In this document: piece by piece, positions 1 to 64,000 of the stretch
How the letters are laid out: every line of letters starts with the position of its first letter
Position numbering within the stretch: the first letter of the stretch is position 1
Assembly: GCA_045636865.1 (NCBI GenBank)
Contig: JAZTYJ010000004.1
Coordinates: 108,662-172,661, forward strand
Direction of reading: 5' to 3'
DNA length: 64,000 nucleotides
Origin: Eubacteriales bacterium
Lineage (GTDB): Bacteria > Bacillota > Clostridia > Oscillospirales > JAAYXM01
Notes under the pieces: model-generated
Databases searched by the model: none
The model's input: the letters and a program-made list of their open reading frames with translations, nothing else
What the model was told of the DNA's origin: nothing
Program-made: the position numbers and the translations under genes

Positions 1-2
1 AG

Positions 3-1850
3 TTTGACTATGTTGTCAGCGGTGAGCTCAAGGTTCAGGTAGGCGAGCATACAGAACTTCTTCGCGAGGGCGACAGCATCTATTATGACAGCTCAACACC
101 ACACGGTATGATTGCCGTCGGCGGTCGCGACTGCGTATTCTGTGCAGTTGTTCTTCCGGGAGAGGACACAAAGGAAGAGGCGGTCCGCGACAGCGTTGCA
201 TCGCTTCGCCCGTCAATGAAGCTTGTTTGCGAAGAGTTTGTTGATACAAAGGAAAGTGAACCGGGAGTTTTGGAGAGCGTAAGCTTTAAAAACACCGAAA
301 AATTCAACTTCGGATATGACTGCGTTGATGCAGTTGCAGAAAAATATCCCGACAAGCTTGCGATGATCCACCTTGACAAAAACAAGGTTGAGCGCCGATA
401 TACCTTCAAGGATATCAAACGCGAATCTGCAAGATGTGCAAACTACTTCACATCTCTCGGAATCAAGCGCGGCGACAGGGTTATGCTCGTTCTTAAACGC
501 CATTATCAGTTCTGGTTCTCTATGGTTGCGCTTCACAAAATCGGAGCAATTGCAATCCCTGCAACTCATCAGCTTAAAGAACACGATTTTGAATATCGCT
601 TCAATGCGGCAAATGTTTCTGCAATCGTCTGCACGGTTGATGACGGTGTACCGGCAATAGTCAATAACACAGCGGAGAAGTGCCCTCAGCTCAAAACCTT
701 CGTTTCGGTTGGCGGAAGTGTTGACGGATGGCATGATTTTGATGCTGAATACCCGATGTTCTCAAGTAATTTTGAAAGAGCAGCTGATTGCTCTGCGGGC
801 GATGAACCGGCACTTATGTTCTTCTCATCCGGCACAACGGGAAATCCGAAAATGGTTCAGCACAAGCACACCTACGCTCTCGGTCATTTCGTAACCGCAA
901 AGTACTGGCACTGCTGCGAGAGAGACGGTCTCCACCTCACGATTTCCGACACCGGCTGGGGTAAATCACTCTGGGGCAAGCTCTACGGTCAGTGGCTCTG
1001 TGAGGGTGCTGTGTTCGTATATGACTTTGACCGCTTTGATGCATCGGATATCCTTCCGATGTTTGCAAAATACAACATCACAACCTTCTGTGCACCTCCG
1101 ACAATGCTCCGTATGATGATTAAAGAGGATCTTTCATGCTATGACCTCTCGTCAATTCATCATATGACGACAGCAGGAGAGGCACTCAATCCGGAAGTTT
1201 TCAAGCAGTTTGAAAAGGCAACAGGTCTTCAGATTATGGAAGGCTTTGGCCAGACTGAAACAACGCTTGCGATTGCAAACCTTTACGGAACGACTCCGAA
1301 GGTCGGCGCAATGGGAAAAGCATCTCCGCAGTATGACATCGATATAGTTGACCCCGACGGCAACCCTGTCAAAACAGGTGAGACGGGCGAAATCGTTGTC
1401 AGACTTGATAAGGGAACACCGGTCGGACTCTTCAGTTGCTATCTTGACGATGAAGAAAAGATGGAAGAGTGCATGCGCGGCGGTATGTACCATACGGGCG
1501 ACACCGCATGGCGTGACGAGGACGGATATTTCTGGTATGTCAGCCGCATAGATGACGTCATCAAGTCATCGGGATACCGCATCGGTCCGTTTGAGATTGA
1601 GAGCGTCATCATGGAACTTCCGTATGTTCTTGAATGCGGCGTATCGGCTGCTCCCGACGAGGTTCGCGGTCAGATTGTAAAGGCAAGTATTGTTCTCACA
1701 AAGGGCACAGAGCCGACAGAGGAGCTTAAGAAGGAAATCCAGAATTACGTCAAGGAAAATACGGCTCCGTATAAGTATCCGCGCCTTGTTGTATTTCGTG
1801 ACTCACTTCCGAAGACAATAAGCGGAAAAATACAGAGAAACAAGCTCTAA
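3..1850 (+). CDS. cupin-AMP-forming acyl-CoA synthetase fusion (ACSM/medium-chain-like), 5' end outside the window
   Basis: The frame is open from the window edge. Residues before the first Met (FDYVVSGELKVQVGEHTELLREGDSIYYDSSTPHG) align with the cupin part of the paralog at 2209..4497. The rest carries AMP-binding motifs (SSGTTGNPK, YHTGD, SGKIQR). Confidence 0.85.
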   Translation, partial: FDYVVSGELKVQVGEHTELLREGDSIYYDSSTPHGMIAVGGRDCVFCAVVLPGEDTKEEAVRDSVASLRPSMKLVCEEFVDTKESEPGVLESVSFKNTEKFNFGYDCVDAVAEKYPDKLAMIHLDKNKVERRYTFKDIKRESARCANYFTSLGIKRGDRVMLVLKRHYQFWFSMVALHKIGAIAIPATHQLKEHDFEYRFNAANVSAIVCTVDDGVPAIVNNTAEKCPQLKTFVSVGGSVDGWHDFDAEYPMFSSNFERAADCSAGDEPALMFFSSGTTGNPKMVQHKHTYALGHFVTAKYWHCCERDGLHLTISDTGWGKSLWGKLYGQWLCEGAVFVYDFDRFDASDILPMFAKYNITTFCAPPTMLRMMIKEDLSCYDLSSIHHMTTAGEALNPEVFKQFEKATGLQIMEGFGQTETTLAIANLYGTTPKVGAMGKASPQYDIDIVDPDGNPVKTGETGEIVVRLDKGTPVGLFSCYLDDEEKMEECMRGGMYHTGDTAWRDEDGYFWYVSRIDDVIKSSGYRIGPFEIESVIMELPYVLECGVSAAPDEVRGQIVKASIVLTKGTEPTEELKKEIQNYVKENTAPYKYPRLVVFRDSLPKTISGKIQRNKL

Positions 1851-1865
1851 ATACAGCAAAAACTG

Positions 1866-1894
1866 TTGACAATACTTGAAAGTTGGTATATAAT
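1866..1894 (+). promoter_or_regulatory. sigma-A promoter, TTGACA-17 nt-TATAAT
   Basis: Perfect -35 (1866-1871) and -10 (1889-1894) hexamers with a 17-nt spacer, directly upstream of the T-box leader. Confidence 0.8.
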
Positions 1895-1904
1895 AATTAC
1901 AAAT

Positions 1905-2185
1905 TATAAAAAGGCTTTGACGAAGAGTGCGCAGATATGGCGGGCGTTCAGAGAGATAGCGGTTGGTGCGAGCTATTGCATTGCGGTCTGCGGTTGTAGC
2001 TTCCGAGCTGAAAGGAAGAAAGCCGGTTTACGGTCAGTAGAACCTTTCCGTGATTGCTGCGTGAAGGCATAAGGCTTATTGGAGCCTGAGTGGTGCAACT
2101 TATGCACAATTTGAGTGGTACCGCGGGTGTATTGTTTTTCTCACTCGTCTCAAAGAATGTCAGCTTTGGGACGAGTGTTTTTCGT
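1905..2185 (+). promoter_or_regulatory. T-box leader (tRNA-sensing riboswitch), probable valine specifier GUA
   Basis: Stem I has a GA/K-turn-like UGACGAAG, an AG bulge AGAGAG (1950-1955) and a distal hairpin atagc-GGTTGGTGCGA-gctat. The specifier loop 3' side is GUUGUAG (1993-1999) between helices 1930-1936/1986-1992 and GAAG/CTTC. Stem III lies at 2093-2107. The conserved T-box sequence AATTTGAGTGGTACCGCG is at 2108-2125. The antiterminator 3' strand is shared with the terminator. Confidence 0.9.
2132..2182 (+). terminator. T-box-controlled intrinsic terminator
   Basis: Stem cactcgtctcaaag / ctttgggacgagtg with an 8-nt loop, followed by TTTTT. It overlaps the alternative antiterminator pairing GAGTG/CACTC. 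Confidence 0.85.
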
Positions 2186-2208
2186 TCCGGAAGAAGGAGA
2201 GTTATGTT

Positions 2209-4497
2209 ATGGAAAATATGACACAGCTTGATTTTAAAATTAAAGAAATGGCGGCGCGTATCCGCGAGCTTCGAGAGATTGAAGGCCTTTCGGTTGAAGA
2301 GATGGCGGAGAAAACAGGCGTTGAGCTTTCAGAATATCTTCGTTGTGAAAAGGGTGAGCACGACTTAAACTTCGCGTTTATTTACCGTTGTGCGGCAGTT
2401 CTTCGCGTAAACGTAACCGATATTATCGAAGGCTACAGCCCGACTCTTAAATCGTTTACGGTTACGCGTTCAGGTCTCGGTCAGAAGATAGGTCAGGCTC
2501 ACGGTATGACTTACTACAACCTTGCCTATGCGTTTCAGAATCGAATCGCCGAGCCGCTTTACGTCAGGATTTCATATGACGACAGCATAAACGAGTCTGA
2601 TATTGAGCTCACGTCACACGACGGTCAGGAGTGTGACATCATTGTTGAAGGTCATCTTATGGTGCAGATAGGGGAGCACCGCGAGATTCTCGGACCGGGC
2701 GACAGTATCTACTACGACAGTAACACACCCCACGGTATGATTGCGACAAACGGGGCAGACTGCGTTTTCTACGCAATCGTTCTCAATCCGTCAGGTGAGC
2801 CGATTCCGGAGCTTGCACCGACAAAGGCGATTTCTGACACACGCGAAATCAAGAAGGATACAAAAGAACGTATCTATCATAAATATATTGATGTCGAGGA
2901 GAACAAAAACGGAACTCCGACGTCAATTACATTCAAGAACACAGAAAAGTTCAACTTTGCGTTTGACCTTGTTGATGCTCTTGCAGAGCGTGAGCCGGAT
3001 AAGCTTGCGATGCTTCATATTGACATCAACAAAGTAGTAAGACCGTTTACATTTACCGACATCAAGCGCGAGTCTGCAAGATGTGCAAACTACTTCAAGT
3101 CTCTCGGCATCAAGAAGGGCGACCGCGTAATGCTCGTCTTAAAGCGCCATTATCAGTTCTGGTTTGCGATGATCGGTCTTAACAAACTCGGCGCAATCGC
3201 AATTCCCGCTACAAATCAGCTTCAGGTTCACGACTTTGAATACCGCTTCCGGGCGGCAGGTGTAAACACCATCATCTGCACGGCTGACGGTGAAACTGCC
3301 GCACAGGTAGACGAGGCGGCAAAGACGTGTCCCGAGCTTGTAAATAAGCTTATAGTCAACGGTGAGCGCGAAGGATGGAGAAACTTTGACGAAGAGTTCA
3401 AGCTCTTCAGCTCACACTTTGAGAGAAGCGAGGATTCTCCGTGCGGAGATGACCTTCTCCTTATGTTCTTTACATCGGGAACAACGGGATATCCGAAGAT
3501 TGCGGCACACAGCCACAAATATCCGCTCGGTCATTTCCACACAGCAAAATACTGGCACAATGTTGACCCCGACGGTCTCCACTTCACAATCTCCGACACG
3601 GGTTGGGCAAAGTCAATGTGGGGTAAGCTCTACGGTCAATGGCTCTGCGAGGCGGCAACGTTTGTTTACGACTTTGACCGCTTCGATGCAAAGGAAATTC
3701 TTCCGATGTTTGCAGAGCACAAGATAACAACCTTCTGTGCACCTCCGACAATGCTCCGCATGCTTGTTAAAGAAGACATTTCACAGTATGACTTCTCGTC
3801 CGTAAAGCATATGTCAACAGCGGGTGAGGCACTCAACCCCGAGGTTTACAGACAATTTGAAAAGGCAACGGGCCTCCAGATTATTGAAGGCTTCGGTCAG
3901 ACGGAAAGCACGATGATCATCGGTAATATGGTCGGTGCTCCGCATAAGATCGGATCTATGGGTAAGCCTGCTCCGATTTACAAGGTTGAGCTCGTGAACG
4001 AAAAGGGTGAAGAGGTTGCAATCGGTGAGACGGGTGAAATCGTCGTAAATGTAAAAGACGGTATGCCATGCGGTCTCTTTACGGGATACTACCGCGATCA
4101 GGAGAAGACAGACGAAGTCCTCCACGATGGCTACTATCACACGGGCGACACCGCGTGGCGCGATGAAGACGGCTTCTATTGGTACGTCGGACGCGTTGAT
4201 GACGTTATCAAGTCATCGGGATACCGCATCGGTCCGTTTGAAATCGAAAGTGTTATTATGGAGCTTCCGTATGTTCTTGAGTGCGGCGTATCAGCGGCTC
4301 CCGATGAGGTCCGCGGTCAGATAGTAAAGGCAAGTATCGTTCTCACAAAGGGAACTGAACCGACAGAAGAGCTCAAAAAAGAGATTCAGACATACGTCAA
4401 AGAGCACACGGCTCCGTATAAGTATCCGCGACTTGTCGTCTTCCGCGATTCACTTCCGAAGACGGTAAGCGGAAAGATTCAGAGAAATAAACTTTAA
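2209..4497 (+). CDS. XRE-HTH - cupin - AMP-forming acyl-CoA synthetase fusion protein (762 aa)
   Basis: RBS GAAGGAGAG lies 8 nt upstream. The N-terminus is an XRE-type HTH (res ~10-70). A cupin follows (GDSIYYDSNTPHG), then the adenylate-forming core (TSGTTGYPK, GYYHTGD, SGKIQR). Confidence 0.9.
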   Translation: MENMTQLDFKIKEMAARIRELREIEGLSVEEMAEKTGVELSEYLRCEKGEHDLNFAFIYRCAAVLRVNVTDIIEGYSPTLKSFTVTRSGLGQKIGQAHGMTYYNLAYAFQNRIAEPLYVRISYDDSINESDIELTSHDGQECDIIVEGHLMVQIGEHREILGPGDSIYYDSNTPHGMIATNGADCVFYAIVLNPSGEPIPELAPTKAISDTREIKKDTKERIYHKYIDVEENKNGTPTSITFKNTEKFNFAFDLVDALAEREPDKLAMLHIDINKVVRPFTFTDIKRESARCANYFKSLGIKKGDRVMLVLKRHYQFWFAMIGLNKLGAIAIPATNQLQVHDFEYRFRAAGVNTIICTADGETAAQVDEAAKTCPELVNKLIVNGEREGWRNFDEEFKLFSSHFERSEDSPCGDDLLLMFFTSGTTGYPKIAAHSHKYPLGHFHTAKYWHNVDPDGLHFTISDTGWAKSMWGKLYGQWLCEAATFVYDFDRFDAKEILPMFAEHKITTFCAPPTMLRMLVKEDISQYDFSSVKHMSTAGEALNPEVYRQFEKATGLQIIEGFGQTESTMIIGNMVGAPHKIGSMGKPAPIYKVELVNEKGEEVAIGETGEIVVNVKDGMPCGLFTGYYRDQEKTDEVLHDGYYHTGDTAWRDEDGFYWYVGRVDDVIKSSGYRIGPFEIESVIMELPYVLECGVSAAPDEVRGQIVKASIVLTKGTEPTEELKKEIQTYVKEHTAPYKYPRLVVFRDSLPKTVSGKIQRNKL

Positions 4498-4523
4498 TAA
4501 ATTATATAAAGGAGAGAATCAAG

Positions 4524-5591
4524 ATGTATAATTTTCCGGTAACAAAAACACAGAACCCGAAGCCGCATCCGCAGGATGAGTCAAAGCTCGCTTTCGGAAA
4601 GGTATTTACGGACCACATGTTCGTTATGAACTACACCGAAGGTAAGGGCTGGCACGACGGAAGAATTGTTCCTTACGAGAAACTCTCTCTTGACCCGTCA
4701 GCTATGGTCTTCCACTACGGACAGGAAATGTTTGAAGGTCTCAAGGCTTATAAGGGCCGCGACGGTAAGACTCGTCTTTTCAGACCTGATATGAACGCAA
4801 AGCGCACAAACGCTACAAACGAGCGTCTCTGCATTCCGGAGCTTCCGGAGGAGCTTTTTGTTGAAGCTTGTAAGGCAGTTGTAAAGGTTGATGAAGACTG
4901 GATTCCGACAGCTCCGGGCACATCACTCTACATCCGTCCGTTCATCATCGCAACAGACGAATTCCTCGGCGTTGCTCCGTCAAAGACATACCTCTTCATC
5001 ATTATCCTCTCACCGTCAGGTGCATACTACGCAAGTGGTCTTGCTCCGGTTGGTATCTGGATTGAAGATGACTATGTAAGAGCTGTAAAGGGCGGTATGG
5101 GCTTTGCTAAGACAGGCGGCAACTACGCAGCAAGCCTTGCAGCACAGGTTAAGGCACACGACGAAGGATATTCACAGGTTCTCTGGCTTGACGGTGTTGA
5201 AAGAAAGTACATCGAAGAAGTTGGCGCTATGAACATCTTCTTCAAGATTGACGGAAAGATCGTTACTCCGATGCTCAACGGCAGCATTCTTCCGGGTATC
5301 ACAAGAAATTCGGTAATCGAAGTCTGCAAGTCATGGGGATATGAGGTTGAAGAGAGAAGAATCAGCGTTGAAGAGCTTATTGATGCACAGAAGTCAGGAA
5401 AGCTTGAAGAGTGCTTCGGAACAGGTACTGCAGCTGTTATCTCTCCGGTCGGAAAGCTTCGCTATAAGGATGACGTTATGCTCATCAACGGCAACACAAT
5501 CGGCGAAGTCAGCCAGAAGCTCTACGATACCATTACAGGCATCCAGTGGGGCGAATGTGAGGATAAGTTTAATTGGTCAGTAATAGTTTAA
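4524..5591 (+). CDS. ilvE: branched-chain amino acid aminotransferase
   Basis: 355-aa class IV aminotransferase of BCAT type (FHYGQEMFEGLKAY, LYIRPF, GGMGFAKTGGNYA). RBS AAAGGAGAG. Confidence 0.9.
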   Translation: MYNFPVTKTQNPKPHPQDESKLAFGKVFTDHMFVMNYTEGKGWHDGRIVPYEKLSLDPSAMVFHYGQEMFEGLKAYKGRDGKTRLFRPDMNAKRTNATNERLCIPELPEELFVEACKAVVKVDEDWIPTAPGTSLYIRPFIIATDEFLGVAPSKTYLFIIILSPSGAYYASGLAPVGIWIEDDYVRAVKGGMGFAKTGGNYAASLAAQVKAHDEGYSQVLWLDGVERKYIEEVGAMNIFFKIDGKIVTPMLNGSILPGITRNSVIEVCKSWGYEVEERRISVEELIDAQKSGKLEECFGTGTAAVISPVGKLRYKDDVMLINGNTIGEVSQKLYDTITGIQWGECEDKFNWSVIV

Positions 5592-6241
5592 ATAAAAGAA
5601 TAACCCTTTTTTGCGGTCATTACGGCAGCGGAAAAACGAATATTGCAGTAAATTTTGCAATAGAGCTTGCAAAAAGGGGAGAGGCTGTCAGCATAGCCGA
5701 TATTGATATTGTAAACCCGTATTTCAGAACGAAGGACAGTATTGACGAGCTCATAGCGGCAGGAGTAGACGTGGTTGCACTTCCGTTTGCAAACACAAGT
5801 GTCGATCTTCCCGCAATTCCGTCAGAGGTTTACGGTCTCATCCAGATGAGAGACAAGCGCGTTGTAATGGATATCGGCGGTGACGACAGAGGCGCATACG
5901 CGCTCGGCAGGTTTGCGGATAAGATAAAAGAAGAAAACAGCTTTGATATGGTTTTCGTTGTGAATTTCTACCGTCCGCTGACACCCGATGCAGAGTCGGC
6001 TCTCTCAATTATGCGTGAGATAGAAGCGGCGTCAAAGATTCCGTTTTCCTGCATAATCAACAACTCAAACATCGGTGAGGAGACGCGTGCAGACGACATC
6101 AGAAAGACGATTCCGCTTGCAGAGGAGCTCTCGGAATTGTCAGGGCTTCCGGTTGTCGGAGTTTCCGCAAAGAAGGAATTTGAAAGTGAACTTGGGCTTG
6201 AGAGCTTTCTGGCTCTCAACCTTCAGAAAAAAATATTTTAG
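5573..6241 (+). CDS. P-loop NTPase (SIMIBI/G3E-like), function unknown
   Basis: Walker A GHYGSGKT and Walker B VVMDIGGDD. Apparent TTG start overlaps the ilvE 3' end by 19 nt, with GAGG about 10 nt upstream. The start site is uncertain. Confidence 0.6.
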   Translation: MVSNSLNKRITLFCGHYGSGKTNIAVNFAIELAKRGEAVSIADIDIVNPYFRTKDSIDELIAAGVDVVALPFANTSVDLPAIPSEVYGLIQMRDKRVVMDIGGDDRGAYALGRFADKIKEENSFDMVFVVNFYRPLTPDAESALSIMREIEAASKIPFSCIINNSNIGEETRADDIRKTIPLAEELSELSGLPVVGVSAKKEFESELGLESFLALNLQKKIF

Positions 6242-6253
6242 AAGGAGATTGTT

Positions 6254-6460
6254 ATGGCTAAGGTAACATTTGCGTCAGACATATGCAAGGGCTGCGGTCT
6301 TTGCGTAGGTGCATGTCCCAAGGGCATCATCACTCTTGCGACAGATAAGATCAATAAAAAGGGGCACTCTCCTGCAGAAATAACTGATCAGGAAAAGTGT
6401 ATCGGTTGCGCTTTCTGTGCAACAATGTGCCCTGACTGTGTAATTACGGTAGAAAAGTGA
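6254..6460 (+). CDS. 2-oxoacid:ferredoxin oxidoreductase delta subunit (2x[4Fe-4S] ferredoxin-like)
   Basis: 68 aa with two CxxCxxCxxxCP motifs (CKGCGLCVGACP, CIGCAFCATMCP). Confidence 0.85.
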   Translation: MAKVTFASDICKGCGLCVGACPKGIITLATDKINKKGHSPAEITDQEKCIGCAFCATMCPDCVITVEK

Positions 6461-6472
6461 GGTGTGTGAGAA

Positions 6473-7534
6473 ATGGCAGAAAAAGTTTTGATGAAAGGTA
6501 ACGAAGCTATCGCGGAAGCTGCAATTCGTGCAGGTTGCCGCCATTACTTCGGATATCCGATTACTCCGCAGACGGAAGTCGCGGCTTATATGGCAAAGAG
6601 AATGCCGAAAATCGGCGGAACATTCCTTCAGGCAGAAAGTGAAGTTTCCGCAATCAATATGGTATATGGTGTTGCAGGTGCAGGATTCCGTGTTATGACA
6701 TCCTCATCAAGCCCCGGTATATCACTCAAGCAGGAGGGTATCTCCTACATAGCAGGTGCTGACCTTCCGGCACTTATCGTTAACGTTCAGCGCGGAGGCC
6801 CCGGTCTCGGCGGAATCCAGCCGTCTCAGTCTGACTATTTCCAGGCTACAAAGGGCGGCGGTCACGGTGACTATCACCTCATCGTTCTCACTCCCGAATC
6901 CGTTCAGGAAATGGCGGATATGACAGCTTTGGCATTCGACCTTGCCGATAAGTACAGAATGCCGGCAATGCTTCTTTGTGACGGTACAATGGGTCAGATG
7001 ATGGAACCGGTTGAGCTTCCCGAGGAGCACGTAAACGTTATCGAAAAGCCCTGGGCGGTAAACGGCACAAAGGGCGAGCGTGAGCACAACATCATAAACT
7101 CACTCTACTTAAAACCCGAAATTCTCGAGGACAAGAACTTTGAGAGATACGAGAGATATAAGCTCATTGAAGAAACTGAAGCAAGACACGAAAGCTTTAT
7201 GATGGACGATGCAGAAATCTGCGTTGCAGCATTCGGTATTGCGGCACGCGTTGCAAAGAACGCAGTTGTTGCAGCCCGCAAGGAAGGCATCAAGGTCGGT
7301 ATGATCCGTCCGCTCACGGTATGGCCGTTCCCGAAGAAGGCATTTGCAGAAGCTGCAAAGCAGGTTAAGTCATTCATCAGCGTTGAGCTTTCAATGGGAC
7401 AGATGATTGAAGATGTTGCACTTGCAACAGAATGCAAAAAGCCAGTTCACCTCTGCAACCGTTCAGGCGGTATGATTCCGACACCTGAACAGGTTCTTGA
7501 GATGATCAGAGAAATCAACGGAGGTAACAGATAA
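6473..7534 (+). CDS. 2-oxoacid:ferredoxin oxidoreductase alpha subunit
   Basis: The N-terminus GNEAIAEAAIRAGCRHYFGYPITPQTE is typical of POR/KOR/VOR alpha subunits. 353 aa. Confidence 0.85.
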   Translation: MAEKVLMKGNEAIAEAAIRAGCRHYFGYPITPQTEVAAYMAKRMPKIGGTFLQAESEVSAINMVYGVAGAGFRVMTSSSSPGISLKQEGISYIAGADLPALIVNVQRGGPGLGGIQPSQSDYFQATKGGGHGDYHLIVLTPESVQEMADMTALAFDLADKYRMPAMLLCDGTMGQMMEPVELPEEHVNVIEKPWAVNGTKGEREHNIINSLYLKPEILEDKNFERYERYKLIEETEARHESFMMDDAEICVAAFGIAARVAKNAVVAARKEGIKVGMIRPLTVWPFPKKAFAEAAKQVKSFISVELSMGQMIEDVALATECKKPVHLCNRSGGMIPTPEQVLEMIREINGGNR

Positions 7535-8286
7535 TGGTAGTTTTTGAAAAACCGAAGAGCCTTACAAATGCTGAGCTTCATTACTGCCCGGGCTGTTGCC
7601 ATGGTATCATCCACAGACTCGTAGCACAGGCACTTGATAAGCTTGATATTACAGGTAAAACAATCGGTGTTGCACCGGTTGGATGTGCTGTTATGGCATA
7701 CGACTACTTCGCTTGCGATATGGTAGAGGCAGCTCACGGACGTGCTCCGGCAGTTGCAACAGGTCTCAAGCGCGCAATGCCCGATAACATCGTTTTCACA
7801 TACCAGGGTGATGGCGACCTCGCATCAATCGGTATGGCAGAGACGGTTCACTCCGCAGCAAGAAACGAGAATATCACAATCATTTTCGTAAACAATGCAA
7901 TTTACGGTATGACAGGCGGTCAGATGGCTCCGACTTCTCTTCCGGGTCAGGTTACACAGACATCTCCCTACGGCAGAGACGTAAACGTCGCAGGTTATCC
8001 GATCAGAGTTTCCGAGATGCTTGCAACACTTGACGGTCCGCAGTATATCGAGCGCGTTGCAGTCAATAACGTCAAGAACGTAAAGAAAGCTGAAAAGGCA
8101 ATTCTCAAGGCTTTCGAAAACCAGGTCAACGGAAAGGGATTCTCATTTATCGAGGTTATCTCAACTTGTCCGACAAACTGGGGTATGACACCGCAGAAGT
8201 CTCTCGAGTGGGTTGAAGAGAATATGATTCCGTACTATCCGCTCGGAGTATACAAAGACAAGAGCGCCGAAAAGGAGGAAGCATAA
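7534..8286 (+). CDS. 2-oxoacid:ferredoxin oxidoreductase beta subunit (TPP-binding)
   Basis: TAATG stop/start overlap with the alpha subunit. TPP motif YQGDGDLASIG...NNAIYGMTGGQ. N-terminal Cys pair CPGC. Confidence 0.85.
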   Translation: MVVFEKPKSLTNAELHYCPGCCHGIIHRLVAQALDKLDITGKTIGVAPVGCAVMAYDYFACDMVEAAHGRAPAVATGLKRAMPDNIVFTYQGDGDLASIGMAETVHSAARNENITIIFVNNAIYGMTGGQMAPTSLPGQVTQTSPYGRDVNVAGYPIRVSEMLATLDGPQYIERVAVNNVKNVKKAEKAILKAFENQVNGKGFSFIEVISTCPTNWGMTPQKSLEWVEENMIPYYPLGVYKDKSAEKEEA

Positions 8287-8287
8287 T

Positions 8288-8824
8288 ATGACTACACAGT
8301 TGCTTTTAGCAGGCTTTGGTGGCCAGGGTATCCTCTTTGCAGGAAAGTTTCTCGCATATAAGGGCCTTTTGGAGGGCAGAAACTTAAGCTGGCTTCCGTC
8401 TTACGGTCCTGAAATGCGCGGTGGTACAGCAAACTGCAGCGTTATCTTAAGTGATGAGCCGGTCGGTTCACCGATCGTTTCAAATCCGGATATCCTTGTT
8501 GCAATGAACCTTCCGTCTCTCGATAAGTATGAAGACGCAGTTGTGCCGGGTGGCATGATTTTCGTTGACTCTACTCTCATTGAGCGTAAGGTAAAGAGAA
8601 CTGACGTAAAGGTGTTCTACATCCCGTCAACGCAGCTTGCACAGCAGATGTCGGCACCGACTCTTGCAAATATGATTATGACAGGCAAGCTCATCCGCGA
8701 AAGCGGAATGGTTGAGAAGGAAAACATCGAAGATGCACTCAAGAAAGTCGTTTCGGCAAAGCGTGCAAACCTTCTCGAAATCAACCTCAAGGCAATCAAT
8801 TGCGGAATGGAATACGAAGGCTAA
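8288..8824 (+). CDS. 2-oxoacid:ferredoxin oxidoreductase gamma subunit
   Basis: 178 aa. [18 protein letters not shown] is typical of the POR-gamma family. It starts 2 nt after the beta subunit stop. Confidence 0.85.
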
Positions 8825-8837
8825 AAATAAACTAAAA

Positions 8838-8869
8838 AGTCAAGCTTATAGCTTGACTTTTTGTTTTTT
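8838..8869 (+). terminator. intrinsic terminator ending the ilvE-OFOR operon
   Basis: agtcaagct-tat-agcttgact hairpin followed by TTTTTGTTTTTT. Confidence 0.8.
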
Positions 8870-8916
8870 ATGGGATAAGATGAATCCATAAATAAAGTAA
8901 TTTTGGAGTTGAAAAT

Positions 8917-9912
8917 ATGCAGAATATAAGATGGGGAATAGCGGGTCCCGGCGGTATAGCAAAAAAGTTTGCAAAGACGGTTTCAAATGTCGAAGGTGCG
9001 ACTCTTTCGGGTGTTGCATCAAGGAGTATTGAACGGGCAGAAAGCTTTGCAAAGGAATATAATATACCGAATGCGTTTGACGGCTATGAGGCTATGGCAA
9101 AATCACCCGATATTGATGCGGTATACGTTGCGACACCGCATTCTCACCACAAGAGTGTTGCGGAGATTTTTCTCCGTGAGGGAAAGCATGTTCTTTGCGA
9201 AAAACCGATTTGCGTAAACCGTCATCAGCTCAAGTCGCTTTCGGAGTGTGCAAAGAAAAACGGCGCGTTTCTCATGGAGGCTATGTGGCTTAAGTTTATG
9301 CCGATTATCACAAAGACGAGGGAGATAATTGATAGCGGTGCGATAGGGGAAATCGTAAGCATTGAAACAAATCAATGCGACAATGTGGCGATTCACGCAC
9401 CGGAACATAACGTCTATAAAAATGATATGGCAGGCGGCGCGCTTCTTGATCTCGGAATCTACGGGCTTGAGTTTATCGCGTTCTTCTTCGGATATGAGCC
9501 TGAAGAAATAGTATCTGTGTGCAGGGTTGAAAAGGGTGTGGATGTGCAGACTATAGCTACACTTAAATTCCAAAACGGAAAGCTTGCGAGAATGATCACT
9601 TCAAATATCGTTACCGAGCCGTGCTTTGCAAATGTCTACGGTGCGAAGGGCTATATTTCGATCCCCGATTATGTCGGAGGAATAACGAAGCTTCATACAT
9701 ACATCGACGGAAAAGAAGAAGTGTTCGACGTTCCGCCAATTGGAAATGGTTTTGAAGAAGAGATTTATGAAGCTTGCAGGTGTATCCGTGAGGGTAAGCT
9801 TGAAAGTGATGTTCATCCGATAAAAGACAGCCTTGCGATACTTTCACAGATGGATACGATAAGACGGCAAAATGGCATAAAATATCCATTTGACGGAGAA
9901 GATAAGCTTTAA
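8917..9912 (+). CDS. Gfo/Idh/MocA family oxidoreductase
   Basis: N-terminal Rossmann IRWGIAGPGGIA and EKP motif (VLCEKPI). 331 aa. Confidence 0.8.
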   Translation: MQNIRWGIAGPGGIAKKFAKTVSNVEGATLSGVASRSIERAESFAKEYNIPNAFDGYEAMAKSPDIDAVYVATPHSHHKSVAEIFLREGKHVLCEKPICVNRHQLKSLSECAKKNGAFLMEAMWLKFMPIITKTREIIDSGAIGEIVSIETNQCDNVAIHAPEHNVYKNDMAGGALLDLGIYGLEFIAFFFGYEPEEIVSVCRVEKGVDVQTIATLKFQNGKLARMITSNIVTEPCFANVYGAKGYISIPDYVGGITKLHTYIDGKEEVFDVPPIGNGFEEEIYEACRCIREGKLESDVHPIKDSLAILSQMDTIRRQNGIKYPFDGEDKL

Positions 9913-9926
9913 AAGGAGCGATTTTT

Positions 9927-10715
9927 GTGGCAGATATTTTTGGAGAGCTTGAGTTTCATTTAAAAATCAAAAAGGGCGACGTCGGTCGTTATGTAATCCT
10001 TTGCGGAGATCCGGGGAGAGTTCCGAAAATCGCCGCGTATCTTGAAAATGCAGAAAAGATAGCAGAAAACCGCGAATATACGATTTATACAGGCTATCTC
10101 TGCGGTGAAAGGGTTTCCGTTGCATCGACGGGCATAGGCGGGCCTTCTGCCGCGATTTGCGTTGAGGAGCTTATCCACTGCGGAAGTGATACGTTTATCC
10201 GCGTTGGAACAAGCGGAGGAATCCGCGAGGATGTCATAGGTGGAGATCTCGTTATTGCGACGAGTGCGGTAAGAGCCGAGGGCACAAGCCTTGAATACTT
10301 GCCCGAGGGATATCCTGCCGCCGCTGATTTTTCTGTTGTGCGCGCGCTTTCTGATGAGGCGGAAGAGCTTTGCGACATGAGCTTCGGAAACTCATATCAC
10401 GTCGGTGTTGTGCAGAGCAAGGATTCATTCTATGGTGAAACAAATCCCGAAACAATGCCTGTTTCGGATATGCTTTTAAAGAAATGGGAGGCATACACAC
10501 GCCTTGGTTGTCTCACTTCCGAGATGGAGTGTGCCGCAATCTTTTCGGTTGCGCTGACGCGCGGAGTCCGTGCAGGTGCCGTTCTTCTTTCGATATGGAA
10601 TGTCGAGAGAACAAACAAAGGACTTGAAAGCCCTGTAAATACGGACACCGACCGCGCAATCAGATGCGCAATCGGTGCAATAAAAAGACTTATAGAAAAA
10701 GATGCAAAGAATTAA
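9927..10715 (+). CDS. udp: uridine phosphorylase-like nucleoside phosphorylase
   Basis: GTG start. Alignable over its full length with E. coli Udp from memory (CGDPGRV, STGIGGPSAAICVEEL, SEMECAA). Confidence 0.7.
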   Translation: MADIFGELEFHLKIKKGDVGRYVILCGDPGRVPKIAAYLENAEKIAENREYTIYTGYLCGERVSVASTGIGGPSAAICVEELIHCGSDTFIRVGTSGGIREDVIGGDLVIATSAVRAEGTSLEYLPEGYPAAADFSVVRALSDEAEELCDMSFGNSYHVGVVQSKDSFYGETNPETMPVSDMLLKKWEAYTRLGCLTSEMECAAIFSVALTRGVRAGAVLLSIWNVERTNKGLESPVNTDTDRAIRCAIGAIKRLIEKDAKN

Positions 10716-10731
10716 TTCTTTGCATCTTTTT
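10696..10731. terminator. perfect 36-bp palindrome serving as a bidirectional terminator; contains both convergent stop codons
   Basis: aaaaagatgcaaagaatt|aattctttgcatcttttt is A-rich on one flank and T-rich on the other. The udp stop is at 10713-10715 and the repressor stop at 10712-10714. Confidence 0.7.
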
Positions 10732-11098
10732 TGTTTATATGATTCTTTATGGCGTCAAACGTTTCATCACTTAGGTGATGCTCCATCTTGCAGGCATCTT
10801 CTGAAGCGGTTTCTTTGCTTACGCCTATGCCTTCGAGAAAGGTTGTAAGGATGGTGTGTCTTTCATATATCTTGGCAGCGACCTCGCGGCCAATGTCGGT
10901 AAGTGTGATAAAACCGTCACCGTCAACGGTGATATAACCTCCGTTTTTCAAAAGACCGACGGCACGGCTGACACTTGGTTTTGAGTATCCCATATGATCT
11001 ACAATATCAATTGAACGAAAGTTCTTTTTGCTTTCGGAAAGAATCAGAATAGTTTCAAGATACATCTCGCCGGATTCAAGAAGCGGCACGAAAAACAC
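10712..11098 (-). CDS. DtxR/MntR-family metal-dependent transcriptional repressor
   Basis: ESGEMYLETILIL...SIDIVDHMGYSKPSVSRAVGLLKNGGYI is a winged helix plus DtxR-type dimerisation region. The more likely start is GTG at 11089, 9 nt after AAGGAG. Confidence 0.8.
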   Translation of the reverse strand: MFFVPLLESGEMYLETILILSESKKNFRSIDIVDHMGYSKPSVSRAVGLLKNGGYITVDGDGFITLTDIGREVAAKIYERHTILTTFLEGIGVSKETASEDACKMEHHLSDETFDAIKNHINKKDAKN

Positions 11099-11170
11099 CT
11101 CCTTTTAGTATCATTATAATTAGAATATCATACGTAGGGGAATTTTTCAAGAAAAAATGAAAAATTCGTC

Positions 11171-11199
11171 TTGACAAACAAATGAAGGTGTGTTAATCT
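11171..11199 (+). promoter_or_regulatory. feoAB promoter, TTGACA-17 nt-TAATCT
   Basis: -35 at 11171-11176 and -10 at 11194-11199. Confidence 0.65.
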
Positions 11200-11200
11200 T

Positions 11201-11222
11201 GTAGTTAGCAAAGACTAACTAC
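11201..11222. promoter_or_regulatory. DtxR/IdeR-type operator candidate
   Basis: GTAGTTAG-caaaga-CTAACTAC is a perfect 8-bp inverted repeat immediately after the -10. It resembles the TTAGGTTAGCCTAACCTAA-type iron box. Confidence 0.55.
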
Positions 11223-11241
11223 TGCTTGTCGAAACGAAGGG

Positions 11242-11481
11242 ATGGAAAAGATGACACTTGATACGTTGAAAATCGGTGAAAGTGCAATAATAAAAAGTGT
11301 GGGCGGAGAGAAGTCTCTCCGTCTTCGTCTGCTTGATATGGGTTTGATTCCGAAAACCCGTGTTACGCTCATAAAAGTAGCTCCGATGGGGGATCCTATG
11401 GAGCTTCGCGTAAGGGGATATGAGCTTACTCTCCGCGCAGAGGATGCGAAAAAGATAGAAGTGGAGGGTGAAAAACAGTGA
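11242..11481 (+). CDS. feoA: ferrous iron transport protein A
   Basis: Small SH3-like FeoA (LKIGESAIIKSV...LLDMGLIPKTRVTLI). The second ATG at 11251 has better RBS spacing. Confidence 0.85.
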   Translation: MEKMTLDTLKIGESAIIKSVGGEKSLRLRLLDMGLIPKTRVTLIKVAPMGDPMELRVRGYELTLRAEDAKKIEVEGEKQ

Positions 11482-13487
11482 TTTTTGCGCTTGCAGGAAA
11501 CCAGAACTGCGGAAAAACAACGCTTTTTAATGTGCTGACAGGCTCAAATCAGCACGTCGGAAACTTTCCGGGCGTTACGGTAGAGCACAAAAGCGGAGAA
11601 ATCCGTGGTCAGAAAAACTGCACGGTTGTTGATTTGCCGGGTATATATTCGCTCCGTACATATACGCAGGAGGAAATAGTCGCGCGTGACTTTCTCTTAA
11701 ACGAAAAGCCTGATGCCATAATAAACATTGTTGATGCAACAAATATCGAGAGAAACTTATATCTCACGCTTCAGCTTTTAGAGCTTCGTGTTCCGATGGT
11801 GCTTGCTCTTAATATGATGGACGAGGTCAGAAAAAACAACGGTTCAATTGATCTTGCGAAGATGAGCGAGGCTCTCGGTATTCCGATAGTTCCGATCTCT
11901 GCGGCAAAGGGCGAGGGCGTATCCGAGCTTATTCATCAGGCGATAGAAACAGCAAAGAACCGCGAGGTGCCGAAGGTTTATGACTTCTGCGGCGCACAGT
12001 CGCCGGTTCACCGTTGTATTCATGCAGTTGCCCACGTTATCGAAGACCACGCCGAAAAAATCGGAATGGCGCAGAGATTCTGCATATCAAAGCTCATAGA
12101 GGGTGATGAGGATCTTGAGTCGCGCCTTGACCTTCACGCAAACGAGAAGGAACTCATAGAGCACTGTGTGGTCGAAATGGAAGGCGAAACGGGGCTTGAA
12201 AGAAACGGAGCTATTGCCGATATGCGCTACACCTTTATCGAAAAAGTGGTATCAATAGCTGTTGTAAAGGGTGGTGAGAGCCGCGAGCATATGCGCTCGG
12301 TAAAGCTTGACAGGCTGCTTACGGGAAAATTCACCGCAATGCCCGTTTTCATAGGTATTATTGCGCTTGTCTTCTGGCTTACATTCGGAGTTATAGGAAC
12401 ATACCTTTCAGACCTCCTTGCAGGAGGAATAGATTACCTTGCATCTATGTGTTCGACATTCCTTGAAAATTACGGTATAAATCCTGTAATCCACAGCTTT
12501 ATCATCGACGGTGTGTTCGCGGGAGTAGGAAGTGTTCTGTCGTTTCTTCCGCTTATCGTTACGCTGTTTTTCTTTCTCTCGATTCTCGAGGATACGGGAT
12601 ATATGGCGCGTGTTGCGTTCTTTATGGACAAACCGCTCCGCAAGGTTGGTCTTTCGGGAAAAAGCTTTGTTCCGATGCTTATAGGATTTGGTTGTACCGT
12701 ACCTGCGATTATGGCAACTCGCACGGTTTCGTCAGACCGCGACAGAAAAATGACGATGCTTCTGACTCCGTTTATGAGCTGCTCGGCAAAAATTCCTATT
12801 TATGCAGTATTCGCAGCGGCATTCTTTCCGGGGCACAGCGCACTTGTTATGACAGGGCTTTATCTTTTCGGTATTGTGCTTGCAATCTTGTTTGCGCTCA
12901 TTCTCAAAACAACAACGTTCCGCGGAAAGCCGGTTCCGTTTGTTATGGAGCTTCCGAATTACAGAATGCCGTCTTTAAAAAGTGTGTCGCTTCTTCTCTG
13001 GGAAAAGGCACGCGACTTTATAGAGCGCGCATTCACGATAATCTTTTTTGGTACCATTATAATCTGGTTTTTGCAGACATTTGACACTCGTCTCAATCTC
13101 GTTTCTGACAGTGCAGACAGCCTTCTCGCAATTGTAGGGCGCGCAATCGCTCCGATTTTCAGACCGCTTGGGTTTGAAGACTGGCGCGTTGCAACATCGC
13201 TCATTTCGGGCTTTACTGCAAAGGAGGCGGTAGTTTCGACGCTCTCCGTTCTTTTAGGTACGGGAATGTCAAACCTTCCGTCAGCGCTCTCATCACTTTT
13301 CACTCCGCTTTCATCAATAAGCTTCCTTGTGTTTACGCTTCTCTACACTCCGTGTGTCGCGGCGATTGCGACATTCAGGCGCGAGCTTAAGAGCCTTCCG
13401 GCAACACTTGGCGTGATAGTTCTGCAGTGTGCAATCGCATGGGGGGTTGCGTGGGTTGTCTACGTAATCGGAGGACTTATCATATGA
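11478..13487 (+). CDS. feoB: ferrous iron transporter B
   Basis: GTG start overlaps the feoA stop. G-domain GNQNCGKTTLFN and DLPG, with a polytopic C-terminal part. Confidence 0.95.
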   Translation: MIFALAGNQNCGKTTLFNVLTGSNQHVGNFPGVTVEHKSGEIRGQKNCTVVDLPGIYSLRTYTQEEIVARDFLLNEKPDAIINIVDATNIERNLYLTLQLLELRVPMVLALNMMDEVRKNNGSIDLAKMSEALGIPIVPISAAKGEGVSELIHQAIETAKNREVPKVYDFCGAQSPVHRCIHAVAHVIEDHAEKIGMAQRFCISKLIEGDEDLESRLDLHANEKELIEHCVVEMEGETGLERNGAIADMRYTFIEKVVSIAVVKGGESREHMRSVKLDRLLTGKFTAMPVFIGIIALVFWLTFGVIGTYLSDLLAGGIDYLASMCSTFLENYGINPVIHSFIIDGVFAGVGSVLSFLPLIVTLFFFLSILEDTGYMARVAFFMDKPLRKVGLSGKSFVPMLIGFGCTVPAIMATRTVSSDRDRKMTMLLTPFMSCSAKIPIYAVFAAAFFPGHSALVMTGLYLFGIVLAILFALILKTTTFRGKPVPFVMELPNYRMPSLKSVSLLLWEKARDFIERAFTIIFFGTIIIWFLQTFDTRLNLVSDSADSLLAIVGRAIAPIFRPLGFEDWRVATSLISGFTAKEAVVSTLSVLLGTGMSNLPSALSSLFTPLSSISFLVFTLLYTPCVAAIATFRRELKSLPATLGVIVLQCAIAWGVAWVVYVIGGLII

Positions 13488-13618
13488 ACGTTTTGGATTT
13501 TGTAATTCTTGCCGTATGTGCCGTTCTGATATTCTTTGCGGTGCGTCTTGCGCTAAAGAGAAAAAAGAGCGGGAAATGCTGCTCCGGAAACTGCACATCG
13601 TGCAATAAATGCAAATAG
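13484..13618 (+). CDS. FeoB-associated Cys-rich small membrane protein (44 aa)
   Basis: ATGA overlap with the feoB stop. One TM segment, then KKSGKCCSGNCTSCNKCK. Confidence 0.65.
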   Translation: MNVLDFVILAVCAVLIFFAVRLALKRKKSGKCCSGNCTSCNKCK

Positions 13619-13623
13619 AAAAA

Positions 13624-13660
13624 GCAGAAGTTTACAATGTAAACTTCTGCTTGATTTTTT
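13624..13660. terminator. bidirectional intrinsic terminator
   Basis: gcagaagtttac-aat-gtaaacttctgc is a 12-bp stem, flanked by an A-run and TTGATTTTTT, between convergent genes. Confidence 0.8.
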
Positions 13661-15624
13661 TAGAGAACGAAAACGCCGTCTATCATATGTTCTTCAAAGC
13701 ACTGTGTCCAGTAGTATTCAGCGAAGAAAAGCTGATGGTCATAATATCTTTCAAATTCTGCCTCGCGCTTTCCGCATTCAATTCGCGCTTTTTCTAAAAG
13801 CTCTTTTGCGTGCTCGAGATTTCCGCTTGCCTTTTCAGCTATCCAGTCGGAAATCATATCGCAGAAGTCTGCATGGAACGAAAGAAGCCTGAGAGCCATC
13901 GTCTGAACGCGGTATTCCGATTCGTAGTTTGCGTCAATGATCGCTCTGCCTTCTTTTGTGATATTGCGGATGTTTTTAATCTGCGGCACCATATCGGGAT
14001 CAGCGTGTCCCTTCTCGCGTTTTGGAGCTTCATCGCGTGAGAAGAAGTCAAACGGGAGCGCATCGTAGAGCTTTCTAAGGTAATCACGCAGGTCTCTCCA
14101 GTTATTGCCGTAGATGTGTGAGAGGTAATCTTCTTCAATCTCCTCATATGAAAGGGAGGTGTCAAAAAGCGTTCTTGCATATGTATAGAACGAAAGACCG
14201 CTCGGGAAGAATGAACGCTGGCTACCGTCCTGAATTATGCCGTTAACGCCGTTTTCTTTGTAGTTCTTGACGTCCTCGTTGAGAAGTCGCGCCTGCATAA
14301 GACCTGAGAGGTCATAGCACTGATGTCTCCAGAAATGATATTCGTATGCGACGTTTGCGCCCTTCCAGGTCTTTCTCCACTCGTCAAAATAGTCAAAGCT
14401 TGATGCAAGGTCGGACGGGAATCGGTTGTTGTTTCGCTTGTATGGGAGAATCTCCGTGTTTCCGCGACCGTCCGGCATTGAATATGCGTAGCTTCTGAAG
14501 ATCGGAGCAAAGAGCATTGTAAATCTCTTCGGATTTTTGATTGTCTCGCTCTCGGGAGCAAATGTCGTGTCAACATATGAAATAAAGACTATGCGTGTGT
14601 CAAGTCCTGCCTTGGAGAGCTTTTCGTCAATCTCATTAAGAAGAATGACATACCAGTCAGACGGAGTTTTCTTTACACACTCTTCACATTCACAATGGTT
14701 GTTGTCAAGGTCTGCAAGCCATACGTGGAGATAGTCAACGTTTGAATGCTTTTTTGAATATTCAACAACGTAATCGGCAACAAGGGCACGCGCTTCGGCG
14801 TTTGACATACAGAAGTTTGTCCACGACGGATGATCCTTGTAGAGCTTTCGCTCTCCGTTCATCATAGCAACAAAACTTCTCTGCTTGTCTGTAAGACGCT
14901 CATCAAGAATTTCGCCTTCTTTTTTTGATCTTCCCCAGGAAAAGAGGATTCCGAAAGGCTCGCAGGTAAAACCGTGACCGATGTCGTGAAACTGCATACC
15001 GCGCTTTGAAAGTTCTGCCTCGCATTGACGCTTCCACTGAACTATCTGATTGTCGGAAACAGGTTCGGGGCGACGGTTTTCTGTGTTCTTGTCGTGGTTG
15101 TAGTAATCCTTATAGTAGCCCGGAACAAAAAATTCCATCATAAATACGTTCATACCGACTTTCGGCATAAAGTCGATAACTTCAAGCATATCATACTGAA
15201 TTTCAGCACCCTCATTACACTGACCGCGGTAACGGCAGGACGGTGCAAAACGGTATTTTACGGGTTTTATATCCTGCATCGGGATGTATTCACCGTCAAC
15301 ACCCGGAAAGAGCCAGCGGCAACCGTTCTGGCGGAAATATTCGTAAACCGCAAGCAGAACGGAACGCGGATTGTCGCCTGCGATAATGCCGCCGTTTTTG
15401 TCGCAGTCGATGTATAAAATATCGTCAAGCTCGGGCTCCTCAACGTCTGAAACGTCAAGATCGAAATCCTGCATCAGACCGAGGCGGAAACCGTCCTTTG
15501 CGTCGGGAGCATAAGCGACGGGAACATCACCGCCTTCGGGCATCATCATACGGAGATATTTGCGGAGCTCTTCTGCAGCAAAATCAATGGTTGTGTTTGA
15601 TGTGATCTTGTTAATGTAAAGCAT
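13660..15624 (-). CDS. DUF4838-like putative glycoside hydrolase (GH20/GH67-like N-domain, CxCxxC motif), copy 1
   Basis: 654 aa with no signal peptide. RSVLLAVYEYFRQNGCRWLFPG and NNHCECEECVKK resemble DUF4838 proteins from memory. Tandem paralog of 15651..17612. Confidence 0.55.
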   Translation of the reverse strand: MLYINKITSNTTIDFAAEELRKYLRMMMPEGGDVPVAYAPDAKDGFRLGLMQDFDLDVSDVEEPELDDILYIDCDKNGGIIAGDNPRSVLLAVYEYFRQNGCRWLFPGVDGEYIPMQDIKPVKYRFAPSCRYRGQCNEGAEIQYDMLEVIDFMPKVGMNVFMMEFFVPGYYKDYYNHDKNTENRRPEPVSDNQIVQWKRQCEAELSKRGMQFHDIGHGFTCEPFGILFSWGRSKKEGEILDERLTDKQRSFVAMMNGERKLYKDHPSWTNFCMSNAEARALVADYVVEYSKKHSNVDYLHVWLADLDNNHCECEECVKKTPSDWYVILLNEIDEKLSKAGLDTRIVFISYVDTTFAPESETIKNPKRFTMLFAPIFRSYAYSMPDGRGNTEILPYKRNNNRFPSDLASSFDYFDEWRKTWKGANVAYEYHFWRHQCYDLSGLMQARLLNEDVKNYKENGVNGIIQDGSQRSFFPSGLSFYTYARTLFDTSLSYEEIEEDYLSHIYGNNWRDLRDYLRKLYDALPFDFFSRDEAPKREKGHADPDMVPQIKNIRNITKEGRAIIDANYESEYRVQTMALRLLSFHADFCDMISDWIAEKASGNLEHAKELLEKARIECGKREAEFERYYDHQLFFAEYYWTQCFEEHMIDGVFVL

Positions 15625-15650
15625 TTTTATTAATCCTTTCAGATATAGTT

Positions 15651-17612
15651 TTAAAGAACAAAAACACCGTCAACCATATGTTCTTCAAAGTGGTGTGCCC
15701 AGTAATATTCAGCAAAGAAAAGCTGATGGTCATAGTATCTTTCAAACTCCGCTTCGTGCTTTCCGCATTCAATGCGCGCTTTTTCTAAAAGCTTTTCTGC
15801 ACGCTCAAGGTTTCCGCTTGCCTTTTCAGCCATCCAGTCAGAAATCATATCGCAGAAGTCTGCGTGGAATGAAAGAAGCTTGAGAGCCATCGTCTGAACG
15901 CGGTATTCCGATTCGTAGTTTGCGTCGATAATCGCTCTGCCTTCTTTTGTAATGTTACGGATGTTTTTAATCTGCGGAACCATATCGGGATCAGCGTGTC
16001 CCTTTTCGCTCTTCGGAGCTTCATCGCGCGAGAAGAAGTCAAACGGGAGCGCGTCATAGAGCTTTTTGAGGTAATCGCGCAGGTCTCTCCAGTTTTTGCC
16101 GTAGATATGTGAGAGGTAGTCTTCTTCAATCTCCTCGTATGAAAGGGATGTGTCAAAAAGCGTTCTTGCATATGTGTAGAACGAAAGACCGCTCGGAAAG
16201 AATGAACGCTGGCTTGCACATTGGATAACTCCGTTTACGGCGTTTGCCTTGTAGTTCTTAACGTCCTCGTTGAGAAGTCGCGCCTGCATAAGACCTGAGA
16301 GGTCGTAGCACTGATGTCTCCAGAAGTGATATTCATATGCAACGTTTGCGCCCTTCCACGTCTTTTTCCACTCATCAAGATAATCAAGGCTTGATGCAAG
16401 GTCGGACGGGAAGCGGTTTTTGTTTCGCTTATATGGCACAATCTCTGTCTTTCCGCGACCGTCCGGCATTGAATATGCGTAGCTTCTGAAAATCGGGGCA
16501 AAGAGAAGAAGGAATCTGTCGGGGTTTTTGATTACTTCAGACTGTGGTGCAAATGTTGTATCTACATATGAAATAAAGACTATGCGTGTGTCAAGTCCTG
16601 CTTCGGTGAGCTTTTCGTCAATCTCGTTGAGAAGAATGACGTACCAGTCAGACGGAGTTTTCTTTACACACTCCTCGCATTCACAATGGTTGTTGTCAAG
16701 GTCAGCGAGCCAAAGGTGGAGATAGTCGACGTTTGAGTGATTTCGTGAATACTCAACAACATAGTCGACAACAAGTGAGCGCGCTTCGGGATTTGACATA
16801 CAGAAGTTTGTCCACGATGGCTGATCCTTGTAGAGCTTTCTCTCACCATTCATCATGGCAACAAAGCTTCTTTGTTTGTCGGTGAGGCGGGAGTCGAGAG
16901 TTTTTCCATCTTCGCGTTTCTGGAAAGAACCTATGCCGAAAGGTTCACATGTAAAGCCGTGGCCGATGTCGTGAAACATCATATTGCGCTTTGAAAGCTC
17001 AGCTTCGCATGCGCGTTTCCATTGCATTGCCTGATTATCTGAAATCGGCTCGGGACGTCTGTTTTCTTCATTTTTAAGATGGTTGTAATATATAGAATAA
17101 AAGTATGTGGGGAGAAGAAATTGCGTCTGGAATGTATTCATGCCGACCTTTGGCATAAAGTCGATAACTTCGAGTATGTCATACTGGATTTTTGAGCCCT
17201 CGTCGCATTGACCGCGGTAGCGGCAGGAGGGCACAAAACGGCATTTTACGGGCTTTATATCCTGCATCGGAATGTATTCGCCGTCAACACCCGGAAAGAG
17301 CCAGCGGCAACCGTTTCGGCGGAAATATTCGTAAACTGCAAGCAGAACGGAGCGCGGATTGTTGCCCGCGATAATGCCGCCGTCATCATTGCAGTCGATA
17401 TATAAGATATCGTCAAGCTCGCAATCTTCTACGTCTGAAACGTCGAGAGAAAAATCCTGCATCAGACCAAGGCGGAAACCGTCTTTTGCGTCGGGTGCAT
17501 ACGAGACGGGAACATCGCCGCCTTCGGGCATCATCATACGGAGATATTTGCGGAGCTCTTCTGCAGCAAAATCAATGGTTGTGTTTGATGTGATTTTGTT
17601 AATGTAAAGCAT
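15651..17612 (-). CDS. DUF4838-like putative glycoside hydrolase, copy 2
   Basis: 653 aa and collinear with copy 1, with a 26-nt intergenic gap. Same motifs. Confidence 0.55.
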   Translation of the reverse strand: MLYINKITSNTTIDFAAEELRKYLRMMMPEGGDVPVSYAPDAKDGFRLGLMQDFSLDVSDVEDCELDDILYIDCNDDGGIIAGNNPRSVLLAVYEYFRRNGCRWLFPGVDGEYIPMQDIKPVKCRFVPSCRYRGQCDEGSKIQYDILEVIDFMPKVGMNTFQTQFLLPTYFYSIYYNHLKNEENRRPEPISDNQAMQWKRACEAELSKRNMMFHDIGHGFTCEPFGIGSFQKREDGKTLDSRLTDKQRSFVAMMNGERKLYKDQPSWTNFCMSNPEARSLVVDYVVEYSRNHSNVDYLHLWLADLDNNHCECEECVKKTPSDWYVILLNEIDEKLTEAGLDTRIVFISYVDTTFAPQSEVIKNPDRFLLLFAPIFRSYAYSMPDGRGKTEIVPYKRNKNRFPSDLASSLDYLDEWKKTWKGANVAYEYHFWRHQCYDLSGLMQARLLNEDVKNYKANAVNGVIQCASQRSFFPSGLSFYTYARTLFDTSLSYEEIEEDYLSHIYGKNWRDLRDYLKKLYDALPFDFFSRDEAPKSEKGHADPDMVPQIKNIRNITKEGRAIIDANYESEYRVQTMALKLLSFHADFCDMISDWMAEKASGNLERAEKLLEKARIECGKHEAEFERYYDHQLFFAEYYWAHHFEEHMVDGVFVL

Positions 17613-17647
17613 CTTATCGCCCCTTGATATTCAAAGATTATATTACG

Positions 17648-17676
17648 ATTTTATCATCCGGAAAAGTGTTTGTCAA
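17648..17676 (-). promoter_or_regulatory. promoter for the DUF4838 gene pair, TTGACA-17 nt-TAAAAT
   Basis: On the minus strand the -35 is at 17671-17676 and the -10 at 17648-17653. Confidence 0.6.
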
Positions 17677-17698
17677 CAACGGTTTCGCATCAAAAATA

Positions 17699-17727
17699 TT
17701 GACAAGAGAGAGACGGTGTGATATACT
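17699..17727 (+). promoter_or_regulatory. lacI-family gene promoter, TTGACA-17 nt-TATACT
   Basis: -35 at 17699-17704 and -10 at 17722-17727. Confidence 0.65.
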
Positions 17728-17730
17728 CTA

Positions 17731-17744
17731 TGCAACCGATTGCA
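17731..17744. promoter_or_regulatory. LacI-family operator TGCAACCGATTGCA (site 1)
   Basis: 14-bp palindrome with 12/14 symmetric positions and a central CG, 4 nt after the -10. An identical copy lies at 18806-18819. Confidence 0.6.
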
Positions 17745-17760
17745 CGAAAGGAGGGCGACT

Positions 17761-18789
17761 ATGCCTGACGTAACAATTTACACACTTGCAGAAGAGCTCA
17801 ATATGTCTCCGTCGATGGTGAGCCGCGCCTTCAATCCCGATGCGAGAATAAACGAAGAAAAACGAAAAACCGTACTTCGTGCGGCAGAAAAATACAACTT
17901 TTCTCCTAATAAATTTGCATCGCGGCTTTCTCTGAAACCTGTAAAAATCGGGGTGCTTCTCAACAGTAATTTTGAAGTAAATACGAAAAAAATGCTTGCA
18001 GGCGTTGATGAGGCGTACAGCCGCCTGAAAGACTATAAAATCAATTATGATATCACGGTTTTAAATCACGATATACACAAATTTGAAGATTACGTTTCTG
18101 CGATAGAAAAATACAAGTCATACGACGGTGTTTGCCTTGCGGGATTCAGCGCTGAGAGATATACTCCTCTTGTGAATGAGCTTTATAAATCAAATCCGAA
18201 TATTGCGCAGGTGCAGGCAACAAACAGAAATGTTGAGTTTCTGATTGAGTCGCGTCATAACGAAGAGGTGGCATCATCTCTTGCGGCAGAGTTTCTCGGA
18301 AACTGCCTGAGACAGAGCGAGAGAAAGAACGTTCTTTTGTTTACGGGAAATCGCGAAAGTGCGCTTCATGCTGTTGCAGAAAAGGCGTTTTTTGCAGCTT
18401 GCAAAGAGCATGGAATGACGGTTATCGACAGCATTGATATGAAGGATAACGAAAAATATCTTTCGGAAATATTGCCGTCTGTTTTTGCAAAAAACAAAGA
18501 CACGGCAGACGCAATCTACATAACAAGCGGTTTTTCTCTATCGCTTTGCAGGTACCTTGAAGAAAATGAAATAAGCATTCCGTTTGTCGCATTTGACGTA
18601 TACGATGAAATCAAAAAGTATATGGAAAAGGGAATTATATCTGCGGCGATTTCGCAGAATGTAACAAAGCAGATGGAAACAGCTTTTGAAAAGCTTGCGC
18701 GATATATCATAGCGGGGGAGGAGTGCGAAAAGACGGTTTTTACCGACGTTCAGCTCGTTTTAAAAAGCAATATTCATCAGTTCGAGTAA
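17761..18789 (+). CDS. LacI family transcriptional regulator
   Basis: ATG at 17761 with RBS AAGGAGGG. N-terminal HTH VTIYTLAEELNMSPSMVSRAFN plus a periplasmic-binding-protein-like fold. Confidence 0.9.
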   Translation: MPDVTIYTLAEELNMSPSMVSRAFNPDARINEEKRKTVLRAAEKYNFSPNKFASRLSLKPVKIGVLLNSNFEVNTKKMLAGVDEAYSRLKDYKINYDITVLNHDIHKFEDYVSAIEKYKSYDGVCLAGFSAERYTPLVNELYKSNPNIAQVQATNRNVEFLIESRHNEEVASSLAAEFLGNCLRQSERKNVLLFTGNRESALHAVAEKAFFAACKEHGMTVIDSIDMKDNEKYLSEILPSVFAKNKDTADAIYITSGFSLSLCRYLEENEISIPFVAFDVYDEIKKYMEKGIISAAISQNVTKQMETAFEKLARYIIAGEECEKTVFTDVQLVLKSNIHQFE

Positions 18790-18805
18790 AAAAATTTATG
18801 CGTTG

Positions 18806-18819
18806 TGCAACCGATTGCA
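18806..18819. promoter_or_regulatory. LacI-family operator TGCAACCGATTGCA (site 2)
   Basis: Exact repeat of site 1, 19 nt upstream of the first GH36-like gene. Confidence 0.6.
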
Positions 18820-18837
18820 CGGAAAGGAAGATGAAAA

Positions 18838-20733
18838 ATGAAACACAATTTCAGCTTTAAATATGACGGGAAAGAAATAACCGCCGCGTCTTTAAACGCA
18901 GGCGTCTGCGAGGTTTCAAAAGACGTTTTTGTAACACTCACGGAAAGGAAGATTGAAGGATATGACGCGAGCGAATGGCTCCTCTATTTTGAAAACAAGT
19001 CAGACAGGATAAGTGGAATATTCTCCGATATTCTCGACTGCGACACGCTCTTTCCGCTTACCTATCCGCGCCCGAGAAGGAACGGATATGTTCCGGTTGA
19101 CGGTGATGCCTGTGTTATAACAATGAACGGCATCGGAAACTGCAAGTATTACTGGAATGACGATAAGGTAAGTGCACGCGAATTTGCGCTCAACAAAGAA
19201 TACCTCGACAACTGCGTTGTTGAAAATACAAAGACATTTGAGAACATCAGAGGTCTTTCGAGCAACGAGCTTATGCCGTTTTTTGACGTAACGGCAAACG
19301 GCGAGGGATACTTTGTCGCAATCGGATGGACAGGCAGCTGGAGAGCAACGTTTGTAAAGTGCGATGACGGCATCCGCGCAAAAATGGGACTGCAGGAGAC
19401 AAAATTCTATCTTGAACCGGGGGAGAAAATCCGAACAGCTTCGATTATGGTTCTTAAGTATGAAAAGGGCGAGGATAAGTACAATAAGATCCGCCGCTTT
19501 ATAAAGGAGAACTACTCACACAAAGCAGCTTTCCCGGAAAAGAAAGACGGTGTTATGGCGTATTCTGTCTGGGGAGGGCTTCCGAGCAAAATGCAGGTTG
19601 AGAGACTTGCTGAGTTTAAAAAGTCGGGTGCAAAGTTTGAGGAGTACTGGATAGATGCCGCGTGGTACGGCAACTGTCAGAAGTGCGAGGAAGAGTTCAG
19701 CGGCGACTGGGGAGACCACACAGGCGAATGGACTCCTAACCCGAAAGTGCATCCGAATGAGCTTATGGACGTAAAAGCCGCGGCTGAGGATGCAGGACTT
19801 CGCTTTATGCTCTGGCTTGAGCCTGAGCGCGCAATAACGGGAACTCGCGTTGTGAAGGAGCACCCCGAATGGTTTATAACTCTTCCGGATAACACATCAA
19901 ATATGCTCTGGTACGGAAACGAAGAAGCCCTTGAATATACCTGCAAGCTTCTTTCTGAAAAAGTTGAGAAGTATAATCTTTCAGTCTACCGCCAGGACTT
20001 TAATGTGCAGATTGAGGACTACTGCAAGCAGAACGATGCTGAAAACCGCATCGGTATAACTGAAATCAAGCACATTATGGGTATGTATCGTGTCTGGGAT
20101 TACTTGCTCTCGAAGTATCCTCACCTTATAATCGACAACTGCTGTGGCGGCGGAAGACGTATTGATATCGAGACTCTCCGACGATCAATCCCTGTTTGCA
20201 GAACGGATTTTCAGGTAACCTTCAACACAAACCCCGAGGCTTTGCAGGTACAGACAACAAATATCTCAAAATACTTCCCGTTTAACGGTTGCCAGTATCG
20301 AAACAGCGGTGATACATACGTTGCACGAAGCTCATACTCATCAAGCTGGGCGTGCTCTCCGTACGGATGTGTGTTCCAGGAAATGGATGACGAGAAGTTT
20401 GCGTGGCTCAAGACTGTTTCGGAGGAATACAGACGTATCCGCAGGTACTTCTCCGAGGATTACTATAATCACGCGTCCTGCACTTTTGACGATACCGGCT
20501 GGACAGTATGGCAGTACCACGATCCGAAGGATCAGAGTGGTATTATTATGGCATTCCGTCGTTCAAATTGCGTGTTTGATACGATTCCGGTAAACCTTTG
20601 CGGGCTTGTTGACGGCAAGAAATATGATGTTTTGAATATCGACACAGAGGAAGCTTTTGAAATCACGGATTCACTCGAAATAACACTTCCCGAAAAACGC
20701 TCAAGCGTAATTTTTGAGTACAAGATGAAATAA
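18838..20733 (+). CDS. GH36-like (clan GH-D, alpha-galactosidase-type) glycoside hydrolase, copy 1
   Basis: YRQDFNV (cf. KWDMN nucleophile motif), IDNCCGGGRRID (cf. CxGGGGR) and CRTDFQ (acid/base region). No signal peptide. Confidence 0.65.
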   Translation: MKHNFSFKYDGKEITAASLNAGVCEVSKDVFVTLTERKIEGYDASEWLLYFENKSDRISGIFSDILDCDTLFPLTYPRPRRNGYVPVDGDACVITMNGIGNCKYYWNDDKVSAREFALNKEYLDNCVVENTKTFENIRGLSSNELMPFFDVTANGEGYFVAIGWTGSWRATFVKCDDGIRAKMGLQETKFYLEPGEKIRTASIMVLKYEKGEDKYNKIRRFIKENYSHKAAFPEKKDGVMAYSVWGGLPSKMQVERLAEFKKSGAKFEEYWIDAAWYGNCQKCEEEFSGDWGDHTGEWTPNPKVHPNELMDVKAAAEDAGLRFMLWLEPERAITGTRVVKEHPEWFITLPDNTSNMLWYGNEEALEYTCKLLSEKVEKYNLSVYRQDFNVQIEDYCKQNDAENRIGITEIKHIMGMYRVWDYLLSKYPHLIIDNCCGGGRRIDIETLRRSIPVCRTDFQVTFNTNPEALQVQTTNISKYFPFNGCQYRNSGDTYVARSSYSSSWACSPYGCVFQEMDDEKFAWLKTVSEEYRRIRRYFSEDYYNHASCTFDDTGWTVWQYHDPKDQSGIIMAFRRSNCVFDTIPVNLCGLVDGKKYDVLNIDTEEAFEITDSLEITLPEKRSSVIFEYKMK

Positions 20734-20761
20734 CAAAAGCCTGCAGAGAAGAGGTGTATTT

Positions 20762-22660
20762 ATGAAACCGCAATTTTGCTTTAAGTATGACGGAAAAGTT
20801 ATCGATTATAATTCACCGCATTCAAAAAATGGAGTGTATGAGGTTACAAAAGGAGTATATGTAACACTCTCGCAGAAGAATTATGATGATTTTGATGCGA
20901 CGGAATGGGTTTTGTTTTTTGAAAACAAATCCGACAAGATAAGCGGCATTTTTTCTGATATTGCAGATTGCGCTGCATGTTTTTCTCTCGAGCACCCAAA
21001 ATCTCCGAATCCCGGATTTATGCCGAAAGAGGGAGATGCCTGTGTCATTACGATGACAGGTGTAATAAAATGCGAAAACTATTGGGATAACGATAAAAAG
21101 AGTGCTGAAGAATTTGCGTTCAATTTTGAATATCTCGATAAATGTCCCGAACAGACAAAAACCTTTGCGAATATAAAAGGACTTTCAAGCAACGAGATAA
21201 TGCCGTTTTTTGACGTTACCTCACAGGGTGACGGTTATTTCACGGCAATCGGTTGGTCAGGTTCGTGGAAGGCGGAGTTTAAAAAGACAGATTGCGGCAT
21301 CAACATGCGCGCAGGTCTTTCAAAAGCTGAATTTTACCTTGAACCCGGTGAGCAGGTTCGCACAGCTTCAATTCTTGTTATGAGGTATCAGAAGGGCGAA
21401 GACAAACATAACAAAATAAGGAGCCTTATCAAAAAGTATTATTCGCATAAGTCATCATTTCCCGAAAAGGCAGACGGAGTTATGGCATATGAAATGTGGG
21501 GAGGGCTTCCGAGTGCGGAGATGAAAAAACGCCTCGGTGAGTTTTCGTCCCACGGAATAAAGTTTGATAAGTTCTGGGTTGATGCCGCGTGGTACGGTAA
21601 CTGCAAAAAATGCGAAGAGGCATTCAGCGGTGACTGGGGTGAGCATACGGGCGAGTGGACACCGAATCCGAAGGTGCATCCGGGCGGACTTGCGGATGTT
21701 GTTGACTGTGCAAAAGACGCAGGGATGGATTTTATGCTGTGGATAGAACCTGAAAGGGCAATTACCGGAACACGCGTTGTAAAAGAACATCCCGAATGGT
21801 TTATCACGCTTCCTGATAACACATCAAATATGCTCTGGTACGGAAATGAGGACGCACTTGAATATACAAAAAAGCTTCTTTGCGATTGCATAGAAAAATA
21901 CAGTATGTCATGTTACCGTCAGGACTTCAACGTTCAGCTCGAGGATTACTGCATTGAAAATGACAAGGGCGGAAGAATCGGCATAACCGAAATCAAACAC
22001 GTTATGGGTATGTATAAGCTCTGGGATTATCTCCTTGAGAAATATCCGCACCTTATAATCGACAACTGCTGCGGTGGCGGAAGAAGAATTGATATAGAAA
22101 CACTCCGACGCTCAACTCCGGTGCTCCGAACAGATTATCAATGCAACTTCAACCCGAATCCCGAGGTCTATCAGGTGCACAACACAAATATTTCGGCATA
22201 CTTTCCGTACACAGGTTGCGGACAGAAGGTAAAGGGCGATACTTATGCGGTAAGAAGCTCATATTCAACAAGTTGGAGCGCGATGTTTTACAGCACGATT
22301 TTTCAGAGCATGACCGAAGAGGATTTTTCGTGGACAAAGAAAATTTCAGAGGAATATATGCGCATTCGCAGATATTTTTCAACGGATTTTTACAACCACG
22401 GGTCAAATGTGCTTGATGACACTTCGTGGACTGTCTGGCAGTATCACGATGCGGAAAGTCAGAGCGGAATCGTTATGGCATTCAGACGCGAAAACTCTCC
22501 GTTTGAGGAAATTAAAATAAATCTTCGGGGAGTTGACAACGGAAAGAAGTATGAAGTGTCAAATCTTGATACTGAAGAGAATTTTGAAGTTTCGGATTTA
22601 TTAAGAATATGCCTTTCTGAAAAACGTTCAAGTGTAATTCTTGAATACAGAGTGAAATAA
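20762..22660 (+). CDS. GH36-like glycoside hydrolase, copy 2
   Basis: Collinear paralog of copy 1 with the same catalytic motifs (YRQDFNV, IDNCCGGGRRID, LRTDYQ). Confidence 0.65.
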   Translation: MKPQFCFKYDGKVIDYNSPHSKNGVYEVTKGVYVTLSQKNYDDFDATEWVLFFENKSDKISGIFSDIADCAACFSLEHPKSPNPGFMPKEGDACVITMTGVIKCENYWDNDKKSAEEFAFNFEYLDKCPEQTKTFANIKGLSSNEIMPFFDVTSQGDGYFTAIGWSGSWKAEFKKTDCGINMRAGLSKAEFYLEPGEQVRTASILVMRYQKGEDKHNKIRSLIKKYYSHKSSFPEKADGVMAYEMWGGLPSAEMKKRLGEFSSHGIKFDKFWVDAAWYGNCKKCEEAFSGDWGEHTGEWTPNPKVHPGGLADVVDCAKDAGMDFMLWIEPERAITGTRVVKEHPEWFITLPDNTSNMLWYGNEDALEYTKKLLCDCIEKYSMSCYRQDFNVQLEDYCIENDKGGRIGITEIKHVMGMYKLWDYLLEKYPHLIIDNCCGGGRRIDIETLRRSTPVLRTDYQCNFNPNPEVYQVHNTNISAYFPYTGCGQKVKGDTYAVRSSYSTSWSAMFYSTIFQSMTEEDFSWTKKISEEYMRIRRYFSTDFYNHGSNVLDDTSWTVWQYHDAESQSGIVMAFRRENSPFEEIKINLRGVDNGKKYEVSNLDTEENFEVSDLLRICLSEKRSSVILEYRVK

Positions 22661-22671
22661 GGAGAACAAAG

Positions 22672-23523
22672 ATGATTGCTTTACAGATTCTGACTTCAAT
22701 ATCGTCAATGGTTGTGCAAAACTGTGTTTATAACGTGGTTTGCAAAAAAGAACTGCCCACAAATGACCATATAAGCAGATTTAATATGATTACATATTTT
22801 TTGTGTGCAATTCTTTTCGGTATCGGCATTATAGGAGGCAGTATATCTCCGTACACCGTGCTTTTGGGGCTTCTCTACGGAGCTGTTACGGCTCTTGCGA
22901 TTGCATATAAGATGCTTTCGCTTTCAGCAGGTCCGCTCAATATAACGCTTCTTATTACATCGTCTTCGATGATAATTCCGACGATGTCGGGCGTATTTTT
23001 CGGCGAAGAATTTTCGCTTGCAAAGCTCATAGCTGTTATTGTCCTCATTTTTTTCATTTACCTTTCTCTTGGTCGCGGCGGCGATGGAAAGATAAATAAG
23101 AAGTGGATTATATATTGTTTGCTTTGCTTTATAACATCGGGTGCCGGTGGTGTTATTCAAAAAATTCATCAGAGTTCAGCATTTAAAGGTGAGACAAACG
23201 GTTTTCTTCTTGCGGCGTTTGCCTGTTCTATTGTTTATAGCAGAATAAGGTCAAAAAAGACATTCAAAGAGCTTAAGTTTACAAAGAAACACGTCTTATT
23301 TGCTCTTGTCTGCGGACTTTGTACATATGCAATGAATGTTATAAATCTTCGTCTTACGGGGCTTTTGCCGAGTCAGCTTTTCTTTCCGCTGGTAAACGGA
23401 AGTGCAATTTTTTTAGGATTTTTAACGTCATGGCTTGTTTTCAAAGAACGACTTTCAAAGAGACAGATTATCGGTATTTGCGGAGGCTTCCTGTCGCTTC
23501 TTGCAGTGTGCGTAGTTAAGTGA
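22672..23523 (+). CDS. DMT-superfamily (EamA/RhaT/GRP-like) 10-TM transporter
   Basis: 283 aa with two 5-TM halves, directly downstream of the GH36-like pair. Confidence 0.55.
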   Translation: MIALQILTSISSMVVQNCVYNVVCKKELPTNDHISRFNMITYFLCAILFGIGIIGGSISPYTVLLGLLYGAVTALAIAYKMLSLSAGPLNITLLITSSSMIIPTMSGVFFGEEFSLAKLIAVIVLIFFIYLSLGRGGDGKINKKWIIYCLLCFITSGAGGVIQKIHQSSAFKGETNGFLLAAFACSIVYSRIRSKKTFKELKFTKKHVLFALVCGLCTYAMNVINLRLTGLLPSQLFFPLVNGSAIFLGFLTSWLVFKERLSKRQIIGICGGFLSLLAVCVVK

Positions 23524-23532
23524 AAAACAGAA

Positions 23533-23567
23533 AAACCCATGCATCACGTTTCGGGATGCATGGGTTT
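23533..23567. terminator. bidirectional intrinsic terminator
   Basis: aacccatgcatc-9 nt loop-gatgcatgggtt between convergent genes, with A/T runs on both flanks. Confidence 0.7.
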
Positions 23568-23576
23568 ATGTTTGAT

Positions 23577-24671
23577 TTATTTTTTATGAGAATCGTCGTT
23601 CGGCAGTTTGTTTTTGATAAAGTCAAAATATCCCCAGTCATAAAACTGTTTTATAAGTGCAACGACGATGGGAGTAAACATTCCGATTATTCCGAAAACC
23701 TTAAGACCAATGTAGATGCACAAAAGAGTTATAAGCGGGTGAAGTCCTATATGCTCACCGACGACCTTCGGCTCGATGAGATTTCTCACTATCGTGACAA
23801 CTGCATAGATTATTGCAAGACCTATTGCGAGAAAATAATTTCCGGAGAAAAGGGAAACAACCGCCCACGGCATAAGTATCCAGCCTGTGCCGAGAATCGG
23901 GAGCGCGTCAATAATCGCAACAACTGCGGCGATGAGTATCGCGTTTTTTATCCGGAGGATACAAAGACCGATAGAAAGCTCAACAAAGGTGATGCAAATG
24001 AGAACCATAACCGCGCGGAGGTATGAGAGCAGGGTTTCTGAAAGCTGACGCTTGAAGAAACGGTAGCGGGATTTCCATTTGTCGTTTGCGGCATCGGAAA
24101 TCGACTTTTTGAGCTTTTCAAAATCGGAGCTGAAAAAGAAGGTCGAAGCGATTGCCGCGATGATAAAGATAAGAATTGACGGAAGGACAGACGCAAAGTC
24201 TGCTGCATAGGAAACTATCGGGGAAATGAGCTTCTGGAGTGCTCCCACAAGCTCTGACAGCCAGCCTTCTATGTTAGTATATATAAATCCCTGAACACCA
24301 AGCGGAAGGTTTGATAAAATGCTTGTAAAGGAGGCGTTGAGCTCGTTGACTGTAAGGTCGATGTCAAGCGTGCGCAGTTTTTCAAAAAGCAAAACAATCG
24401 TATGAATCAGGCGTGAAGTTGCAAAGTAGAGAAGCGTTCCTATGATTACGTAAAAGAGCAACGTGAAGATAATGCTTGCAAGCGGTCTTGGAAAATGCAG
24501 CTTCTTTTCAAAAAATGCAACGGGCTTTTCGATAATCCGTGAAAAAATGAAAGCAAGAATAAACGGAGCAAGCCATGGAAGTGCGTATTTAAAACTAAAC
24601 CAAAGACCAAACAGCGCAAGCGCGGTGTAAAAAATATAAAGTAGTATGCGAATATGCTTATTTCCGGTCAT
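23577..24671 (-). CDS. ytvI: sporulation integral membrane protein YtvI (AI-2E/PerM family)
   Basis: Start ATG at 24671 with RBS AGGTGA. Multi-TM protein whose N-terminus resembles YtvI. Confidence 0.65.
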   Translation of the reverse strand: MTGNKHIRILLYIFYTALALFGLWFSFKYALPWLAPFILAFIFSRIIEKPVAFFEKKLHFPRPLASIIFTLLFYVIIGTLLYFATSRLIHTIVLLFEKLRTLDIDLTVNELNASFTSILSNLPLGVQGFIYTNIEGWLSELVGALQKLISPIVSYAADFASVLPSILIFIIAAIASTFFFSSDFEKLKKSISDAANDKWKSRYRFFKRQLSETLLSYLRAVMVLICITFVELSIGLCILRIKNAILIAAVVAIIDALPILGTGWILMPWAVVSLFSGNYFLAIGLAIIYAVVTIVRNLIEPKVVGEHIGLHPLITLLCIYIGLKVFGIIGMFTPIVVALIKQFYDWGYFDFIKNKLPNDDSHKK

Positions 24672-24849
24672 AGAGATCACCTGCCTTTTGAGTATATTAT
24701 ATATCAATATATACAGAAATAAAAGTTTTTTTTCACATATTGACAAAAAAATAAAAATTCAGAAAAAAAGCATTTTTATACTTGAATTATATGCTGATGT
24801 GTGATATCATAGTATCCGTGCTGGAAAAACAAATGACCGCGAGGGAGGG

Positions 24850-25299
24850 ATGTTCGTGAAGGATAATCACAAATACTATATAGTTCAGGACACGGCTCTT
24901 CCCGAGGTTCTCATAAAGTGCGTAAAGGCAAAGGAGTACCTCTCGTCAGGTCGGGCAAGAACGGTTGAAGAAGCGGCCTCACAGGCATCGCTCAGCCGGA
25001 GTGCTTTTTATAAATATAAGGATCTGATTTCTCCGTTTAACGCGATGTCGCTCGGACATATCATCACATTTTCGATGATTCTGCGCGATGAGCCGGGAGT
25101 TTTGTCGAGGATTCTTGCACATTTCGCATCGTACAGCGCAAACATCCTCACGATTTATCAGACGATTCCGAGCGGCGGCAGAGCTCCGGTTACGATTTCT
25201 GCCGAAACGCAGGATATGAGCACGGATATAGATATGTTTATTGTGCGCGCACGCGAGATAGAAGGGGTTATCTCCTTTAATCCGCTTGCAGGTCAGTAA
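24850..25299 (+). CDS. ACT domain-containing protein
   Basis: 149 aa. C-terminal ACT fold (ITFSMILRDEPGVLSRILAHFASYSANILTIYQ), positioned before hom. Confidence 0.7.
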   Translation: MFVKDNHKYYIVQDTALPEVLIKCVKAKEYLSSGRARTVEEAASQASLSRSAFYKYKDLISPFNAMSLGHIITFSMILRDEPGVLSRILAHFASYSANILTIYQTIPSGGRAPVTISAETQDMSTDIDMFIVRAREIEGVISFNPLAGQ

Positions 25300-25326
25300 A
25301 CGCTATTACATAAAGGGAGATATACT

Positions 25327-26544
25327 ATGAAAAAGATTGCAGTTTTAGGGTACGGTACGGTCGGATCGGGGGTTGTAGAACTTTTTGAGCAGAATAAAGA
25401 TTCGATTGCAAATCACCTCGGCGAGGAGATTGAAGTAAAATATATCGTAGACATCCGCGATTTCTCTTCAGACAAAAATGCGAAAAAGTTTGTAAAGGAC
25501 TTTTCGATAATTGAAAACGATTCTGAAATTTCCGTAGTGGTTGAAACTATCGGAGGTCTTAACCCGGCATACGATTTCACAAAGCGCGCGCTTCTCTCCG
25601 GAAAGAGTGTTGTAACTTCAAATAAAGAGCTTGTTGCAACACACGGCGCAGAATTTTTTGAAATTGCAAAGGACAAAGACGTAAGCTATCTCTTTGAAGC
25701 CTCGGTCGGCGGCGGAATCCCCGTAATCCGTCCGATAGCGCAATGTCTTGCCGCAAACAAGATCGACGAGATTTACGGAATATTGAACGGCACAACAAAT
25801 TACATTCTTACGCGTATGATAAAGGCGGGGCTTACTTTTGAGAAGGCTCTTGCAGAGGCTCAGGAGCTCGGCTATGCAGAGCGCGACCCGAGCGCAGATA
25901 TCGAAGGACACGATGCGTGCCGAAAAATCTGCATCCTTGCATCCCTCGCTTTCGGAACGCACATTTCTCCGGCAAACATTCCGACGGAGGGAATCACCAA
26001 GGTAACACTTGATGACGTGAACCTTGCGGGCAAGGCAGGAAAGGTCATTCGCCTTTTAGGTCGCACCGTTCTCTCAGACGATGGCAAGGTTTATGCATAT
26101 GTAGGTCCGCATCTTGTTGATAAATCCTCTCCGATTGCAGCTGTTGAAGATGTTTTCAATGCCATTATGGTTCACGGAAATATGGTAGGAAACACTATGT
26201 TCTACGGTCCGGGTGCAGGAAAGTTCCCGACAGCAAGCGCAGTTTGTGCAGACGTCATCGATGCGATAAAGCATATCGGTACGAAAAAGTACATCGGCTG
26301 GAAGCCAGAGCGCGAAGGCTCACTTGCGGATATGGGCAAGCTTCAGTCGAAGTTCTACGTTCACGTTGACGGCGAAAACGTTAGAAGTGCGGTAACACAG
26401 GTGTTTGGTGCTGTTGAGTTTATAAGTGATGAGCTTGCAACAGCGTTCATCACAGAAAAACTTTGCGAAAAGGACTTCGCAACGAAGCTTCAGACACTTT
26501 CTGAGAGATGCGACGTTCTTTCATCCATGCGCGTTCTCGGATAG
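25327..26544 (+). CDS. hom: homoserine dehydrogenase
   Basis: N-terminal GYGTVGSGV, a catalytic region (VTSNKELVA...EASVGGGIP) and a C-terminal ACT-like tail. Confidence 0.9.
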   Translation: MKKIAVLGYGTVGSGVVELFEQNKDSIANHLGEEIEVKYIVDIRDFSSDKNAKKFVKDFSIIENDSEISVVVETIGGLNPAYDFTKRALLSGKSVVTSNKELVATHGAEFFEIAKDKDVSYLFEASVGGGIPVIRPIAQCLAANKIDEIYGILNGTTNYILTRMIKAGLTFEKALAEAQELGYAERDPSADIEGHDACRKICILASLAFGTHISPANIPTEGITKVTLDDVNLAGKAGKVIRLLGRTVLSDDGKVYAYVGPHLVDKSSPIAAVEDVFNAIMVHGNMVGNTMFYGPGAGKFPTASAVCADVIDAIKHIGTKKYIGWKPEREGSLADMGKLQSKFYVHVDGENVRSAVTQVFGAVEFISDELATAFITEKLCEKDFATKLQTLSERCDVLSSMRVLG

Positions 26545-26584
26545 AATATTATAAAGTAAATTTTTCTGAAAGGAAGAAACATAA

Positions 26585-27787
26585 ATGAGTCTTATAGTAC
26601 AGAAGTTCGGTGGCTCGTCTGTTGCGGATACTGAACGTTTATTCAACGTTGCAGATATCGTAACAAGCACATATGCCGCAGGCAACGACGTTGTGGTTGT
26701 TGTATCTGCACAGGGCGACACGACAGATGACCTCATCGAAAAGGCAAAAGAGATTAACCCCAACCCTTCAAAGCGAGAGATGGACGTTCTCCTTGCAAAC
26801 GGCGAGCAGATTTCAATTTCGCTCCTTGCAATGGCAATTGAAAAGCTCGGTTACCCTGTAATCTCTCTCACAGGCTGGCAGGCAGGAATCCAGACAGGCA
26901 TGAACTACGGTTCAGCACGAATCAAGAAGATTGAGACCGAGCGTCTTAAGCTTGAGATTTCAAAGCGCAGAATCGTTATCGTTGCAGGTTTCCAGGGTAT
27001 CAACAAGTTCGAAGACATCACAACTCTCGGACGCGGCGGTTCTGACACAACAGCAGTTGCTCTTGCGGCAGCTCTCGGCGCAGACCTCTGCCAGATTTAT
27101 ACAGACGTTGACGGTGTCTATACTGCAGACCCGAGAAAGATTCCGACAGCAAAGAAGCTTGACGAAATTACTTATGACGAAATGCTTGAGCTCGCATCAC
27201 TCGGTGCACAGGTTCTTCACAACCGTTCAGTTGAAATGGGCAAGCGTTTTAATGTTGATATGGAGGTTATCTCCAGCTTTACCCGCAATCCGGGCACAAA
27301 AATTAAGGAGGCACATAAAGTGGAAAAAATGAATGTAAGCGGCGTTGCACGCGATATGGATATAGCACAGATTTCTCTCGTAAACATGGCAGATGCTCCG
27401 GGCATTGCCTATAAGGTATTCTCGCTCCTCGCAAACAAGGGCGTAAACGTAGATATCATTCTTCAGTCAATCGGCAGACAGGGCAACAAGGACATCGCAT
27501 TTACCGTTCCGTCTTCTTCTCTTGAACTTGCAAAGTCAGTTCTTGAAAACGGCAAGGAAGACCTTGGCTTTGAGTCTATAGCAGTCCGCGAAGACCTTTG
27601 CAAGCTCTCAATCGTAGGTGCAGGTATGGTTAACAACCCGGGCGTTGCAGCTATGATGTTTGAAGCTCTTTCAGCAGCTAACGTAAACATCGATATGATT
27701 TCAACAAGTGAAATCAAGGTTTCTGTTCTTATCAAGAAGGATGAGTCAGAACGTGCAATGCGCGCAGTTCACGACAAGTTCTTTTAA
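26585..27787 (+). CDS. aspartate kinase
   Basis: IVQKFGGSSV N-terminus, GRGGSDTTA, and two C-terminal ACT repeats. Confidence 0.9.
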   Translation: MSLIVQKFGGSSVADTERLFNVADIVTSTYAAGNDVVVVVSAQGDTTDDLIEKAKEINPNPSKREMDVLLANGEQISISLLAMAIEKLGYPVISLTGWQAGIQTGMNYGSARIKKIETERLKLEISKRRIVIVAGFQGINKFEDITTLGRGGSDTTAVALAAALGADLCQIYTDVDGVYTADPRKIPTAKKLDEITYDEMLELASLGAQVLHNRSVEMGKRFNVDMEVISSFTRNPGTKIKEAHKVEKMNVSGVARDMDIAQISLVNMADAPGIAYKVFSLLANKGVNVDIILQSIGRQGNKDIAFTVPSSSLELAKSVLENGKEDLGFESIAVREDLCKLSIVGAGMVNNPGVAAMMFEALSAANVNIDMISTSEIKVSVLIKKDESERAMRAVHDKFF

Positions 27788-27804
27788 TAGTTGAGAATTT
27801 AAAA

Positions 27805-27832
27805 AGCAGGTGCTTATCGCACCTGCTTTTTT
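27805..27832. terminator. bidirectional intrinsic terminator
   Basis: agcaggtgc-ttatc-gcacctgct flanked by AAAAA and TTTTTT. Confidence 0.8.
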
Positions 27833-27833
27833 G

Positions 27834-28460
27834 TTATTGATTTCTTACCTTTATCAAAAGTGCGCGACCACGGGCAACCGAAACTTCGGCCTTCTCTCCT
27901 TTGAGGGGTTCGTTGCTTATGCCGTATTGATAATCGGGTGAAATATCTGCATTCTCAAGAGGGAAAAGCGCACTCTTTATTGTAATTCCTTTCGCGCTTC
28001 CGTCGGAATTGATTACGGAAAAATAAGAAAAATCGTCTGTTATGTATTTTGGAGCAGCATCAACAATTTCCATTTCGGAGTAGTCGTCAACGAGTTTGCC
28101 GCTGCAGCCGTTTGAGTGGAGCACATGAAGAATTGAAATGTTTCCGAGAGTATGGTCAAGGCGTCCGCCGGCTGCTCCGATGAGGAGAAAATCCGAAAAG
28201 CCGCGTGAGAGCGCAAGCTTTGCGGCAAAGAAGGTGTCGGTGTCATCCTTCTCTCTGGGAAGCGTTATCGTCTCGCAGGGGAGTGTGGGTGTCGGGTGAG
28301 AATCGAAATCTCCTACTATAAGAGACGGAGACACACCGAGCTTTTCCATATGAAAAAGACCACTGTCGCAGAAAATATAAAAATCATCGTCATAAAGGTA
28401 GTTTTTTATGGCAGAATAATCTTTTATTTCCGCACCGCCTACTATTACACATCTCTTCAT
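27834..28460 (-). CDS. thiN: thiamine diphosphokinase
   Basis: VGGAEI...FCDSG...LIVGDFDS...DDTD motifs of the TPK family. Confidence 0.8.
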   Translation of the reverse strand: MKRCVIVGGAEIKDYSAIKNYLYDDDFYIFCDSGLFHMEKLGVSPSLIVGDFDSHPTPTLPCETITLPREKDDTDTFFAAKLALSRGFSDFLLIGAAGGRLDHTLGNISILHVLHSNGCSGKLVDDYSEMEIVDAAPKYITDDFSYFSVINSDGSAKGITIKSALFPLENADISPDYQYGISNEPLKGEKAEVSVARGRALLIKVRNQ

Positions 28461-28599
28461 AAAGTCATTCTCTCCTCGGGTTTTATGAATATATTATAAC
28501 CGACACGTAAATTTATTGCAATGAAAATTTCGGATGCTTGTCATATCCTGAGCGGATGAGAAATATACTTAAACAGAAAATTAAAAAGGAGAGAGTGAA

Positions 28600-30138
28600 A
28601 TGGAGCTTTTGCTTGATAAGAAGAAAAGTGAATATATGCATTGCTTTGACAAGGGCAGTGCGATCCATGAAGAGGCGACCGAAATAATAGTTTCTGACAA
28701 GAGTCCGGATATTCAACGCATAGTAAAAGGTGTTGGAAACGCATTTATAAAGAGCAAGGATGTAAGGGATGGCAGGATTTCTGTTGAGGGAACTATTAAA
28801 GGTGTTGTACTTTACATCGCGAGCGAGGAGAAGTGCCCAAGAAAGCTTGACGTTTCGATGCCGTTTTTTCACACATTCGAGTCAGATGGAGTAACCTCCG
28901 ATTCAAAGGTGCTCATAAAAGCTGTTATGCGCTCTTTTGATGTGCGTGAAATGAATCCGAGAAAGGTGTCTGTGCGTGCAAGTGTTGAACTTGCATACCG
29001 CGCATACAACATCTGTGAGGAGGAAATCTGCAGAGGTGTTATTGATGCCGAAAAGCACGGCGTAGAAGAAAAGCATACAACCATAGATAATTATCGCCCG
29101 ATAATGATCAAAGAGAAGAGCTTTTCGGTGAATGATGATATTGAGCTTTCGGGAAAAGACACAGAGCTTTCAGGTATTCTCGCAAGCGGAGTGATGCTTC
29201 TTCCGGGTGAGACGAAGGTGATAGGCAACAAGGCTATAGCAAAGGGCGTTTGCGAAGTAAATTATATCTACACGACCGAAGACGGAGTTTTGCACAGTGC
29301 AGAGCACGAGCTTCCGTTTTCTCACATACTTGATATCGAAGGTATGGAAGACGGTCACAATCTTGAAATTTCTCTCAAAGCATCAGGCTATGATCTTGAT
29401 GTTTCATACGACGCATCGGGAAAAGCTCGCTATATAACAGTAAGCGTTACTGCCGATATGAGCGCGCTTGTTTTTGAGAGAACGGAAATGAAAGCACTCT
29501 GTGATGCATACAGCACATCCTGTGATGCAGAAGTAAGCCGTATGGAATTTAGGAGTGCGCGGTATATCGACAAAACAGAAAAGAGAGTTCCGCATTCCGA
29601 AACGTTGCAGCTGCAAAACGGAGTTAAAAAAGTGCTTGGTGTTTCGGTTTTGCCTCAGCTTCCCGTACGCCGTCGCGAAAACGGAAGCGAGGTCGTCTCG
29701 GCTGACGTTGCAATCTCGGTGATGTATATCAGTGAAGATGATTTACTTTACACCGATTCCCGACGCGCGTGTGTCGTGTGTCCTGTCGAAATTAAGGAAA
29801 ACAGAGACTATGCGGTCACAACATCGGTTCGCGGGAAGGGATATTCGCAGGGGAACGATAAGGAACTGAACGTCAGATTTTTTGCGGACTTTGAAGTGAT
29901 CGAAACTGAAAACGAAAACACGGAGATTGTCTTAAAAATTGAGGCTGAAGAGGAGTGCGCGGACAAGAAAGCTAAATCTCCGAGCATCTGCGTGATGAGA
30001 GTATCCGAAAAGCGCGACATCTGGAGTATTGCGAAAGAACACAGAACGCGTGCGGATGAGATTTGCCTTGCGAACGGAATCGAAAACGAAGATTATGCGG
30101 ATAAGGGAAGAGTGTTGCTCATTCCGAAATGCAGATAA
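28600..30138 (+). CDS. DUF3794(SPOCS)-repeat protein with C-terminal LysM; SipL/SpoVID-like
   Basis: 512 aa. DUF3794-like repeats (RISVEGTIKGVVLYI) and a C-terminal LysM (DIWSIAKEHRTRADEICLANGI...RVLLIPK). Confidence 0.55.
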   Translation: MELLLDKKKSEYMHCFDKGSAIHEEATEIIVSDKSPDIQRIVKGVGNAFIKSKDVRDGRISVEGTIKGVVLYIASEEKCPRKLDVSMPFFHTFESDGVTSDSKVLIKAVMRSFDVREMNPRKVSVRASVELAYRAYNICEEEICRGVIDAEKHGVEEKHTTIDNYRPIMIKEKSFSVNDDIELSGKDTELSGILASGVMLLPGETKVIGNKAIAKGVCEVNYIYTTEDGVLHSAEHELPFSHILDIEGMEDGHNLEISLKASGYDLDVSYDASGKARYITVSVTADMSALVFERTEMKALCDAYSTSCDAEVSRMEFRSARYIDKTEKRVPHSETLQLQNGVKKVLGVSVLPQLPVRRRENGSEVVSADVAISVMYISEDDLLYTDSRRACVVCPVEIKENRDYAVTTSVRGKGYSQGNDKELNVRFFADFEVIETENENTEIVLKIEAEEECADKKAKSPSICVMRVSEKRDIWSIAKEHRTRADEICLANGIENEDYADKGRVLLIPKCR

Positions 30139-30141
30139 AAA

Positions 30142-30168
30142 AAGCCGATGCGTCTTGCGCATCGGCTT
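30142..30168. terminator. bidirectional intrinsic terminator
   Basis: aagccgatgcg-5 nt-cgcatcggctt, with an A-run upstream. Confidence 0.75.
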
Positions 30169-30179
30169 ATACTTTTAAA

Positions 30180-31226
30180 TTAAAGATCGAGCTTTAAATC
30201 GTTTTCTTTTATCCATCCGAGCTTTCGGCAGAGAAGACCGAGAACGGCGCAGATAACAGCAGGGAGAATAAAGTGGCAAAGGAGCATTGATATCCATTGA
30301 TATGCGCCAACCGCAATACCGTCGCTTACCCATCCTGTGTATGTACCTATCTGACCGACGAGACCGCAGGTTCCCATACCGGATGAAACGGGAGCACCGT
30401 TCATTTCAAGCTTAAAGAGGCAGGTTGAAATCGGACCCATAATTGCGGATGTGAGAATAGGTGCTATCCAGATCTTCGGATTCTTGACGATGTTGCCCAT
30501 CTGGAGCATACTTGTTCCAAGTCCCTGTGCGGCGATTCCGCCCCAGCCGTTTTCACGGAAGCTCATAAGTGCAAAACCGACCATCTGTGCACAGCAGCCT
30601 GCAAGAGCCGCGCCGCCTGCAAGACCGGTAAGTGAAAGACCTGCGCAGATAGCGGCACTTGAGATGGGGAGAGTGAGCGCGATGCCGACAACTGCGGAGA
30701 CAATAATTCCCATAAGGAATGGGTGGAGAGTTGTTGCATACATAATAAGCTCACCGAGGGATTTTGCGGCAATTCCGATAGGTTCGGCTATGACCATCGC
30801 AACGAGAATACCTGAGCAGATAGTAACGATCGGTGTAACGATAATATCAAGCTTTGTTTCCTTACTTACGACCTTTCCGAGCTCTGCGGCAATTATCGTA
30901 ATGATAAGGACTGCAAATGCGCCACCCGCACCACCAAGCTCGTTTGCCGCAACACCTACGGAAGTGAGCGAGAAAAGGACGAGCGGAGGAGCTTTGAGAG
31001 CATAGCCGATGGCGATTGCCATCGCGGCACCCTGCGCGCCTTTTGCAAAGTTTCCGACGGTGACGAGTGTCTCAATTCCAAACTGCTGACCGATGGTCGA
31101 GATGATCGTGCCGATGAGAAGTGATGCAAAAAGACCTTGAGCCATAGCTCCAAGCGCATCTATAAAATAGCGTTTGAGCGAAAACTCAATGTCCTTCCGT
31201 TTTAAAAAAGCTGATATTTTCTTCAC
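30180..31226 (-). CDS. PTS EIIC_2-type polytopic membrane protein (orphan, no EIIA/EIIB nearby)
   Basis: GTG start with AGGAGG 8 nt upstream. 348 aa, Gly/Ala-rich multi-TM protein. Family recalled from memory only. Confidence 0.45.
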   Translation of the reverse strand: MKKISAFLKRKDIEFSLKRYFIDALGAMAQGLFASLLIGTIISTIGQQFGIETLVTVGNFAKGAQGAAMAIAIGYALKAPPLVLFSLTSVGVAANELGGAGGAFAVLIITIIAAELGKVVSKETKLDIIVTPIVTICSGILVAMVIAEPIGIAAKSLGELIMYATTLHPFLMGIIVSAVVGIALTLPISSAAICAGLSLTGLAGGAALAGCCAQMVGFALMSFRENGWGGIAAQGLGTSMLQMGNIVKNPKIWIAPILTSAIMGPISTCLFKLEMNGAPVSSGMGTCGLVGQIGTYTGWVSDGIAVGAYQWISMLLCHFILPAVICAVLGLLCRKLGWIKENDLKLDL

Positions 31227-31380
31227 AGAAAAGACCTCCTAAGTTTGTCGAAAAAACGACTTGATTTTAATGAATATTTTACCACAAATTCATTGGATGT
31301 CAATAAATTTGGTTGATTTTTTAAAGCATATTTAATATAATTAAATATATATTATGCAGATTTAAGGTTGAGGTGGAACA

Positions 31381-32544
31381 ATGAAAAATGAAAAGAAAAA
31401 GCAGAGTCTGATATATTTGCTGACGATTATATTCTCAATCATCTTTGTTCTTGTCGGAAGCTTTGTGTGCAAGCCTGATTCTTTTGATGAGGGCGGAGAG
31501 ATTTATTACAGGGCAGAGGTTTTGTCTGTCGGAGATGTCGAGGAAACCGAATACAGCCTTGATGATGGGGAAACTATGGTTACATATAAGAGGATAGTGT
31601 TTGATGCGCTTGTGAAAAACGGACCGTACAAGGGTGATACCATCGAAGTTGTTCAGGATGTTGACAATATGTATGCGTATCAGCCGCGCGACGTAAAGAC
31701 AGGCGATAAGATTCTTATTTCGCGTCCCGGATATGACCTTGCCGACGATTCGATTGAGTGGATATTTATTGAGCACAACCGCGTCGGAAAGATAGCTTTT
31801 CTTGTCATTGCATTCCTGCTTTTGATCCTAATCATCGGAAGACGAAAGGGTGTGGCGACGATAGTTTCGCTCATCTTCACCGTGCTTGCAATATTTATGG
31901 TGTATGTTCCGTCTATCCTTAAGGGATATAATATTTACGTTATGACGATGATAATAAGCGTCTTCACGATATTTATGAGCCTTATCCTGATTGCGGGTTG
32001 GGAGAAGAAAACCGCCTGCGCGATATTCGGAAATACAATGGGCGTCGTGATTTCGGGTATTCTCACAATCGTTGTAAGTCGCGCGTGGGCACTTACGGGT
32101 ATGATAGATCAGGACTATGTTCTCCTTACTCTTATGGATACACCTGTTGATCTTCTTGCGCTCATCTGGGGTGGTGTTGTCATCGGCGCGCTCGGCGCGA
32201 TTATGGACGTTGCGATGTCTATCGCATCAGCTATGAATGAATTAAACGAAGAAATGAGAGATAAATCGTTTGGAAGAATGCTTCGCTCGGGAATGAACAT
32301 CGGTCGCGACGCGATAGGAACAATGACGAATACGCTCATCCTCGCATATATCGGCGGTGCGCTTGCAACGGTGCTTTTGCTTGTTGCATACAACAAGAAT
32401 CTATACTATCTCTTTAATATGGAGATGATAATGGCTGAAATCCTCTCTGCCGTCGTCGGAAGCATCGGTATCCTCGCGGCAGTCCCCGCAACGGCGCTCT
32501 TCTCGGCGTATATATTCAATAGAGATAAAAAAGAAGATATGTAA
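31381..32544 (+). CDS. YibE/F family membrane protein
   Basis: N-terminal TM and extracellular domain, then a 6-7 TM core with GAIMDVAMSIASAMNEL. Confidence 0.7.
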   Translation: MKNEKKKQSLIYLLTIIFSIIFVLVGSFVCKPDSFDEGGEIYYRAEVLSVGDVEETEYSLDDGETMVTYKRIVFDALVKNGPYKGDTIEVVQDVDNMYAYQPRDVKTGDKILISRPGYDLADDSIEWIFIEHNRVGKIAFLVIAFLLLILIIGRRKGVATIVSLIFTVLAIFMVYVPSILKGYNIYVMTMIISVFTIFMSLILIAGWEKKTACAIFGNTMGVVISGILTIVVSRAWALTGMIDQDYVLLTLMDTPVDLLALIWGGVVIGALGAIMDVAMSIASAMNELNEEMRDKSFGRMLRSGMNIGRDAIGTMTNTLILAYIGGALATVLLLVAYNKNLYYLFNMEMIMAEILSAVVGSIGILAAVPATALFSAYIFNRDKKEDM

Positions 32545-32548
32545 AAAA

Positions 32549-32576
32549 CGGTGTGCCAAGTGGCACACCGTTTTTC
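32549..32576. terminator. bidirectional intrinsic terminator
   Basis: cggtgtgcca/tggcacaccg hairpin flanked by AAAAAA and TTTTT. Confidence 0.75.
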
Positions 32577-33229
32577 TATATCTTTTCAATTATTTCAAGA
32601 AGCTCTTTTGCGTCTTTTGCAATATGTGTTGCGCCGGCCTCTTTTAAGGTGCCTTCGTCGCGGAATCCCCACGAAACCGAGATGCAGGGGATGCCCGAAT
32701 TGTTCGCCGTTGTGATGTCAACTTCCGAATCGCCTATGTAAACTGCAGAGTCGACTTCTTCGCCAAGCTTCTCTATTGCATAATGCACCATATCGGGGGC
32801 CGGTTTTTTGGGGAGAAAGTCACAGTTTCCGAGTGTAAAGTCGCAAACGTCGGAAAAGTACTTTTTAAAGAGTCCCTGAACTGCATCGTCGTGCTTGTTT
32901 GAGACTATTGCAAGCTTACAGCCCTTTTTCTTCAAGGTGTAAAGCAGCTCAATCATACCGTCATACGGGGCAGTTTTGTTTGTTTTATTCGTTTCATAAT
33001 GCGCTTTGAAATCCGCGAGAGTTTTTTCGATTGTCTCGTCATTTGCGCCGTCGGGAAGCGAGCGAATAATAAGATTTCGCGCACCGTTTCCGACAAACGT
33101 TCTGATTTCTTCAAGCGAGCGACAAGGAAATCCGCCTTTCTTAAGTGCAACATTTACGCTGTCGCGAAGATCATCGAGTGTGTTTAAAATAGTACCATCA
33201 AGGTCTAAAATAATTGTTTTTCTGTTCAT
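32576..33229 (-). CDS. HAD-superfamily hydrolase (phosphoglycolate phosphatase-like)
   Basis: DLDGTIL motif I, VSNK motif II and GDSEVD motif IV. Confidence 0.8.
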   Translation of the reverse strand: MNRKTIILDLDGTILNTLDDLRDSVNVALKKGGFPCRSLEEIRTFVGNGARNLIIRSLPDGANDETIEKTLADFKAHYETNKTNKTAPYDGMIELLYTLKKKGCKLAIVSNKHDDAVQGLFKKYFSDVCDFTLGNCDFLPKKPAPDMVHYAIEKLGEEVDSAVYIGDSEVDITTANNSGIPCISVSWGFRDEGTLKEAGATHIAKDAKELLEIIEKI

Positions 33230-33247
33230 AAGTAAGTGAAGACTCCG

Positions 33248-33880
33248 TTATGGTTTTGAATATGTTTTGCAAAATGCTTTGATTATACACTCTTCGCATT
33301 TCGGTTTTGCCGCCGAGCAGACAGCGCGTCCGTGGTGGACGAAACGGTGGCAGAGATCGTTCTGTTCATCCGGAGGAACAATCTCCTTCAATTGAAATTC
33401 AACGTGCTTCGGGTCTTTTGACGTGCAAAGTCCGAGCCTGTTTGAAATGCGGATACAATGGGTGTCCGCAACGACGGCGGGTTTTTTGAAGATGTCGCCG
33501 AGAATTAAGTTCGCAGTCTTTCTGCCAACACCCGGAAGAGATAAAAGCTCTTCCATGGTATCGGGGACAACACCGCCAAATTTTTCGATCAGCATATTTG
33601 CAGATGCGCGGATATCACGCGCCTTCATTCTGAAAACTCCGCAGGGATGAACTATCCGCTCAAGATCCTCAATATCGCAATTTGCGATAGATGAAAGCGA
33701 CGGGTATTTTGCAAAAAGTTCTTTCGTAACAATGTTTACGCGCGCGTCAGTGCACTGTGCGGAAAGCCGTGTCGCAAAGAGGAGCTGATACGGTTCTTCG
33801 TATGTCAGCGAGCATTCGGCGAGAGGGTATTCCTTCTTAAGCCCCTCAACGATGCCGCAAACTCTTTCTTTAAGCCTCAT
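33248..33880 (-). CDS. nth: endonuclease III
   Basis: HhH-GPD (LPGVGRKTANL), a catalytic Asp region and an FeS loop C-x6-C-x2-C-x5-C (CSAAKPKCEECIIKAFC). Confidence 0.9.
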   Translation of the reverse strand: MRLKERVCGIVEGLKKEYPLAECSLTYEEPYQLLFATRLSAQCTDARVNIVTKELFAKYPSLSSIANCDIEDLERIVHPCGVFRMKARDIRASANMLIEKFGGVVPDTMEELLSLPGVGRKTANLILGDIFKKPAVVADTHCIRISNRLGLCTSKDPKHVEFQLKEIVPPDEQNDLCHRFVHHGRAVCSAAKPKCEECIIKAFCKTYSKP

Positions 33881-33890
33881 ATCAATACCT

Positions 33891-34034
33891 TTATTCTTCT
33901 TCTGCGGATTCTTCTTTCGGATTGTTCAACTTGTTTTTCTTGTTTGCAAGAAAATATCCGAATGAAACGAATGCCGCACCTAAAAATGCAAGGAATCCGA
34001 AAAATTTAAAAATGAAAGAGAAGAATTTTTTCAT
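33891..34034 (-). CDS. small membrane protein (47 aa), below the ORF-track cutoff
   Basis: MKKFFSFIFKFFGFLAFLGAAFVSFGYFLANKKNKLNNPKEESAEEE. GAGG lies 8 nt upstream. The ORF exactly fills the comEB-nth gap. Confidence 0.45.
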   Translation of the reverse strand: MKKFFSFIFKFFGFLAFLGAAFVSFGYFLANKKNKLNNPKEESAEEE

Positions 34035-34044
34035 GGTATGTACC

Positions 34045-34536
34045 TCAATATCCTTTCACTGAATCGTCGAGTGAGTCATCGTTTTTAACCCAGTCATCTA
34101 CAAGAGTTATCGTGTATTCTGTCGGAGTGTTGCGGATAACAACACGCTCAATGCCCGCATTGATTATAAGGCGTTTGCACATTGCACAGGAGGATGCGTT
34201 TTCAACAAGCTCACCCGTCTTCATATCGCGACCGACAAGATAGAGAGTTGAACCGAGCATTTCAGAGCGAGGTGCCGCGATGATGGCGTTTGCCTCTGCG
34301 TGAACGCTGCGGCAAAGTTCGTAACGCTCGCCACGAGGAATTCCGAGTTGCTCGCGGCGGCAGAAGCCGAGGTCCGAGCAGTTGCATCGTCCGCGCGGTG
34401 CACCTGTGTATCCTGTTGAGATTATTGAATCGTGGCGGACAATTATTGCGCCGAAATTTCTGCGAAGGCATGTGCCGCGTTCAAGCACGGTTTCTGCGAT
34501 GTCGAGATAGTAGTTGAATTTGTCTGTTCTTTGCAT
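34045..34536 (-). CDS. comEB: dCMP deaminase (ComEB family)
   Basis: HAEANAI and PCAMCKRLI zinc motifs. ATG at 34536 with RBS AAGAGGTG. Confidence 0.85.
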   Translation of the reverse strand: MQRTDKFNYYLDIAETVLERGTCLRRNFGAIIVRHDSIISTGYTGAPRGRCNCSDLGFCRREQLGIPRGERYELCRSVHAEANAIIAAPRSEMLGSTLYLVGRDMKTGELVENASSCAMCKRLIINAGIERVVIRNTPTEYTITLVDDWVKNDDSLDDSVKGY

Positions 34537-34550
34537 ATAAAACACCTCTT

Positions 34551-35234
34551 TTAATTGGTTTTGATTTTTCCGTCTGAAATTTCCATAATGCGTGATGCGC
34601 GATTTGCTACTTTCATATCGTGCGTAATCAGAATTATTGTTGTTCCGCCCAGATGAAGCTCCGACAAGATTGAGAGGATTTCTTCTCCCGATGCCGAGTC
34701 GAGATTGCCTGTCGGTTCGTCTGCAAGGATGACGGACGGCTTTTGCGAAATGGCACGCGCTATTGCAACGCGCTGTTGCTGACCGCCCGAGAGCTCACAC
34801 GGTCGGTGAGAAATGCGCTCCGAGAGTCCTACCCGACAAAGTGCATCCTTTGCGATGTCGTGCCTTTTGCCTTCGGGGATTTTTGCATACATCATCGGAA
34901 GCTCAACATTTTCAAGCGCCGTCATTTTATCAAGGAGATTGAATCCCTGAAAGATGAATCCGATTTTTCTGTTACGGATTTTTGAAAGCTGTGATTTTGA
35001 GAGGTTTGAAACATCCCTGTTATCAAGCTTGTATGTTCCGCTTGTAGGGCGGTCAAGACAACCGAGAATGTTCATAAGTGTGCTCTTTCCCGAGCCTGAT
35101 GAGCCGACTATTGCAATAAACTCACCTTTTTCTACGCGGAAGCTGATGTTTTTAAGAGCCGAAACCTCAACTGACGCCGTTTTATAAATCTTCGAGAGAT
35201 TTGAAATTTCAATCAAAACTCTGTCTCCTGTCAT
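34551..35234 (-). CDS. ABC transporter ATP-binding protein (MacB/LolD/FtsE-like)
   Basis: [23 protein letters not shown] and [11 protein letters not shown]. An alternative TTG start at 35216 has a better RBS. Confidence 0.9.
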
Positions 35235-35272
35235 TATATTATAATGATAGTTTTGCCTCGGGGTGCAAAGAT

Positions 35273-36145
35273 TTATACGTTTGATTTGATGTTCGGTTTA
35301 AATCCGAAGCCGAGAACCTCGTGTGTGCTCATAACTATCATAAAAGCATCGTTGTCAGCCTCACGGACGAGGTCCTTGAGTGCGCCGATCTGATTCGGGT
35401 TTATCGCACACATAAGCATTTTTCTCGGTTGATTTGTGTATGCGCCCTCGCCTGTAAGGATGGTTGCACCGTGACCAATCTTTTCAATGACAAGGCGTCC
35501 GAGCTCCGGTGCCTTATCGCTTATGATGTACGCAAGCTTGTCTGTTGTGAAGCCGTAGAGAATACCGTCTGTTGCGATTGATGCGGCATACATTTTGATG
35601 ATTGCATAAAGAACGCTGTTTACATTTCTGAAGGCAAAAGCTGAAATAAGAACGATTATCGCATCCGTTATAAGAACGAGCCGACCGATAGACATACCCG
35701 TAAACTTCTGCTTTGCAACGATACCTACGATGTCAGAGCCTGCAGTTGAGCCGCCACGGAGAAAAACGAGACCGAGGCCGAGCCCTGTGCCGAGACCGCC
35801 GTAAATCGAGCAGAGGAGAGGATCTGTGGAGAGTGGCGGAAGCCATTCTGTGAGATACATAACGACGGAGAGGGAAATTGAAGCAAAAATCGTTTTTGCC
35901 ATAAAGCGACCGCCGATTCTGACCGTTCCGAGAACGAGAAACGGAATGTTTACAAGCAAGGTGAGAAGACCCATTGAAAGCTTTGGGAAGAAGTAGTTGA
36001 AGACCATTGAGATACCCGTTATGCCGCCCATTGCAATCTGCGTATCTGAATTTTTGATAAAGAGGTTGAATGAGATTGCAAACAGCGCCGCACCTATAAA
36101 TGATATGACATAGTCGATAATTGTTTTTCTGATGTTTTTGTTCAT
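35273..36145 (-). CDS. YitT family membrane protein (DUF2179 C-terminal domain)
   Basis: N-terminal multi-TM YitT-like region plus a C-terminal soluble domain. 290 aa. Confidence 0.75.
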   Translation of the reverse strand: MNKNIRKTIIDYVISFIGAALFAISFNLFIKNSDTQIAMGGITGISMVFNYFFPKLSMGLLTLLVNIPFLVLGTVRIGGRFMAKTIFASISLSVVMYLTEWLPPLSTDPLLCSIYGGLGTGLGLGLVFLRGGSTAGSDIVGIVAKQKFTGMSIGRLVLITDAIIVLISAFAFRNVNSVLYAIIKMYAASIATDGILYGFTTDKLAYIISDKAPELGRLVIEKIGHGATILTGEGAYTNQPRKMLMCAINPNQIGALKDLVREADNDAFMIVMSTHEVLGFGFKPNIKSNV

Positions 36146-36307
36146 TTATATTGTCTCTCCCGTGAAAAAATGTTATAATGTGTAAAGTGGTGTTTGCCGG
36201 TTGATGCAAACTTGTATTTACATCGCGATATCCCACTATTATACTATAATATTCTTATATTATAATATCACGTTATTCACATTCTTTCAAGATTAAGGAG
36301 CAGAAAA

Positions 36308-37444
36308 ATGAAAGTAAAAGTAGAAAAAGCGTATAACAACGGTGCAGTGTTGAATGATACCGTAATCGAAATCGAAAACGGAAGATTTTCGGGATTTTCG
36401 TCGGGAGAAGATTTTGATCTTGACCTTGGTGCATATAAGGTCTTTCCCGGTTTTATAGATATGCACACTCACGGCGGATACTCGATAGAGGCAGTTTCGG
36501 CATCATTTGATGAGCTTGACACTCTCTCGAAGTATTATGCGTCGTGCGGCGCGGCAGAGTTCTGCGCGACAACCGTTACGGAGTCGATAGATAATCTTGT
36601 CAAGGCAGAAAAAAGGATAGTAAAGCGAATGGCCGCCGGCACAAGCGGCGCTCACATCGCAGGCATCTATCTTGAGGGGCCGTTCTTGTCGCACGCATTT
36701 CGCGGAGCACACGAGGAAAGTCTCTTGAAGACTCCGACAAAGGAGGATATAAAGCGTCTTATTGATGCAGGCGAAGGAAACTTGCGTGTCGTTTCGATAG
36801 CTCCCGAAATTGAGGGTGCGGAAGACGCGATAAAATACCTTACGGAAAACGGAATAAAGGTCTCACTCGGACATTCGGGCGCGACGGAAGAAGAGGCAAA
36901 CCGCGGCTTTTCTGCCGGCGGAAGTATTGCGATACATACATATAATGCGATGAAGGGCTTGAATCACAGAGAGCCGGGAATGCTCGGTGCAAGTCTCGCG
37001 AGAGACGACGTCTTTGGCGAAATTATATGCGATTTTCTCCACGTTGCCCCCACACCGATAAAAATCGCCCTTCGCTGCAAGGGAAAGGACAAGATCGTTT
37101 TCATAACCGACTCGATTGTTACGGCAGGACTTCCTGACGGAAACTATATGTCGGGCGCACTTCCCGTCGTCGTAAAGGACGGTGTTGCAAGAGCTGAAAA
37201 CGGAGCACTTGCAGGCTCATCAATCGCAATAAACCGCGCTTTTGCAAATGTTGTAAAAACTATCGGAGTGCCGGTTGAGGATGCAATGCTCGGAGTTACG
37301 AAGAATCCGGCAGAGGCACTCGGTCTTTATGACGAAATCGGTTCAATTGAGAAGGGGAAACGCGCGCACCTTACCGTGCTTGATGATAATTTCAATGTCG
37401 TTATGACAATCGTAGACGGAAAGGTTGTTTATAAAAACGTATAA
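36308..37444 (+). CDS. nagA: N-acetylglucosamine-6-phosphate deacetylase
   Basis: FPGFIDMHTHGG, LEGPF, GHS and HTYNAM motifs. Confidence 0.9.
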   Translation: MKVKVEKAYNNGAVLNDTVIEIENGRFSGFSSGEDFDLDLGAYKVFPGFIDMHTHGGYSIEAVSASFDELDTLSKYYASCGAAEFCATTVTESIDNLVKAEKRIVKRMAAGTSGAHIAGIYLEGPFLSHAFRGAHEESLLKTPTKEDIKRLIDAGEGNLRVVSIAPEIEGAEDAIKYLTENGIKVSLGHSGATEEEANRGFSAGGSIAIHTYNAMKGLNHREPGMLGASLARDDVFGEIICDFLHVAPTPIKIALRCKGKDKIVFITDSIVTAGLPDGNYMSGALPVVVKDGVARAENGALAGSSIAINRAFANVVKTIGVPVEDAMLGVTKNPAEALGLYDEIGSIEKGKRAHLTVLDDNFNVVMTIVDGKVVYKNV

Positions 37445-37456
37445 GATACTTTTTTG

Positions 37457-37486
37457 TTGACAAAGATATATTTTAAGGAATATAAT
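37457..37486 (+). promoter_or_regulatory. mgtE promoter, TTGACA-18 nt-TATAAT
   Basis: -35 at 37457-37462 and -10 at 37481-37486. This leaves a leader of about 185 nt. Confidence 0.6.
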
Positions 37487-37677
37487 ATATAAATGATATT
37501 GAAAAAATAAGGCAGGTGAGAATAATGGACGCAGGCGGTAGTAGGAGCACATATGACGGGCGAAGTTTATACGGCGCGAAGCGTCTGTTATTTTAACTTG
37601 CGATAGATTTCTTCGCAGGTCTTTGCCCCTTTTTGTGTGCCTTTGCTTCCTAAAAACAATAAAGGAGGAAAGGAATT

Positions 37678-39027
37678 ATGGGAGAGACAACTGCTGCATT
37701 TGAAAAATCAATACTCACTCTTCTCGAGGAGAGAAAGTTCTCTACCTTGAGAGATGTTCTCAACACGATTGCTCCGGCGGATATTGCAATCATTCTTGAT
37801 GAGATTCCGAGAGACCGTATGCCACTTGTTTTCAGGCTTCTTTCAAAGGAGCTTGCCGCAGAAACCTTTGTTGAGATGGACACGGACCTCCAGGAGATGC
37901 TCATAAAGGGCTTTTCCGACAGCGAGCTTAAAGAGGTTGTTGACGAGCTTTATGTTGACGATGCCGTTGACATTGTCGAAGAGATGCCGGCGAACGTCGT
38001 TCGTCGAATTCTTCGTCAGGCAGATCCGGATATGAGAAAGATGATTAATGAAATCCTCAAGTATCCCGACGATTCTGCAGGAAGCATCATGACGACGGAG
38101 TACGTCAACTTCAGACCTGACCTCACGGTTTCTGAAGCTATAAAAAACCTCAGACGCTCGGGTGTTGACAAAGAAACAATTTATACATGTTACGTTACCG
38201 AAAAAGACAGAAAGCTTATCGGTATTGTTACTGTGCGTCGCATTCTTATGGCGGATGACGATGCCGAGATACGCGACATCATGGAAGAAAATGTCATCAG
38301 CGTAAACACTATGGACGACAGGGAAGACGTTGCAAATCAGTTTGCAAAGTACGGTCTGCTTGCTCTTCCGGTCGTTGACCGCGAAGACCGTCTTGTAGGT
38401 ATCGTTACAATCGACGATGCTATCGAAGTTATCCGTGAAGAGGCGACGGAGGATATCGAGAAGATGGCTGCTATCACGCCGTCGGATAAGCCGTATCTCA
38501 AAACAAGTGCATTTGAGCTGTGGCTTGCAAGAATTCCGTGGCTTTTGCTTCTTATGCTTTCGTCGACGTTTACGGAGCATATCATAACTCACTTTGAGTC
38601 GGCTCTTCTCACAACGGGGATTTTAGCCGCATACATCCCGATGCTTATGGGTACGGGCGGTAACTCCGGCAGTCAGTCATCTGTTGCGCTTATCAGAAGC
38701 CTCTCGCTTGATGAAGTTGAGTTTTCTGATATTTTCAGAGTGCAATGGAAGGAAATTCGCGTTGCACTTCTCTGTGGTATAACGCTTGCGGCGGCGAATT
38801 TCCTAAAGCTTATGTTCCTTGACGCGGTGGGACTTCCGATTGCGCTTGTTGTATCAATCGCGCTTGCACTTACTGTCTTGTGTGCAAAGTTTGTAGGTTG
38901 TTCACTTCCGATTTTGTCAAAGAAATTCGGGCTTGACCCTGCAGTTATGGCGAGCCCGTTTATCACGACAATTGTTGACTCTTTATCTCTTCTTATTTAT
39001 TTCTACATTGCATCATTGGTACTTTAA
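37678..39027 (+). CDS. mgtE: magnesium transporter MgtE
   Basis: N-domain, tandem CBS and a 5-TM C-terminus (GTGGNSGSQS). Confidence 0.95.
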   Translation: MGETTAAFEKSILTLLEERKFSTLRDVLNTIAPADIAIILDEIPRDRMPLVFRLLSKELAAETFVEMDTDLQEMLIKGFSDSELKEVVDELYVDDAVDIVEEMPANVVRRILRQADPDMRKMINEILKYPDDSAGSIMTTEYVNFRPDLTVSEAIKNLRRSGVDKETIYTCYVTEKDRKLIGIVTVRRILMADDDAEIRDIMEENVISVNTMDDREDVANQFAKYGLLALPVVDREDRLVGIVTIDDAIEVIREEATEDIEKMAAITPSDKPYLKTSAFELWLARIPWLLLLMLSSTFTEHIITHFESALLTTGILAAYIPMLMGTGGNSGSQSSVALIRSLSLDEVEFSDIFRVQWKEIRVALLCGITLAAANFLKLMFLDAVGLPIALVVSIALALTVLCAKFVGCSLPILSKKFGLDPAVMASPFITTIVDSLSLLIYFYIASLVL

Positions 39028-39028
39028 A

Positions 39029-39066
39029 AAGAGGACAGGAAAAAATATCCTGTCTTCTTGTTTTTT
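39029..39066 (+). terminator. intrinsic terminator after mgtE
   Basis: aagaggacagg-loop-cctgtcttctt followed by GTTTTTT. Confidence 0.8.
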
Positions 39067-39116
39067 CAAAAGAATCATGCTATAATCTTATTCGATTAAA
39101 AATTTGGAGGTTTGTT

Positions 39117-40436
39117 ATGATTCCTGCACTTATTATTTTTATCATTATGTATGTGCTTATGCTTACACTGCAGCAAATCAGACCGTACATAGCACTTGGT
39201 GGAGCGGTTGTGTTTATTGCTCTTGGATTGTTCGGTGTCTATGATTTCTCGTTCCTTCAGGCGCTCGGAGCGGTAGACTACAATGTTCTTCTCATGATAG
39301 CGGGAACAATGGGAATCGTAACACTCTTTATCGACAGTAAAATGCCGGCGCGCCTTTCGGAAATCCTTATAACAAAGGTGCCGAATGCGATGTGGGCAAT
39401 TGCAATACTTTCGCTTTTTGCGGGTATAATTTCTGCATTTGTTGATAACGTTGCAACAGTTCTTATGGTTGCACCCGTTGGTCTTGCTATTGCAAAAAAG
39501 CTCAATTTCTCACCTGTTCCGATGATAATTTCAATTGCTGTTTCATCAAACCTTCAAGGTGCGGCAACGCTCGTTGGTGATACGACAAGTATTCTCCTCG
39601 GTGGCTTTGCAGATATGAACTTCCTTGAGTTTTTCTGGATGGAAGGAAAACCGGGTATATTCTGGGGTGTAGAGCTTGGCGCAATAGTTTCGCTTTTTGT
39701 TCTTCTCTTTATTTTCCGCAAGGAAAAGCAGAAAATTTCAGCAGTTGTCGAAACTGAAGTTACGGATTATTTCCCGTCAGTTCTCATGATTGCTACTGTT
39801 GTGTTCCTTATTATTGCTTCGTTTATACCCGAGCCGCAGAATCCGGTTCTTAAAACGATTTATGATCTTCGTAGCGGACTTATCTGCGTAGCACTTTGCG
39901 TAATCGGGGTCATTCGCCACTGCATAAAGTCAAAGTCAGGCAGGATGGTTGGTCAGGTTTTGCGAGATCTCGATCGCGATACGCTTCTGCTTCTTTTTGG
40001 ATTATTCATCGTTATCGAAGGAATCAAGAGTGCCGGCGTAATTGATGCAATAGCAGATCTCTTCTATCTTGTTGCGGGCGATAATTCATTTATGCTTTAT
40101 ACGTTGATAGTCTTTGCATCCGTCATTCTCTCGGCATTTATTGACAATATTCCGTATGTTGCAACGATGCTTCCGGTTGTTCAGAGTATTGCACTTTTGA
40201 TGAATAACGGCGCAGGAGTTGACCCCAACGTATTCTACTTTGGTCTCCTTACCGGCGCTACACTCGGAGGAAACCTCACTCCGATCGGCGCATCCGCTAA
40301 CATAACTGCTATCGGAATTTTGCGCAAAAACGGAGAGACAGTAAAATCAAGCGACTTCTTCAAAATCGGTATCCCGTTTACACTTGCGGCAGTACTTGCA
40401 GGATATGTATATATCTGGCTTGTCTGGGGTGTTTAA
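39117..40436 (+). CDS. ArsB/NhaD-type (ion transporter superfamily) permease
   Basis: 439 aa with about 11-12 TM segments. The family call is by overall resemblance only. Confidence 0.5.
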   Translation: MIPALIIFIIMYVLMLTLQQIRPYIALGGAVVFIALGLFGVYDFSFLQALGAVDYNVLLMIAGTMGIVTLFIDSKMPARLSEILITKVPNAMWAIAILSLFAGIISAFVDNVATVLMVAPVGLAIAKKLNFSPVPMIISIAVSSNLQGAATLVGDTTSILLGGFADMNFLEFFWMEGKPGIFWGVELGAIVSLFVLLFIFRKEKQKISAVVETEVTDYFPSVLMIATVVFLIIASFIPEPQNPVLKTIYDLRSGLICVALCVIGVIRHCIKSKSGRMVGQVLRDLDRDTLLLLFGLFIVIEGIKSAGVIDAIADLFYLVAGDNSFMLYTLIVFASVILSAFIDNIPYVATMLPVVQSIALLMNNGAGVDPNVFYFGLLTGATLGGNLTPIGASANITAIGILRKNGETVKSSDFFKIGIPFTLAAVLAGYVYIWLVWGV

Positions 40437-40447
40437 GAAAAAATAAA

Positions 40448-40482
40448 ATCTCCTGATGCAAAATTGCATCAGGAGATTTTTT
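40448..40482. terminator. bidirectional intrinsic terminator
   Basis: atctcctgatgca-aaat-tgcatcaggagat, a 13-bp stem, followed by TTTTTT. Confidence 0.85.
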
Positions 40483-40484
40483 GT

Positions 40485-41057
40485 TTAAAGAATAACAGGC
40501 TGAATCTGGGATTTTGCGAGAGCAAACTTTAGTGTGTCGCCGATTTTTGTCATATCGGAAACGAGAGAAGTAGGCTTTCCTACCGCATCATCCTGACCGT
40601 AAGGAACGAGAAATACGTTTTTGGTAGATGATAAAACTCCGATGTTTTTCATATTCATCGCAAGTCCGTCGTTTGTAGAAACAGCAATAACAAGAGGGCG
40701 TCCGTTTCGAAGGTGCGCCTTTGCCGCCATTGTAACGGATGTGTCGCATATTCCGCATGCAAGCTTTGCAATGGTATTTCCGGTGCACGGCGCGATTACA
40801 AGTGCATCAAGGAGCTTTTTCGGTCCGATTGGCTCGGCGTCGTGTATGGTGTGAATTATCTTCTTACCGCAGATTTCTTCTATCTCTCGGATAAAGTCTT
40901 CTGCCTTTCCGAAGCGGGTGTCTGTGCTGTATGCAAACTCTGACATTATGGGAAGTATGTCATATCCGCTTTCCTTAAGTTTTCTTATTTCGGGAACGAC
41001 TTTTGAAAATGTGCAGAACGAGCCGCACATACAGAAGCCGACCGCAAAGCTTCCCAT
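40485..41057 (-). CDS. dpaB: dipicolinate synthase subunit B
   Basis: Flavoprotein family (GSFCTF...APCTGNTIAKLA), immediately downstream of dpaA. Confidence 0.85.
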   Translation of the reverse strand: MGSFAVGFCMCGSFCTFSKVVPEIRKLKESGYDILPIMSEFAYSTDTRFGKAEDFIREIEEICGKKIIHTIHDAEPIGPKKLLDALVIAPCTGNTIAKLACGICDTSVTMAAKAHLRNGRPLVIAVSTNDGLAMNMKNIGVLSSTKNVFLVPYGQDDAVGKPTSLVSDMTKIGDTLKFALAKSQIQPVIL

Positions 41058-41060
41058 TGA

Positions 41061-41936
41061 TTATTTCCCCCATTCGTTGAGAATATTGTAAACAGTGCTG
41101 CGCAGGCTCTTTGCCGCAGTCAGAGGAGCAACCTTGCCGGGAAGCGAGAGTGCATGGCAGGTGCGGAGTGAGAGCGTGGATGCCGCATCAAAATCGACGC
41201 CGCCCGGAAGTGCGGCAAGGTCGCAGATGAGTGCATCGGAACGGACATTGGAAAGCGCATCCCTGTCGAGGATAAGGGACGGGATTGTGTTGAATATTAT
41301 ATCAAATCCGGAAAGTGATGTATTTATCTCCGAGGTCAGTATGGGTTTGTAACCGTAAGCAGAAATCCACGCGATATCGCCCGATTTTCTGGCAGAAACG
41401 GTAACGTCCGCACCGAGTCCTTTGAGATATGCCGAAAGAAGCTTTCCAATATGTCCGTAACCGAGGATAAGACAACGTGATGAGTTGAGAGTGGTCTTTT
41501 GAAGCTCCATAGCACACGCGATTGCGCCCTCGGCAGTCGGAACAGAATTCATAACGGTGAAATCCTCTCTCTCAAGACAGTCAAAAAGCCGTATTCCGCA
41601 TCTTCCTGCCATTTCAAAAAGCGAGTTGTCAAGCTTGCCGCCGATAACCGTCTGGCCTATGGGGAAGAGCGAGAACATATCCTCTATTTTTATTTTGATG
41701 TCTGAAAGCGGGGCGTTGAGAAAGCCCTTGCCCGACTTTGCGGGAAGCGGCAGAACAACACAGTCAACATTTTTTGAAAGATCCGAGATGTCGGTTATCG
41801 GGATTATGTTCTCACCGACATCCGCTTTTTCAAGTGCATATGCAAAAACGCGATGTCCGTCTGCGGAAAGAAGTCCGGCGAGTGTTGCCTGGCGCATGTC
41901 TCCGCCGACAATTGCAAAATCGAGTTTTTTCTTCAT
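41061..41936 (-). CDS. dpaA: dipicolinate synthase subunit A
   Basis: D-isomer 2-hydroxyacid dehydrogenase-like Rossmann (ILGYGHIGK), paired with dpaB. Confidence 0.85.
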   Translation of the reverse strand: MKKKLDFAIVGGDMRQATLAGLLSADGHRVFAYALEKADVGENIIPITDISDLSKNVDCVVLPLPAKSGKGFLNAPLSDIKIKIEDMFSLFPIGQTVIGGKLDNSLFEMAGRCGIRLFDCLEREDFTVMNSVPTAEGAIACAMELQKTTLNSSRCLILGYGHIGKLLSAYLKGLGADVTVSARKSGDIAWISAYGYKPILTSEINTSLSGFDIIFNTIPSLILDRDALSNVRSDALICDLAALPGGVDFDAASTLSLRTCHALSLPGKVAPLTAAKSLRSTVYNILNEWGK

Positions 41937-42020
41937 AATATAAAAGTCATCCTTTCCTGCGCAGGTCTGTCTGGAATTTTAACTCCGTTACAGTATATTA
42001 TGGAAAGGATGAAAATGTGA

Positions 42021-42052
42021 AAACAGCACCGCCGTACGGCGATGCTGTTTTT
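42021..42052 (-). terminator. intrinsic terminator after uppP
   Basis: The hairpin acagcatcgcc-gtac-ggcggtgctgt pairs fully (one G-U) only in the minus-strand RNA. It is followed by UUUU. Confidence 0.7.
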
Positions 42053-42059
42053 GTATGTA

Positions 42060-42866
42060 TTAAAAAATGAGGAAATATGAAATAACCAAAAGTCCGAGAA
42101 CGATTCGGTACCAGCCGAATACCTTGAAGTCGTGGCGTCTTACGTAGTTTACAAGGAACTTTACGGAGATAAGCGAAACTACATATGCAACAACCATTGC
42201 GAGGATGAGCAAAAACCACTCGCTTGTCGCAAGGATATAGTCGTTTGTAACAATTTTGAGGAAGCTTACGCCAAACATAACCGGAATTGCGAGAAAGAAT
42301 GAAAACTCGGCACTTGCGGCTCTTGAGCATCCGAGAATCATTGCTCCGAGAATTGTTGCGCCTGAACGGGATGTTCCCGGGATTATCGAAAGAACCTGAA
42401 AAAGACCGATAAAGAGTGCTGTCTTATAGGTCATCTCACTCACGGAGGATATCTGCTCACTCTTGCGGAGCTTCTCTGCAAAGAGAAAACCTATGCCGTA
42501 AATGATGAGCATTAGGCTTACGACGAGTGGTGTTGAGATTTTGTCCATCGCGTCGTTGAAGAGAAGTCCGAGTACGGCGGCAGGGATGCAGGCAACAATA
42601 ACCTTAAGCCACATCTGCCAGGTATCCTTTTTTTCTTCAATTGTTTTTGACGGTGAAAAGGGATTCAGCTTTTTAAAATAAAGCGTTGCGATAGCTAAAA
42701 TCGCACCAAGCTGAATTACATAGAGAAAAATCTGTGAGTTGAAGAAATGCGTATCGTCAATGCCGAGAAATTCGTTTAGAAGAATCATATGCCCTGTACT
42801 GCTTATCGGCAACCACTCCGTGATACCCTCGACGATACCGAGCAAAATTGCTCTTATAATATCCAT
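42060..42866 (-). CDS. uppP: undecaprenyl-diphosphate phosphatase
   Basis: The N-terminus GIVEGITEWLPISSTGHMIL is diagnostic for BacA/UppP. Confidence 0.9.
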   Translation of the reverse strand: MDIIRAILLGIVEGITEWLPISSTGHMILLNEFLGIDDTHFFNSQIFLYVIQLGAILAIATLYFKKLNPFSPSKTIEEKKDTWQMWLKVIVACIPAAVLGLLFNDAMDKISTPLVVSLMLIIYGIGFLFAEKLRKSEQISSVSEMTYKTALFIGLFQVLSIIPGTSRSGATILGAMILGCSRAASAEFSFFLAIPVMFGVSFLKIVTNDYILATSEWFLLILAMVVAYVVSLISVKFLVNYVRRHDFKVFGWYRIVLGLLVISYFLIF

Positions 42867-42871
42867 AATTA

Positions 42872-43423
42872 TCAGCTCCTGTTATTTTTTGTGATGCTTT
42901 TATCGATTTTTGAAAACGCCTTTAAAACAAACCATAGAATAACAATTTCAAAGGGGAGGAGAATGATGTTTTTATAAAAATGTTCTGCCATAATCACAGC
43001 ATATCCCTTTGATGAGTAAAGGCTTGCAAGCCAGTAGGCGTTTAAGAATACGTTTATAAAGATATTTATGATGGTGCGTGATGCAATTATTCTCCATATC
43101 CGGATTTCTTTTTTGTAGAAAAAGAGCGCGAACACTATGCAGGTCAGCATTTTTGAAATCGCAAAGCCCGGATGATACGCGCCCATAGGCTTTATCAGGT
43201 ATCCTATGATGTCACAGGCAAAAGCGGCAAGCGATGCGGGAATGATTCCGAAACGGTAGCCTAAAATGCCGAGTGCAAGAAACGCAACGGAAAATTTCTG
43301 CGTTGAGATAGTGAAAACCGAAACTGAATCGAGCGCAACATAGAGCGCGATAAGTGCGGCGCACATAACGAGTGAATGAGTCGATTTGAGTTCTTTTGCA
43401 GAGTCCTTGAGATGAATGTGCAT
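42872..43423 (-). CDS. folT: folate-family ECF transporter S component
   Basis: ATG at 43423 with RBS AAGGGGGA. It is a 6-TM S-component-like protein preceded by a THF riboswitch. Confidence 0.7.
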   Translation of the reverse strand: MHIHLKDSAKELKSTHSLVMCAALIALYVALDSVSVFTISTQKFSVAFLALGILGYRFGIIPASLAAFACDIIGYLIKPMGAYHPGFAISKMLTCIVFALFFYKKEIRIWRIIASRTIINIFINVFLNAYWLASLYSSKGYAVIMAEHFYKNIILLPFEIVILWFVLKAFSKIDKSITKNNRS

Positions 43424-43483
43424 AAATATATCCCCCTTGTGGAAATTTGTTACCACAAAGAGGACAGTTTGCCGATATCTCGA

Positions 43484-43590
43484 AGCAGCGGGATGCGAAA
43501 ACATCACGGTAACGCAAGGTATTTGCGTAATTCGTCCGCACGACAACTCCCCGTCCGCACGGCACTTGCCCGATGTTTTCTACTCTGCCT
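43484..43590 (-). promoter_or_regulatory. THF (tetrahydrofolate) riboswitch aptamer, class I
   Basis: The minus-strand RNA is GGCAGAGUAGAAAACAUCGGG...ACGAA...GUGAUGUUUUCGCAUCCCGCUGCU. It parallels the Eubacterium siraeum THF riboswitch (GGAGAGUAGAUGAUUCGCG...ACGAAGCG...GUGAAUCAUUGCAUCCGCUCC). A downstream hairpin pairs UCCUCUUUGUGG with the RBS CCACAAGGGGGA. Confidence 0.85.
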
Positions 43591-43604
43591 TTTTGTGATA
43601 TAGA

Positions 43605-43633
43605 AAGTATATCACATATAAAAAAATAAGGCA
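43605..43633 (-). promoter_or_regulatory. promoter for the THF-folT unit, TTGCCT-17 nt-TATACT
   Basis: The -35 lies in the 3' arm of the mscL terminator (43628-43633). The -10 is at 43605-43610. Confidence 0.5.
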
Positions 43634-43658
43634 ACAAAAAGTTTCCTTTTTGTTGCCT
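43618..43658 (-). terminator. intrinsic terminator after mscL
   Basis: 13-bp stem aaggcaacaaaaa/tttttgttgcctt followed on the minus strand by AUUUUUUU. Confidence 0.8.
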
Positions 43659-43671
43659 TGAGAGGTTTGAG

Positions 43672-44100
43672 TTATTTGCCTTCTTTGAGGAGATCGCGGA
43701 TTTCGGCAAGAAGCTTTTCTTCTGCGCTCGGCTCGGGATCTGCGACCGGTGCCGGCTCCTCTTCTTTTTTGCGGTGGAGCTTGTTGATAACTTTAACAAC
43801 AACGAAGAGACAGAATGCGATGATGAAGAAGCTGATTATGCTGTTGATGAAGTTGCCGTATGTGATGGCGTTTACGATAACTTCGCCGTCGTCTGCAACT
43901 GTTTCGGAAAGCTTGAGAGCATAGCTTGAAAAATCGATGCCGCCGATGATCCAGCCGATAAACGGCATTATAACGTCTTTTACAAGAGAATCAATGATAC
44001 CCTTGAATGCACCGCCTACGACAACACCTATTGCCATATCAATGACATTTCCACGTGAAATAAACTCTTTGAATTCTTCGATAAATTTAACTTTTTTCAT
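43672..44100 (-). CDS. mscL: large-conductance mechanosensitive channel
   Basis: FKEFISRGNVIDMAIGVVVGGAF is the canonical MscL N-terminus. Confidence 0.95.
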   Translation of the reverse strand: MKKVKFIEEFKEFISRGNVIDMAIGVVVGGAFKGIIDSLVKDVIMPFIGWIIGGIDFSSYALKLSETVADDGEVIVNAITYGNFINSIISFFIIAFCLFVVVKVINKLHRKKEEEPAPVADPEPSAEEKLLAEIRDLLKEGK

Positions 44101-44118
44101 TTCTTTATCCCCTTATTT

Positions 44119-45036
44119 TTATTTGTCTGTAATAGTTTCTTTTAAAGAGCCTGCAAGCCCTGCAAGTCCCTGAATGTCTGACGGAATAATGAGCTTTGTT
44201 GCATTGCCGTCCGCAACTGCCTGGAAAGCCTCTAAAGCCTTGAGTTTGATTACGGAATCGCTCGGGTTTGCTTCATTAATGAGTGCGATTGCGCGTGCAA
44301 CAGCTTCCTGAGTTTTGAGGATCGCTGCTGCCTGACCCTCTGCTTCGAGAATCTGTTTTTCCTTTTCGCCTTCGGCATCAAGGATTTTTGACTGCTTCTC
44401 AGCGTCTGCACGGAGAATGCGCGCCTGCTTTTCACCCTCAGCCTCAAGAATCTGAGACTGCTTAACGCCTTCTGCCTTGAGGATTGCCTGGCGACGTTCA
44501 CGTTCTGCCTTCATCTGCTTTTCCATAGCATCCTGAATTTCGCGCGGCGGAATGATGTTTTTAAGCTCAACTCGGTTTACTTTGATTCCCCACGGATCGG
44601 TTGCCTCGTCGAGAATTGTGCGCATTTTTGTGTTGATGATGTCGCGCGATGTGAGAGTCTGGTCAAGTTCAAGATCACCGATTATGTTACGGAGAGTGGT
44701 TGCGGTGAGGTTTTCAATAGCTGAAATCGGATGTTCGACACCGTAGGTGTAGAGCTTCGGATCTGTTATCTGGAAGTAAACAACGGTGTCAATCTGCATT
44801 GTGACGTTATCTTTTGTGATAACCGGCTGCGGAGGGAAGTCGACAACAAGCTCCTTGAGTGATACGGGAGGTCTTGCACGCTCAATGAACGGGATCTTGA
44901 GATGAAGACCAACGCCCCAGGTTGCACGGTATGCACCGAGACGCTCAACGACTCTTGCGGATGCCTGATGCACGATAACGATGTTTGAAATGATTAGGAT
45001 AAGTGCTAAAACTACAAGAATGAAAATAATAGTCAT
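44119..45036 (-). CDS. SPFH/band-7 (stomatin-like) protein
   Basis: N-terminal TM, an SPFH core and a C-terminal coiled coil rich in E/K/A repeats. Confidence 0.9.
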   Translation of the reverse strand: MTIIFILVVLALILIISNIVIVHQASARVVERLGAYRATWGVGLHLKIPFIERARPPVSLKELVVDFPPQPVITKDNVTMQIDTVVYFQITDPKLYTYGVEHPISAIENLTATTLRNIIGDLELDQTLTSRDIINTKMRTILDEATDPWGIKVNRVELKNIIPPREIQDAMEKQMKAERERRQAILKAEGVKQSQILEAEGEKQARILRADAEKQSKILDAEGEKEKQILEAEGQAAAILKTQEAVARAIALINEANPSDSVIKLKALEAFQAVADGNATKLIIPSDIQGLAGLAGSLKETITDK

Positions 45037-45061
45037 ATGCGTTTTCCTTTCTTTTTAATTT

Positions 45062-45496
45062 TTATTGTGAAAGCTCAACGATGAGCTTGACACCCTGAAT
45101 GGAAAGAATTCTGACTGTAGAACCGGATGGGATGACTTCGCCGTTTTTGCTCCTTGCGCTCCAGACTTTTCCCTGAATCTTAACTTCACCTGCTTCTTTT
45201 AAGTTGTCAATCTCCGTAATAACAACGCCGATATCACCGATGAGCATATCGGTATTTGTGGGAGTTGTCGTGAGAAGTTTTGATGAAACTGCCCGACGAA
45301 GGAGAAGGAGAGAAAGAGCGCTCGTTATGAGAAAAACGGTTATCTGAAGCCAGAGAGCCGCGTGGAGAGCAGAGGCTATAAGTGCGCAAAGCGCGCCGAT
45401 GGCAAACCATATTGAAACGATGCCTGCAGTTGCCGCCTCCACAACACCGAAAAGGATCAGCGCGGCAAGCCAGAAGTAAGTGTTCATAATATTCAC
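45062..45496 (-). CDS. NfeD family membrane protein
   Basis: Three TM segments plus a C-terminal OB-fold (GEVKIQGKVWSARS), upstream partner of the SPFH gene. Confidence 0.8.
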   Translation of the reverse strand: MNIMNTYFWLAALILFGVVEAATAGIVSIWFAIGALCALIASALHAALWLQITVFLITSALSLLLLRRAVSSKLLTTTPTNTDMLIGDIGVVITEIDNLKEAGEVKIQGKVWSARSKNGEVIPSGSTVRILSIQGVKLIVELSQ

Positions 45497-45505
45497 CTCA
45501 CAAAA

Positions 45506-46081
45506 TCAGTCGCGATATAGGATAACGTTTGAAATTATGCCGGTCTCGGTGTGAACCATAAAGTTTGAACCGTCTTCATTGTACCAACAGAAGATGTTTT
45601 TTGTGCTGTCGGGACCTTCGTTTGTATATTGGCAGGAAATTTCAAGCGGAGACGAACCCATTTCGGACGCGGCAGCCTCGAGCGACATATCGGTTTTGAT
45701 AAGGGGGATTTTTTCGTCTATATATCTGCCCGAGAAGGGAATAAGATTTGTTTTCGAGTTAAAGAAAAGAATTTTCGTAGCAACCGTATCGTTGGTGTCA
45801 AAAATGACCGAAACGCCGGAGGATTTTATCTCGTTGAAGTATGTGTAGAACTTTATGTCGCCGAAATCGTCATAAGATGGCGTCGGTTCGCCGTAAAGCG
45901 AATCAAGCTCTTCTTTTGTCATTCCCTGGGAAACGTTGCCATAAAGCTCATAAAGCTCATCTATGCTCTGAGGAGCAGGGAGGTTTTCATCGGGGATATC
46001 TTCAACTTTTTCCACTTCTGTGGAGAAGCAGGAAGAAAGAAGAAGTATAATAATCAGCATAAGTGGGATCAATTTTTTCAT
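45506..46081 (-). CDS. putative lipoprotein, unknown function
   Basis: Signal peptide with a lipobox-like LLSSC. No recognisable domain. Confidence 0.55.
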   Translation of the reverse strand: MKKLIPLMLIIILLLSSCFSTEVEKVEDIPDENLPAPQSIDELYELYGNVSQGMTKEELDSLYGEPTPSYDDFGDIKFYTYFNEIKSSGVSVIFDTNDTVATKILFFNSKTNLIPFSGRYIDEKIPLIKTDMSLEAAASEMGSSPLEISCQYTNEGPDSTKNIFCWYNEDGSNFMVHTETGIISNVILYRD

Positions 46082-46175
46082 TTTAAAAGCTCCTTTTGAA
46101 AATTATTTTACCACAAATTTCCGTAAAAAAACAGAGTTTTTTGGATATAATATTATAGAAAGGTAAGTGGTTTTA

Positions 46176-46346
46176 ATGATGAATCCATTTTGGAGGGGAA
46201 TGGCGGCAGGATTGATAGTAGGCGGCACGATTGTGTATTCGATAACACCGAAAAAGGGAAAGACGTGCAAATGCGTAAAAAGCAGCACGGGGAAGATTCT
46301 CAAAGGTGCAGGAAGCGTCATCGACAGTCTGCAATCTATCCTGTGA
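46176..46346 (+). CDS. small hypothetical protein (56 aa), below the ORF-track cutoff
   Basis: MMNPFWRGMAAGLIVGGTIVYSITPKKGKTCKCVKSSTGKILKGAGSVIDSLQSIL. There is a weak AAAGGTAAG RBS and one hydrophobic segment. Speculative. Confidence 0.3.
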   Translation: MMNPFWRGMAAGLIVGGTIVYSITPKKGKTCKCVKSSTGKILKGAGSVIDSLQSIL

Positions 46347-46508
46347 GGCGGGGTGGGAGACCTCGCCTTTACATAGTGAAATACCTCTTAAAACATTATA
46401 ACATATAATGAGAGAAATGTGGAATAAAAAATTTTTCTCAAAAATCAAAAAAAAGGTTGCATTTTGTTTTCTCTTGTGGTATTATAATAAAGCTGTCAAG
46501 CGAAATGT

Positions 46509-46585
46509 GCGCTGTTAGCTCAGCTGGATAGAGCGTGTGGCTACGGACCACAAGGTCGGGGATTCGAATTCTCCACAGCGCGCCA
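46509..46585 (+). tRNA. tRNA-Arg (anticodon ACG), CCA encoded
   Basis: Manual cloverleaf. The 7-bp acceptor is GCGCUGU/ACAGCGC. The D-arm is GCUC/GAGC. The anticodon stem is UGUGG/CCACA with loop CUACGGA. The T-arm is GGGGA-UUCGAAU-UCUCC. The discriminator is G, followed by CCA. Confidence 0.95.
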
Positions 46586-46616
46586 GTCGGTTTCCTTTCG
46601 GAAACCGACTTTTTTT
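46586..46616 (+). terminator. intrinsic terminator after tRNA-Arg
   Basis: gtcggtttcc-tttc-ggaaaccgac followed by TTTTTTT. Confidence 0.85.
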
Positions 46617-46639
46617 ATTATCGAAAATCACGAAAAGCA

Positions 46640-46674
46640 TTGACAATTGCGGTGTTTTTATTATAGAATATAAT
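46640..46674 (+). promoter_or_regulatory. thrS promoter region
   Basis: TTGACA at 46640-46645 with TAGAAT 18 nt downstream. A TATAAT at 46669-46674 is too far from this -35. Confidence 0.5.
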
Positions 46675-46740
46675 GTGAATAATGGCGTATTGTGTGCATT
46701 GTTCAAACAAAAGATTTTATATCCGAAAGAGGGTTTTGAT

Positions 46741-48504
46741 ATGAAAGTAATTTACAGCAACGGTACGGTTGGTGAGTGTCCGCAGGAAGAAGAGCTTCAC
46801 GTTATCCGCCATTCAGCAGCACATATAATGGCTCAGGCGATTTCAAGGCTCTATCCGAACGCGCATTTTGCTTATGGTCCGGCAACAGAAAAAGGTTTTT
46901 ACTATGACGTAGACCTTGGCGACGAAAAGCTTTCTGATGAAGATCTTTTAAAGATTGAGAAGGAAATGAAAAAGATTGTCAAGGAGAATCTTCCGATAAA
47001 GCCGTATGTTCTCCCGAGAGACGAAGCTATCGCTCTTATGGAGAGCCGCGGTGAGAAGTATAAGGTTGAGCATATCGGCGATCTTCCGGAAGATGCAGAA
47101 ATAAGCTTCTATCAGCAGGGCGACTATATCGATATGTGCGTAGGTCCGCACCTCTGTTACACAAAGGCACTCAAGGCGTTCAAGATTACCGACCAGTCAG
47201 GTGCTTACTGGAAGAATGACAAAAACAACAAGATGCTCACACGTGTCAAGGGTATTGCTTTTGCAACACAGCAGGAGCTTGAAGAGTACTTAAAGCTCCT
47301 TGAAGAAGCAGAGCGTCGCGACCATCGCCGCATAGGTAAGGAAATGGGCCTCTTTATGTTTGCTGACGAGGCTCCGGGATTCCCGTTCTTCCTTCCGAAG
47401 GGTATGACGCTCAAGAATACACTCATCGAATACTGGAGAGAGCTCCACACACGCAATAACTATGTTGAGGTTTCAACTCCGCTCATTATGAACCGCAAGC
47501 TCTGGGAAACAAGCGGACATTGGGATCACTACAAGGATAATATGTATTCAACTACCATCGATGAAGAAACCTTCTGCGTAAAGCCGATGAACTGCCCGGG
47601 TGGAGTTATGGTTTACCGTTCAACTCCGCACAGCTACCGTGAGCTTCCGATTCGCATGGGCGAGCTTGGTCTTGTTCATCGCCACGAGCTTCGCGGTGCA
47701 CTCCACGGTCTTTTCCGCGTCCGTTGCTTTACTCAGGACGATGCGCACATCTTTATGCGCCGTGAGCAGATCACAGACGAAATTATCGCAGTTGTAGGGC
47801 TCATAAACGAAGTTTATGAGAAATTCGGCTTTAAGTATTCTGTCGAGCTTTCAACAAGACCCGAAGACAGTATGGGTTCAGATGCAGACTGGGAGGCAGC
47901 GACAAACGGTCTCCGCGGTGCGCTTGAGCAGCTCGGACTTCCGTATACAATCAACGAGGGTGACGGCGCGTTCTACGGTCCGAAGATCGACTTCCACCTT
48001 GAAGACTCACTCGGAAGAACATGGCAGTGCGGAACGATTCAGCTTGACTTCCAGATGCCGCTTAACTTTGAGCTTGATTATATCGACGAAAACGGCGAGA
48101 AGCAGCGTCCGATTATGATTCACCGCGTATGCTTCGGTTCAATTGAGCGTTTTATCGGTATCATCACCGAGCACTTTGCAGGTAAGTATCCTGTATGGCT
48201 TGCTCCGACACAGGCAAAGGTTCTTCTTGTTTCGGAGAAGAGTGCGGAGTACGGCAAAGAGGTTTATGAGGCTCTCCGTGCAGCGGGTGTAAGAGTTGAG
48301 ATGGACAACAGAAACGAAAAGATCGGATATATGATCCGCGAGGCACAGACTGTCGGTCGTGTACCGTATATGGTAATCATCGGCCAGCAGGAGGTTGAGA
48401 ACAAAACTGTTTCTATCCGCTACCGCGATACTGCGGCAAACGAAACAATGACACTTGATGAGTTTATCGCAAAGATAACAAAAGAAATCAAGGAAAGAGC
48501 ATAA
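46741..48504 (+). CDS. thrS: threonine--tRNA ligase lacking the N-terminal TGS domain
   Basis: Start ATG at 46741 with RBS AAAGAGGG. The editing domain HSAAH and CVGPH are present, as are the class II core and the anticodon-binding domain. 587 aa. Confidence 0.95.
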   Translation: MKVIYSNGTVGECPQEEELHVIRHSAAHIMAQAISRLYPNAHFAYGPATEKGFYYDVDLGDEKLSDEDLLKIEKEMKKIVKENLPIKPYVLPRDEAIALMESRGEKYKVEHIGDLPEDAEISFYQQGDYIDMCVGPHLCYTKALKAFKITDQSGAYWKNDKNNKMLTRVKGIAFATQQELEEYLKLLEEAERRDHRRIGKEMGLFMFADEAPGFPFFLPKGMTLKNTLIEYWRELHTRNNYVEVSTPLIMNRKLWETSGHWDHYKDNMYSTTIDEETFCVKPMNCPGGVMVYRSTPHSYRELPIRMGELGLVHRHELRGALHGLFRVRCFTQDDAHIFMRREQITDEIIAVVGLINEVYEKFGFKYSVELSTRPEDSMGSDADWEAATNGLRGALEQLGLPYTINEGDGAFYGPKIDFHLEDSLGRTWQCGTIQLDFQMPLNFELDYIDENGEKQRPIMIHRVCFGSIERFIGIITEHFAGKYPVWLAPTQAKVLLVSEKSAEYGKEVYEALRAAGVRVEMDNRNEKIGYMIREAQTVGRVPYMVIIGQQEVENKTVSIRYRDTAANETMTLDEFIAKITKEIKERA

Positions 48505-48514
48505 AACAATAAAA

Positions 48515-48547
48515 ACACCGATATGCAGTTGCATATCGGTGTTTTTT
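48515..48547. terminator. bidirectional intrinsic terminator
   Basis: acaccgatatgc-agtt-gcatatcggtgt flanked by AAAAA and TTTTTT. Confidence 0.85.
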
Positions 48548-49082
48548 ATATGCTGTAAAGAGAAACGCCTGTTTCGCCGTCAATCTCATCAAGAAAAACA
48601 GAGACAAGCTCGTTTTTTGAGGTCGGGATGTTCTTACCGACAAAATCCGGGCGGATGGGAAGCTCGCGGTGTCCGCGGTCGATGAGGACTGCAAGCTGAA
48701 TTGACTTCGGACGTCCGAAACGGAAAACAGAGTCGATGGCGGCTCGCGCGGTGCGGCCCGTATAGATAACATCGTCTACGATTATTACGTTGTAATTGCT
48801 GACGTCAACGGGAATCTCACAGCCTTCTGTCGTGGGGAGGGGGAGCGGCTCTGTGAGATCGTCACGATAAAGGGTAATATCCGTGTGTCCCATAGGAACG
48901 TCGATTCCCTCAAACTTCTTTATATTGTCGCGAAGCATTTTTGCAAGGGGGATTCCTCTGCGCTTGACGCCGAGTAGACAAATTCCCTCTGCACCGCGGT
49001 TTTTCTCTATTATTTCATGCGTGATACGGGCAACCGAGCGATAGAGGCTTGCCTCGTCCATTATCTTTGCTTTAAACTCCAT
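48546..49082 (-). CDS. pyrR: bifunctional pyr operon regulator / uracil phosphoribosyltransferase PyrR
   Basis: 178 aa. PRPP loop VIIVDDVIYTGRT and the typical PyrR N-terminus. No pyr biosynthetic genes lie adjacent. Confidence 0.9.
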   Translation of the reverse strand: MEFKAKIMDEASLYRSVARITHEIIEKNRGAEGICLLGVKRRGIPLAKMLRDNIKKFEGIDVPMGHTDITLYRDDLTEPLPLPTTEGCEIPVDVSNYNVIIVDDVIYTGRTARAAIDSVFRFGRPKSIQLAVLIDRGHRELPIRPDFVGKNIPTSKNELVSVFLDEIDGETGVSLYSI

Positions 49083-49159
49083 AATATAGAGCCTCCTTTA
49101 TGGGTTTTATTATTATACCAAAGCAAAAACGCATAGTCAAGACGGCCGTAAAAAATTTA

Positions 49160-49188
49160 TTGACAAAGTCTTCTTGTTTTGCTAAAAT
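49160..49188 (+). promoter_or_regulatory. gtrA-like gene promoter, TTGACA-17 nt-TAAAAT
   Basis: -35 at 49160-49165 and -10 at 49183-49188. Confidence 0.6.
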
Positions 49189-49221
49189 AAATTTAAATTG
49201 TTTGTGGAACGGAGAACTAAA

Positions 49222-49629
49222 ATGGAAAACAAAAGTCGCGCAGAGATTATAAGGGCGATAAAGTTCACTCTTTTCTCAATAAGTGCGGGAGTTATCCAGA
49301 TTATAAGCTTTGCGCTTTTGAACGAAGTTTTCAGATTAAACTACTGGGTTTGTTATCTTACGGCACTTATCCTGTCGATTTTGTGGAACTTCACGCTCAA
49401 TCGCAATTTCACCTTCAAATCCGCATCGAATATACCGCTTGCAATGCTCAAAACGCTCGCGTTCTACGCGGTTTTTACGCCGGCATCCACCATTTTTGGA
49501 AATTTCCTTGTTGAGGATCTTTTGTGGAACGAATACCTTGTAACGATTATGAATATGCTCATAAATTTCGTAACCGAATTTTTATATCAGAGATTTTTCG
49601 TGTTTGGAAAAAGTATCGACACGAAGTGA
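49222..49629 (+). CDS. GtrA family membrane protein
   Basis: ATG at 49222 with RBS GGAGAA. 4-TM protein with FTLFSISAGVIQI...NFTLNRNFTF motifs. Confidence 0.8.
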   Translation: MENKSRAEIIRAIKFTLFSISAGVIQIISFALLNEVFRLNYWVCYLTALILSILWNFTLNRNFTFKSASNIPLAMLKTLAFYAVFTPASTIFGNFLVEDLLWNEYLVTIMNMLINFVTEFLYQRFFVFGKSIDTK

Positions 49630-49675
49630 AAAATTACTAAACTTTTTATAAAACATACAGAAAACAGGTGTACTG

Positions 49676-50668
49676 ATGAAAAAAATTACCATAAAAGAAA
49701 TAGCAAAGATGGCGGGCGTTTCCGTTACGGCGGTCTCGTTTGTATTGAATGAAAAACCGGGTGTAAGCGAAGAGACACGAAAAATTGTCAAAGATATAAT
49801 CGAAAAGACCGGATTTCGCCCCAGCATCAATTCAAAAAGGCTTCTTCTCAACAAGAGCTTCAACATAAGCCTTATTGTAAATCAGAATTCGTCTCCGTTT
49901 GAAGACCTTTTTTATTTTGAGATAATGAACGGTATTCTGAATCAGAGCACGAAATACGGCTACAACATTGTTATAAACAAGCCTAAAAAAGGCGACCTTC
50001 CCGACAACGTTTATTCAGGCGATGCCGACGGAATGATTTTTATGCAGGATATTCCGCTTTCGATGAAGAAGAAGGCAACTGCAAGCGGAGTGCCGTTTGT
50101 TGTCGTCGATGCTCACGGAGGAGATATGTCGCAGATATCGGTGAGTGCGGACTATACTCAGGCGGCATATATGGCAACATCCTACCTCATTGAAAAAGGA
50201 CACAGGAAAATTGCAATGCTTTCGTCGAAAGTTGTCCCTGATTTTTACAAGCAGACACTTCAGGGATATACCAACGCGCTTTTGGAAAATTCTATCGCTG
50301 TGCTTCCCGAATTCATAGAGAATACGGCAGAAAATGAAGAGACTGCATACAACGTCGCAAAGGAAATTCTCTCGAAGGAGGAGCGTCCGAGCGCAATTCT
50401 CTGTACGATTGACAGTTTTGCGGTCGGTGCGATGCGATGCGCAAAGGATATGGGATTATCCGTGCCGGAGGATGTTTCGTTTATGGGTATTGATGATATT
50501 CTCCTCGCAAGATATATTGAGCCGAAGCTCACGACCATAAAGATAGACAAGACCGAAATGGGTGCAATTGCCATGGATCTTCTCCGCCGTATGATCAGCG
50601 GAAAGCCTGTTAAGAGCTATTCTATCCCGATGCAGCTTGTTGAGCGCGATTCGGTTAGAAAAATGTAA
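49676..50668 (+). CDS. LacI family transcriptional regulator
   Basis: N-terminal HTH ITIKEIAKMAGVSVTAVSFVLN plus a sugar-binding fold. Confidence 0.9.
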   Translation: MKKITIKEIAKMAGVSVTAVSFVLNEKPGVSEETRKIVKDIIEKTGFRPSINSKRLLLNKSFNISLIVNQNSSPFEDLFYFEIMNGILNQSTKYGYNIVINKPKKGDLPDNVYSGDADGMIFMQDIPLSMKKKATASGVPFVVVDAHGGDMSQISVSADYTQAAYMATSYLIEKGHRKIAMLSSKVVPDFYKQTLQGYTNALLENSIAVLPEFIENTAENEETAYNVAKEILSKEERPSAILCTIDSFAVGAMRCAKDMGLSVPEDVSFMGIDDILLARYIEPKLTTIKIDKTEMGAIAMDLLRRMISGKPVKSYSIPMQLVERDSVRKM

Positions 50669-50768
50669 GATAAAGAGGATACGGACACGTATCCGCTTTT
50701 TTGTCGATAAAATGTATTTACTTATTGCAGGACGTATGATATAATCTCTGTAATTTCGAGAGGAGAAG

Positions 50769-51521
50769 ATGATGATGTACAATGACAAGAAGTTTATAAA
50801 TAAAGATACTGTGTCTTTTTATGCAAATACAAATGAAGAATTTATTAAAAAGCCGGTCAAGGGAATTATTGCAGAGTTTCCGGGGCTTGACGGCGGCTCG
50901 TGCATCGGTGGAACGCTTCCGTGTGCAACATACGACACCGAGTGGACGCGCCGTTTTGCAGAAAAGGGTATTGTCGTCGCATACCTTTTCCCGGGACCGT
51001 GGAGCTGGGGACGTAAGGGCGTTTGCCGCATAGCAGATGCAGTTGTTGCGGCTATAGCGGATAAATACAGCCTCGGTGAAGATTTTCCGCTTGCAGTTTG
51101 TGGCGGCAGTATGGGAGGCGTCGGAACTGTGATGTTTTCCTCACAGACAAGGTTTAAGCTTCGCGCTGCGGCCATTGCTTGCCCGTGTGTTGATGCAAGC
51201 GACAGACTCACTTGCCATCCGGAATTTCCGAGAACTTATATCAGCGCGATAGCAGGGCTTGATATGGAGTTTGAAGACGGTCTTCGCGAAATTTCGCCAA
51301 TCCATTGCATAGATAAGATGCCTGACATCCCGTACTTCATATGCAGTGATAGAGAGGACGAAGTTTTCCCTGAAGAGCAGTGCGATATGTATGTGGAAAA
51401 ACTCAAAGGTGCAGGCAAAAGTGTAGAGTATTACAGACAACCCGGGATGAAGCATGGCGAATTCTTGCCTGAAGTAAGAGAAAAGTTACATGTATTTCTT
51501 GAAGAGGCGATTCTTGGATAA
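50769..51521 (+). CDS. alpha/beta hydrolase (esterase/peptidase S9-like)
   Basis: Nucleophile elbow GGSMGG. There are a downstream acidic residue (SDREDEV) and a His (MKHGEF) candidate triad. Confidence 0.7.
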   Translation: MMMYNDKKFINKDTVSFYANTNEEFIKKPVKGIIAEFPGLDGGSCIGGTLPCATYDTEWTRRFAEKGIVVAYLFPGPWSWGRKGVCRIADAVVAAIADKYSLGEDFPLAVCGGSMGGVGTVMFSSQTRFKLRAAAIACPCVDASDRLTCHPEFPRTYISAIAGLDMEFEDGLREISPIHCIDKMPDIPYFICSDREDEVFPEEQCDMYVEKLKGAGKSVEYYRQPGMKHGEFLPEVREKLHVFLEEAILG

Positions 51522-51530
51522 GAAAACAAA

Positions 51531-51560
51531 AAAGGCTGAACGGAAATCCGTTCAGCCTTT
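51531..51560. terminator. bidirectional intrinsic terminator
   Basis: 13-bp stem aaaggctgaacgg-aaat-ccgttcagccttt between convergent genes. Confidence 0.75.
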
Positions 51561-51570
51561 AAAATTTCTT

Positions 51571-52287
51571 TTACGGTAAGAGTCTGTGGGGAGTCATGCG
51601 GTAAGCATCGTTGCAGCGAACAAATGCCTCTGCATACTTAACGCCACACTGCATACCTCTGTATTTTGCCGTGATGGTCATATCCTCCGTGAAGGTATCC
51701 TCTGCTGAATAACCTGCATAGTTATCTGCCATCCATGCCTGCTGACTTTCGTGGCAAAGAAACATTTTCTTCTTTGTCTCGAAGTGATCGGTAATGTCGA
51801 CATAATCGGTCGGAACAAAGCCCATACCCTTTGCCGGTTCAAAGTAATAAATTACGGGGAGAGTCGGGCAGGGGGGTTCTTCTGTTTCGATTTTTGCGAT
51901 CGGAATCATAACCTGAATGTCGTTGATGATTTTGCTTGTAAGCATATGGTCGGGGTTATAGTCCTGCGGATTATGAGTGAGGATAACGTCTGCTTTGCAA
52001 TGTCTTACGAGGTTGATGAAGTTTATGCGGACTGAAAGGTCCTCATAGAAAAGCTCATCATCGTAATCAAGGCAGATGTATTCTGCGCCGATGATAGCTG
52101 CACTCTTTGCGGCCTCGCGCTTGCGGATTGCGCCGATCTCATCCTTCGGAAGAGTTGCAGAACCGATGTTGCCGTTTGTAGCTGTTGCGATGAAGACCTT
52201 ATGACCTTCCGCGGCATATTTTGCGAGTGTTCCTGCGCAGTTGATTTCGATATCATCGGGATGTGCGCCGATAGCCAATATATTCAT
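51571..52287 (-). CDS. PIG-L (LmbE-like) family N-acetyl-sugar deacetylase
   Basis: AIGAHPDDIE zinc motif at the N-terminus and HxDH-like HNPQDYNPDH. Confidence 0.85.
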   Translation of the reverse strand: MNILAIGAHPDDIEINCAGTLAKYAAEGHKVFIATATNGNIGSATLPKDEIGAIRKREAAKSAAIIGAEYICLDYDDELFYEDLSVRINFINLVRHCKADVILTHNPQDYNPDHMLTSKIINDIQVMIPIAKIETEEPPCPTLPVIYYFEPAKGMGFVPTDYVDITDHFETKKKMFLCHESQQAWMADNYAGYSAEDTFTEDMTITAKYRGMQCGVKYAEAFVRCNDAYRMTPHRLLP

Positions 52288-52310
52288 ATGAGTCGCTCCT
52301 TTATAAAATA

Positions 52311-52334
52311 GAGGGTGGGTTGCAACCCACCCTC
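52311..52334 (-). terminator. strong GC hairpin between the XI-like and PIG-L genes (attenuating or processing terminator)
   Basis: gagggtgggt-tgca-acccaccctc is a 10-bp stem. On the minus strand it is followed by UAUUUUAUAAAGGAG, which carries the next RBS. Confidence 0.55.
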
Positions 52335-52376
52335 AAGTTTTGAACTTGTTAAATTAAATTCCGTAAAGCTATGGGA

Positions 52377-53411
52377 TTAGTTAAGACCCATAAGAAGCTC
52401 CATAACGTAGAGCTCAAGCTTTTCGTAGTCGCGCTCTGCAACACACTTTGCCTGGTAGTCATAGTCAAACTTCTCAACCTTAGCTTCAAGAGCCTTAGCG
52501 ATCTTTAAGCTGTTGATGAGGTGCTGATAGCTGCCTTCCTGCTTCTGAGTTCTCATGACCTTGACGTCAAGACCGATGTACTCACCGTTCTTGCCAAAAT
52601 CTGTTTCAGCGAGAACCTTCATCTGGTTGAATGCTGCGCGGAGGTTTTCAACACCAAAGCTCTTGTCCTGGACAAACTTCATGCCGTTCTGGTCGTTGAG
52701 GTGAACGCCCCAGAGCTTGCCCATAGCTGATGCAAAACCGATTTCGCTTGCAGGATCAAGACCTGCGAGCATTGCGTGAGCTGACTCAAGGAGACCGCCA
52801 ACACGTGACGGATCCTTTGTTGCAGCAGAGATAGCCATACAATGTCCCATTGTCGGGCAAACGCTGCGGTCGATCGGCTCATTCGGCTTTGTTTCGATGA
52901 GAACCTTGATGTCCTTATCGTAGTCGAGCATCTTGTTGATAGCGTCGATGAGGCGCTTTGTTGATTCTACCGGGCTCTTGCTTTCGTAGCAGAGTGTGCC
53001 TTCGCGAGCGAGCCAGAGAACGATTTTATCACATCCGAGAACCTTTGCGATGTCGATTGAGCGGTAAGCTCTCCACATAGCATATTCTCTGTCTTCTGCG
53101 CTGTTTGAGCAGAAGCCACCGTCTGTTGTGTGCGGATCAAACCAGAGACGCGGAGCAACGAATTCAGCAGCGAGATCATACTTATCAAGAAGAGCCTTTA
53201 CTTTCTTAGCTTCTTCGATGATTTCTGCTTCTGTGTAGTTGTTGATGTTCGGAACAGCGTCGTCATCATGGAACTGGATAGCATCAAAACCGATTTCCTT
53301 AAAGGTTTTGATTTTTTCCTCAAACGGGATAGTGTCGCGGACTGCAGGACCGTAAGCGTCTGCACCTTCGTGAACGTTCCACGGACCGACTGAATACTTG
53401 AATCTTGACAT
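52377..53411 (-). CDS. xylose-isomerase-superfamily TIM-barrel sugar isomerase, non-canonical metal motif
   Basis: Alignable with class I xylose isomerase from memory (FHDDD, ETKPNEP, ESAH). It has VHLND...VQD where XI has HIDLN...DQD. RBS CAGGAGGG. Confidence 0.75.
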   Translation of the reverse strand: MSRFKYSVGPWNVHEGADAYGPAVRDTIPFEEKIKTFKEIGFDAIQFHDDDAVPNINNYTEAEIIEEAKKVKALLDKYDLAAEFVAPRLWFDPHTTDGGFCSNSAEDREYAMWRAYRSIDIAKVLGCDKIVLWLAREGTLCYESKSPVESTKRLIDAINKMLDYDKDIKVLIETKPNEPIDRSVCPTMGHCMAISAATKDPSRVGGLLESAHAMLAGLDPASEIGFASAMGKLWGVHLNDQNGMKFVQDKSFGVENLRAAFNQMKVLAETDFGKNGEYIGLDVKVMRTQKQEGSYQHLINSLKIAKALEAKVEKFDYDYQAKCVAERDYEKLELYVMELLMGLN

Positions 53412-53439
53412 AATAAAACCCTCCTGAATATATTATATT

Positions 53440-53543
53440 TTTGTTTTTTTCTCAAACGGAATTGTTTCACGGACTGCAGGGCTGAAAGTGTCTGCGCCTT
53501 CGTGAAAATTCCGGGGACCGACTGAATACTTGAATTTTGATAT
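53440..53543 (-). pseudogene. decayed duplicate of the first ~35 codons of the XI-like gene (start codon ATG->ATA)
   Basis: 53451-53543 aligns without indels to 53319-53411 at a 132-bp offset, with about 15 mismatches in about 95 nt. It reads ISKFKYSVGPRNFHEGADTFSPAVRETIPFEKKTKI* against MSRFKYSVGPWNVHEGADAYGPAVRDTIPFEEKIKT. Confidence 0.6.
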
Positions 53544-54757
53544 TAGAGGCTGAGAATGATGTTTCTGAGGTTGTCTGCAACCTGCTTGATTTCCTCTTCT
53601 GTTGAGAGGATGTTGATGCCGTAGCCTGATCCGAGACCCTTATCAACAACACCGACGCTGATATTGACTGCACGGTCAAGGATTGAGTCTGTCTGCGGGA
53701 GCATATGCTTTGCATATTCTCTGTCGTTTACGTTCATTGTGTTAGCCGGCATAAGCTTGTTGAGAACCTGCTCCATATTGTTGTAAACGTGCCAGCCTGA
53801 ATATGCGATCGGTCTGCCGCCTGTCTTTTCGCAGAACTTTTCAGCAAGCTCTTTTGTGTCAAAGAGGATTGTGAGAAGTGTTGCGCATTCGCCTTCGTCG
53901 TTGATCTTTCTAAAGGAGATGTGCGGAAGGTCCTTGAGCATATCCTTAAGCATTGCTTTTTTAGCTCTGAGTGTTGCGAGGATTTCATCGAGCTTGCGTG
54001 TCTGAGCAAGAGCAACAGCACCTGTGAGCTCGTTCATTCTCATGTTCATACCGATTATGCTGCGGTTACCGATTTCAACGCCTGTACGGTTGGGCTTGTG
54101 ACCCTGATCGTGATAACCGAAAGCTCTCTCGTAGAGGTTTTCGTCGTTTGTGATAACAGCGCCGCCGTCACCTGTTGAGATTGTCTTGAAAACGTTGAGT
54201 GAGAAAGCACCGATGTTGCCGTATGTACCGCAACGCTTACCCTTGTAGCTTGCGCCGACAGCCTGGCAGCAGTCTTCAAGAACGTAGAGGTTGTGCTTCT
54301 TTGCGATAGCCATGATAGCGTCCATATCGCAGGGGTTGCCGAGCATATGTACCGGAAGGATAGCCTTTGTCTTCGGTGTGATAAGCTCTTCGATCTTTGT
54401 CGGGTCGATGGTGAGAGATTCGTCGATCTCTGCAAGAACCGGAATTGCACCGGAGAGCATAATTGTTGAGATTGATGCGATGAAAGTGTAACCCGGAACG
54501 ATTACTTCATCACCTGCACCGATTCCGAGAGCTGCAAGAGCTGCAAGGAGTGAGCAGGTTCCGCTTGTTGTAGCAACAGCGTACTTTGCGCCCATAGTCT
54601 TCTTGAGTGCTTCTTCGAAATCTACGACTTTGTGTGTATAGCCCTCTGCTGAAGCATCACCGTAACGGAAAAGGTATCTGCCTTCAAGGACTTCCATAAC
54701 TTCTTTTCTTTCTTCTTCACCGAATACGAATGATCCGGGTCCGCCTGATCTTGCCAT
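53543..54757 (-). CDS. DegT/DnrJ/EryC1/StrS family PLP-dependent sugar aminotransferase
   Basis: ATTSGTCSL, PGYTFIAS, and a Lys in FSLNVFKTISTGDGGAV. RBS AGGAGGATGA. Confidence 0.9.
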   Translation of the reverse strand: MARSGGPGSFVFGEEERKEVMEVLEGRYLFRYGDASAEGYTHKVVDFEEALKKTMGAKYAVATTSGTCSLLAALAALGIGAGDEVIVPGYTFIASISTIMLSGAIPVLAEIDESLTIDPTKIEELITPKTKAILPVHMLGNPCDMDAIMAIAKKHNLYVLEDCCQAVGASYKGKRCGTYGNIGAFSLNVFKTISTGDGGAVITNDENLYERAFGYHDQGHKPNRTGVEIGNRSIIGMNMRMNELTGAVALAQTRKLDEILATLRAKKAMLKDMLKDLPHISFRKINDEGECATLLTILFDTKELAEKFCEKTGGRPIAYSGWHVYNNMEQVLNKLMPANTMNVNDREYAKHMLPQTDSILDRAVNISVGVVDKGLGSGYGINILSTEEEIKQVADNLRNIILSL

Positions 54758-54793
54758 AGTATCATCCTCCTGATTTTACTTATTAATAATATA

Positions 54794-54822
54794 ATTATAC
54801 TAAATCGTTTTAGAGTTGTCAA
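54794..54822 (-). promoter_or_regulatory. perfect consensus promoter TTGACA-17 nt-TATAAT for the aminotransferase operon
   Basis: On the minus strand the -35 is at 54817-54822 and the -10 at 54794-54799. Confidence 0.75.
54800..54813. promoter_or_regulatory. LacI-type operator candidate CTAAATCGTTTTAG inside the promoter spacer
   Basis: 14-bp palindrome with 12/14 symmetric positions and a central CG. A related core AAAACGATTT lies at 54870-54879. Confidence 0.45.
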
Positions 54823-54876
54823 TATCCAATAATAAAATATAAAAAATTTTAAATCGGAAAGCTATCTGAAAACGAT

Positions 54877-55809
54877 TTATTCAACATAGTTTTTGACGAA
54901 GATATCCGCGTCTTCATCCGTTTCGGGGAAAGCGACATCGGTGTACATACACCAGCATTCGCTGTGGCAAACCTCATCACCGGGGAATAGCTTGGAGAGA
55001 ATGCCGATGCTTTCGCACTCGAGCATATCCTTTGCGGTAAAGGTCTCAAAGTTGCAGTTTCTGTCGGGGTGCGGCATGTCTTCGTTGGTATCAAAGTATT
55101 TCACAAAAACATTGCCACGGTTAAAGTATGCCGCCCAGCCGTGCTGACTGAGGGTTCCGAACTTGAATTTTTCGGGAACCGTTGCATCGTGTGAAAGGCG
55201 GATATATTTATCGCCCCACGAAACTCTCGGATCCATCATTTTTGTGTGCCGCCACAGAACAAAGTGGCGGTTGTCAAGCAGGGTTTCTTCGTGTGTTGCA
55301 ACGGGGATAAGCTCGCATCCGCCCGGAGCAAGAACCGTAAGTGCCCACGGTGCAAGAGTTATGGGAGCGCTCCCCGTATTCTTGATTTTATGGACGATGT
55401 GGAAGCAGTTCTCTTCCGGCATCGTCATTTCAAAAGAAAAAGAAAGACCGCGCTCTGCCTGTTCGGGAGGTGTCAGAATAACACCGTTTTCAATTATCTC
55501 ATAAGAGACGGGTGCGTTGTCGGGATAGTACGTTTCGGGAAACTGCTCGGGACTTGTCCACATGCGGTGTCCGCCTCTGATATGCCAAATGCCCTTGTCC
55601 TTGCCGAACATCTCGATGCTTTCTTTTTCAAAAGCAAGCCCGTTTACATTATCTTCGATGTCTTCAAAAAACATATTCTCACGACCGATGGGAGAAAACC
55701 TTATAACCCTCGGACCGAAATCGAGTGTTACAAACGCCTCGTTTATGCCGTCGCAAAGGCGAAGGCATCTGCCCCAGGGAGAATATGTTACTTCTTTGAT
55801 ATTGATCAT
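54877..55809 (-). CDS. hypothetical protein (possibly mutarotase-like beta-sandwich)
   Basis: ATG at 55809 with AGAAGG upstream. The family was not recognised with confidence. An own promoter TTGAAT-17-TATAAT lies upstream. Confidence 0.5.
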   Translation of the reverse strand: MINIKEVTYSPWGRCLRLCDGINEAFVTLDFGPRVIRFSPIGRENMFFEDIEDNVNGLAFEKESIEMFGKDKGIWHIRGGHRMWTSPEQFPETYYPDNAPVSYEIIENGVILTPPEQAERGLSFSFEMTMPEENCFHIVHKIKNTGSAPITLAPWALTVLAPGGCELIPVATHEETLLDNRHFVLWRHTKMMDPRVSWGDKYIRLSHDATVPEKFKFGTLSQHGWAAYFNRGNVFVKYFDTNEDMPHPDRNCNFETFTAKDMLECESIGILSKLFPGDEVCHSECWCMYTDVAFPETDEDADIFVKNYVE

Positions 55810-55955
55810 GGAATAAACCTTCTTTCGGATTTGCAATCATATAAAAATTATAACAAATTTCCACAAAATATTCAATAGATAAAAATCATGCTTGCAAGAT
55901 GACATAATTACATATATAATGTAACGTGGAGCATATTTAAGGACGTGTAAAAATA

Positions 55956-56951
55956 GTGAAGTATATTGTGATGGATCTTGAATGGAATCAGGCTCGTTCA
56001 AATAATGAGGTTGTGTCCGACAGCAACGGCAACAAGCTCTACGGTGAAATTATCCAGATAGGTGCCGTAAAACTCTCGGACAAGCTTGAGCTTGAATCAA
56101 CATTCAAGTTGAACGTAAAACCGAAATATTATAAGGTTCTCCACAGGAAGGTCAGGCAGATTACGGGGCTTGAACAGAAGGATATCAAAAACGGAGAGGA
56201 TTTTCTCAAAGCTGTTGAAAAACTCCGCCTGTGGTGTGGAGAAGATTTCGTTTTTCTGACATGGGGACCCGACGACATAAGAGTCCTCCGCAGAAATATC
56301 GAGATATACGGCAAAAATTCATCGTGGCTCAATAACTGGTTTGATCTCCAGGTGATATATAACATCCAGACGGATTCGGGAGAGAATCAGAAATCTCTTC
56401 AGAGTGCAATCGAGCATTTCAATATTGAACTGAACGGACCGATGCACGACGCGTACAATGACGCATACTATACCGCGGCAGTTGCAAAACACCTTGATGT
56501 GTACAACGGCATTGCAGACCTTATGCAGAGAGCAAGAAAACGCGCGATTTTAGACGAATCAAATCCGCTTCTCTGTGAAGTTTACGGAGGGTATGGCGCA
56601 CGCCGCGATGTCTTTGCAGACCGCGACGTTGCGGAGATAAAATGTCCGGAATGCGGAAAGCTTTGCAAAAACCGCAGAAAATGGGTATCCGAGAACAACG
56701 ATAAATATCTTACACTCGCGTCCTGCGAAGAGCACGGAAAATATGTTGTAAGGTTGAGCCTTCACAAGGATGAGAACACTTACAGGGTGAACAAAATAAT
56801 CTATCTCGCAGGTGACGGTGCTGATCTTCACTACGAGAAAAAGATAAAAAAAGAGGCTGCAAGAAAAAAGAAGAAAAAACGCAGATTAAAAAGAGCAACT
56901 CCAAGAAAACCACTCGCAAAAACAGAGAATTTAAAGAAAGAGAAGCAGTAA
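55956..56951 (+). CDS. DEDDh 3'-5' exonuclease domain protein with C-terminal zinc ribbon and Lys-rich tail
   Basis: Exo motifs DLEWN, WGPDD and HDAYNDA. CPECG...CEEHG Cys/His pairs. The tail is KKIKKEAARKKKKKRRLKR. GTG start, with an alternative ATG at 55971. Confidence 0.7.
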   Translation: MKYIVMDLEWNQARSNNEVVSDSNGNKLYGEIIQIGAVKLSDKLELESTFKLNVKPKYYKVLHRKVRQITGLEQKDIKNGEDFLKAVEKLRLWCGEDFVFLTWGPDDIRVLRRNIEIYGKNSSWLNNWFDLQVIYNIQTDSGENQKSLQSAIEHFNIELNGPMHDAYNDAYYTAAVAKHLDVYNGIADLMQRARKRAILDESNPLLCEVYGGYGARRDVFADRDVAEIKCPECGKLCKNRRKWVSENNDKYLTLASCEEHGKYVVRLSLHKDENTYRVNKIIYLAGDGADLHYEKKIKKEAARKKKKKRRLKRATPRKPLAKTENLKKEKQ

Positions 56952-56999
56952 AAACAGCATTAAGGGATGGGATTACTGTAAATAAGGGGGATTTTCGAT

Positions 57000-57890
57000 A
57001 TGGGAGAAATTAAGAAAAGAAAGCGCAGATGGGGAGATCGATACGACGGATATAAAGTAAAGCACAAGGATCCGACATTCTATCTCATTCCGCAGATAAT
57101 GCGGACAAGACTCGACAGCCAGATTTTCTTTGACGAGCAGATTGATATTTCGGGGCTTCGCAAGTTTATCGTAGAGAATCGCGAAAATATCCCCGGGCTT
57201 TCAATGTATCATTTTTTTGTTGCGGCAATCATCAGAACAATGGTGCAGAGACCGAGAATAAACCGCTTCGTCAGCGGCAGAAAGATTTATTCGAGAAGCT
57301 ACATAAGAGTTTCGCTGACCATCAAAAAGCTTATGGATGAAAACGGCGAGGAAGGTCAGCTCACTCCCGAGTTTGATGTAAACGATACACTCGCTGATGT
57401 CGTTGCAAAGTTCAATGCGGCGCTTGAAGAGGCAAAAGCAGAGGACGAAAAAAACAAAGGAAACGACACCGACCTTACAATAAGGCTCTTAAGTGCGCTT
57501 CCCGGATTTGTTCTTAAGTTTGTTGTATGGCTTCTTCGCAACCTCGACTCAATCGGACTTATGCCGAAGTTCATAAACAGAGTAAGTCCGTTCCATTCAT
57601 CAATTTTTGTTACAAACGTCGGTTCAATCGGCTTGAGTCCGGTTTACCACCACCTGTATGAATTCGGAACAACCTCTGCGTTTATGGCAATCGGCAAAAA
57701 AGAGGTAGTAAACGAAATCGACCGCGACGGAAAGGTAAATTCCAAGCACGTAATAAATATGCGCTTCGTACTTGACGAGCGCATATGTGACGGATATTAT
57801 TTTGCATCGGCAATCAAGCTTTTTAAATATTACGTAAAGCATCCGGAAATGCTTCTCTTACCTCCTGATTACGTGAGCGAAGATTATTGA
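57000..57890 (+). CDS. stand-alone 2-oxoacid dehydrogenase E2-type (CAT-like) acyltransferase catalytic domain
   Basis: The C-terminal motif LDERICDGYY corresponds to the DHRxxDG active site. There is no lipoyl or subunit-binding domain. Confidence 0.65.
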   Translation: MGEIKKRKRRWGDRYDGYKVKHKDPTFYLIPQIMRTRLDSQIFFDEQIDISGLRKFIVENRENIPGLSMYHFFVAAIIRTMVQRPRINRFVSGRKIYSRSYIRVSLTIKKLMDENGEEGQLTPEFDVNDTLADVVAKFNAALEEAKAEDEKNKGNDTDLTIRLLSALPGFVLKFVVWLLRNLDSIGLMPKFINRVSPFHSSIFVTNVGSIGLSPVYHHLYEFGTTSAFMAIGKKEVVNEIDRDGKVNSKHVINMRFVLDERICDGYYFASAIKLFKYYVKHPEMLLLPPDYVSEDY

Positions 57891-58590
57891 TAAAACGTGT
57901 GATTCTTGACGGGTCTTCAACCGTCGGGATAATATTGCTCTGTGCAAGTGATATGTGGTCGCCGTTTGAGAAGATTATATGGTCATCAAGGCGGATGCCT
58001 GCATAAAGGAGAGCGTTGAATATCTGCTGTGTTGAGTCAAGGTCTTCAAGCGACGGAAGTGCATCACCGTGAAGATGATTATGACCGATGATAACACGGG
58101 CAGAATCGAACGCAAGAGCAAACTGAAGGATTTTGCGGACGCTTATGTCAATTGCGTTTATCGAACCTTCGAAAACAGGACGGCACGACAGAAGTTTATT
58201 GTTGCCGTCAAGGCACATAACAATAAGAACTTCCGTGTCATAACCGATAAAGTGCTCGGACAGATACTTTGTCGCATCATTTACATTATTGAAGATACAA
58301 GGCTTATTCCATTGGTCAAGACAGTAACGTCGATAGAACTTTGGGATAAGCTTTATGTATTCTGCGGCGGTTTCGCCCATTCCCGGAACCTTGCAAAGCT
58401 CGCTGACGGGCGCATCGAGAACTCCGGGGATGCTCCCGAATTCTTTTATGAGCGTGCGCGCAAGCTCACAGGTGTCGCGCCGTGTGATGATGCCGTGAAG
58501 CATATATTCAAGAACGATATAATCGGGAATCGTTTCGATGCTTTCTTCTTTAAAACGTTTGCGAAGTCGCTCGCGGTGTCCGTCTGCCAC
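57823..58590 (-). CDS. radC: RadC-family JAB/MPN domain protein
   Basis: GTG start with AAGGAG upstream. HhH region (VPGMGETAA) and JAMM motif HNHLHGDALPSLEDLDST. Confidence 0.85.
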   Translation of the reverse strand: MADGHRERLRKRFKEESIETIPDYIVLEYMLHGIITRRDTCELARTLIKEFGSIPGVLDAPVSELCKVPGMGETAAEYIKLIPKFYRRYCLDQWNKPCIFNNVNDATKYLSEHFIGYDTEVLIVMCLDGNNKLLSCRPVFEGSINAIDISVRKILQFALAFDSARVIIGHNHLHGDALPSLEDLDSTQQIFNALLYAGIRLDDHIIFSNGDHISLAQSNIIPTVEDPSRITRFINNLRSRNQEVREAFPDALRNI

Positions 58591-58725
58591 TTCATATCCA
58601 CTCCTTCGGATGTCTTTTTTAGATATTATATCAAAAAACGCATATTCTGTAAACAGATTTATTCTTTTGAATTATTTCGAAAATTCTGCTCAAAATAAAG
58701 CAAGAAAAATTTCGGAGGGCAGGAT

Positions 58726-59403
58726 ATGTCGGAAAAAAGTGATATCAAAAAAGAAGAGCGCGAAGGGATAGTTGAAACCGGCTCTGTCGTGACTCACGGC
58801 AAGCGGGGAAATATACATTGTCTTACGATAATCGGGCAGATTGAGGGGCACACCGTGCTCGGAAACGACACAAAAACAACAAAATACGAGCATATATGCC
58901 CGTCGCTTGCGGCAGTCGAGGAGGATGACGAAATCGACGGACTTCTCATAATGCTCAATACCGTAGGAGGGGATATTGAGGCAGGTCTTGCGATAGCCGA
59001 GCTTATTGCGGGTATGACAAAGCCGACGGCATCGCTTATTCTCGGAGGTGGGCATTCGATAGGCGTTCCGCTTGCAGTTGCGGCTGATTTTTCGATAATT
59101 GCTCAAAGTGCCGCAATAACGATTCACCCCGTGCGCATGAGTGGTGTCGTGGTAGGTGCACCTCAGACGTTTAACTATTTTGAGCGGGTGCAGGATCGGA
59201 TAACAAGCTTTGTTGAGCGTCATTCAAATATGTCTGCGGAGAAATTCCGCGAATATATGCTGAAGGTGGGAGAACTTGCAACGGATGTGGGAACCGTCAT
59301 CTACGGTGAAGAGGCGGTTGATATCGGTCTCATAGACAAGGTCGGCGGGCTTTCTGATGCGCTTTCATATCTCCACGCACACACTTTATCAAAAAATGGC
59401 TAA
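58726..59403 (+). CDS. ClpP-family protein, TepA/YmfB-like
   Basis: IHCLTIIGQIEGH...LNTVGGDIEAGLAI...GGGHSIG resembles B. subtilis TepA from memory. Confidence 0.6.
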   Translation: MSEKSDIKKEEREGIVETGSVVTHGKRGNIHCLTIIGQIEGHTVLGNDTKTTKYEHICPSLAAVEEDDEIDGLLIMLNTVGGDIEAGLAIAELIAGMTKPTASLILGGGHSIGVPLAVAADFSIIAQSAAITIHPVRMSGVVVGAPQTFNYFERVQDRITSFVERHSNMSAEKFREYMLKVGELATDVGTVIYGEEAVDIGLIDKVGGLSDALSYLHAHTLSKNG

Positions 59404-59472
59404 AACGGTCTTGAAAAAATCTTTCCTAAGATATATAATGTAGTAAAGATAAACGGAAAGGAGCACAAGGTT

Positions 59473-59676
59473 ATGGCTCAGATTACAAAGGACACCATCA
59501 TCGGTGATATTCTTGATATGGACGTTACAACAGCACCCTATTTCTTCGAAATCGGAATGCATTGTCTCGGATGTCCGTCAGCAAGAGGAGAAACTCTCGG
59601 TCAGGCTTGTGAAGTTCACGGCGTAGACGCTGATGCACTTCTTGAGAAGCTTAATAACCACCTCGAGGGAAAGTAA
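59473..59676 (+). CDS. DUF1858 (hybrid-cluster-protein-associated redox disulfide) small protein
   Basis: 67 aa with an MHCLGCP motif. Confidence 0.7.
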   Translation: MAQITKDTIIGDILDMDVTTAPYFFEIGMHCLGCPSARGETLGQACEVHGVDADALLEKLNNHLEGK

Positions 59677-59687
59677 AAAGAAAAAGA

Positions 59688-59721
59688 AATTGCGTGCCTT
59701 TTAAAAAGCATGCAATTTTTC
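59688..59721 (+). terminator. intrinsic terminator
   Basis: aattgcgtgc-loop-gcatgcaatt (one G-U pair) followed by TTTTT. Confidence 0.7.
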
Positions 59722-59737
59722 TTTAGGAGGAATTTTT

Positions 59738-60415
59738 TTGGAAAAAGATCTCGGCGCAAGATTGCTTGCCGTTGCAGAGGCGATTCCGCGATGTGAAAGT
59801 CTTGTGGATTGCGGGTGCGACCACGCATACGTTTCGATTCATGCGGCAAAAGCGGGAAAAGTGAACAAAATAACAGCAAGCGACATAAACCGCGGTCCGC
59901 TTGAGAATGCAAAGAGCGAAATCGAGGCGGCAGGCTTCTCGGACAGGATAGAAACGGTCCTTACCGACGGGCTTTCGGGCATTTCTCCGCACGAATGTGT
60001 CGTTATTGCCGGTATGGGTGGAGAGACTATTGCAGAAATCATAGCCGCAACCTCGTGGACGAAGGAAAACTGTACGCTTATCCTGCAGCCGATGACAAAG
60101 CTTGATATCCTCCGCACCTTTCTTTATAACGAAGGATTTGAGATATTTGACGAAAAAATAGTTGCGGAGGGCGAGCGGATATACTGTGTGATTTCCACGC
60201 GCTTTGCGGGAGACGTTGCATACCTTCCGTATGAAAAATACATAAGCAAAGGCGCGCGCTCGTGTGCGCTTGCAAAAAAGTATACCGATTCGGTTATAAA
60301 GCGACTTGAAAATGAGCTTCAAAGCCGCAGTCTTGCAAATGCGATAACAGAAGAAGAAAAAGAAGCGAGAGAGCGCGACCTTGAATCTCTTTATGAAATG
60401 AGGAAAAGTTTATGA
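59738..60415 (+). CDS. trmK: tRNA (adenine22-N1)-methyltransferase
   Basis: TTG start with AGGAGG upstream. LVDCGCDHAY and IAGMGGETI motifs. The trmK-nif3 pairing matches B. subtilis yqfN-yqfO. Confidence 0.8.
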   Translation: MEKDLGARLLAVAEAIPRCESLVDCGCDHAYVSIHAAKAGKVNKITASDINRGPLENAKSEIEAAGFSDRIETVLTDGLSGISPHECVVIAGMGGETIAEIIAATSWTKENCTLILQPMTKLDILRTFLYNEGFEIFDEKIVAEGERIYCVISTRFAGDVAYLPYEKYISKGARSCALAKKYTDSVIKRLENELQSRSLANAITEEEKEARERDLESLYEMRKSL

Positions 60416-61209
60416 TAAAAGTTTCTGACATGCTTTCGGCACTTTTAAAAACAGCTCCGCTTGAGCTTGCGATGAGCTTTGACAACCCCGGCTTTCTCGT
60501 CGGAAGCGGGGATGACGAGGTGAAAAAAGTTATTGTCGCTCTCGATATAACCGAAAGAGTTATAGACGAAGCAATAGCGACAGGTGCAAATCTCATTGTT
60601 TCGCATCACCCAGTCATTTTCGGTGAACGAAAGAGAGTAACCGATGAGGACGTTACGGGAAGACTCCTTATCAGAATGATAAGAAACGGAATCTCTGCAA
60701 TATGTATGCACACAAATCTTGACTGCGCAAAGGGTGGAGTCAACGATATTCTCGCAGACCTTTTCGGAATGGAAGACAGACGTCCTGTAGATCCTTGCGG
60801 AGAAACCGGTGAGGGGTGCGGAAGGTATGGAGAGTTAGCAGAAGAAGTTTCACTTTCTGACTTTTTGCCGCGAATCTGTAATGTTCTTTCTGCACGCGGA
60901 GTCCGCTTCTTTGATGCAAAAAGACCTGTGAAAAAACTTATGGTAGGCGGCGGCTCATGCGGAGAGTACGTTCTCGCGGCGGCAGAGTTTGGCTGTGATA
61001 CGCTCATTACTGCAGATGTGAAGCACAATCAGTTTCTCGATGCCGAGGCTCTCTCAATAAATGTGGTTGATGCAGGGCATTTTGCGACCGAAAATATAGT
61101 ATGTCCGTACATCTGCGATGTTGTAAAGAATAGTTTTCCATCTGTTTCCGTCCATATTGCAAAAAGCAATACAGACATAACGGATTACTTCAAGGCAAAC
61201 GAAAGGTAG
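60412..61209 (+). CDS. Nif3-like dinuclear metal center protein
   Basis: NLIVSHHP, MHTNLD and DAGHF motifs. ATGA overlap with trmK. Confidence 0.85.
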   Translation: MIKVSDMLSALLKTAPLELAMSFDNPGFLVGSGDDEVKKVIVALDITERVIDEAIATGANLIVSHHPVIFGERKRVTDEDVTGRLLIRMIRNGISAICMHTNLDCAKGGVNDILADLFGMEDRRPVDPCGETGEGCGRYGELAEEVSLSDFLPRICNVLSARGVRFFDAKRPVKKLMVGGGSCGEYVLAAAEFGCDTLITADVKHNQFLDAEALSINVVDAGHFATENIVCPYICDVVKNSFPSVSVHIAKSNTDITDYFKANER

Positions 61210-61215
61210 AGAAAA

Positions 61216-62967
61216 ATGGCACTTGACGCAACCTATATCGCCGCGCTTTCAGAGGAGCTTTCGTCTCTTCTTTGCGGCGCGCGAATAGATAAAATTCATC
61301 AGCCTGCAAAGGATGATATACTTATTGCGCTTCGCGGTCCGAACGTGAAAGGTAAAAAGCTTCTTCTTTCGGCAAACGCGTCTTTTCCGCGAGTGTATCT
61401 CACATCGTCATCACGCGAAAATCCGCAGGTTGCACCGATGTTCTGTATGCTTCTTCGCAAGTATCTTACAAACGGAAAGATCATATCAGTAACTTCACCC
61501 GAGGAAGAGCGAATTATAGATATATGTATAGAGGCGACTGATGAAATGGGTGTGCCGTGCAGGCGCATACTAACGTGTGAAATTATGGCGCGCCACTCAA
61601 ATATAATACTCCGCGACGGAGAAGATCGGATAATCGACTGTTTAAAGCGCATTGATATTGCCGTGAGTGAAAAGCGTCAGATTCTGCCGGGGCTTTTTTA
61701 CGAGCGTCCGCCACAGCAGAATAAGAAAAATCCGAAGAGCTTTTCGCGCGCAGAGCTTTTTGACATAATCTGCGGTGAGAAGGATGAAGTTCCGGCAGAA
61801 AAGTGGATTCTCTCAACGTTTTCGGGATTTTCTCCGCTTGTTTGCCGCGAGTTTGTATATCGCGCGTGCGGTGATGTTACGCGCCTTATGTCACAGTTTT
61901 CGCTGTCGGAAAAGGAGAAGCTTGCATCCGAAATCTTTTCGGTTTCAGGTGATGAGACAAATCCGTGTATAGTGTTTGACGGCAGACGTCCTTATGAGTT
62001 TTCTTTCTTTCCGATAATGCAGTACGGTGATATGTTCCGCATGGAGGAGCGAGAGAGTTTCTCCGACACGCTTGCGGAATTTTACGAGGAAAGAGAAAAA
62101 AACGCGACAATGGCATCTCTTTCTCACGGCACGTTGCAGGTGGTAAAAAATGCACTTTCAAGGGCGATAAGAAAGCTTGCGATACAGAAAGAAGAGCTTG
62201 AAAAAGCGCGTGACCGCGAAAAACTTCGTGAGCACGCCGAGCTTATAGCCGCAAACATCTACAGGCTTTCTAAAGGAATGACCTCCTTTGAGGCTATAAA
62301 TTATTTTAACGAAAACGAGGAGATAACCTTAAAGCTTGATTCAAGGCTCACTCCGCAGGAAAATTCCGAAAAGCTGTTTAAGGAATACCGCAGAATGAAA
62401 AATGCGGAGAAGTATCTCGCAGAGCAGATAGAGCTTGGCGAAGAGGAAATAATTTATCTTGAAAGCGTGCTTGAGAGTATAGAAAAAGCGGATTCGGAAG
62501 CAACGCTTTCAGAAATCCGCGAAGAGCTTTCCGAAACCGGATATATAGACAGGGGACGTCAGAATCAGAAGAAAAAAGCACGTGCACTCGCGCCGTACCG
62601 TTTTGTTTCAAGCGACGGATTTGTCATATACGCAGGAAAGAACAACAAGCAGAATGATATGCTGACACTAAAAAGCGCGATGAAGGGGGATTTGTGGCTT
62701 CACACAAAAAACATTCCGGGCTCTCATGTAATCGTCGAATGTTCGGGACGCGAGCTTCCCGACAGAACGATTACGGAAGCGGCAATTATTGCGGCAACGT
62801 ATTCGCGCGCAAAAAATTCGGTGAATGTTCCGGTTGACTATACGTATGTAAAATTCGTAAAAAAGCCGCAGGGTGCGGCTCCGGGGCGCGTTATTTATAC
62901 AAACTACTACACGGCATATGCAACGCCCGATGAGGAGCTTTGTAAAAAGCTTTCGGAGAATGTCTAA
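61216..62967 (+). CDS. rqcH: NFACT-family ribosome quality control protein (RqcH / FbpA-like)
   Basis: NFACT-N N-terminus (IDKIHQP), a central coiled coil and NFACT-R (LHTKNIPGSHVIV). Confidence 0.85.
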   Translation: MALDATYIAALSEELSSLLCGARIDKIHQPAKDDILIALRGPNVKGKKLLLSANASFPRVYLTSSSRENPQVAPMFCMLLRKYLTNGKIISVTSPEEERIIDICIEATDEMGVPCRRILTCEIMARHSNIILRDGEDRIIDCLKRIDIAVSEKRQILPGLFYERPPQQNKKNPKSFSRAELFDIICGEKDEVPAEKWILSTFSGFSPLVCREFVYRACGDVTRLMSQFSLSEKEKLASEIFSVSGDETNPCIVFDGRRPYEFSFFPIMQYGDMFRMEERESFSDTLAEFYEEREKNATMASLSHGTLQVVKNALSRAIRKLAIQKEELEKARDREKLREHAELIAANIYRLSKGMTSFEAINYFNENEEITLKLDSRLTPQENSEKLFKEYRRMKNAEKYLAEQIELGEEEIIYLESVLESIEKADSEATLSEIREELSETGYIDRGRQNQKKKARALAPYRFVSSDGFVIYAGKNNKQNDMLTLKSAMKGDLWLHTKNIPGSHVIVECSGRELPDRTITEAAIIAATYSRAKNSVNVPVDYTYVKFVKKPQGAAPGRVIYTNYYTAYATPDEELCKKLSENV

Positions 62968-63686
62968 AAGATAATATCATTAAAAATATCACATATTTCG
63001 GAAAAGACCAAAAACGAACAGACCGCACCGTGCTTTTTTGCAAGCCGCAGTTTTCCCGAAATGGTTTCATTATCATCAAACAAAACGGCAAATACCTCAT
63101 CGCCCGATGGGTTATAAAGAAAGTATTTGCATTGCATCTGCGGTGAAAAGAAAATGTCCGGTTCATATCGCGATATTTTTGAAAGAAGCCCGCGCTTTGT
63201 GAGCATACGTATTTTTGAAGAGGTGCACGGTAGCGGAAACTCCATCGACATCCGCTCAATCGAAACGGCAAAGTTCCGGAAACGGTTATGCGTTTCTTCA
63301 AAGTGCTCATGAAGGCTTCCGCCCGTAACAGAGCTTGAAACAACGGGGATCGTGCCGGGGATATGGTCTTTTGAAAGCGGTGTGAAAACCTGCAGCTTAT
63401 GATTTGAGAGATGTTCACACAGTTTTTCAAAATCTGTTGCTTTATTGTTCTCAAAGTCAAGAAAAACTCCGTGAGATAATCGTTTTTTTGTTTCGTTTAT
63501 GATAGCGGCGGCGCAGCCATTGTCCGCATTGTCTGCCGAAATAACAAGAATGTCGCACTTGTCTGTTGTTCTGTTTTCGGAATACAGAGTTTTTCCTTTC
63601 GCAACATACGATAAATCACCGCGCAAAAAGAAATCTTTTCGTGGTATGTTCGTATCGTTTTTTTGCATAAGCAGACATATGTCCAT
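62964..63686 (-). CDS. hypothetical protein
   Basis: ATG at 63686, 6 nt after GGAGGA. No recognisable family. Its stop overlaps the rqcH stop (CTAA). Confidence 0.5.
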   Translation of the reverse strand: MDICLLMQKNDTNIPRKDFFLRGDLSYVAKGKTLYSENRTTDKCDILVISADNADNGCAAAIINETKKRLSHGVFLDFENNKATDFEKLCEHLSNHKLQVFTPLSKDHIPGTIPVVSSSVTGGSLHEHFEETHNRFRNFAVSIERMSMEFPLPCTSSKIRMLTKRGLLSKISRYEPDIFFSPQMQCKYFLYNPSGDEVFAVLFDDNETISGKLRLAKKHGAVCSFLVFSEICDIFNDIIF

Positions 63687-63763
63687 TTTCATTCCTCCAT
63701 GGGTGTTGTTGAAAGATTTGTTTAAATGTGGTATAATGCGGTAGAAGAATTGGAGTTGATAAA

Positions 63764-64000
63764 ATGAAAGTATTTGCTTTTGGAGAAGTCCTTTGGGATG
63801 TATATTCAAACAGTGAACATATCGGCGGTGCACCGCTCAATTTTGCCGCACACTTTAAAAAATGCGGCGGAGATGCGTCTGTTATCACCGCGGTCGGAGA
63901 CGATGACCTTGGAAAAAAGACCGTTTCTGAAATTAAAAAAATGGGCATTGGCACGGAATACATAACCGTTTCCGAAAAAGAAACGGGCAAGTGCCTCGTT
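63764..64000 (+). CDS. PfkB-family carbohydrate kinase (fructokinase-like), 3' end outside the window
   Basis: MKVFAFGEVLWDVYSNSEHIGGAPLNFAAH is a typical PfkB N-terminus. An extended -10 TGGTATAAT lies at 63729-63737. The frame is open to the window end. Confidence 0.75.
   Translation, partial: MKVFAFGEVLWDVYSNSEHIGGAPLNFAAHFKKCGGDASVITAVGDDDLGKKTVSEIKKMGIGTEYITVSEKETGKCLV

Follow-up and report, generated by a model that had tools for sequence, protein, structure and literature searches.

The 64,000-nucleotide window analysed here, from an uncultured Oscillospiraceae bacterium of the gut or rumen, opens with a set of genes in which an acyl-CoA synthetase, a branched-chain aminotransferase and a four-subunit 2-oxoacid:ferredoxin oxidoreductase (OFOR) follow a T-box leader, raising the question of what such a combination of enzymes is for and in which direction it operates. 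T-boxes switch on genes by which the cell obtains more of the cognate amino acid, and ruminococci and other rumen anaerobes are said, from the work of Allison and Bryant, to make branched-chain amino acids by carboxylating branched-chain acids. Judging from the sequence, we consider it likely that the locus is a valine-starvation-induced operon making valine from exogenous isobutyrate. If so, it would provide candidate genes for a pathway of the rumen whose biochemistry has been known since the 1960s. The carboxylation of branched-chain acids is mentioned in the literature (PMC7356843), and a search of the accessible literature found no earlier description of a T-box-gated unit of this kind.

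Between positions 1866 and 8863 the promoter is followed by the T-box leader, the HTH-cupin-acyl-CoA synthetase, ilvE, a P-loop NTPase gene, the four OFOR genes and a terminator (Table 1), and each element listed in a preliminary description of the locus was found at its place. The genes of this Val unit are separated by −19 to +26 nt. The TAATG overlap of the alpha and beta genes reported at 7534 is correct and amounts to 1 nt, while the 2-nt gap given for 8286/8288, at the vorB/vorG junction, is in fact a spacer of 1 nt (8287). The terminator scan detected strong + strand terminators only at 2142 and 8833, and a single mRNA from about 1900 to 8863 would cover the genes from the synthetase through the OFOR. 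The synthetase gene at the window edge (gene 1), previously listed with the operon, is present and truncated at its 5' end but is part of a separate Ile-T-box unit rather than of the Val unit. For comparison we used 80 related loci from herbivore-gut Oscillospirales (rumen, hindgut and faecal), 49 of which contain enough downstream sequence to be informative about linkage. In 36 of the 49 the P-loop gene and vorDABG lie downstream of the Val-T-box synthetase, an order that recurs across species, and 35 of these 36 complete clusters also include ilvE; the remaining 13 carry the Val-T-box synthetase without an adjoining oxidoreductase. The linkage of synthetase and oxidoreductase is thus frequent, not universal.

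Table 1. Positions of the features of the locus within the window, with the basis of each assignment.
Feature	Position	Strand	Basis
Acyl-CoA synthetase paralog (gene 1), 5'-truncated by window edge	1..1850 (frame 3-1850)	+	Pfam
Sigma-70-type promoter of Val unit, TTGACA-17-TATAAT	1866..1894	+	12/12 consensus match
T-box leader (Stem I with specifier loop, Stem II, IIA/B, Stem III, antiterminator)	1908..2155	+	Rfam RF00230
Specifier codon GUA (Val)	1996..1998	+	position in Rfam alignment
T-box sequence AAUUUGAGUGGUACCGCGGG	2108..2127	+	invariant in 92 leaders
Leader terminator hairpin, 14 bp, and U-tract	2142..2182 (hairpin 2142-2177)	+	terminator scan
Val-type HTH-cupin-acyl-CoA synthetase (gene 2), 762 aa	2209..4497	+	Pfam, NCBIfam
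ilvE, branched-chain amino acid aminotransferase (class IV)	4524..5591	+	NF009897, TIGR01123
SIMIBI-class P-loop NTPase, 222 aa, Walker A GHYGSGKT	5573..6241	+	weak CbiA/ParA matches
OFOR delta, 2x[4Fe-4S] ferredoxin-like, 68 aa	6254..6460	+	Fer4 families, OorD/PorD_KorD models
OFOR alpha (POR_N and PFOR_II), NCBIfam name VorB	6473..7534	+	NF005507
OFOR beta, TPP-binding	7534..8286	+	TPP_enzyme_C
OFOR gamma	8288..8824	+	PF01558 POR
Intrinsic operon terminator, 14-bp stem and U-tract	8833..8869 (hairpin 8833-8863)	+	terminator scan

The promoter had been described as matching the consensus, and it is indeed the sole perfect sigma-70 match within the first 10 kb; related loci keep an equivalent (TTGACA-17-(TG)nTAtAAT) about 25 nt ahead of the leader. 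The leader itself matches all 219 positions of the RF00230 model (1-219) with 86.7 bits (E=1.2e-19), 6 bits below the curated gathering score of 93, and because of this shortfall a default Rfam scan misses it. Aligning 92 homologous leaders reveals compensatory changes in 24 of the 44 predicted pairs, and the terminator helix, whose 5' arm overlaps the antiterminator's 3' arm, is kept with G-U-compatible changes. Within the T-box sequence, UGGU (2116-2119) is positioned for pairing with the tRNA 3' end (A73-C-C-A), the variable position of UGGN being U in 117/117 leaders. The scan found no terminator between the stop of gene 1 (1850) and the −35 element (1866), and the leader terminator probably also ends transcripts arriving from the upstream Ile unit.

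After the GUA specifier come the purine G1999 and, at 2000-2003, the closing helix CUUC. A Val codon occupies this position in all 72 orthologous leaders of the oxidoreductase-linked synthetase (GUA in 69, GUC in 2 and GUG in 1), whereas across the same loci neither the −1 register (TGT/CGT) nor the +1 register (TAG/TAA/TCA/TGG) corresponds to one amino acid. Together with the full-length model match, these synonymous exchanges and the failure of the other registers support the Val T-box proposed earlier. The upstream paralog has a T-box of its own, with the Ile codon AUC as specifier in 45/45 cases, and both leaders are found in 42 loci. For L001 and L047, the nearest relatives, the Rfam model confirmed the Ile leader: a full-length T-box with an AUC specifier lies upstream of the gene 1 orthologs, which are 83% identical to gene 1.

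The two synthetases of our locus are 67% identical to each other. Gene 1 begins within Cupin_2 and continues with AMP-binding and AMP-binding_C, and it carries the Ile-class residue at 4/4 class-specific positions of the catalytic domain (G/L/G/L); it belongs to the Ile-type class, its own leader lying outside the window. Gene 2 consists of HTH_3/HTH_31, Cupin_2, AMP-binding and AMP-binding_C, with the N-terminal HTH and cupin module (about 215 aa) encoded by 2209-2853. A branched-chain substrate had been suggested for it, in agreement with its nearest characterised relatives, MacsMa and MbcS, which are the two short branched-chain acyl-CoA synthetases known so far. The match to MacsMa (PDB 3ETC) scores 629 bits, with about 52% identity over the whole catalytic domain, and MbcS is the top NCBIfam model; at 440 bits against an equivalog cut-off of 850, however, gene 2 falls far short of it, so that its substrate specificity is extrapolated. 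MacsMa prefers 2-methylbutyrate (PMC10455477), and MbcS selectively activates 2-methylbutyrate and isobutyrate (PMC10026030). When the pocket is mapped onto Acs, A467 corresponds to V310, A538 to V386 and G563 to W414, the last a replacement of Trp by Gly with an alternate Trp retained; W449 lies in a KYW motif. At the position aligned with Acs Val310, the Val-gated class has Ala, whereas the Ile-gated class and MacsMa share a Gly. Ala in place of Gly leaves one methyl less room, in keeping with an acid of C4, not C5, for the Val-gated class. On these grounds gene 2 is a predicted isobutyrate-CoA ligase, and gene 1 is predicted to activate 2-methylbutyrate.

The resemblance to MbcS also allows for a different, though unlikely, role, namely that the ligase scavenges isobutyrate and 2-methylbutyrate for iso- and anteiso-fatty-acid primers, exactly as MbcS does in S. 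aureus, with the T-box signalling a shortage of amino-acid-derived primers and with IlvE and the OFOR acting oxidatively or being incidental. The 13 loci with a T-box-synthetase unit and no neighbouring oxidoreductase would fit such a role. Oxidative IlvE and OFOR co-induced by valine starvation would, however, use up the scarce amino acid, and nearly all complete clusters (35/36) keep both behind the Val leader. In addition, the T-box targets we know of are aminoacyl-tRNA synthetases, amino acid biosynthesis genes and transporters. Primer supply and valine synthesis are compatible, as isobutyryl-CoA could feed both.

Valine synthesis from isobutyrate would call on the remaining enzymes of the unit as well. 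IlvE passes its equivalog cut-offs with both NF009897 (508 bits against 307) and TIGR01123 (423 against 250). The alpha subunit of the OFOR passes NF005507 (VorB; 556 bits against 399), and fails both the model for 2-oxoglutarate synthase alpha (242 against 579) and the pyruvate models (at most 110 bits), in line with the earlier assignment as a branched-chain enzyme rather than a generic KOR/VOR; 'VorB' is a family name, and we infer the branched-chain 2-oxoacid specificity. For delta, which has two CxxCxxCxxxCP motifs, and for beta and gamma, the top-scoring models are of the Oor/Kor type, with no match reaching its cut-off. The closest solved structures are those of a P. furiosus 2-keto-acid enzyme whose specificity is not defined and of 2-oxoglutarate enzymes, 8ys5 and 6n2n being among the nearest for the beta and alpha chains. 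These matches would suit a 2-oxoglutarate synthase (KOR/OGOR) that supplies 2-oxoglutarate and glutamate, the amino donor of IlvE, and carboxylates no branched acyl-CoA. We regard this as quite improbable given the alpha scores, the failure of beta on KorB (124 against 364), the neighbouring MacsMa-like monocarboxylate ligase, which is not a succinate ligase, and the Val-specific sensor, an odd control for glutamate supply. The P-loop NTPase gene stands directly 5' of vorD in 54/55 cases. Its reading frame starts with TTG and shares 19 nt with the end of ilvE; gene calls made independently yield the same 222-aa product. The AF2 model (pLDDT 84) finds its best folds among SRP GTPases, ATPase-type HypB and ParF (TM 0.5-0.6), and no conserved cysteine motif was found in the protein; it is possibly an OFOR maturation or assembly factor.

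Under the proposed mechanism, transcription from the strong promoter would enter the leader, where the GUA specifier would pair with the anticodon of tRNA-Val. The 3' end of uncharged tRNA-Val would pair with UGGU and stabilise the antiterminator, allowing the polymerase to read through, while with charged tRNA-Val the hairpin would terminate transcription. The AMP-forming ligase would then turn isobutyrate, ATP and CoA into isobutyryl-CoA, the OFOR, running in reverse, would carboxylate this with CO2 and reduced ferredoxin to 2-oxoisovalerate, and IlvE would transfer the amino group of glutamate to give valine. Gene 1 of the sister Ile (AUC) unit would provide for isoleucine from 2-methylbutyrate via the shared OFOR and IlvE; a lack of isoleucine would not by itself be expected to open the Val terminator ahead of these, which leaves the regulatory logic incomplete. 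Like the preliminary description, we infer the biosynthetic direction from the starvation sensor that would induce the unit; to this we add that AMP-forming ligases are effectively irreversible. Very unlikely, then, is a catabolic route from valine to isobutyrate by IlvE and an oxidative VOR, with the ligase recycling CoA esters: VOR is generally known to be oxidative in peptide-fermenting archaea and clostridia, but the T-box is on when tRNA-Val is uncharged and valine scarce, the opposite of catabolic logic, and the ligase is AMP-forming (PF00501), unlike the ADP-forming synthetases or phosphotransacylase and kinase pairs of energy-conserving catabolism. The KOR of C. thermocellum has been cited for the oxidative direction (PMC11365079). 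Least credible of all is a decayed, non-functional T-box relic in an operon that is constitutive or under the fused HTH domain alone, since, the score below the gathering threshold aside, the complete model match, the invariant 20-nt T-box sequence, the covarying stems, the intact overlap of terminator and antiterminator and a specifier that selection has kept as Val in 72 loci all stand against it.

The leader shares its architecture (Stem I, II, IIA/B, III, antiterminator), device and logic with known T-box systems, in which uncharged cognate tRNA blocks termination and biosynthetic genes are induced. Its targets differ, being a ligase, a ferredoxin oxidoreductase and a transaminase that would start from a fermentation acid instead of the acetolactate pathway; separate Val and Ile leaders mark two paralogous ligases, and the specifier is GUA where known T-boxes usually have C in the third position. 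Gene 2 resembles MacsMa and MbcS as an AMP-forming ligase with Gly at the Acs Trp414 position and an alternate pocket Trp, but adds the fused XRE-HTH and cupin module, and its proposed sink is amino acid synthesis and not, as for MbcS, lipid primers. Trigger enzymes such as BirA, itself an adenylate-forming ligase, and PutA likewise carry a fused DNA-binding domain, and gene 2 shares with them the N-terminal helix-turn-helix (putatively DNA-binding) on a metabolic enzyme; here, however, a cupin forms the sensor-like domain, and the T-box already provides regulation. No operator for the HTH domain was found.

The OFOR belongs to the same TPP/[4Fe-4S] family, with the same delta-alpha-beta-gamma set, as the CO2-fixing archaeal VOR and the OGOR and PFOR of the reverse TCA cycle, whose reversible reaction is driven by low-potential ferredoxin. 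It falls into the bacterial 'VorB' (NF005507) subfamily, closer to Kor/Oor-type enzymes than to archaeal VOR, and is preceded by a dedicated SIMIBI NTPase gene, a partner not described for archaeal VOR, OGOR or PFOR. The closest physiological parallel is the reductive carboxylation of the rumen: Allison, Bryant and co-workers reportedly showed from the 1960s to the 80s, by labelling in ruminococci, that rumen bacteria build Val, Ile and Leu from branched-chain volatile fatty acids. To our knowledge, and in the searchable literature, this pathway had been linked to neither a gene cluster nor a regulator. Chemistry and ecology are the same, our loci coming from Oscillospirales, relatives of the ruminococci; but where the rumen work was physiological, a specific gene set and its sensor are proposed here.

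Six-frame ORF calling and Pfam/NCBIfam scans of the first 8.9 kb of the window recovered the whole gene order given in the preliminary description, from the synthetase through ilvE, the P-loop gene and the genes of a four-subunit (delta, alpha, beta, gamma) 2-oxoacid:ferredoxin oxidoreductase (OFOR; vorDABG) to the closing terminator. The intergenic junctions of the operon range from -19 to +26 nt; the TAATG overlap reported at 7534 is present in the sequence, and the spacer at the junction after the beta gene, described as 2 nt, measures 1 nt. The IlvE protein, a class IV BCAT, exceeds both equivalog cut-offs, that of NF009897 and that of TIGR01123 (423 vs 250). Canonical ilv or leu genes were not encountered among the larger ORFs scanned in the window.

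Genes and signals in the first 8.9 kb of the window
Feature	Position	Strand	Remarks
Gene 1, synthetase	frame 3-1850, off left edge	+	cupin remnant and AMP-binding
Gap between gene 1 and gene 2		+	358 nt
Sigma-70 promoter of Val unit	1866-1894	+	12/12 consensus, sole such match in region
Intrinsic terminator, strong (leader)	2142-2177	+	
Gene 2, synthetase	2209-4497	+	762 aa; HTH_3/HTH_31, Cupin_2, AMP-binding, AMP-binding_C
IlvE	4524-5591	+	NF009897 508 bits, cut-off 307
P-loop protein	5573-6241	+	222 aa
OFOR delta, alpha, beta, gamma subunits	6254-8824	+	Pfam/NCBIfam
Intrinsic terminator, strong (operon end)	8833-8863	+	

A relative of the fusion protein is encoded in at least 597 species genomes, among which we picked 80 related Oscillospirales loci for comparison. 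Almost all of these belong to MAGs of Oscillospiraceae, Acutalibacteraceae or Ruminococcaceae recovered from the gut of goat, sheep, cattle, deer, yak, horse or human, and the named cluster members are all MAGs, with no cultured carrier among them. An nhmmer search of 81 sequences with the leader of the window gave 130 matches, spread over 75 of them. The P-loop gene and vorDABG were found in 36 of the 49 informative loci, defined as those with at least 6.5 kb of sequence downstream of the Val-gated synthetase (the one behind a leader with a valine specifier codon). All but one of these 36 also carry ilvE (35/36), which follows vorG in 30 cases and takes the position seen in the window in five. 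In 13/49 loci the leader-synthetase unit stands alone beside unrelated genes. Downstream of one such stand-alone Val-T-box synthetase lies a pair of ORFs of 593 and 196 aa (L073:14814-17187), which match indolepyruvate oxidoreductase IorA/IorB in size.

The leader upstream of gene 2 (1908-2155) matches Rfam RF00230 over all model positions (1-219) with E=1.2e-19 and 86.7 bits in a permissive scan; as this score falls 6 bits short of the curated gathering cut-off (93), the default Rfam scan misses it. Aligned to the Rfam model, the specifier loop has the sequence GUU-GUA-G-CUUC-C-GAG, which places the codon GUA at 1996-1998, ahead of a purine and then the closing helix. Leaders ahead of gene 2 orthologs carry a valine codon at this position in 72/72 cases (GTA 69, GTC 2, GTG 1). 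Shifting the register by -1 yields TGT or CGT and by +1 TAG, TAA, TCA or TGG, which leaves valine as the only consistent specifier; a Cys UGU reading is ruled out by the CGU variants and a stop or Ser reading by the occurrence of TAG and TAA. All of 92 leaders share the T-box sequence AAUUUGAGUGGUACCGCG without change, the UGGN bulge is UGGU in 117/117, and double compensatory changes occur in 24 of the 44 pairs that RNAalifold reports for the alignment of 92 leaders. The leader terminator overlaps the 3' arm of the antiterminator, the two helices being mutually exclusive, and in the related loci a promoter of the form TTGACA-17-(TG)nTAtAAT lies about 25 nt upstream of each leader. The T-box assignment and its valine specificity, both put forward in the preliminary description, are thus borne out by the full-length match, the conserved Val specifier and the covarying helices. 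Read-through of the leader is predicted to depend on uncharged tRNA-Val.

A second T-box precedes the upstream paralog in 45 loci, with the Ile specifier ATC in 45/45, and 42 loci carry both the Val and the Ile leader. Since the leader of gene 1 lies beyond the edge of the window, the closest relatives, L001 and L047, stand in for it (gene 2 ortholog 85-87% identical, gene 1 ortholog 83%). In both, Rfam matches the two leaders as full-length T-boxes with 81-87 bits, and the upstream leader reads GAAAccu-AUC-A-CUUC-UGAGC. Gene 1 itself has the residue of the Ile class at all four class-specific positions of the catalytic domain. The proposal of a valine T-box operon therefore holds from gene 2 on and does not extend to gene 1, which by its class residues and the AUC leaders of its relatives is assigned to a separate isoleucine unit. 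No terminator was found between the stop codon of gene 1 (1850) and the Val promoter (1866), so transcripts of the Ile unit should end at the Val leader terminator unless valine is also short. A shortage of isoleucine by itself would not be expected to open the Val terminator, which stands ahead of the oxidoreductase and IlvE that both units would share.

Several variations on this arrangement were observed in the related loci. In a few of them (L045:6760-11746 and L066:3203-8100) both synthetase genes, 29-40 nt apart, lie behind one Ile (ATC) T-box, and the single leader and close spacing suggest that the whole cluster may be Ile-gated there. Most Ile-type promoters (e.g. L001:~6960-7020) have a T5-6-N-A5-6 tract directly upstream of the -35 element, which Val-type promoters lack; it resembles an UP element, though a protein site is also conceivable. 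In many loci, though not in the window, a third unit near the cluster is headed by a Leu T-box (CUC 11/11), so that Ile, Val and Leu sensors lie side by side in the neighbourhood. It was seen in L020 (9791-14804; leader 123 bits against RF00230) as well as in L002, L005, L015, L021, L027, L032, L039, L061, L064 and L079, and encodes a LeuA-like protein with HMGL-like and LeuA_dimer domains (about 460 aa), a fusion of about 835 aa joining a xylose-isomerase-like TIM barrel to an AMP-binding enzyme, and an Amidohydro_2 protein.

The catalytic core of the gene 2 product (PF00501 217 bits, PF13193 74 bits) aligns end-to-end with PDB 3ETC (629 bits, ~52% identity), the structure of Methanosarcina acetivorans MacsMa. 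That enzyme prefers 2-methylbutyrate; it has Gly in place of the pocket Trp of Acs, and an alternate Trp259 lines the pocket (PMC10455477). The same features of an enlarged acyl pocket are present here: G563 takes the place of Acs W414 in the alignment, and a KYW motif aligned to MacsMa contains W449. The best NCBIfam model is MbcS, an enzyme that selectively activates 2-methylbutyrate and isobutyrate (PMC10026030); with 440 bits against an equivalog cut-off of 850, the gene 2 synthetase is a relative of MbcS and not its equivalog. Comparison of 71 Val-gated with 45 Ile-gated synthetases, taking positions at least 90% conserved within each class and different between them, identified 16 class-specific positions, 12 in the HTH-cupin module and four in the catalytic domain. 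One of the latter, A467, aligns with Val310 of Acs; the Val class has Ala here, and the Ile class shares Gly with MacsMa. In the alignment with E. coli Acs, the residues V310, T311, V386 and W414, which we take to form the acetate pocket, land on the expected motifs. The direction of the Ala/Gly difference fits the specifier labels, in that the putative C5-acid class keeps Gly and the putative C4-acid class would have one methyl less room. A preference for isobutyrate or 2-methylbutyrate is accordingly predicted from the relatives, the T-box specifiers and the Ala/Gly exchange at the Acs-V310 position.

We consider it probable that the operon serves the synthesis of valine from isobutyrate upon valine starvation, by the consecutive action of ligase, oxidoreductase and transaminase. 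Uncharged tRNA-Val would stabilise the antiterminator and allow read-through into one mRNA, from which an isobutyrate-CoA ligase, an OFOR converting isobutyryl-CoA to 2-oxoisovalerate by reductive carboxylation with reduced ferredoxin, and a transaminase yielding valine would be produced. That the enzymes might mainly supply lipid primers is unlikely, as a sensor for valine and the co-induction of IlvE suit such a role less well.

The same two features weigh against a reading of the oxidoreductase as a 2-oxoglutarate enzyme. The four-subunit set is complete, with POR_N/PFOR_II, TPP_enzyme_C, POR and 2x[4Fe-4S] domains. The alpha subunit scores above the cut-off of the NCBIfam VorB subfamily (NF005507, 556 vs 399 bits) and below those of the 2-oxoglutarate synthase alpha model (242 vs 579) and the pyruvate models. 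For the beta, gamma and delta subunits the nearest models are of Kor/Oor type, with scores under their cut-offs, and the nearest solved structures are 1yd7, a 2-keto-acid enzyme of P. furiosus, and the 2-oxoglutarate enzymes 8ys5 and 6n2n. With Kor/Oor-type models and 2-oxoglutarate structures nearby, homology does not fix the substrate specificity; published OGOR specificity residues by which to test this rival were not found in the accessible literature. We regard a 2-oxoglutarate enzyme as very unlikely beside the valine sensor and IlvE, and infer 2-oxoisovalerate/isobutyryl-CoA as the substrate pair, used in the CO2-fixing direction. The biosynthetic direction is suggested by the starvation-induced sensor, the effectively irreversible AMP-forming ligase and classical rumen physiology; catabolism, again a poorer fit to the sensor and the co-induced transaminase, is highly improbable. 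A dead leader, which accords less well with the same two observations, can hardly be credited.

The P-loop gene lies directly before vorD in 54/55 cases, and its product is listed as 'hypothetical protein' in the databases. Mrp/ApbC/NifH-type ATPases are marked by conserved cysteines (CxxC or a bridging pair) and by the deviant Walker A motif KGGxGK[ST], both of which are absent here: the Walker A motif reads GHYGSGKT, without the signature Lys, the protein has conserved motifs of its own, no conserved Cys column was found across 58 orthologs, and the NCBIfam Mrp/ApbC models give at most 26 bits. A NifH-/Mrp-like cluster carrier or ATP-driven electron donor was rejected for want of the conserved Cys pair and the KGG signature. 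The AF2 model, which is a confident one (pLDDT 84), matches Ffh/FtsY, ATPase-type HypB and ParF with a Foldseek probability of 1.0, the matches being distant (TM 0.5-0.6, 15-20% identity). By its predicted fold the protein is thus an orphan subfamily of SIMIBI-class NTPases, and the example of other SIMIBI proteins that partner metalloenzymes makes a part in maturation or assembly of the OFOR our best guess for its role.

In both ligase classes the N-terminal module consists of HTH_3/HTH_31 followed by Cupin_2 (Pfam), as in XRE-cupin transcription regulators. It is 64-77% identical within and 43-62% identical between the classes, compared with 72% between classes for the catalytic domain, and free-standing XRE-cupin homologs (about 185 aa) share 31-45% identity with it. 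Inspection by eye of the surroundings of 117 promoters and leaders gave no conserved palindrome or operator. A speculative possibility, to which we give a fairly low probability, is that the HTH-cupin ligases are ligand-sensing 'trigger enzymes', either feedback-inhibited by Val/Ile or sensing each its own acid and binding DNA, which would give the operon a further input at the protein level, and that the SIMIBI NTPase, as a dedicated partner dependent on nucleotide, matures or energetically assists an OFOR run uphill in the CO2-fixing direction.

Elsewhere in the window, an iron module (10712-13487) directly follows the neighbours of the operon and comprises a DtxR-type repressor (10712-11098, -), FeoA (11242-11481) and FeoB (11478-13487). 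Tandem paralog pairs of DUF4838 and melibiase-like genes (13660-17612, -, and 18838-22660, +), with a periplasmic-binding-protein-like gene between them, look like a glycan-utilisation patch. Genes for hom (25327-26544) and aspartate kinase (26585-27787) follow, and the sporulation genes SipL and DpaA/DpaB (28600-30138 and 40485-41936) point to a spore-forming member of the Clostridia. A THF riboswitch (43484-43589, -; 70 bits, above the gathering score) precedes an ORF without Pfam match (~42872-43470, -) and then BacA/UppP (42060-42866). A weak His_leader match at the 3' end of a CitMHS transporter gene (40357-40484, +; 39 bits vs a gathering score of 49, E=0.009) is probably due to chance. 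At 46509-48504 (+), tRNA-Arg(ACG) lies directly upstream of thrS. This gene is commonly T-box-controlled in Firmicutes; no T-box was found before it here at E<=0.01.

It has been known for some 60 years that fibre-degrading rumen bacteria need branched-chain volatile fatty acids, which they carboxylate into amino acids. The locus offers a concrete and widespread candidate gene set for this carboxylation, its genes and control being unassigned in the literature searched, and opens the pathway to enzyme assays, labelling and leader assays. The Val and Ile specifiers would label which paralog serves which amino acid, in agreement with the one-residue pocket difference, and the cluster draws attention to a putative CO2-fixing oxidoreductase whose NTPase partner had gone unnoticed. 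It could also provide metagenomic markers for branched-chain-acid-dependent bacteria, with a bearing on feed supplementation. The fusion ligase is encoded in at least 597 species genomes, and the assignment corrects generic or misleading source annotations ('AMP-binding protein', 'acetyl-CoA synthetase', 'cupin domain-containing protein'); thousands of database homologs bear no more specific name than 'AMP-binding protein', 'acetyl-CoA synthetase' or 'hypothetical protein'.

In keeping with the preliminary description, which knew of no account of this unit as a T-box regulon, a full-text literature search returned none linking a T-box with isobutyrate, VOR or reductive carboxylation, the surveys of Vitreschak 2008 and Gutierrez-Preciado 2009 lying outside its reach, and the T-box targets of Wels 2008 include none of this kind. 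The GUA specifier of the Val leader departs from the T-box 'C rule' for specifiers (PMC7583486), to which the Ile and Leu leaders conform. T-box, AMP-forming ligase, OFOR and BCAT are all of known kinds and the chemistry is classical; what is new, as far as established, is the control of these genes by Val and Ile T-boxes, with specifier codons that label paralogous ligases, together with the HTH-cupin fusion and the NTPase partner.

Follow-up and report, generated by a model that had tools for sequence, protein, structure and literature searches.

A regulator-like HTH-cupin head on two acyl-CoA synthetases under separate isoleucine and valine T-boxes: a possible ligand-sensing partner of branched-acid activation

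Introduction

What does a regulator-like module do when it is part of a metabolic enzyme? The question is raised by two neighbouring genes of an Eubacteriales bacterium, each of which encodes an XRE-type helix-turn-helix (HTH) domain, a cupin and an acyl-CoA synthetase in one chain. Both lie at the start of the window, by which we mean the whole 64,000-nt stretch of DNA that was analysed, and a preliminary description had regarded their products as possible DNA-binding autoregulators, or trigger enzymes, with allosteric sensing for the synthetase by the cupin as its alternative. The reading favoured here, to which we assign a probability of about 0.5, is that the ligases would serve branched-acid activation for valine and isoleucine, and that the HTH-cupin head would be a ligand-sensing partner of the ligase acting at the protein level.

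Architecture of the two fusion genes

The Val-type gene, copy 2, spans positions 2209..4497 of the plus strand (762 aa). Its description as an XRE-HTH, a cupin and a full adenylate-forming ligase is borne out by Pfam domains above their cut-offs: HTH_31 (33.0 bits, cut-off 27) and HTH_3 (25.9 bits, cut-off 23), both at aa 13-71, Cupin_2 at aa 132-190 (44.4 bits, cut-off 27.2), AMP-binding at aa 259-628 (217 bits) and AMP-binding_C at aa 678-756 (73.6 bits). The acidic, XRE-like HTH domain (aa 6-74; 2224..2430, plus strand) is modelled by AF2 with five helices, at 6-24, 29-35, 40-47, 55-64 and 69-74 (pLDDT 83-91), the recognition helix at aa 40-47 being LSEYLRCE. The cupin barrel (aa 84-192; 2458..2784, plus strand), delimited by Pfam and by fold and profile comparison, carries the invariant residues His137, Glu141 and His175. 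The linker (aa 193-245; 2785..2943, plus strand) has low AF2 confidence at aa 196-204 and high confidence at aa ~222-245, where it is continuous with the N-domain of the ligase. The remainder is a MacsMa-like acyl-CoA synthetase (2944..4497, plus strand) with the motifs FTSGTTGYPK, EGFGQTE, AKYW, GWAK and PKTVSGKIQR. With a pTM of 0.67, the head is not confidently docked on the ligase in the AF2 model.

Of the Ile-type gene, copy 1, the window holds the 3' 1.85 kb (3..1850, plus strand; reading frame open at the window start), encoding the cupin, AMP-binding and AMP-binding_C domains. The cupin-synthetase junction previously noticed in this truncated copy is real, and the gene is complete in the genome (~755 aa), where it also has the HTH. 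Its ATG ('MATVETRK') lies at about position 9586 of locus L005, a numbering that adds 10000 to window positions, hence ~414 nt upstream of the window. The two proteins are 64% identical overall.

Promoters and T-box leaders

A separate set of promoter, T-box and terminator precedes each copy. Promoter P2 (1866..1894, plus strand) consists of TTGACA and TATAAT spaced by 17 nt (12/12 consensus matches), and every orthologous T-box is preceded by a promoter at this position. Next comes a valine T-box leader (1908..2185, plus strand), whose match to RF00230 at 1908-2155 (86.7 bits, E 3.8e-18) falls just below the gathering score of 93. The leader contains the specifier GUA (Val) at 1996-1998, followed by G, the T-box sequence UGGUACCGCG around 2116-2125, and a terminator made of a 14-bp stem (2142-2177) and a U-tract; tRNA-Val(UAC) is encoded in the genome. 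The RF00230 match confirms the T-box control proposed earlier, with the correction that copy 1 has a T-box too: outside the window, on the plus strand, a consensus-type promoter (P1; L005 9229-9257) precedes an Ile T-box with specifier AUC (L005 9272-9513; 92.8 bits). Since copy 1 has its own T-box and its own promoter, each gene is gated separately.

Specifier and paralogue go together throughout the orthologous leaders, an Ile specifier with the Ile-type paralogue in 47/47 and a Val specifier (GUA or GUC) with the Val-type in 81/81. At locus L072, a Val-type gene stands under an Ile-like leader backbone, yet the specifier is GUC. The leaders resemble those found in Firmicutes on branched-chain amino acid genes under T-box control (such as the ilv-leu operon of B. 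subtilis, or the leaders of ileS and valS) in the stem I specifier loop, the UGGUACC sequence, the terminator/antiterminator and a specifier for the amino acid made. They differ in governing a predicted fatty-acid salvage route (ligase, 2-oxoacid:ferredoxin oxidoreductase and IlvE) instead of the acetolactate pathway, and in the tandem arrangement of two T-boxes with differing specifiers in one cluster.

Acid specificity and the route to amino acids

The copy 2 ligase is closest to MacsMa (PDB 3ETC; phmmer E 5.7e-188, Foldseek TM 0.86, 48-49% identity), which prefers 2-methylbutyrate as substrate (PMC10455477). The likeness extends along the whole length of the ligase and includes Gly in place of the Acs pocket Trp (EGFGQTE) as well as the alternative pocket Trp (AKYW), but the MacsMa chain lacks an HTH-cupin head. 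The best NCBIfam match is MbcS, the branched-chain carboxylic acid CoA ligase of Staphylococcus aureus (NF047394), at 439.6 bits, far under the equivalog cut-off of 850. MbcS activates both 2-methylbutyrate and isobutyrate (PMC10026030, PMC11167679); unlike the fusion proteins, it has no HTH-cupin head, and its products go into branched-chain fatty acids rather than amino acids. The position following GW, which we infer to line the acyl pocket, is occupied by Gly in all Ile-type proteins, copy 1 having GWGK as in MacsMa, and by Ala in every Val-type protein. Together with the specifiers, this difference makes the distinct acid specificities suggested for the two copies very likely. Both genes would thus encode paralogous ligases activating branched short-chain fatty acids, the product being most likely 2-methylbutyryl-CoA for copy 1 and isobutyryl-CoA for copy 2.

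Downstream of copy 2, all on the plus strand, lie genes for the branched-chain amino acid aminotransferase IlvE (4524..5591; NF009897, 507.9 bits, cut-off 307), a P-loop (MinD/ParA/Mrp-like) ATPase assigned by domain matches and synteny (5573..6241), and a four-subunit 2-oxoisovalerate:ferredoxin oxidoreductase (VOR) assigned by NCBIfam matches and synteny (6254..8824). The VorB/alpha subunit (6473-7534) matches NF005507 with 556 bits (cut-off 399); the ferredoxin-like delta (6254-6460), beta (7534-8286) and gamma (8288-8824) subunits are sub-cut-off matches to 2-oxoacid:ferredoxin oxidoreductase subunit families. Among the 48 loci with enough flanking sequence, IlvE is found downstream in 38 and the ATPase and VOR in 39, the ATPase being kept between the ligase and oxidoreductase genes (39/48). 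Searches of the genome found no ilvD and no convincing ilvC (best match 20.7 bits).

In the proposed route, uncharged tRNA-Ile would allow expression of copy 1 and uncharged tRNA-Val that of copy 2. The latter would be cotranscribed with the oxidoreductase, whose reductive carboxylation of the acyl-CoA would yield the 2-oxo acid for transamination by IlvE. The ligases and the downstream genes most likely rebuild valine and isoleucine from gut fermentation acids, a prediction as to both substrates and direction, and given the result for ilvD and ilvC, ligase-VOR-IlvE is probably the main route to both amino acids. A point against this pathway is that no separate oxidoreductase or transaminase genes accompany copy 1, so that isoleucine synthesis would need Val-gated gene expression or read-through of T-box 2.

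Distribution of the head

An artefact joining two genes, considered in the preliminary description, is ruled out by 4,180 fusion-length protein clusters matching the N-terminal 235 aa and by at least 580 fusion loci in species-representative genomes. A sample of 300 Clostridia genomes contains 164 with a homologue of the N-module, and all but one of 32 genomes from the family of this bacterium have one; by these counts, this branched-acid ligase very commonly has the HTH-cupin head as its partner. The module also occurs as a separate gene of ~190 aa; of 25 such genes, 24 immediately precede one for a stand-alone ligase. The stop-to-start gap ranges from -1 to 38 nt in the 23 pairs measured, six of which have TAATG or TGATG overlaps. 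Every MacsMa-like ligase in the 32 family genomes is either fused or paired, one contig-end case aside. In the phylogeny, the fused forms make up a single clade (support 100/95) nested among split forms. The ancestral head would accordingly have been a separate ~190-aa protein encoded immediately upstream of the ligase; it would have been fused once, and duplication of the fused gene would have given rise to the Ile and Val types. Conservation is 0.68 for the HTH and 0.73 for the cupin, the linker being the least conserved segment (0.53). As far as sequence comparison goes, the N-module is under purifying selection, and the head is a dedicated partner of this ligase clade rather than a chance fusion.

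The ligand-sensing reading is favoured because N-module and ligase always go together, fused or as translationally coupled neighbours. The head, which we infer to act at the protein level, would bind a ligand in its cupin, probably with the help of a metal at His137, Glu141 and His175, residues that are invariant in 143/143 sequences. On sensing a small molecule, most plausibly the end-product amino acid or the acid or acyl-CoA, it would tune the ligase or bring about its assembly. The XRE-like domain would be a structural or contact domain, not a reader of DNA.

Does the head read DNA?

Were the head a DNA-binding repressor of P1, P2 or other promoters, the cupin ligand or, in the manner of BirA, the ligase's acyl-adenylate state would relieve or strengthen repression, adding substrate sensing on top of the demand sensing of the T-box. 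We regard this as unlikely, albeit with several points in its favour. HTH_3 and HTH_31 exceed their Pfam cut-offs, and the head profile matches DNA-binding XRE proteins (a PbsX-family regulator, E 2.3e-5; SinR; DdrOC; the 434 repressor). The HTH is conserved, and several consistent differences between Ile and Val types fall within it. Moreover, many split pairs have no T-box and hence need some other regulator. The head shares with XRE-cupin factors (PuuR, ErfA, PsdR, PauR; PDB 1Y9Q) the two Pfam domains in the same order, the size (~185-200 aa, as in the split forms) and the genetic link to a metabolic gene, 1Y9Q being its best PDB match by both sequence and fold. The Pseudomonas XRE-cupin proteins, the closest characterised family, do act as local repressors of the metabolic genes beside them (PMC7901475). 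The tight adjacency to the ligase gene also fits a local repressor.

The head differs from these factors, however, in its acidic recognition helix devoid of the usual contact residues, in the translational coupling or fusion of its gene to that of the enzyme, in transcription that is often under a T-box instead, and in that no palindromic operator was found for it. The recognition helix reads S/T-x-E-E-Y in 143/143 homologues, whether fused or split; where the 434 repressor contacts DNA, the head has V/E/E/E/A, and within orthologue groups the exposed residues of helix 3 vary. Net charge of the HTH lies between -1 and -10 across the 120 fused proteins. In this genome, the remaining full-length HTH_3 domains run from -4 to +4, and of its 11 full-length HTH_3 matches the two fusion HTHs are the most acidic and the lowest-scoring. 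An acidic HTH (-4) and the H..E..H pattern are also present in a generic XRE-cupin encoded by this genome, so charge and triad are not decisive. The segment 1851-1905, proposed earlier as a DNA target, turned out to hold the perfect promoter P2 and no inverted repeat. Neither P1 nor P2 contains an inverted repeat of at least 10 nt, and ~130 aligned promoter regions revealed no conserved or palindromic operator, only the -35, TRTG and -10, and A-tract being conserved. An operator elsewhere in the genome, or one co-varying with the protein, is possible. In the stand-alone clade including L019, other genes usually precede the module in the operon, and a repressor serving one or two promoters would not normally be made 1:1 at enzyme level. 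PDB neighbours of the same two-domain fold include HppE, Psf4, HEPD and MPnS, whose HTH-like domain is not known to bind DNA. Conventional DNA binding by the head is thus improbable, and with an acidic recognition helix and no operator found in the promoter regions, the autoregulator initially envisaged is not supported.

Scaffold or second enzyme?

A regulator-derived relic that now only keeps ligase subunits assembled or the enzyme stable, with no ligand sensing, is a rather improbable alternative. It agrees with the degenerate recognition helix and with the HppE-type fold match of the head, the HTH-like domain of HppE-type enzymes having a structural role. XRE-cupin proteins, in addition, dimerise (PMC7901475). 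Nevertheless, the invariance of His137, Glu141, His175 and ~30 other cupin positions exceeds the needs of a scaffold, and the clustering of Ile- versus Val-type differences in the first cupin strands (97, 100, 102, 112, 117) suggests different ligands for the two types.

That the cupin is instead an HppE/KdgF-like metal enzyme acting on a pathway intermediate, for example by epimerising 2-methylbutyryl-CoA or by proofreading wrongly activated acids, is very improbable: H..E..H also occurs in the unrelated generic XRE-cupin, isobutyrate has no stereocentre and needs no extra reaction, oxygen-dependent chemistry is unlikely in organisms that are strict anaerobes of gut and rumen, and identity to HppE is just ~18-20%. 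The top fold matches of the head are mostly cupin enzymes of this two-domain layout, HppE, Psf4, HEPD and MPnS matching with Foldseek E values of 1e-13 to 1e-10. The profile match, over aa 13-183, aligns His137, Glu141 and His175 with the HppE 'GHAGNE...PH' residues, which are the iron ligands of that enzyme. These enzymes, however, belong to phosphonate pathways, use oxygen or peroxide chemistry and have no ligase partner.

Two systems to which the fusion proteins have no sequence relationship offer analogies of mechanism only: for a trigger enzyme BirA, an adenylate-forming enzyme with an N-terminal HTH, and for a ligand-sensing ligase partner the acetolactate synthase small subunit (IlvN/IlvH), a small ligand-binding regulator of the first enzyme in branched-chain amino acid synthesis, whose gene it adjoins.

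Architecture of the Two Fusion Genes

The second of the tandem genes (copy 2, window 2209..4497, plus strand) encodes 762 aa in which HTH_31, HTH_19 and HTH_3 (aa 13-76), Cupin_2 (aa 132-190), AMP-binding (aa 259-628) and AMP-binding_C (aa 678-756) are matched in order by Pfam. Its N-terminal module (N-module) exceeds the cut-offs of the respective models (HTH_3, 25.9 bits against 23; HTH_31, 33 against 27; Cupin_2, 44.4 against 27.2) and displays the XRE-cupin domain order, an HTH_3-type domain followed by Cupin_2. The first gene (copy 1, window 3..1850, plus strand) runs off the window start and retains there Cupin_2, AMP-binding and AMP-binding_C. It is complete in L005, the fetched locus that includes the 10 kb upstream of the window and whose numbering runs 10,000 ahead of that of the window, with an ATG at approximately L005 9586 and an HTH of the same kind as that of copy 2. 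The two proteins are 64% identical overall, 49-53% in the N-terminal module and 71% in the ligase part.

In the AF2 model of the N-module, five helices (aa 6-74) precede a cupin barrel (aa 84-192) with good confidence. Together with the Pfam matches, this prediction upholds the preliminary description, which had placed an HTH, a cupin and an adenylate-forming ligase in a single ORF and had regarded the truncated upstream copy as being of the same build. The possibility raised there that a sequencing or assembly artefact had joined two genes is ruled out, as the fusion occurs in thousands of independent assemblies with a conserved reading frame through the linker.

T-Box Leaders and Amino Acid Specifiers

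Each copy is preceded by a promoter and a T-box leader, bearing out the T-box control proposed earlier. The T-boxes of copy 1 (L005 9272-9513, 92.8 bits, E 1.2e-19) and copy 2 (window 1908-2155, 86.7 bits, E 3.8e-18) score narrowly below the gathering score of 93 of Rfam RF00230, and each spans the full model (1-219). Both leaders contain an AGAGA motif, a specifier loop in which the triplet GUA or AUC sits 5' of the CUUC strand of the stem, GUGGUACCGCG, and a terminator hairpin followed by a U-tract (12 bp at L005 9501-9528 for copy 1; 14 bp at window 2142-2177 for copy 2). Perfect TTGACA-17-TATAAT promoters lie 5' of T-box 1 (P1, L005 9229-9257) and of T-box 2 (P2, window 1866-1894). Between the end of copy 1, which stops at 1850, and T-box 2 no terminator was found, so that transcripts extending beyond T-box 1 continue into T-box 2.

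Taken from the model alignment as the three bases preceding the last unpaired base of the loop, the specifier of copy 1 is AUC (Ile) and that of copy 2 is GUA (Val, window 1996-1998). A gene for tRNA-Val(UAC) is present in the genome; a search of this incomplete assembly for tRNA-Ile genes found none. Approximately 130 T-box leaders at fusion loci were then collected with an nhmmer profile, and the triplet 5' of the closing strand of the specifier-loop stem was read with a regular expression anchored on the conserved stem, exceptions being inspected by eye. The same T-box elements recur across these orthologous leaders, and the specifier follows the gene type without exception: AUC in 47/47 leaders preceding copy-1-like genes, and GUA or GUC in 81/81 leaders preceding copy-2-like genes. 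In one locus (L072 2738-3005, plus strand), the T-box preceding a Val-type fusion has an Ile-like backbone (CCC-NNN-C-CUUC context) with the specifier GUC, apparently a natural exchange of leaders, or else a conversion after which the specifier was retuned.

Demand sensing by T-boxes is thus strongly supported for both copies. Uncharged tRNA-Ile or tRNA-Val would stabilize the antiterminator of the matching leader, thereby allowing transcription of the matching ligase gene, and Val-specific antitermination would also allow transcription of the oxidoreductase and transaminase genes located downstream.

Ligase Part and Acyl Pocket

The ligase part belongs to the ANL superfamily, both copies matching PF00501 (217 and 228 bits) and PF13193 (74 and 76 bits) over the full length. 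The closest solved structure is PDB 3ETC, MacsMa of Methanosarcina acetivorans (E 5.7e-188 over aa 10-525 of the ligase part), to which Foldseek aligns the ligase part with a TM-score of 0.86 and 48-49% identity. The motifs FTSGTTGYPK (A3) and LPKTVSGKIQR (bearing the A10 catalytic Lys) are present in the translations and align with 3ETC, as do EGFGQTE, in which Gly replaces Trp414 of Acs, and AKYW, in which the pocket Trp of MacsMa is kept. The presumed roles of these core-motif residues (A3, A10 Lys, pocket positions) follow homology and, in part, the published work on MacsMa, which favors 2-methylbutyrate as substrate (PMC10455477). Among NCBIfam models the nearest is MbcS (NF047394), with 439.6 bits, below its equivalog cut-off of 850; judging by sequence, the ligase part is related to MbcS but is no MbcS equivalog. 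Homology, T-box specifiers and operon context all point to a predicted CoA-ligase activity on branched C4/C5 acids.

Comparison of 53 Ile-type with 67 Val-type proteins revealed only five ligase positions that consistently separate the two types: 325 (His in the Ile type, Asn in the Val type), 467 (Gly, Ala), 470 (Leu, Met), 482 (Gly, Ala) and 569 (Leu, Met). None of the separating positions found in this comparison lies in the C-terminal ligase domain (window 1489-1850 and 4136-4497), by far the most conserved part in both paralogue groups (0.92). Position 467 directly follows a conserved GW, is Gly in MacsMa, and presumably corresponds to Val310 of Salmonella Acs, a residue of the acyl pocket. 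Gly467 in the Ile-gated paralogue and Ala467 in the Val-gated one thus suggest a roomier and a tighter pocket, respectively, a predicted difference that fits 2-methylbutyrate (C5) for the former and isobutyrate (C4) for the latter. Along with the specifier pairing, the Gly/Ala difference makes the earlier suggestion that the two copies have different acid specificities very likely. The locus provides a concrete and testable gene set, in which ligases are assigned to amino acids via their T-box specifiers and one inferred pocket residue tracks the Ile/Val split.

Operon and Candidate Route to Branched-Chain Amino Acids

Six genes follow copy 2: ilvE (window 4524-5591, 507.9 bits against a cut-off of 307), a gene for a MinD/ParA/Mrp-like P-loop ATPase (5573-6241, Pfam and NCBIfam matches), and the genes of a 2-oxoisovalerate:ferredoxin oxidoreductase (VOR), namely a 2x[4Fe-4S] ferredoxin-like delta subunit (6254-6460, NCBIfam matches), VorB (6473-7534, 556 bits against a cut-off of 399), and the beta (7534-8286) and gamma (8288-8824) subunits, both with NCBIfam matches. 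The P-loop ATPase gene overlaps the ilvE stop and is kept between the ligase and oxidoreductase genes in 39 of 48 related loci; Fe-S cluster delivery or oxidoreductase maturation is a possible role.

The simplest reading of this operon is a three-step route. First, the ligase would turn a branched acid into its CoA ester. Second, the oxidoreductase, working in reverse, would carry out the reductive carboxylation of the CoA ester to the 2-oxo acid. Finally, IlvE would transaminate the 2-oxo acid to the amino acid. An acid-to-amino-acid route of this kind has been biochemically established in rumen bacteria since the 1960s, as has the requirement of rumen and gut fiber-degrading Clostridia for isobutyrate, 2-methylbutyrate and isovalerate, which is met in cattle by feeding isoacids. 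Which genes underlie this requirement, and how they are controlled, is poorly known.

A search of the whole genome, a 1.65-Mb assembly with 91% completeness in which the window is C4:108662-172661, returned no ilvD match and, for ilvC, only a fragment match of 20.7 bits, while 14/14 control genomes score. The classical Val/Ile route thus appears to be missing from this genome. A LeuA-like gene is present despite the missing ilvD and the fragmentary ilvC match.

Fold of the HTH-Cupin Head

The full-length AF2 model has a pLDDT of 81.8, and that of the N-module alone 85.5. Regions of low confidence are aa 75-80, 95-100 and 196-204; from approximately aa 222, where the chain is continuous with the N-domain of the ligase, confidence is high. 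With a full-length pTM of 0.67 and no inter-domain error map, the model gives no confident placement of the head on the ligase. Conservation reaches 0.68 in the HTH and 0.73 in the cupin, and 0.53 in the linker. Within the N-module, the positions that distinguish the Ile from the Val type form two clusters, one in the HTH (54, 59, 60, 72, 73) and the other in the first strands of the cupin (97, 100, 102, 112, 117).

The best PDB fold match is 1Y9Q, an XRE-cupin ‘regulator’ from structural genomics. A second group of matches comprises HppE, Psf4, HEPD and MPnS, enzymes in which an HTH-like alpha-domain precedes the cupin; this alpha-domain is not known to bind DNA. The N-module profile matches HppE across aa 13-183, with His137, Glu141 and His175 aligned to ‘GHAGNE...PH’, and these three residues are invariant in 143/143 fused and split modules. 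A 2-His-1-Glu metal site, as in HppE-like enzymes, is accordingly predicted in the cupin. The gene context differs from that of HppE-like enzymes, which is phosphonate biosynthesis, whereas the neighbors here are a ligase, IlvE and VOR. An identical His/Glu/His pattern occurs in an unrelated generic XRE-cupin protein of the same genome, suggesting that the triad denotes a functional ligand- or metal-binding site of this family, not a catalytic one.

A Proposed Protein-Level Sensor or Subunit

We infer, with a probability of about 0.5, that the head is a sensor or subunit acting at the protein level. The HTH-cupin head, or the separate subunit where the genes are split, would take up a small-molecule ligand in its cupin and tune the ligase or help to assemble it; the ligase catalyzes the first, ATP-consuming step of the route. 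The most economical assumption is feedback by an end product, Ile or Val, for which the regulatory subunits or domains of acetolactate synthase, threonine deaminase and isopropylmalate synthase offer a parallel; the acid or the acyl-CoA could equally well be what is sensed. A tentative and more specific version is that the HTH-cupin unit is the regulatory subunit or domain of an unrecognized two-component branched-acid CoA ligase, in which a re-used repressor fold would bind Ile or Val in its cupin and shut off the ATP-consuming step. Module and ligase occurred together, split or fused, in all genomes examined. If so, the salvage of fatty acids to amino acids would possess the two-tier control of classical biosynthesis, feedback inhibition plus tRNA-sensing attenuation. 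A protein-level sensor would make this module a clear case in which an enzyme has recruited a member of a DNA-binding family as its subunit, and the automatic label ‘HTH transcriptional regulators’ would need to be changed. No publication on the fusion or the operon was found in the limited literature collection searched.

The alternative that survives best, although unlikely, is the trigger enzyme of the preliminary description, a single polypeptide serving as ligase and as DNA-binding autoregulator, which would make the module a widespread new trigger enzyme. The HTH does pass the Pfam cut-offs, the N-module profile also matches true repressors, and the split pairs lacking a T-box need control of some form. 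Moreover, characterized XRE-cupin relatives repress adjacent metabolic genes locally (PMC7901475).

Against DNA binding stands primarily the recognition helix, which reads S/T-(V/L/E)-E-E-Y in 143/143 sequences. Mapped as we presume the contact positions of the 434 repressor to lie on the N-module, Q17, Q28, Q29, S30 and Q33 correspond for the most part to V/P/E, V/L/E, E, E and A in these 143 sequences, so that the polar or basic DNA-contact residues usual at the start of helix 2 and in the recognition helix are mostly lacking. The exposed positions 40, 44 and 45 vary inside orthologue groups. In addition, the two copies hold two of the three lowest HTH_3 scores in the genome, and the net charge of the HTH is negative in every fused protein (-1 to -10), being -5 and -7 in the two copies and -4 to +4 in the other nine full-length HTH_3 matches of the genome. 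Taken alone, the charge is a weakened argument, since a generic XRE-cupin control also has -4; the residue pattern of the predicted recognition helix is the stronger one.

Likewise, no conserved operator was found in the promoter regions covered. Alignment of approximately 130 promoter regions on the -35 element yielded none, only an A-tract, TTGACA(a) and TRTG-N-TAnAAT being conserved, and neither P1 nor P2 contains an inverted repeat of at least 10 nt. An information-content script retained only 12 and 8 promoter sequences, too few for use. Upstream regions of the split forms hold promoters, leader hairpins or a small DUF951-like ORF, with no common palindrome. Canonical operator reading by the head is consequently unlikely from these sequences, and the DNA-binding autoregulator finds no backing in either the contact residues or the promoter regions.

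That the head serves as a scaffold and nothing else seems more doubtful still. A second catalytic activity of the head is the least probable reading; the His/Glu/His triad as a clue to catalysis is weakened by the generic XRE-cupin protein that shares it.

Distribution, Split Genes and History

Scoring of the N-terminal 235 aa in full-length candidates yields matches in 4,180 protein clusters from Oscillospiraceae, Ruminococcus, Clostridia and Monoglobales MAGs, and at least 580 fusion loci occur in species-representative genomes. All relatives come from uncultured MAGs. Eighty loci were fetched, from rumen, hindgut and fecal MAGs labeled Acutalibacteraceae, Oscillospiraceae, Eubacteriales and similar. 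The Ile-type fusion lies immediately 5' of the Val type in 47 of the 62 loci with enough upstream sequence; of the 48 whose downstream sequence is long enough, 39 have the P-loop gene together with VOR and 38 have ilvE. This survey, suggested in the preliminary description, finds the same neighbors in most of the loci with sufficient flanking sequence. Homologues of the N-module (E <= 1e-20) were detected in 164 of 300 sampled Clostridia genomes (94/178 genera), approximately half. Its current annotation goes no further than ‘AMP-binding protein’ or ‘cupin domain-containing protein’, the sole names found among the clusters.

Outside this genus, genomes of the family carry one fusion and a separate protein of approximately 185 aa, 29-44% identical to the N-module. 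A short-protein search with the isolated N-module gave mostly fusion fragments from short contigs, and true stand-alone relatives were obtained by whole-genome searches. Twenty-five stand-alone module genes from several Clostridia families (L018-L021, L103-L110, L129-L141) were studied. In 24 of the 25, the next gene on the same strand codes for a ligase that stands alone and shares 43-60% identity with the ligase part; the module stop and ligase start are separated by -1 to 38 nt in the 23 pairs measured, six having TAATG or TGATG overlaps. Reciprocally, all MacsMa-like ligases (E <= 1e-80) of 32 family genomes are fused or paired, leaving aside one at a contig end. Ile T-boxes accompany the split pairs of L020, L130, L131, L134, L135 and probably L140, and many split pairs have none. 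One of the latter, in genome G002 (L018 5190-5310, plus strand), has a leader in which a GC-rich hairpin (CCCCGTC...GACGGGG) is followed by a U-rich run right before the ribosome-binding site, and which may be a different kind of attenuator.

In a maximum-likelihood tree of 59 fused and split modules, the fused forms constitute a single clade (support 100/95) nested among split forms, and the Val type its own clade (100/99) within it. The Ile-type sequence of L022, a locus from a related genus, diverges before the other Ile-type sequences separate from the Val type. The likely history, as read from these sequences, is that a two-gene unit gave rise to one fusion, followed by duplication of the Ile-type gene and retuning of the specifier and pocket of the copy to valine. 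In L022, a 482-aa ACT and metallo-beta-lactamase-fold protein (7281-8729, plus strand) follows the single Ile-type fusion, replacing the oxidoreductase genes. In six of nine loci of one clade, a conserved Cys-rich ORF of approximately 65 aa (‘VGDI.EM.K.HPCG...W.VLR.G.DF.L.C..C’) lies 5' of the split pair (L019, approximately 8530-8725, minus strand; also upstream of the HTH-cupin gene in L104, L105, L106, L109 and L110), which we take to resemble DUF951.

Other T-Box-Ligase Units and Neighboring Loci

Elsewhere in the same genome, a Leu T-box with the specifier CUC (L112, G000:C25:14000-21000; 7001-6838, minus strand), truncated at the edge of the locus, lies 5' of a LeuA-like gene (HMGL-like and LeuA_dimer, 5371-6777, minus strand), itself followed by a gene for an 824-aa protein in which a xylose-isomerase-like TIM barrel (AP_endonuc_2) is fused to an acyl-CoA synthetase (2907-5381, minus strand). 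In L076, L081 and L082, such a TIM-barrel-ligase gene lies a few kb from the Ile-type fusion on the opposite strand, with a CUC (Leu) T-box between both genes on the TIM-barrel-ligase strand. This ligase may represent an isovalerate/leucine arm with a different N-terminal add-on.

A further T-box, with the specifier UAC (Tyr) (L113, G000:C23:37000-44000; 2402-2637, plus strand, 125.7 bits), precedes genes on the plus strand for a 587-aa headless acyl-CoA synthetase (2569-4332), a sodium:solute symporter (4348-5907) and a POR_N-type 2-oxoacid oxidoreductase subunit (5919-7001). This unit looks like a salvage of aryl-acetate to tyrosine by the same logic as the branched-acid locus. Finally, a TPP riboswitch (L005 8122-8229, minus strand, 70.3 bits) is found approximately 1.8 kb upstream of the window, 5' of a run of minus-strand ORFs (L005 4986-7926) that form a putative thiamine salvage or biosynthesis operon.

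Follow-up and report, generated by a model that had tools for sequence, protein, structure and literature searches.

A conserved aminotransferase, isomerase and deacetylase operon that may serve the breakdown of a free N-acetylated amino sugar in Clostridia

KdnA, the Kdo8N transaminase, is the nearest structural relative of the operon aminotransferase studied here, and it acts on a free sugar, not on a nucleotide sugar. In the WbpB/WbpE and NtdC/NtdA systems, amino sugars are made by pairs of Gfo/Idh/MocA (GFO) and DegT enzymes, and aminoglycoside pathways use PIG-L enzymes (2'-N-acetylparomamine deacetylase type) together with DegT enzymes (2-deoxy-scyllo-inosose and 6'-aminotransferase type). 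The original prediction, made from the DNA of this locus, could match it to no described pathway, and our literature search likewise found none comparable to a transaminase-based breakdown of amino sugars.

The window analyzed here is a stretch of 64,000 nucleotides from a Eubacteriales bacterium (contig JAZTYJ010000004.1). Its minus strand carries, in this order, a mutarotase-like gene, a DegT aminotransferase gene, a xylose isomerase (XI)-like gene and a PIG-L deacetylase gene, with LacI and hydrolase genes convergent on the plus strand. Open reading frames agree with the six genes, places and strands first proposed, and Pfam agrees with the families for which matches are given below. The features are as follows.

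49676..50668, plus strand: LacI-family repressor gene (Pfam LacI, Peripla_BP_1, Peripla_BP_3)
50769..51521, plus strand: alpha/beta-hydrolase gene (weak Pfam Peptidase_S9/Abhydrolase_3 match)
51531..51560, either strand: bidirectional terminator-like hairpin, 13-bp stem with T-runs on both strands
51571..52287, minus strand: PIG-L/LmbE-family N-deacetylase gene, last of the operon (Pfam PIG-L, 95.8 bits)
52311..52334, minus strand: intra-operon GC hairpin and U-rich tract between the isomerase and deacetylase genes
52377..53411, minus strand: short (344 aa) class-I-type xylose isomerase relative (Pfam AP_endonuc_2, 73.8 bits)
52671..52673, minus strand: isomerase codon 247, GTC (Val), equivalent to Asp255 of Streptomyces XI
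53412..53545, minus strand: DegT-XI spacer with a decayed copy of the XI gene start
53543..54757, minus strand: DegT/DnrJ/EryC1/StrS-family PLP aminotransferase gene (Pfam DegT, 285 bits)
54794..54822, minus strand: sigma-70 promoter of exact consensus, TTGACA-17-TATAAT (promoter scan, 12/12)
54800-54813, minus strand: predicted 14-bp operator CTAAAACGATTTAG inside the promoter spacer
54877..55809, minus strand: galactose-mutarotase-fold gene, TTE1925/DUF4380 group by profile and fold match, ATG at 55809
55847..55875, minus strand: promoter-like site of the mutarotase-like gene, TTGAAT-17-TATAAT with extended TG (10/12 match)

The hairpin at 51531..51560 is common to the convergent PIG-L and hydrolase genes. 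Genes for PyrR, ThrS, Band-7, BacA, a DEDDh exonuclease, an E2-like acyltransferase, RadC, ClpP, TrmK, NIF3 and NFACT surround the operon. As had been claimed, the locus lacks genes for a glycosyltransferase, a nucleotidyltransferase and a sugar transporter, here over about 10 kb around the operon, and no transporter or downstream kinase linked to the operon was found in the source genome, whose 1.65 Mb hold 7 DegT, 16 Gfo/Idh/MocA and 6 ceramidase-like genes. A NagA gene is present inside the window (36308-37444), accompanied by two NagA paralogues and NagB-like genes; because the canonical GlcNAc-6-P route is encoded, GlcNAc itself is no obvious substrate of the operon. BshC was not found and no BshA exceeded the cut-off, which we count against a role in bacillithiol metabolism.

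By its sequence, the operon aminotransferase belongs to the KdnA-like branch of the DegT/DnrJ/EryC1/StrS family. KdnA (5k8b) is the best structure match, with 288 bits over residues 7 to 368, while the next best reaches about 193 bits and nucleotide-sugar enzymes score about 193 bits or less; the sequence contains the PLP lysine motif NVFKTIS. This distance and the mutarotase fold of the first gene product point to a free sugar as substrate. Since KdnA is biosynthetic and DegT enzymes are reversible, family membership gives no direction.

Both the DegT protein and its paralogue give matches of 150 to 177 bits to scyllo-inosose and 2-deoxy-scyllo-inosose transaminases as well, which speaks for a substrate of another kind, an aminocyclitol or a GlcNAc-alpha-glycoside of inositol (GPI, plant GIPC or mycothiol-type head groups). 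In that case the GlcNAc glycoside would be deacetylated by PIG-L, transamination by DegT would be of the inosamine/inosose type, and the XI-like protein and Gfo/Idh/MocA would serve as inosose isomerase and inositol dehydrogenase, respectively. PIG-L relatives of known substrate do act on GlcNAc glycosides, their classical substrate type, the GFO linked to the module in other loci matches IolG (117 bits) and a scyllo-inositol dehydrogenase, one linked TIM barrel is IolE-like, and the genome is rich in ceramidase-like amidases. However, KdnA is clearly the better DegT match than the inosose transaminases, the XI-like protein scores far nearer XI than IolI or IolE and its family keeps the residues of a two-metal aldose-ketose isomerase, type-A loci are without other iol genes, and the mutarotase-fold partner indicates a hemiacetal sugar, so that we regard an inositol-type substrate as unlikely.

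That partner, the first gene, had been described as a beta-sandwich protein of unknown family; profile and model instead assign it to the galactose-mutarotase fold, TTE1925/DUF4380 group. It gives 268 bits with NF052227 (cut-off of 550 not reached), and the AlphaFold model (pLDDT 84.8, pTM 0.86) has B. subtilis GalM (4bze/3mwx, E 4e-11) and YeaD as its best fold matches. Orthologues with 63 to 70% identity lie upstream of DegT in loci L001-L003, and a homologue of 40% identity adjoins LacI in L008. Between the amino sugar and the amino-cyclitol that were originally left as options, the fold favors a reducing sugar over an aminocyclitol.

The isomerase stands as an XI relative, aligning with Streptomyces XI over residues 5 to 302 at about 140 bits and scoring 164.7 bits with the xylA_Arthro model (cut-off of 447 not reached), and its family is strongly conserved, with 74 to 96% identity across phyla (80 loci). 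At the position of Asp255, the catalytic-metal ligand of Streptomyces XI, the window's protein nevertheless has Val, whereas 72/72 other family members have Asp; D247V is its sole private change at an invariant column. Two independent same-species assemblies (L113 from ENA and L114 from Logan) read GAC (Asp) at this codon, and all their other differences from the window's isomerase gene are synonymous. With this metal ligand replaced, the particular strain or assembly studied here may have an impaired pathway.

Compared with L113, the core genes show purifying selection, with 0 amino acid changes among 6 nucleotide changes in DegT, 0 among 6 in PIG-L and 1 among 8 in XI; the mutarotase-like gene is under weaker constraint (8 per 16). 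The isomerase and aminotransferase genes rank at 0.98 and 0.96 on the main axis of codon usage (enolase, 0.999; GAPDH, 0.998; PFOR, 0.99) and so share the usage of glycolytic genes, a proxy for high expression. Such usage argues for a bulk nutrient and against detoxification, in which the module would modify or degrade aminoglycoside-like compounds or other xenobiotics or antibiotics that carry an amine. Although the PIG-L and DegT types are both known from aminoglycoside pathways and DegT matches 2c7t and 5w70, no resistance-type acetyl-, phospho- or nucleotidyltransferase or efflux gene is linked and the XI-like and mutarotase-like partners are in keeping with monosaccharide metabolism, which makes detoxification highly improbable.

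Within the DegT-XI spacer lies a decayed duplicate of the XI gene start, covering its first ~31 codons (tblastn of the XI protein, 71% identity over residues 2-36), which is also seen in L113 and is absent from the spacers (about 40 nt) of L001 and L003. In 45/73 loci, the XI-like family occurs without DegT or amidase, with a GH28-like protein, an HpcH aldolase and 2-hydroxyacid dehydrogenase, or PfkB and a class II aldolase as partners; its substrate is therefore not intrinsically an amino-sugar product. These loci, and L118 with a DegT-PIG-L pair without XI, could mean that XI serves a neutral or acidic sugar pathway and DegT and PIG-L something else. We consider such independence very unlikely, because gene order, the single promoter and operator and the short spacers are kept although other genes have strongly diverged, the same XI is also linked, independently, with another DegT lineage that is paralogous to the first, and codon optimization runs parallel in DegT and XI.

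The deacetylase shows the metal motifs AHPDD and HNPQDYNPDH, scores 125 bits with the BshB1 model (cut-off of 182.5 not reached) and has BshB1 6p2t, LmbE-related 2ixd and diacetylchitobiose deacetylases as nearest structures. The strong hairpin reported before its gene was recovered at 52334-52311, with a 10-bp stem (7 G-C pairs), a 4-nt loop and then TATTTTAT. Its stem is identical in L001-L003, where the loops differ, unrelated terminator-like hairpins occupy the position in L005 and L009, and none is found there in L008, L016 and L018; it is likely a partial terminator or RNA stabilizer. The neighboring esterase is present where it had been placed, but no homologue adjoins the module in any other species. 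It occurs only in same-species assemblies (L113, differing at 54 nt and 12 aa) and is probably a neighbor outside the functional unit.

The promoter scan bore out both predicted promoters. The one preceding DegT matches at 12/12 positions, as no other site in the region does; the region held 23 promoter-like sites versus 13.0 +/- 4.6 in shuffles. Within the spacer of the DegT promoter, the palindrome CTAAAACGTTTTAG recurs, perfect or one base off, in ten species (L001-L003, L008, L010, L014, L016, L017, L050 and L074), with a second copy past the -10 element in L010, L017, L050 and L074, and is predicted to be a conserved LacI-type operator. LacI orthologues with 58 to 81% identity adjoin the module in L001, L002, L008-L010, L014, L016 and L017, and only one further LacI-family gene besides the window's was found in the genome. 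It is thus probable that this repressor regulates the DegT promoter.

The gene-neighborhood comparison that had been proposed showed DegT, XI, PIG-L and a LacI regulator together in >15 loci from several families of uncultured gut Clostridia, always with housekeeping genes around them and in no case inside a glycan or antibiotic cluster. DegT orthologues (84 to 93% identity) adjoin the XI-like gene in L001-L003, L005, L006, L008, L010, L014-L017, L074 and L119, and PIG-L lies directly 3' of XI in L001-L003, L005, L008, L009, L014, L016, L018 and L119. The predicted combination of deacetylation, isomerization and transamination recurs as gene families, but sister loci add a step, as a levoglucosan-dehydrogenase-like Gfo/Idh/MocA gene is inserted between DegT and XI; the order DegT-GFO-XI-PIG-L is seen in L008 and the distant L117 (XI 73%, DegT 61%). 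About 10 loci carry a paralogous module, in which a KdnA-like DegT paralogue (43% identity) and the same XI are joined by GFO, an IolE-like TIM barrel, an AraC regulator and a ceramidase-like amidase replacing PIG-L. Amidase, transaminase, dehydrogenase and isomerase therefore recur together with non-homologous amidases. Occasional neighbors are an ABC importer (L050), an MFS transporter (L016) and a GH4 enzyme (L008).

These data also bear on a biosynthetic or salvage reading, in which the module makes an unusual amino sugar destined for the organism's own envelope or for a secondary metabolite, with the isomerase supplying an aldose or keto-sugar, DegT aminating it and PIG-L editing an N-acetyl intermediate. 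Most characterized DegT enzymes, KdnA among them, are biosynthetic, GFO and DegT pairs are known to yield amino sugars, and the operon has no transporter and lies among housekeeping genes, some for the cell envelope (MurC in L005, BacA in the window). Nevertheless, no glycosyltransferase, nucleotidyltransferase, acetyltransferase or flippase occurs in >17 module loci, it is not obvious what a deacetylase would contribute to biosynthesis when no acetyltransferase accompanies it, LacI/AraC control and an operator placed within a consensus promoter typify inducible catabolic systems, and the distribution is patchy (6/399 sampled Clostridia genomes, unrelated families). A biosynthetic role is accordingly quite unlikely, and the earlier view that this is no cell-wall or antibiotic sugar cluster held across the loci compared.

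We therefore lean, with slight preference over doubt, toward a catabolic operon, repressed by LacI, whose substrate is an N-acetylated amino sugar in free rather than nucleotide-activated form. Its catabolic direction is suggested by the LacI/AraC regulators, the operator conserved in ten species, the housekeeping flanks and the lack of glycosyl- and nucleotidyltransferases; catabolism or salvage of such a sugar, as first proposed, gains comparative support from recurrence, KdnA likeness and operator, and is still what we infer. If the amine were at C2, the isomerase step would be chemically redundant; our favored guess, only a lead, is an acidic (uronic- or ulosonic-type) or deoxy amino sugar. 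The PIG-L enzyme would remove the N-acetyl group, and the KdnA-like DegT would pass the amino group exposed in this way on to a 2-oxo acid, leaving a keto- or aldehydo-sugar and capturing the nitrogen as an amino acid. In sister loci, the levoglucosan-dehydrogenase-like enzyme would reduce the carbonyl left by DegT, a step that may be missing here or be done by one of the genome's Gfo/Idh/MocA paralogues. The XI relative would turn the resulting aldose into a ketose for central metabolism, and the mutarotase-like protein would speed up anomer interconversion. The repressor would sit on the palindrome within the consensus promoter until the sugar or an intermediate released it.

The operon reads on the minus strand of the window, and two genes converge on it from the plus strand. 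Its gene layout and protein families had been proposed in the original prediction, and open reading frames (ORF), Pfam, NCBIfam and a scan for promoters and hairpins bore them out, giving the following features.

54877-55809, minus strand: mutarotase-like gene, 310 aa (ORF and NCBIfam)
54822-54794, minus strand: promoter TTGACA-17-TATAAT, the only 12/12 match in 8 kb
53543-54757, minus strand: DegT aminotransferase gene (ORF and Pfam)
52377-53411, minus strand: gene like that of xylose isomerase (XI-like; ORF and Pfam)
51571-52287, minus strand: PIG-L gene (ORF and Pfam)
50769-51521, plus strand: alpha/beta-hydrolase gene, convergent with the operon
49676-50668, plus strand: LacI gene, convergent with the operon

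Within about 10 kb of the operon we found housekeeping genes (PyrR, ThrS, BacA, ClpP, TrmK, NFACT and others), and Pfam and NCBIfam searches over this distance detected no glycosyltransferase, nucleotidyltransferase or sugar transporter, as had been expected. ThrS (46537-48504) shares just 59-60% identity with its counterparts in L001 and L002, two loci from other genomes, versus 90-94% for the adjoining PyrR and 92-96% for the XI-like, DegT and PIG-L proteins; either the ThrS genes compared are separate paralogues, or it is the sugar genes and PyrR that stand out by unusual conservation. The window's genome comprises 1.65 Mb in 26 contigs and is 91% complete, and the records of near-identical genes come under MAGs named as Clostridia, Eubacteriales or Oscillospiraceae, most of them sampled in the guts of ruminants or other animals.

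Comparison with loci of other genomes confirms the feature as real and shows its conservation. Directly upstream of the XI-like gene, L001-L003, L005, L006, L008, L010, L014-L017 and L074 carry a DegT orthologue of 84-93% identity, and PIG-L follows directly downstream of it in L001-L003, L005, L008, L009, L014, L016 and L018. LacI orthologues (58-81% identity) adjoin the unit in eight loci, and the mutarotase-like gene precedes the unit in L001-L003 and stands beyond LacI in L008. The alpha/beta-hydrolase, predicted to be an esterase accompanying the operon, has no counterpart beside the module in other species. Six loci (L006, L008, L010, L017, L050, L074) carry a 380-aa Gfo/Idh/MocA dehydrogenase gene (GFO) between DegT and XI; the window's genome holds no orthologue of this XI-linked dehydrogenase, its best match reaching 33% identity. 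DegT orthologues occur in only 6 of 399 sampled Clostridia genomes, across five other families, and this sample added a DegT-XI-PIG-L locus (L119) and a DegT-PIG-L locus without XI (L118). A distant lineage (L117) shows the order DegT-GFO-XI-PIG-L, with 73% identity in XI and 61% in DegT. In about 10 further loci the same XI is linked to a paralogous DegT (43% identity, also closest to the transaminase KdnA) together with a dehydrogenase, an IolE-like TIM barrel, an AraC regulator and a ceramidase-like amidase; thus, the set of amidase, transaminase, dehydrogenase and isomerase was assembled twice, with unrelated amidases.

A biosynthetic role would place such clusters within polysaccharide or antibiotic loci. 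The module recurs across genomes with no glycan-assembly or antibiotic genes in the flanks of the compared loci, in keeping with the original prediction. These flanks contain RecG, FakA, SecA, PrfB, MurC and restriction-modification genes; occasional extras are an ABC importer in L050, an MFS transporter together with a PTE-family protein in L016, and a GH4 enzyme in L008. PDB sequence searches with the 434-aa and 903-aa neighbors in L050 gave no match. In L001 a complete MmeI-type restriction-modification fusion gene (4146-6908, minus strand) sits between PIG-L and LacI, so the LacI-operon junction tolerates insertions. A DeoR-controlled group with TIM-like, SIS-domain, UPF0047 and FGGY kinase genes lies beside LacI in two loci (L014:10749-15027 and L016:11229-15507), and may either serve as a downstream branch for a ketose phosphate or have no relation to the operon.

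The DegT protein matches Pfam PF01041 (DegT/DnrJ/EryC1/StrS) at 285.2 bits (cut-off 19.8), and its Schiff-base lysine lies in NVFKTISTGDGG, aligned with SVKTITCGEGG of KdnA. KdnA, the Kdo8N transaminase of Shewanella oneidensis (5k8b), is its closest solved relative over nearly the full length (288 bits, residues 7-368), followed by perosamine synthases at about 193 bits. The substrate of KdnA is a free sugar rather than a nucleotide sugar, and the carbonyl that it transaminates is made by a dehydrogenase. When the nucleotide-sugar aminotransferase equivalogs LegC, PseC, WecE, ArnB and DesI were considered by their NCBIfam cut-offs, the DegT protein stayed below cut-off throughout, with 204.8 bits for LegC (420), 196.2 for PseC (423.5) and 180 for the WecE type (375). 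However, the KdnA/KdnB system is biosynthetic, works on an 8-carbon ulosonic acid and pairs KdnA with an Fe-alcohol dehydrogenase, whereas the operon has deacetylase, XI-like and mutarotase-like partners and a sugar repressor, and its transaminase likely works from amine to carbonyl. The window, whose host belongs to Gram-positive-type Clostridia, contains no KdnB-type gene, and an Fe-ADH_2 gene was seen upstream in L015 and L016 only.

The PIG-L protein scores 95.8 bits against Pfam PF02585 (cut-off 28.2), and its translation contains the AHPDD and HxxH-type metal-binding motifs, sharing fold and metal motifs with BshB1 (6p2t), MshB and the archaeal diacetylchitobiose deacetylase (3we7, 8bgn). 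A bacillithiol role could be considered, as BshB1 is the closest family, yet the score falls below its cut-off (125.3 versus 182.5 bits; BshB2, 48.8 versus 195). Moreover, the 91%-complete genome has no match to BshC and only BshA-like matches below cut-off, and the bacillithiol role was therefore rejected.

For the mutarotase-like protein, the TTE1925 mutarotase model NF052227 gave 268.3 bits, below the equivalog cut-off of 550, and a PDB sequence search returned no relative. A structural model built with eight homologues (pLDDT 84.8, pTM 0.86) found its best PDB fold matches in Bacillus subtilis GalM (4bze/3mwx; E 4e-11, TM about 0.59), with YeaD and further aldose 1-epimerases behind it. 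By these matches the first gene product is predicted to have a galactose-mutarotase beta-sandwich fold and not an unknown fold; the beta-sandwich had been correctly foreseen, while the unknown family gives way to this assignment. True TTE1925 members (>566 bits) were present in 4 of 301 genomes, where their surroundings differ: they lie beside transketolase or within a CUT2 ABC operon and offer no clue to the substrate.

The XI-like protein matches Pfam PF01261 at 73.8 bits (cut-off 31.1) and is colinear with class I XylA of Streptomyces and Arthrobacter over about 300 residues (residues 5-302 with the Streptomyces enzyme, about 140 bits), ending about 45 residues short of it at the C terminus. 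It keeps His54/Asp57 (FHDDD), Glu181/Lys183 (ETKPNEP), Glu217/His220 (ESAH) and Asp287/Lys289 (LDVK). Among the two-metal ligands checked (Glu181, Glu217, Asp245 and Asp287; His220, Asp255 and Asp257), Asp245 is replaced by His in 73/73 family members, and Pseudomonas stutzeri L-rhamnose isomerase probably also has a His at the equivalent position. Asp255 and Asp257 (DQD) are kept across the family, the Asp255 position being Val in the window copy only, and all other ligands are kept. A true class I xylose isomerase was rejected, because the protein scores 164.7 bits against xylA_Arthro (cut-off 447), the ligand set is incomplete and linkage to xylose use is absent: no xylulokinase or xylose transporter stands beside the gene across 80 mapped loci, and FGGY kinases were found only in separate neighboring units (L014/L016 and L072). 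For the XI-like protein, the protein atlas gave only clusters named putative xylose isomerase or TIM barrel. We found 216 relatives in species-representative genomes, and the best 80 of the 216, at 74-96% identity, belong to Clostridia, Paenibacillus, Lucifera and a spirochaete. Among the carriers are the cultured species Paenibacillus oralis, Claveliimonas monacensis and Lucifera butyrica.

The unusual Val is residue 247 (codon 52671-52673), aligned with the catalytic-metal ligand Asp255 of XI. The motif HLNDQNG.K[FY]D[QE]DK is present in 72/72 other family members, and the window reads KFVQDK at its end. Two independent same-species assemblies, L113 (ENA) and L114 (Logan), both encode Asp247, with all remaining differences from the window in this gene synonymous, and the exact Val247 protein is recorded from the window's assembly only. 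Therefore, Val247 reflects either a mutation particular to this strain, probably a disabling one, or a mistake in the assembly. The spacer between DegT and XI (53412-53545) is filled by a decayed in-frame copy of the first 31 or so codons of the XI-like gene, which is also present in L113 with few differences and absent from the spacers of about 40 nt in L001 and L003. The XI ORF of L005 and L014 reaches 27-38 codons further upstream, and this extension may be a relic related to the decayed copy.

The 12/12 match upstream of DegT is the perfect-consensus promoter that had been predicted, and the mutarotase-like gene has, as also claimed, a promoter-like site of its own (10/12, with an extended TG). 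The strong hairpin expected before PIG-L was likewise located: between XI and PIG-L lies a 10-bp GC hairpin with a U-rich tract after it. This hairpin is kept in L001-L003 with differing loops, L005 and L009 have unrelated terminator-like hairpins at the same junction, and three loci have none; a bidirectional terminator closes the operon. The LacI protein combines HTH_LacI with a periplasmic-binding-protein-like domain (Pfam). LacI operators are palindromic with a central CG and lie near the regulated promoter, and a AAACGTTT core is common to many of them; the putative site CTAAAACGATTTAG in the spacer of the window's DegT promoter fits this description. In ten other loci a 14-bp palindrome, CTAAAACGTTTTAG, perfect or one base off, lies inside the DegT promoter between consensus or near-consensus -35 and -10 elements, and in four of these loci a further copy follows closely on the -10. 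With only two LacI-family genes in the genome, the adjacent LacI protein is the obvious repressor and would act on the DegT promoter through this putative operator. A search of the genome with the operator returned one-mismatch sites only, namely ahead of the genes of two large, paralogous solute-binding proteins with a ceramidase-like gene alongside (C2:14445-19298, L107), upstream of a pair of a KduI/IolB fusion and an SDR (C4:237369, L108), and on a 1.5-kb contig (C12:913, L110). They are possible regulon members or sites of the genome's other LacI/CcpA-type protein.

The same-species assemblies L113 and L114, about 99% identical to the window, allowed us to observe selection within the species. 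Compared with L113, nucleotide/amino acid differences number 6/0 in DegT, 6/0 in PIG-L, 8/1 in XI, 16/8 in the mutarotase-like gene and 54/12 in the hydrolase gene; strong purifying selection acts on the DegT-XI-PIG-L core. Along the main codon-usage axis of the genome, XI ranks at 0.98, DegT at 0.96, PIG-L at 0.86, the mutarotase-like gene at 0.56 and LacI at 0.28, with enolase, GAPDH, PFOR and GroEL at 0.98-0.999 as references. Such codon usage points to DegT and XI as probably very highly expressed genes when induced.

Outside this module, the XI-like family occurs in three contexts without an aminotransferase, along which its identity to the window protein falls from 83-87% to 74-76%. The first pairs it with a GH28-like beta-helix protein and an AraC regulator in 11 loci (including L029, L036, L041, L042, L045, L048, L053 and L060), the second with an HpcH/GarL-like aldolase and a 2-hydroxyacid dehydrogenase (L037, L039, L040, L054), and the third with a long kinase of the PfkB type, matched best by the IolC model, and a class II aldolase whose family includes IolJ (L065, L071-L073, L075, L076, L079, L080); once, the gene accompanies a mannitol-dehydrogenase-family (UxaB/UxuB-type) gene. 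The IolC- and IolJ-like neighbors give a lead that the XI-like enzyme takes the place that IolB/KduI-type isomerases hold in known pathways. A sulfoquinovose (sulfo-EMP-like) reading of the XI-PfkB-aldolase loci was dropped, as the few loci inspected gave no GH31-type match; a 728-aa ORF beside XI in L076 has no Pfam match. In L117, a 1218-aa protein directly follows DegT-GFO-XI-PIG-L (100-3756, minus strand) and is heparinase II/III-like by language-model features (0.91, one locus); the window's genome encodes a weak homologue of it (C16:190801-191841, 24% over 370 aa). Taken together, the XI contexts, the lyase likeness of the L117 protein and the likeness of DegT to KdnA hint that the sugar may be an acidic (uronic or ulosonic) or a deoxy one.

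The 1.65-Mb genome, with its approximately 1,500 genes, contains 7 DegT, 16 Gfo/Idh/MocA and 6 ceramidase-like genes. This investment is unusual for a genome of such size and suggests that these modules are central to the organism's way of life. AraC regulators are many, versus just 2 LacI genes, and several of the DegT and GFO genes form DegT-GFO-AraC groups (e.g., C1:57628-62797, C16:80791-87874 and C18:30148-34956). A NagA gene (GlcNAc-6-P deacetylase; 280 bits, above cut-off) lies in the window at 36308-37444, 12 kb from the operon, and two further NagA-like genes on contig C6 and two NagB-like genes elsewhere were found. Therefore, the canonical amino-sugar route coexists with the operon, and GlcNAc itself is no obvious substrate for the operon.

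The most likely reading, which we consider somewhat more probable than not, is an inducible catabolic operon for an N-acetyl amino sugar. Families, linkage, operator and selection are observed; which way such a route runs, how its steps follow one another and what substrate it takes are inferred. PIG-L would strip the N-acetyl group, and DegT would then pass the amine to a 2-oxo acid, leaving a carbonyl that the dehydrogenase, in loci that have one, would reduce; the XI-like enzyme would convert aldose to ketose, and the mutarotase-like protein would equilibrate the anomers. Because an amine at C2 would make the isomerase redundant, we lean to a substrate with the amine at another position or to an unusual sugar.

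Several known systems share families with the module, with membership holding only at the broad Pfam level: KdnA/KdnB, NtdC/NtdA, WbpB/WbpE, the archaeal chitin pathway and the levoglucosan pathways. NtdC/NtdA (kanosamine), WbpB/WbpE and GnnA/GnnB couple a Gfo/Idh/MocA dehydrogenase to a DegT enzyme via a keto-sugar, and such a pair stands before the XI-like gene in L008, L010, L017 and L117. However, these systems are biosynthetic, use sugar phosphates or UDP-sugars and have no deacetylase, aldose-ketose isomerase or LacI control, and the window operon in turn lacks the dehydrogenase. In the archaeal chitin pathway, a PIG-L enzyme opens amino-sugar catabolism by deacetylating an unphosphorylated sugar; unlike in the operon, it is a deaminase and not a transaminase that takes off the amine, once the sugar has been phosphorylated. 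The XI-linked dehydrogenase is nearest to levoglucosan dehydrogenase, with 188 bits to NF052479, far below the equivalog cut-off of 650, and 122 bits to 6a3f, and like the levoglucosan and 3-keto-glycoside enzymes (LgdA, DgpA) it lies beside an XI-fold TIM barrel. Those pathways have neither aminotransferase nor deacetylase, and the XI-like protein is a relative of true XI, unlike a LgdB/DgpC-type lyase. NagA/NagB and AgaA/AgaS also deacetylate, remove nitrogen and obtain a ketose, but they act on 6-phosphates with an amidohydrolase-fold deacetylase and an ammonia-releasing deaminase/isomerase, whereas the enzyme families of the operon are not related to these, and its transamination would retain the nitrogen. 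Our literature searches turned up no description of a DegT-based catabolic route or of this gene set.

A wider reading can be offered only tentatively, as one that may well prove wrong: the module would be a non-phosphorylative, transaminase-initiated route of amino-sugar catabolism (deacylase, KdnA-like aminotransferase, optional ketoreductase, XI-type isomerase) that in small-genome gut Clostridia ranks among the main pathways for carbon and nitrogen instead of being a side activity, and the XI-like family would form a new class of aldose-ketose isomerases, possibly for acidic or deoxy sugars. The system lends itself to experiment through its four enzymes, which are small and soluble, through the naturally occurring Asp and Val forms of a catalytic metal ligand, and through a putative operator with its repressor, whose ligand would name the substrate. 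In textbook amino-sugar catabolism, deaminases remove nitrogen from sugar 6-phosphates. If the proposal is true, deacetylation and transamination of free sugars would be a different chemical solution in which nitrogen is kept as amino acid, and a highly conserved family of wide distribution, which annotations so far call just "TIM barrel protein" or "xylose isomerase," would gain a function. The route could also account for the way in which uncultured Clostridia of gut and rumen live on rare N-acyl amino sugars from microbial, fungal or plant glycans.
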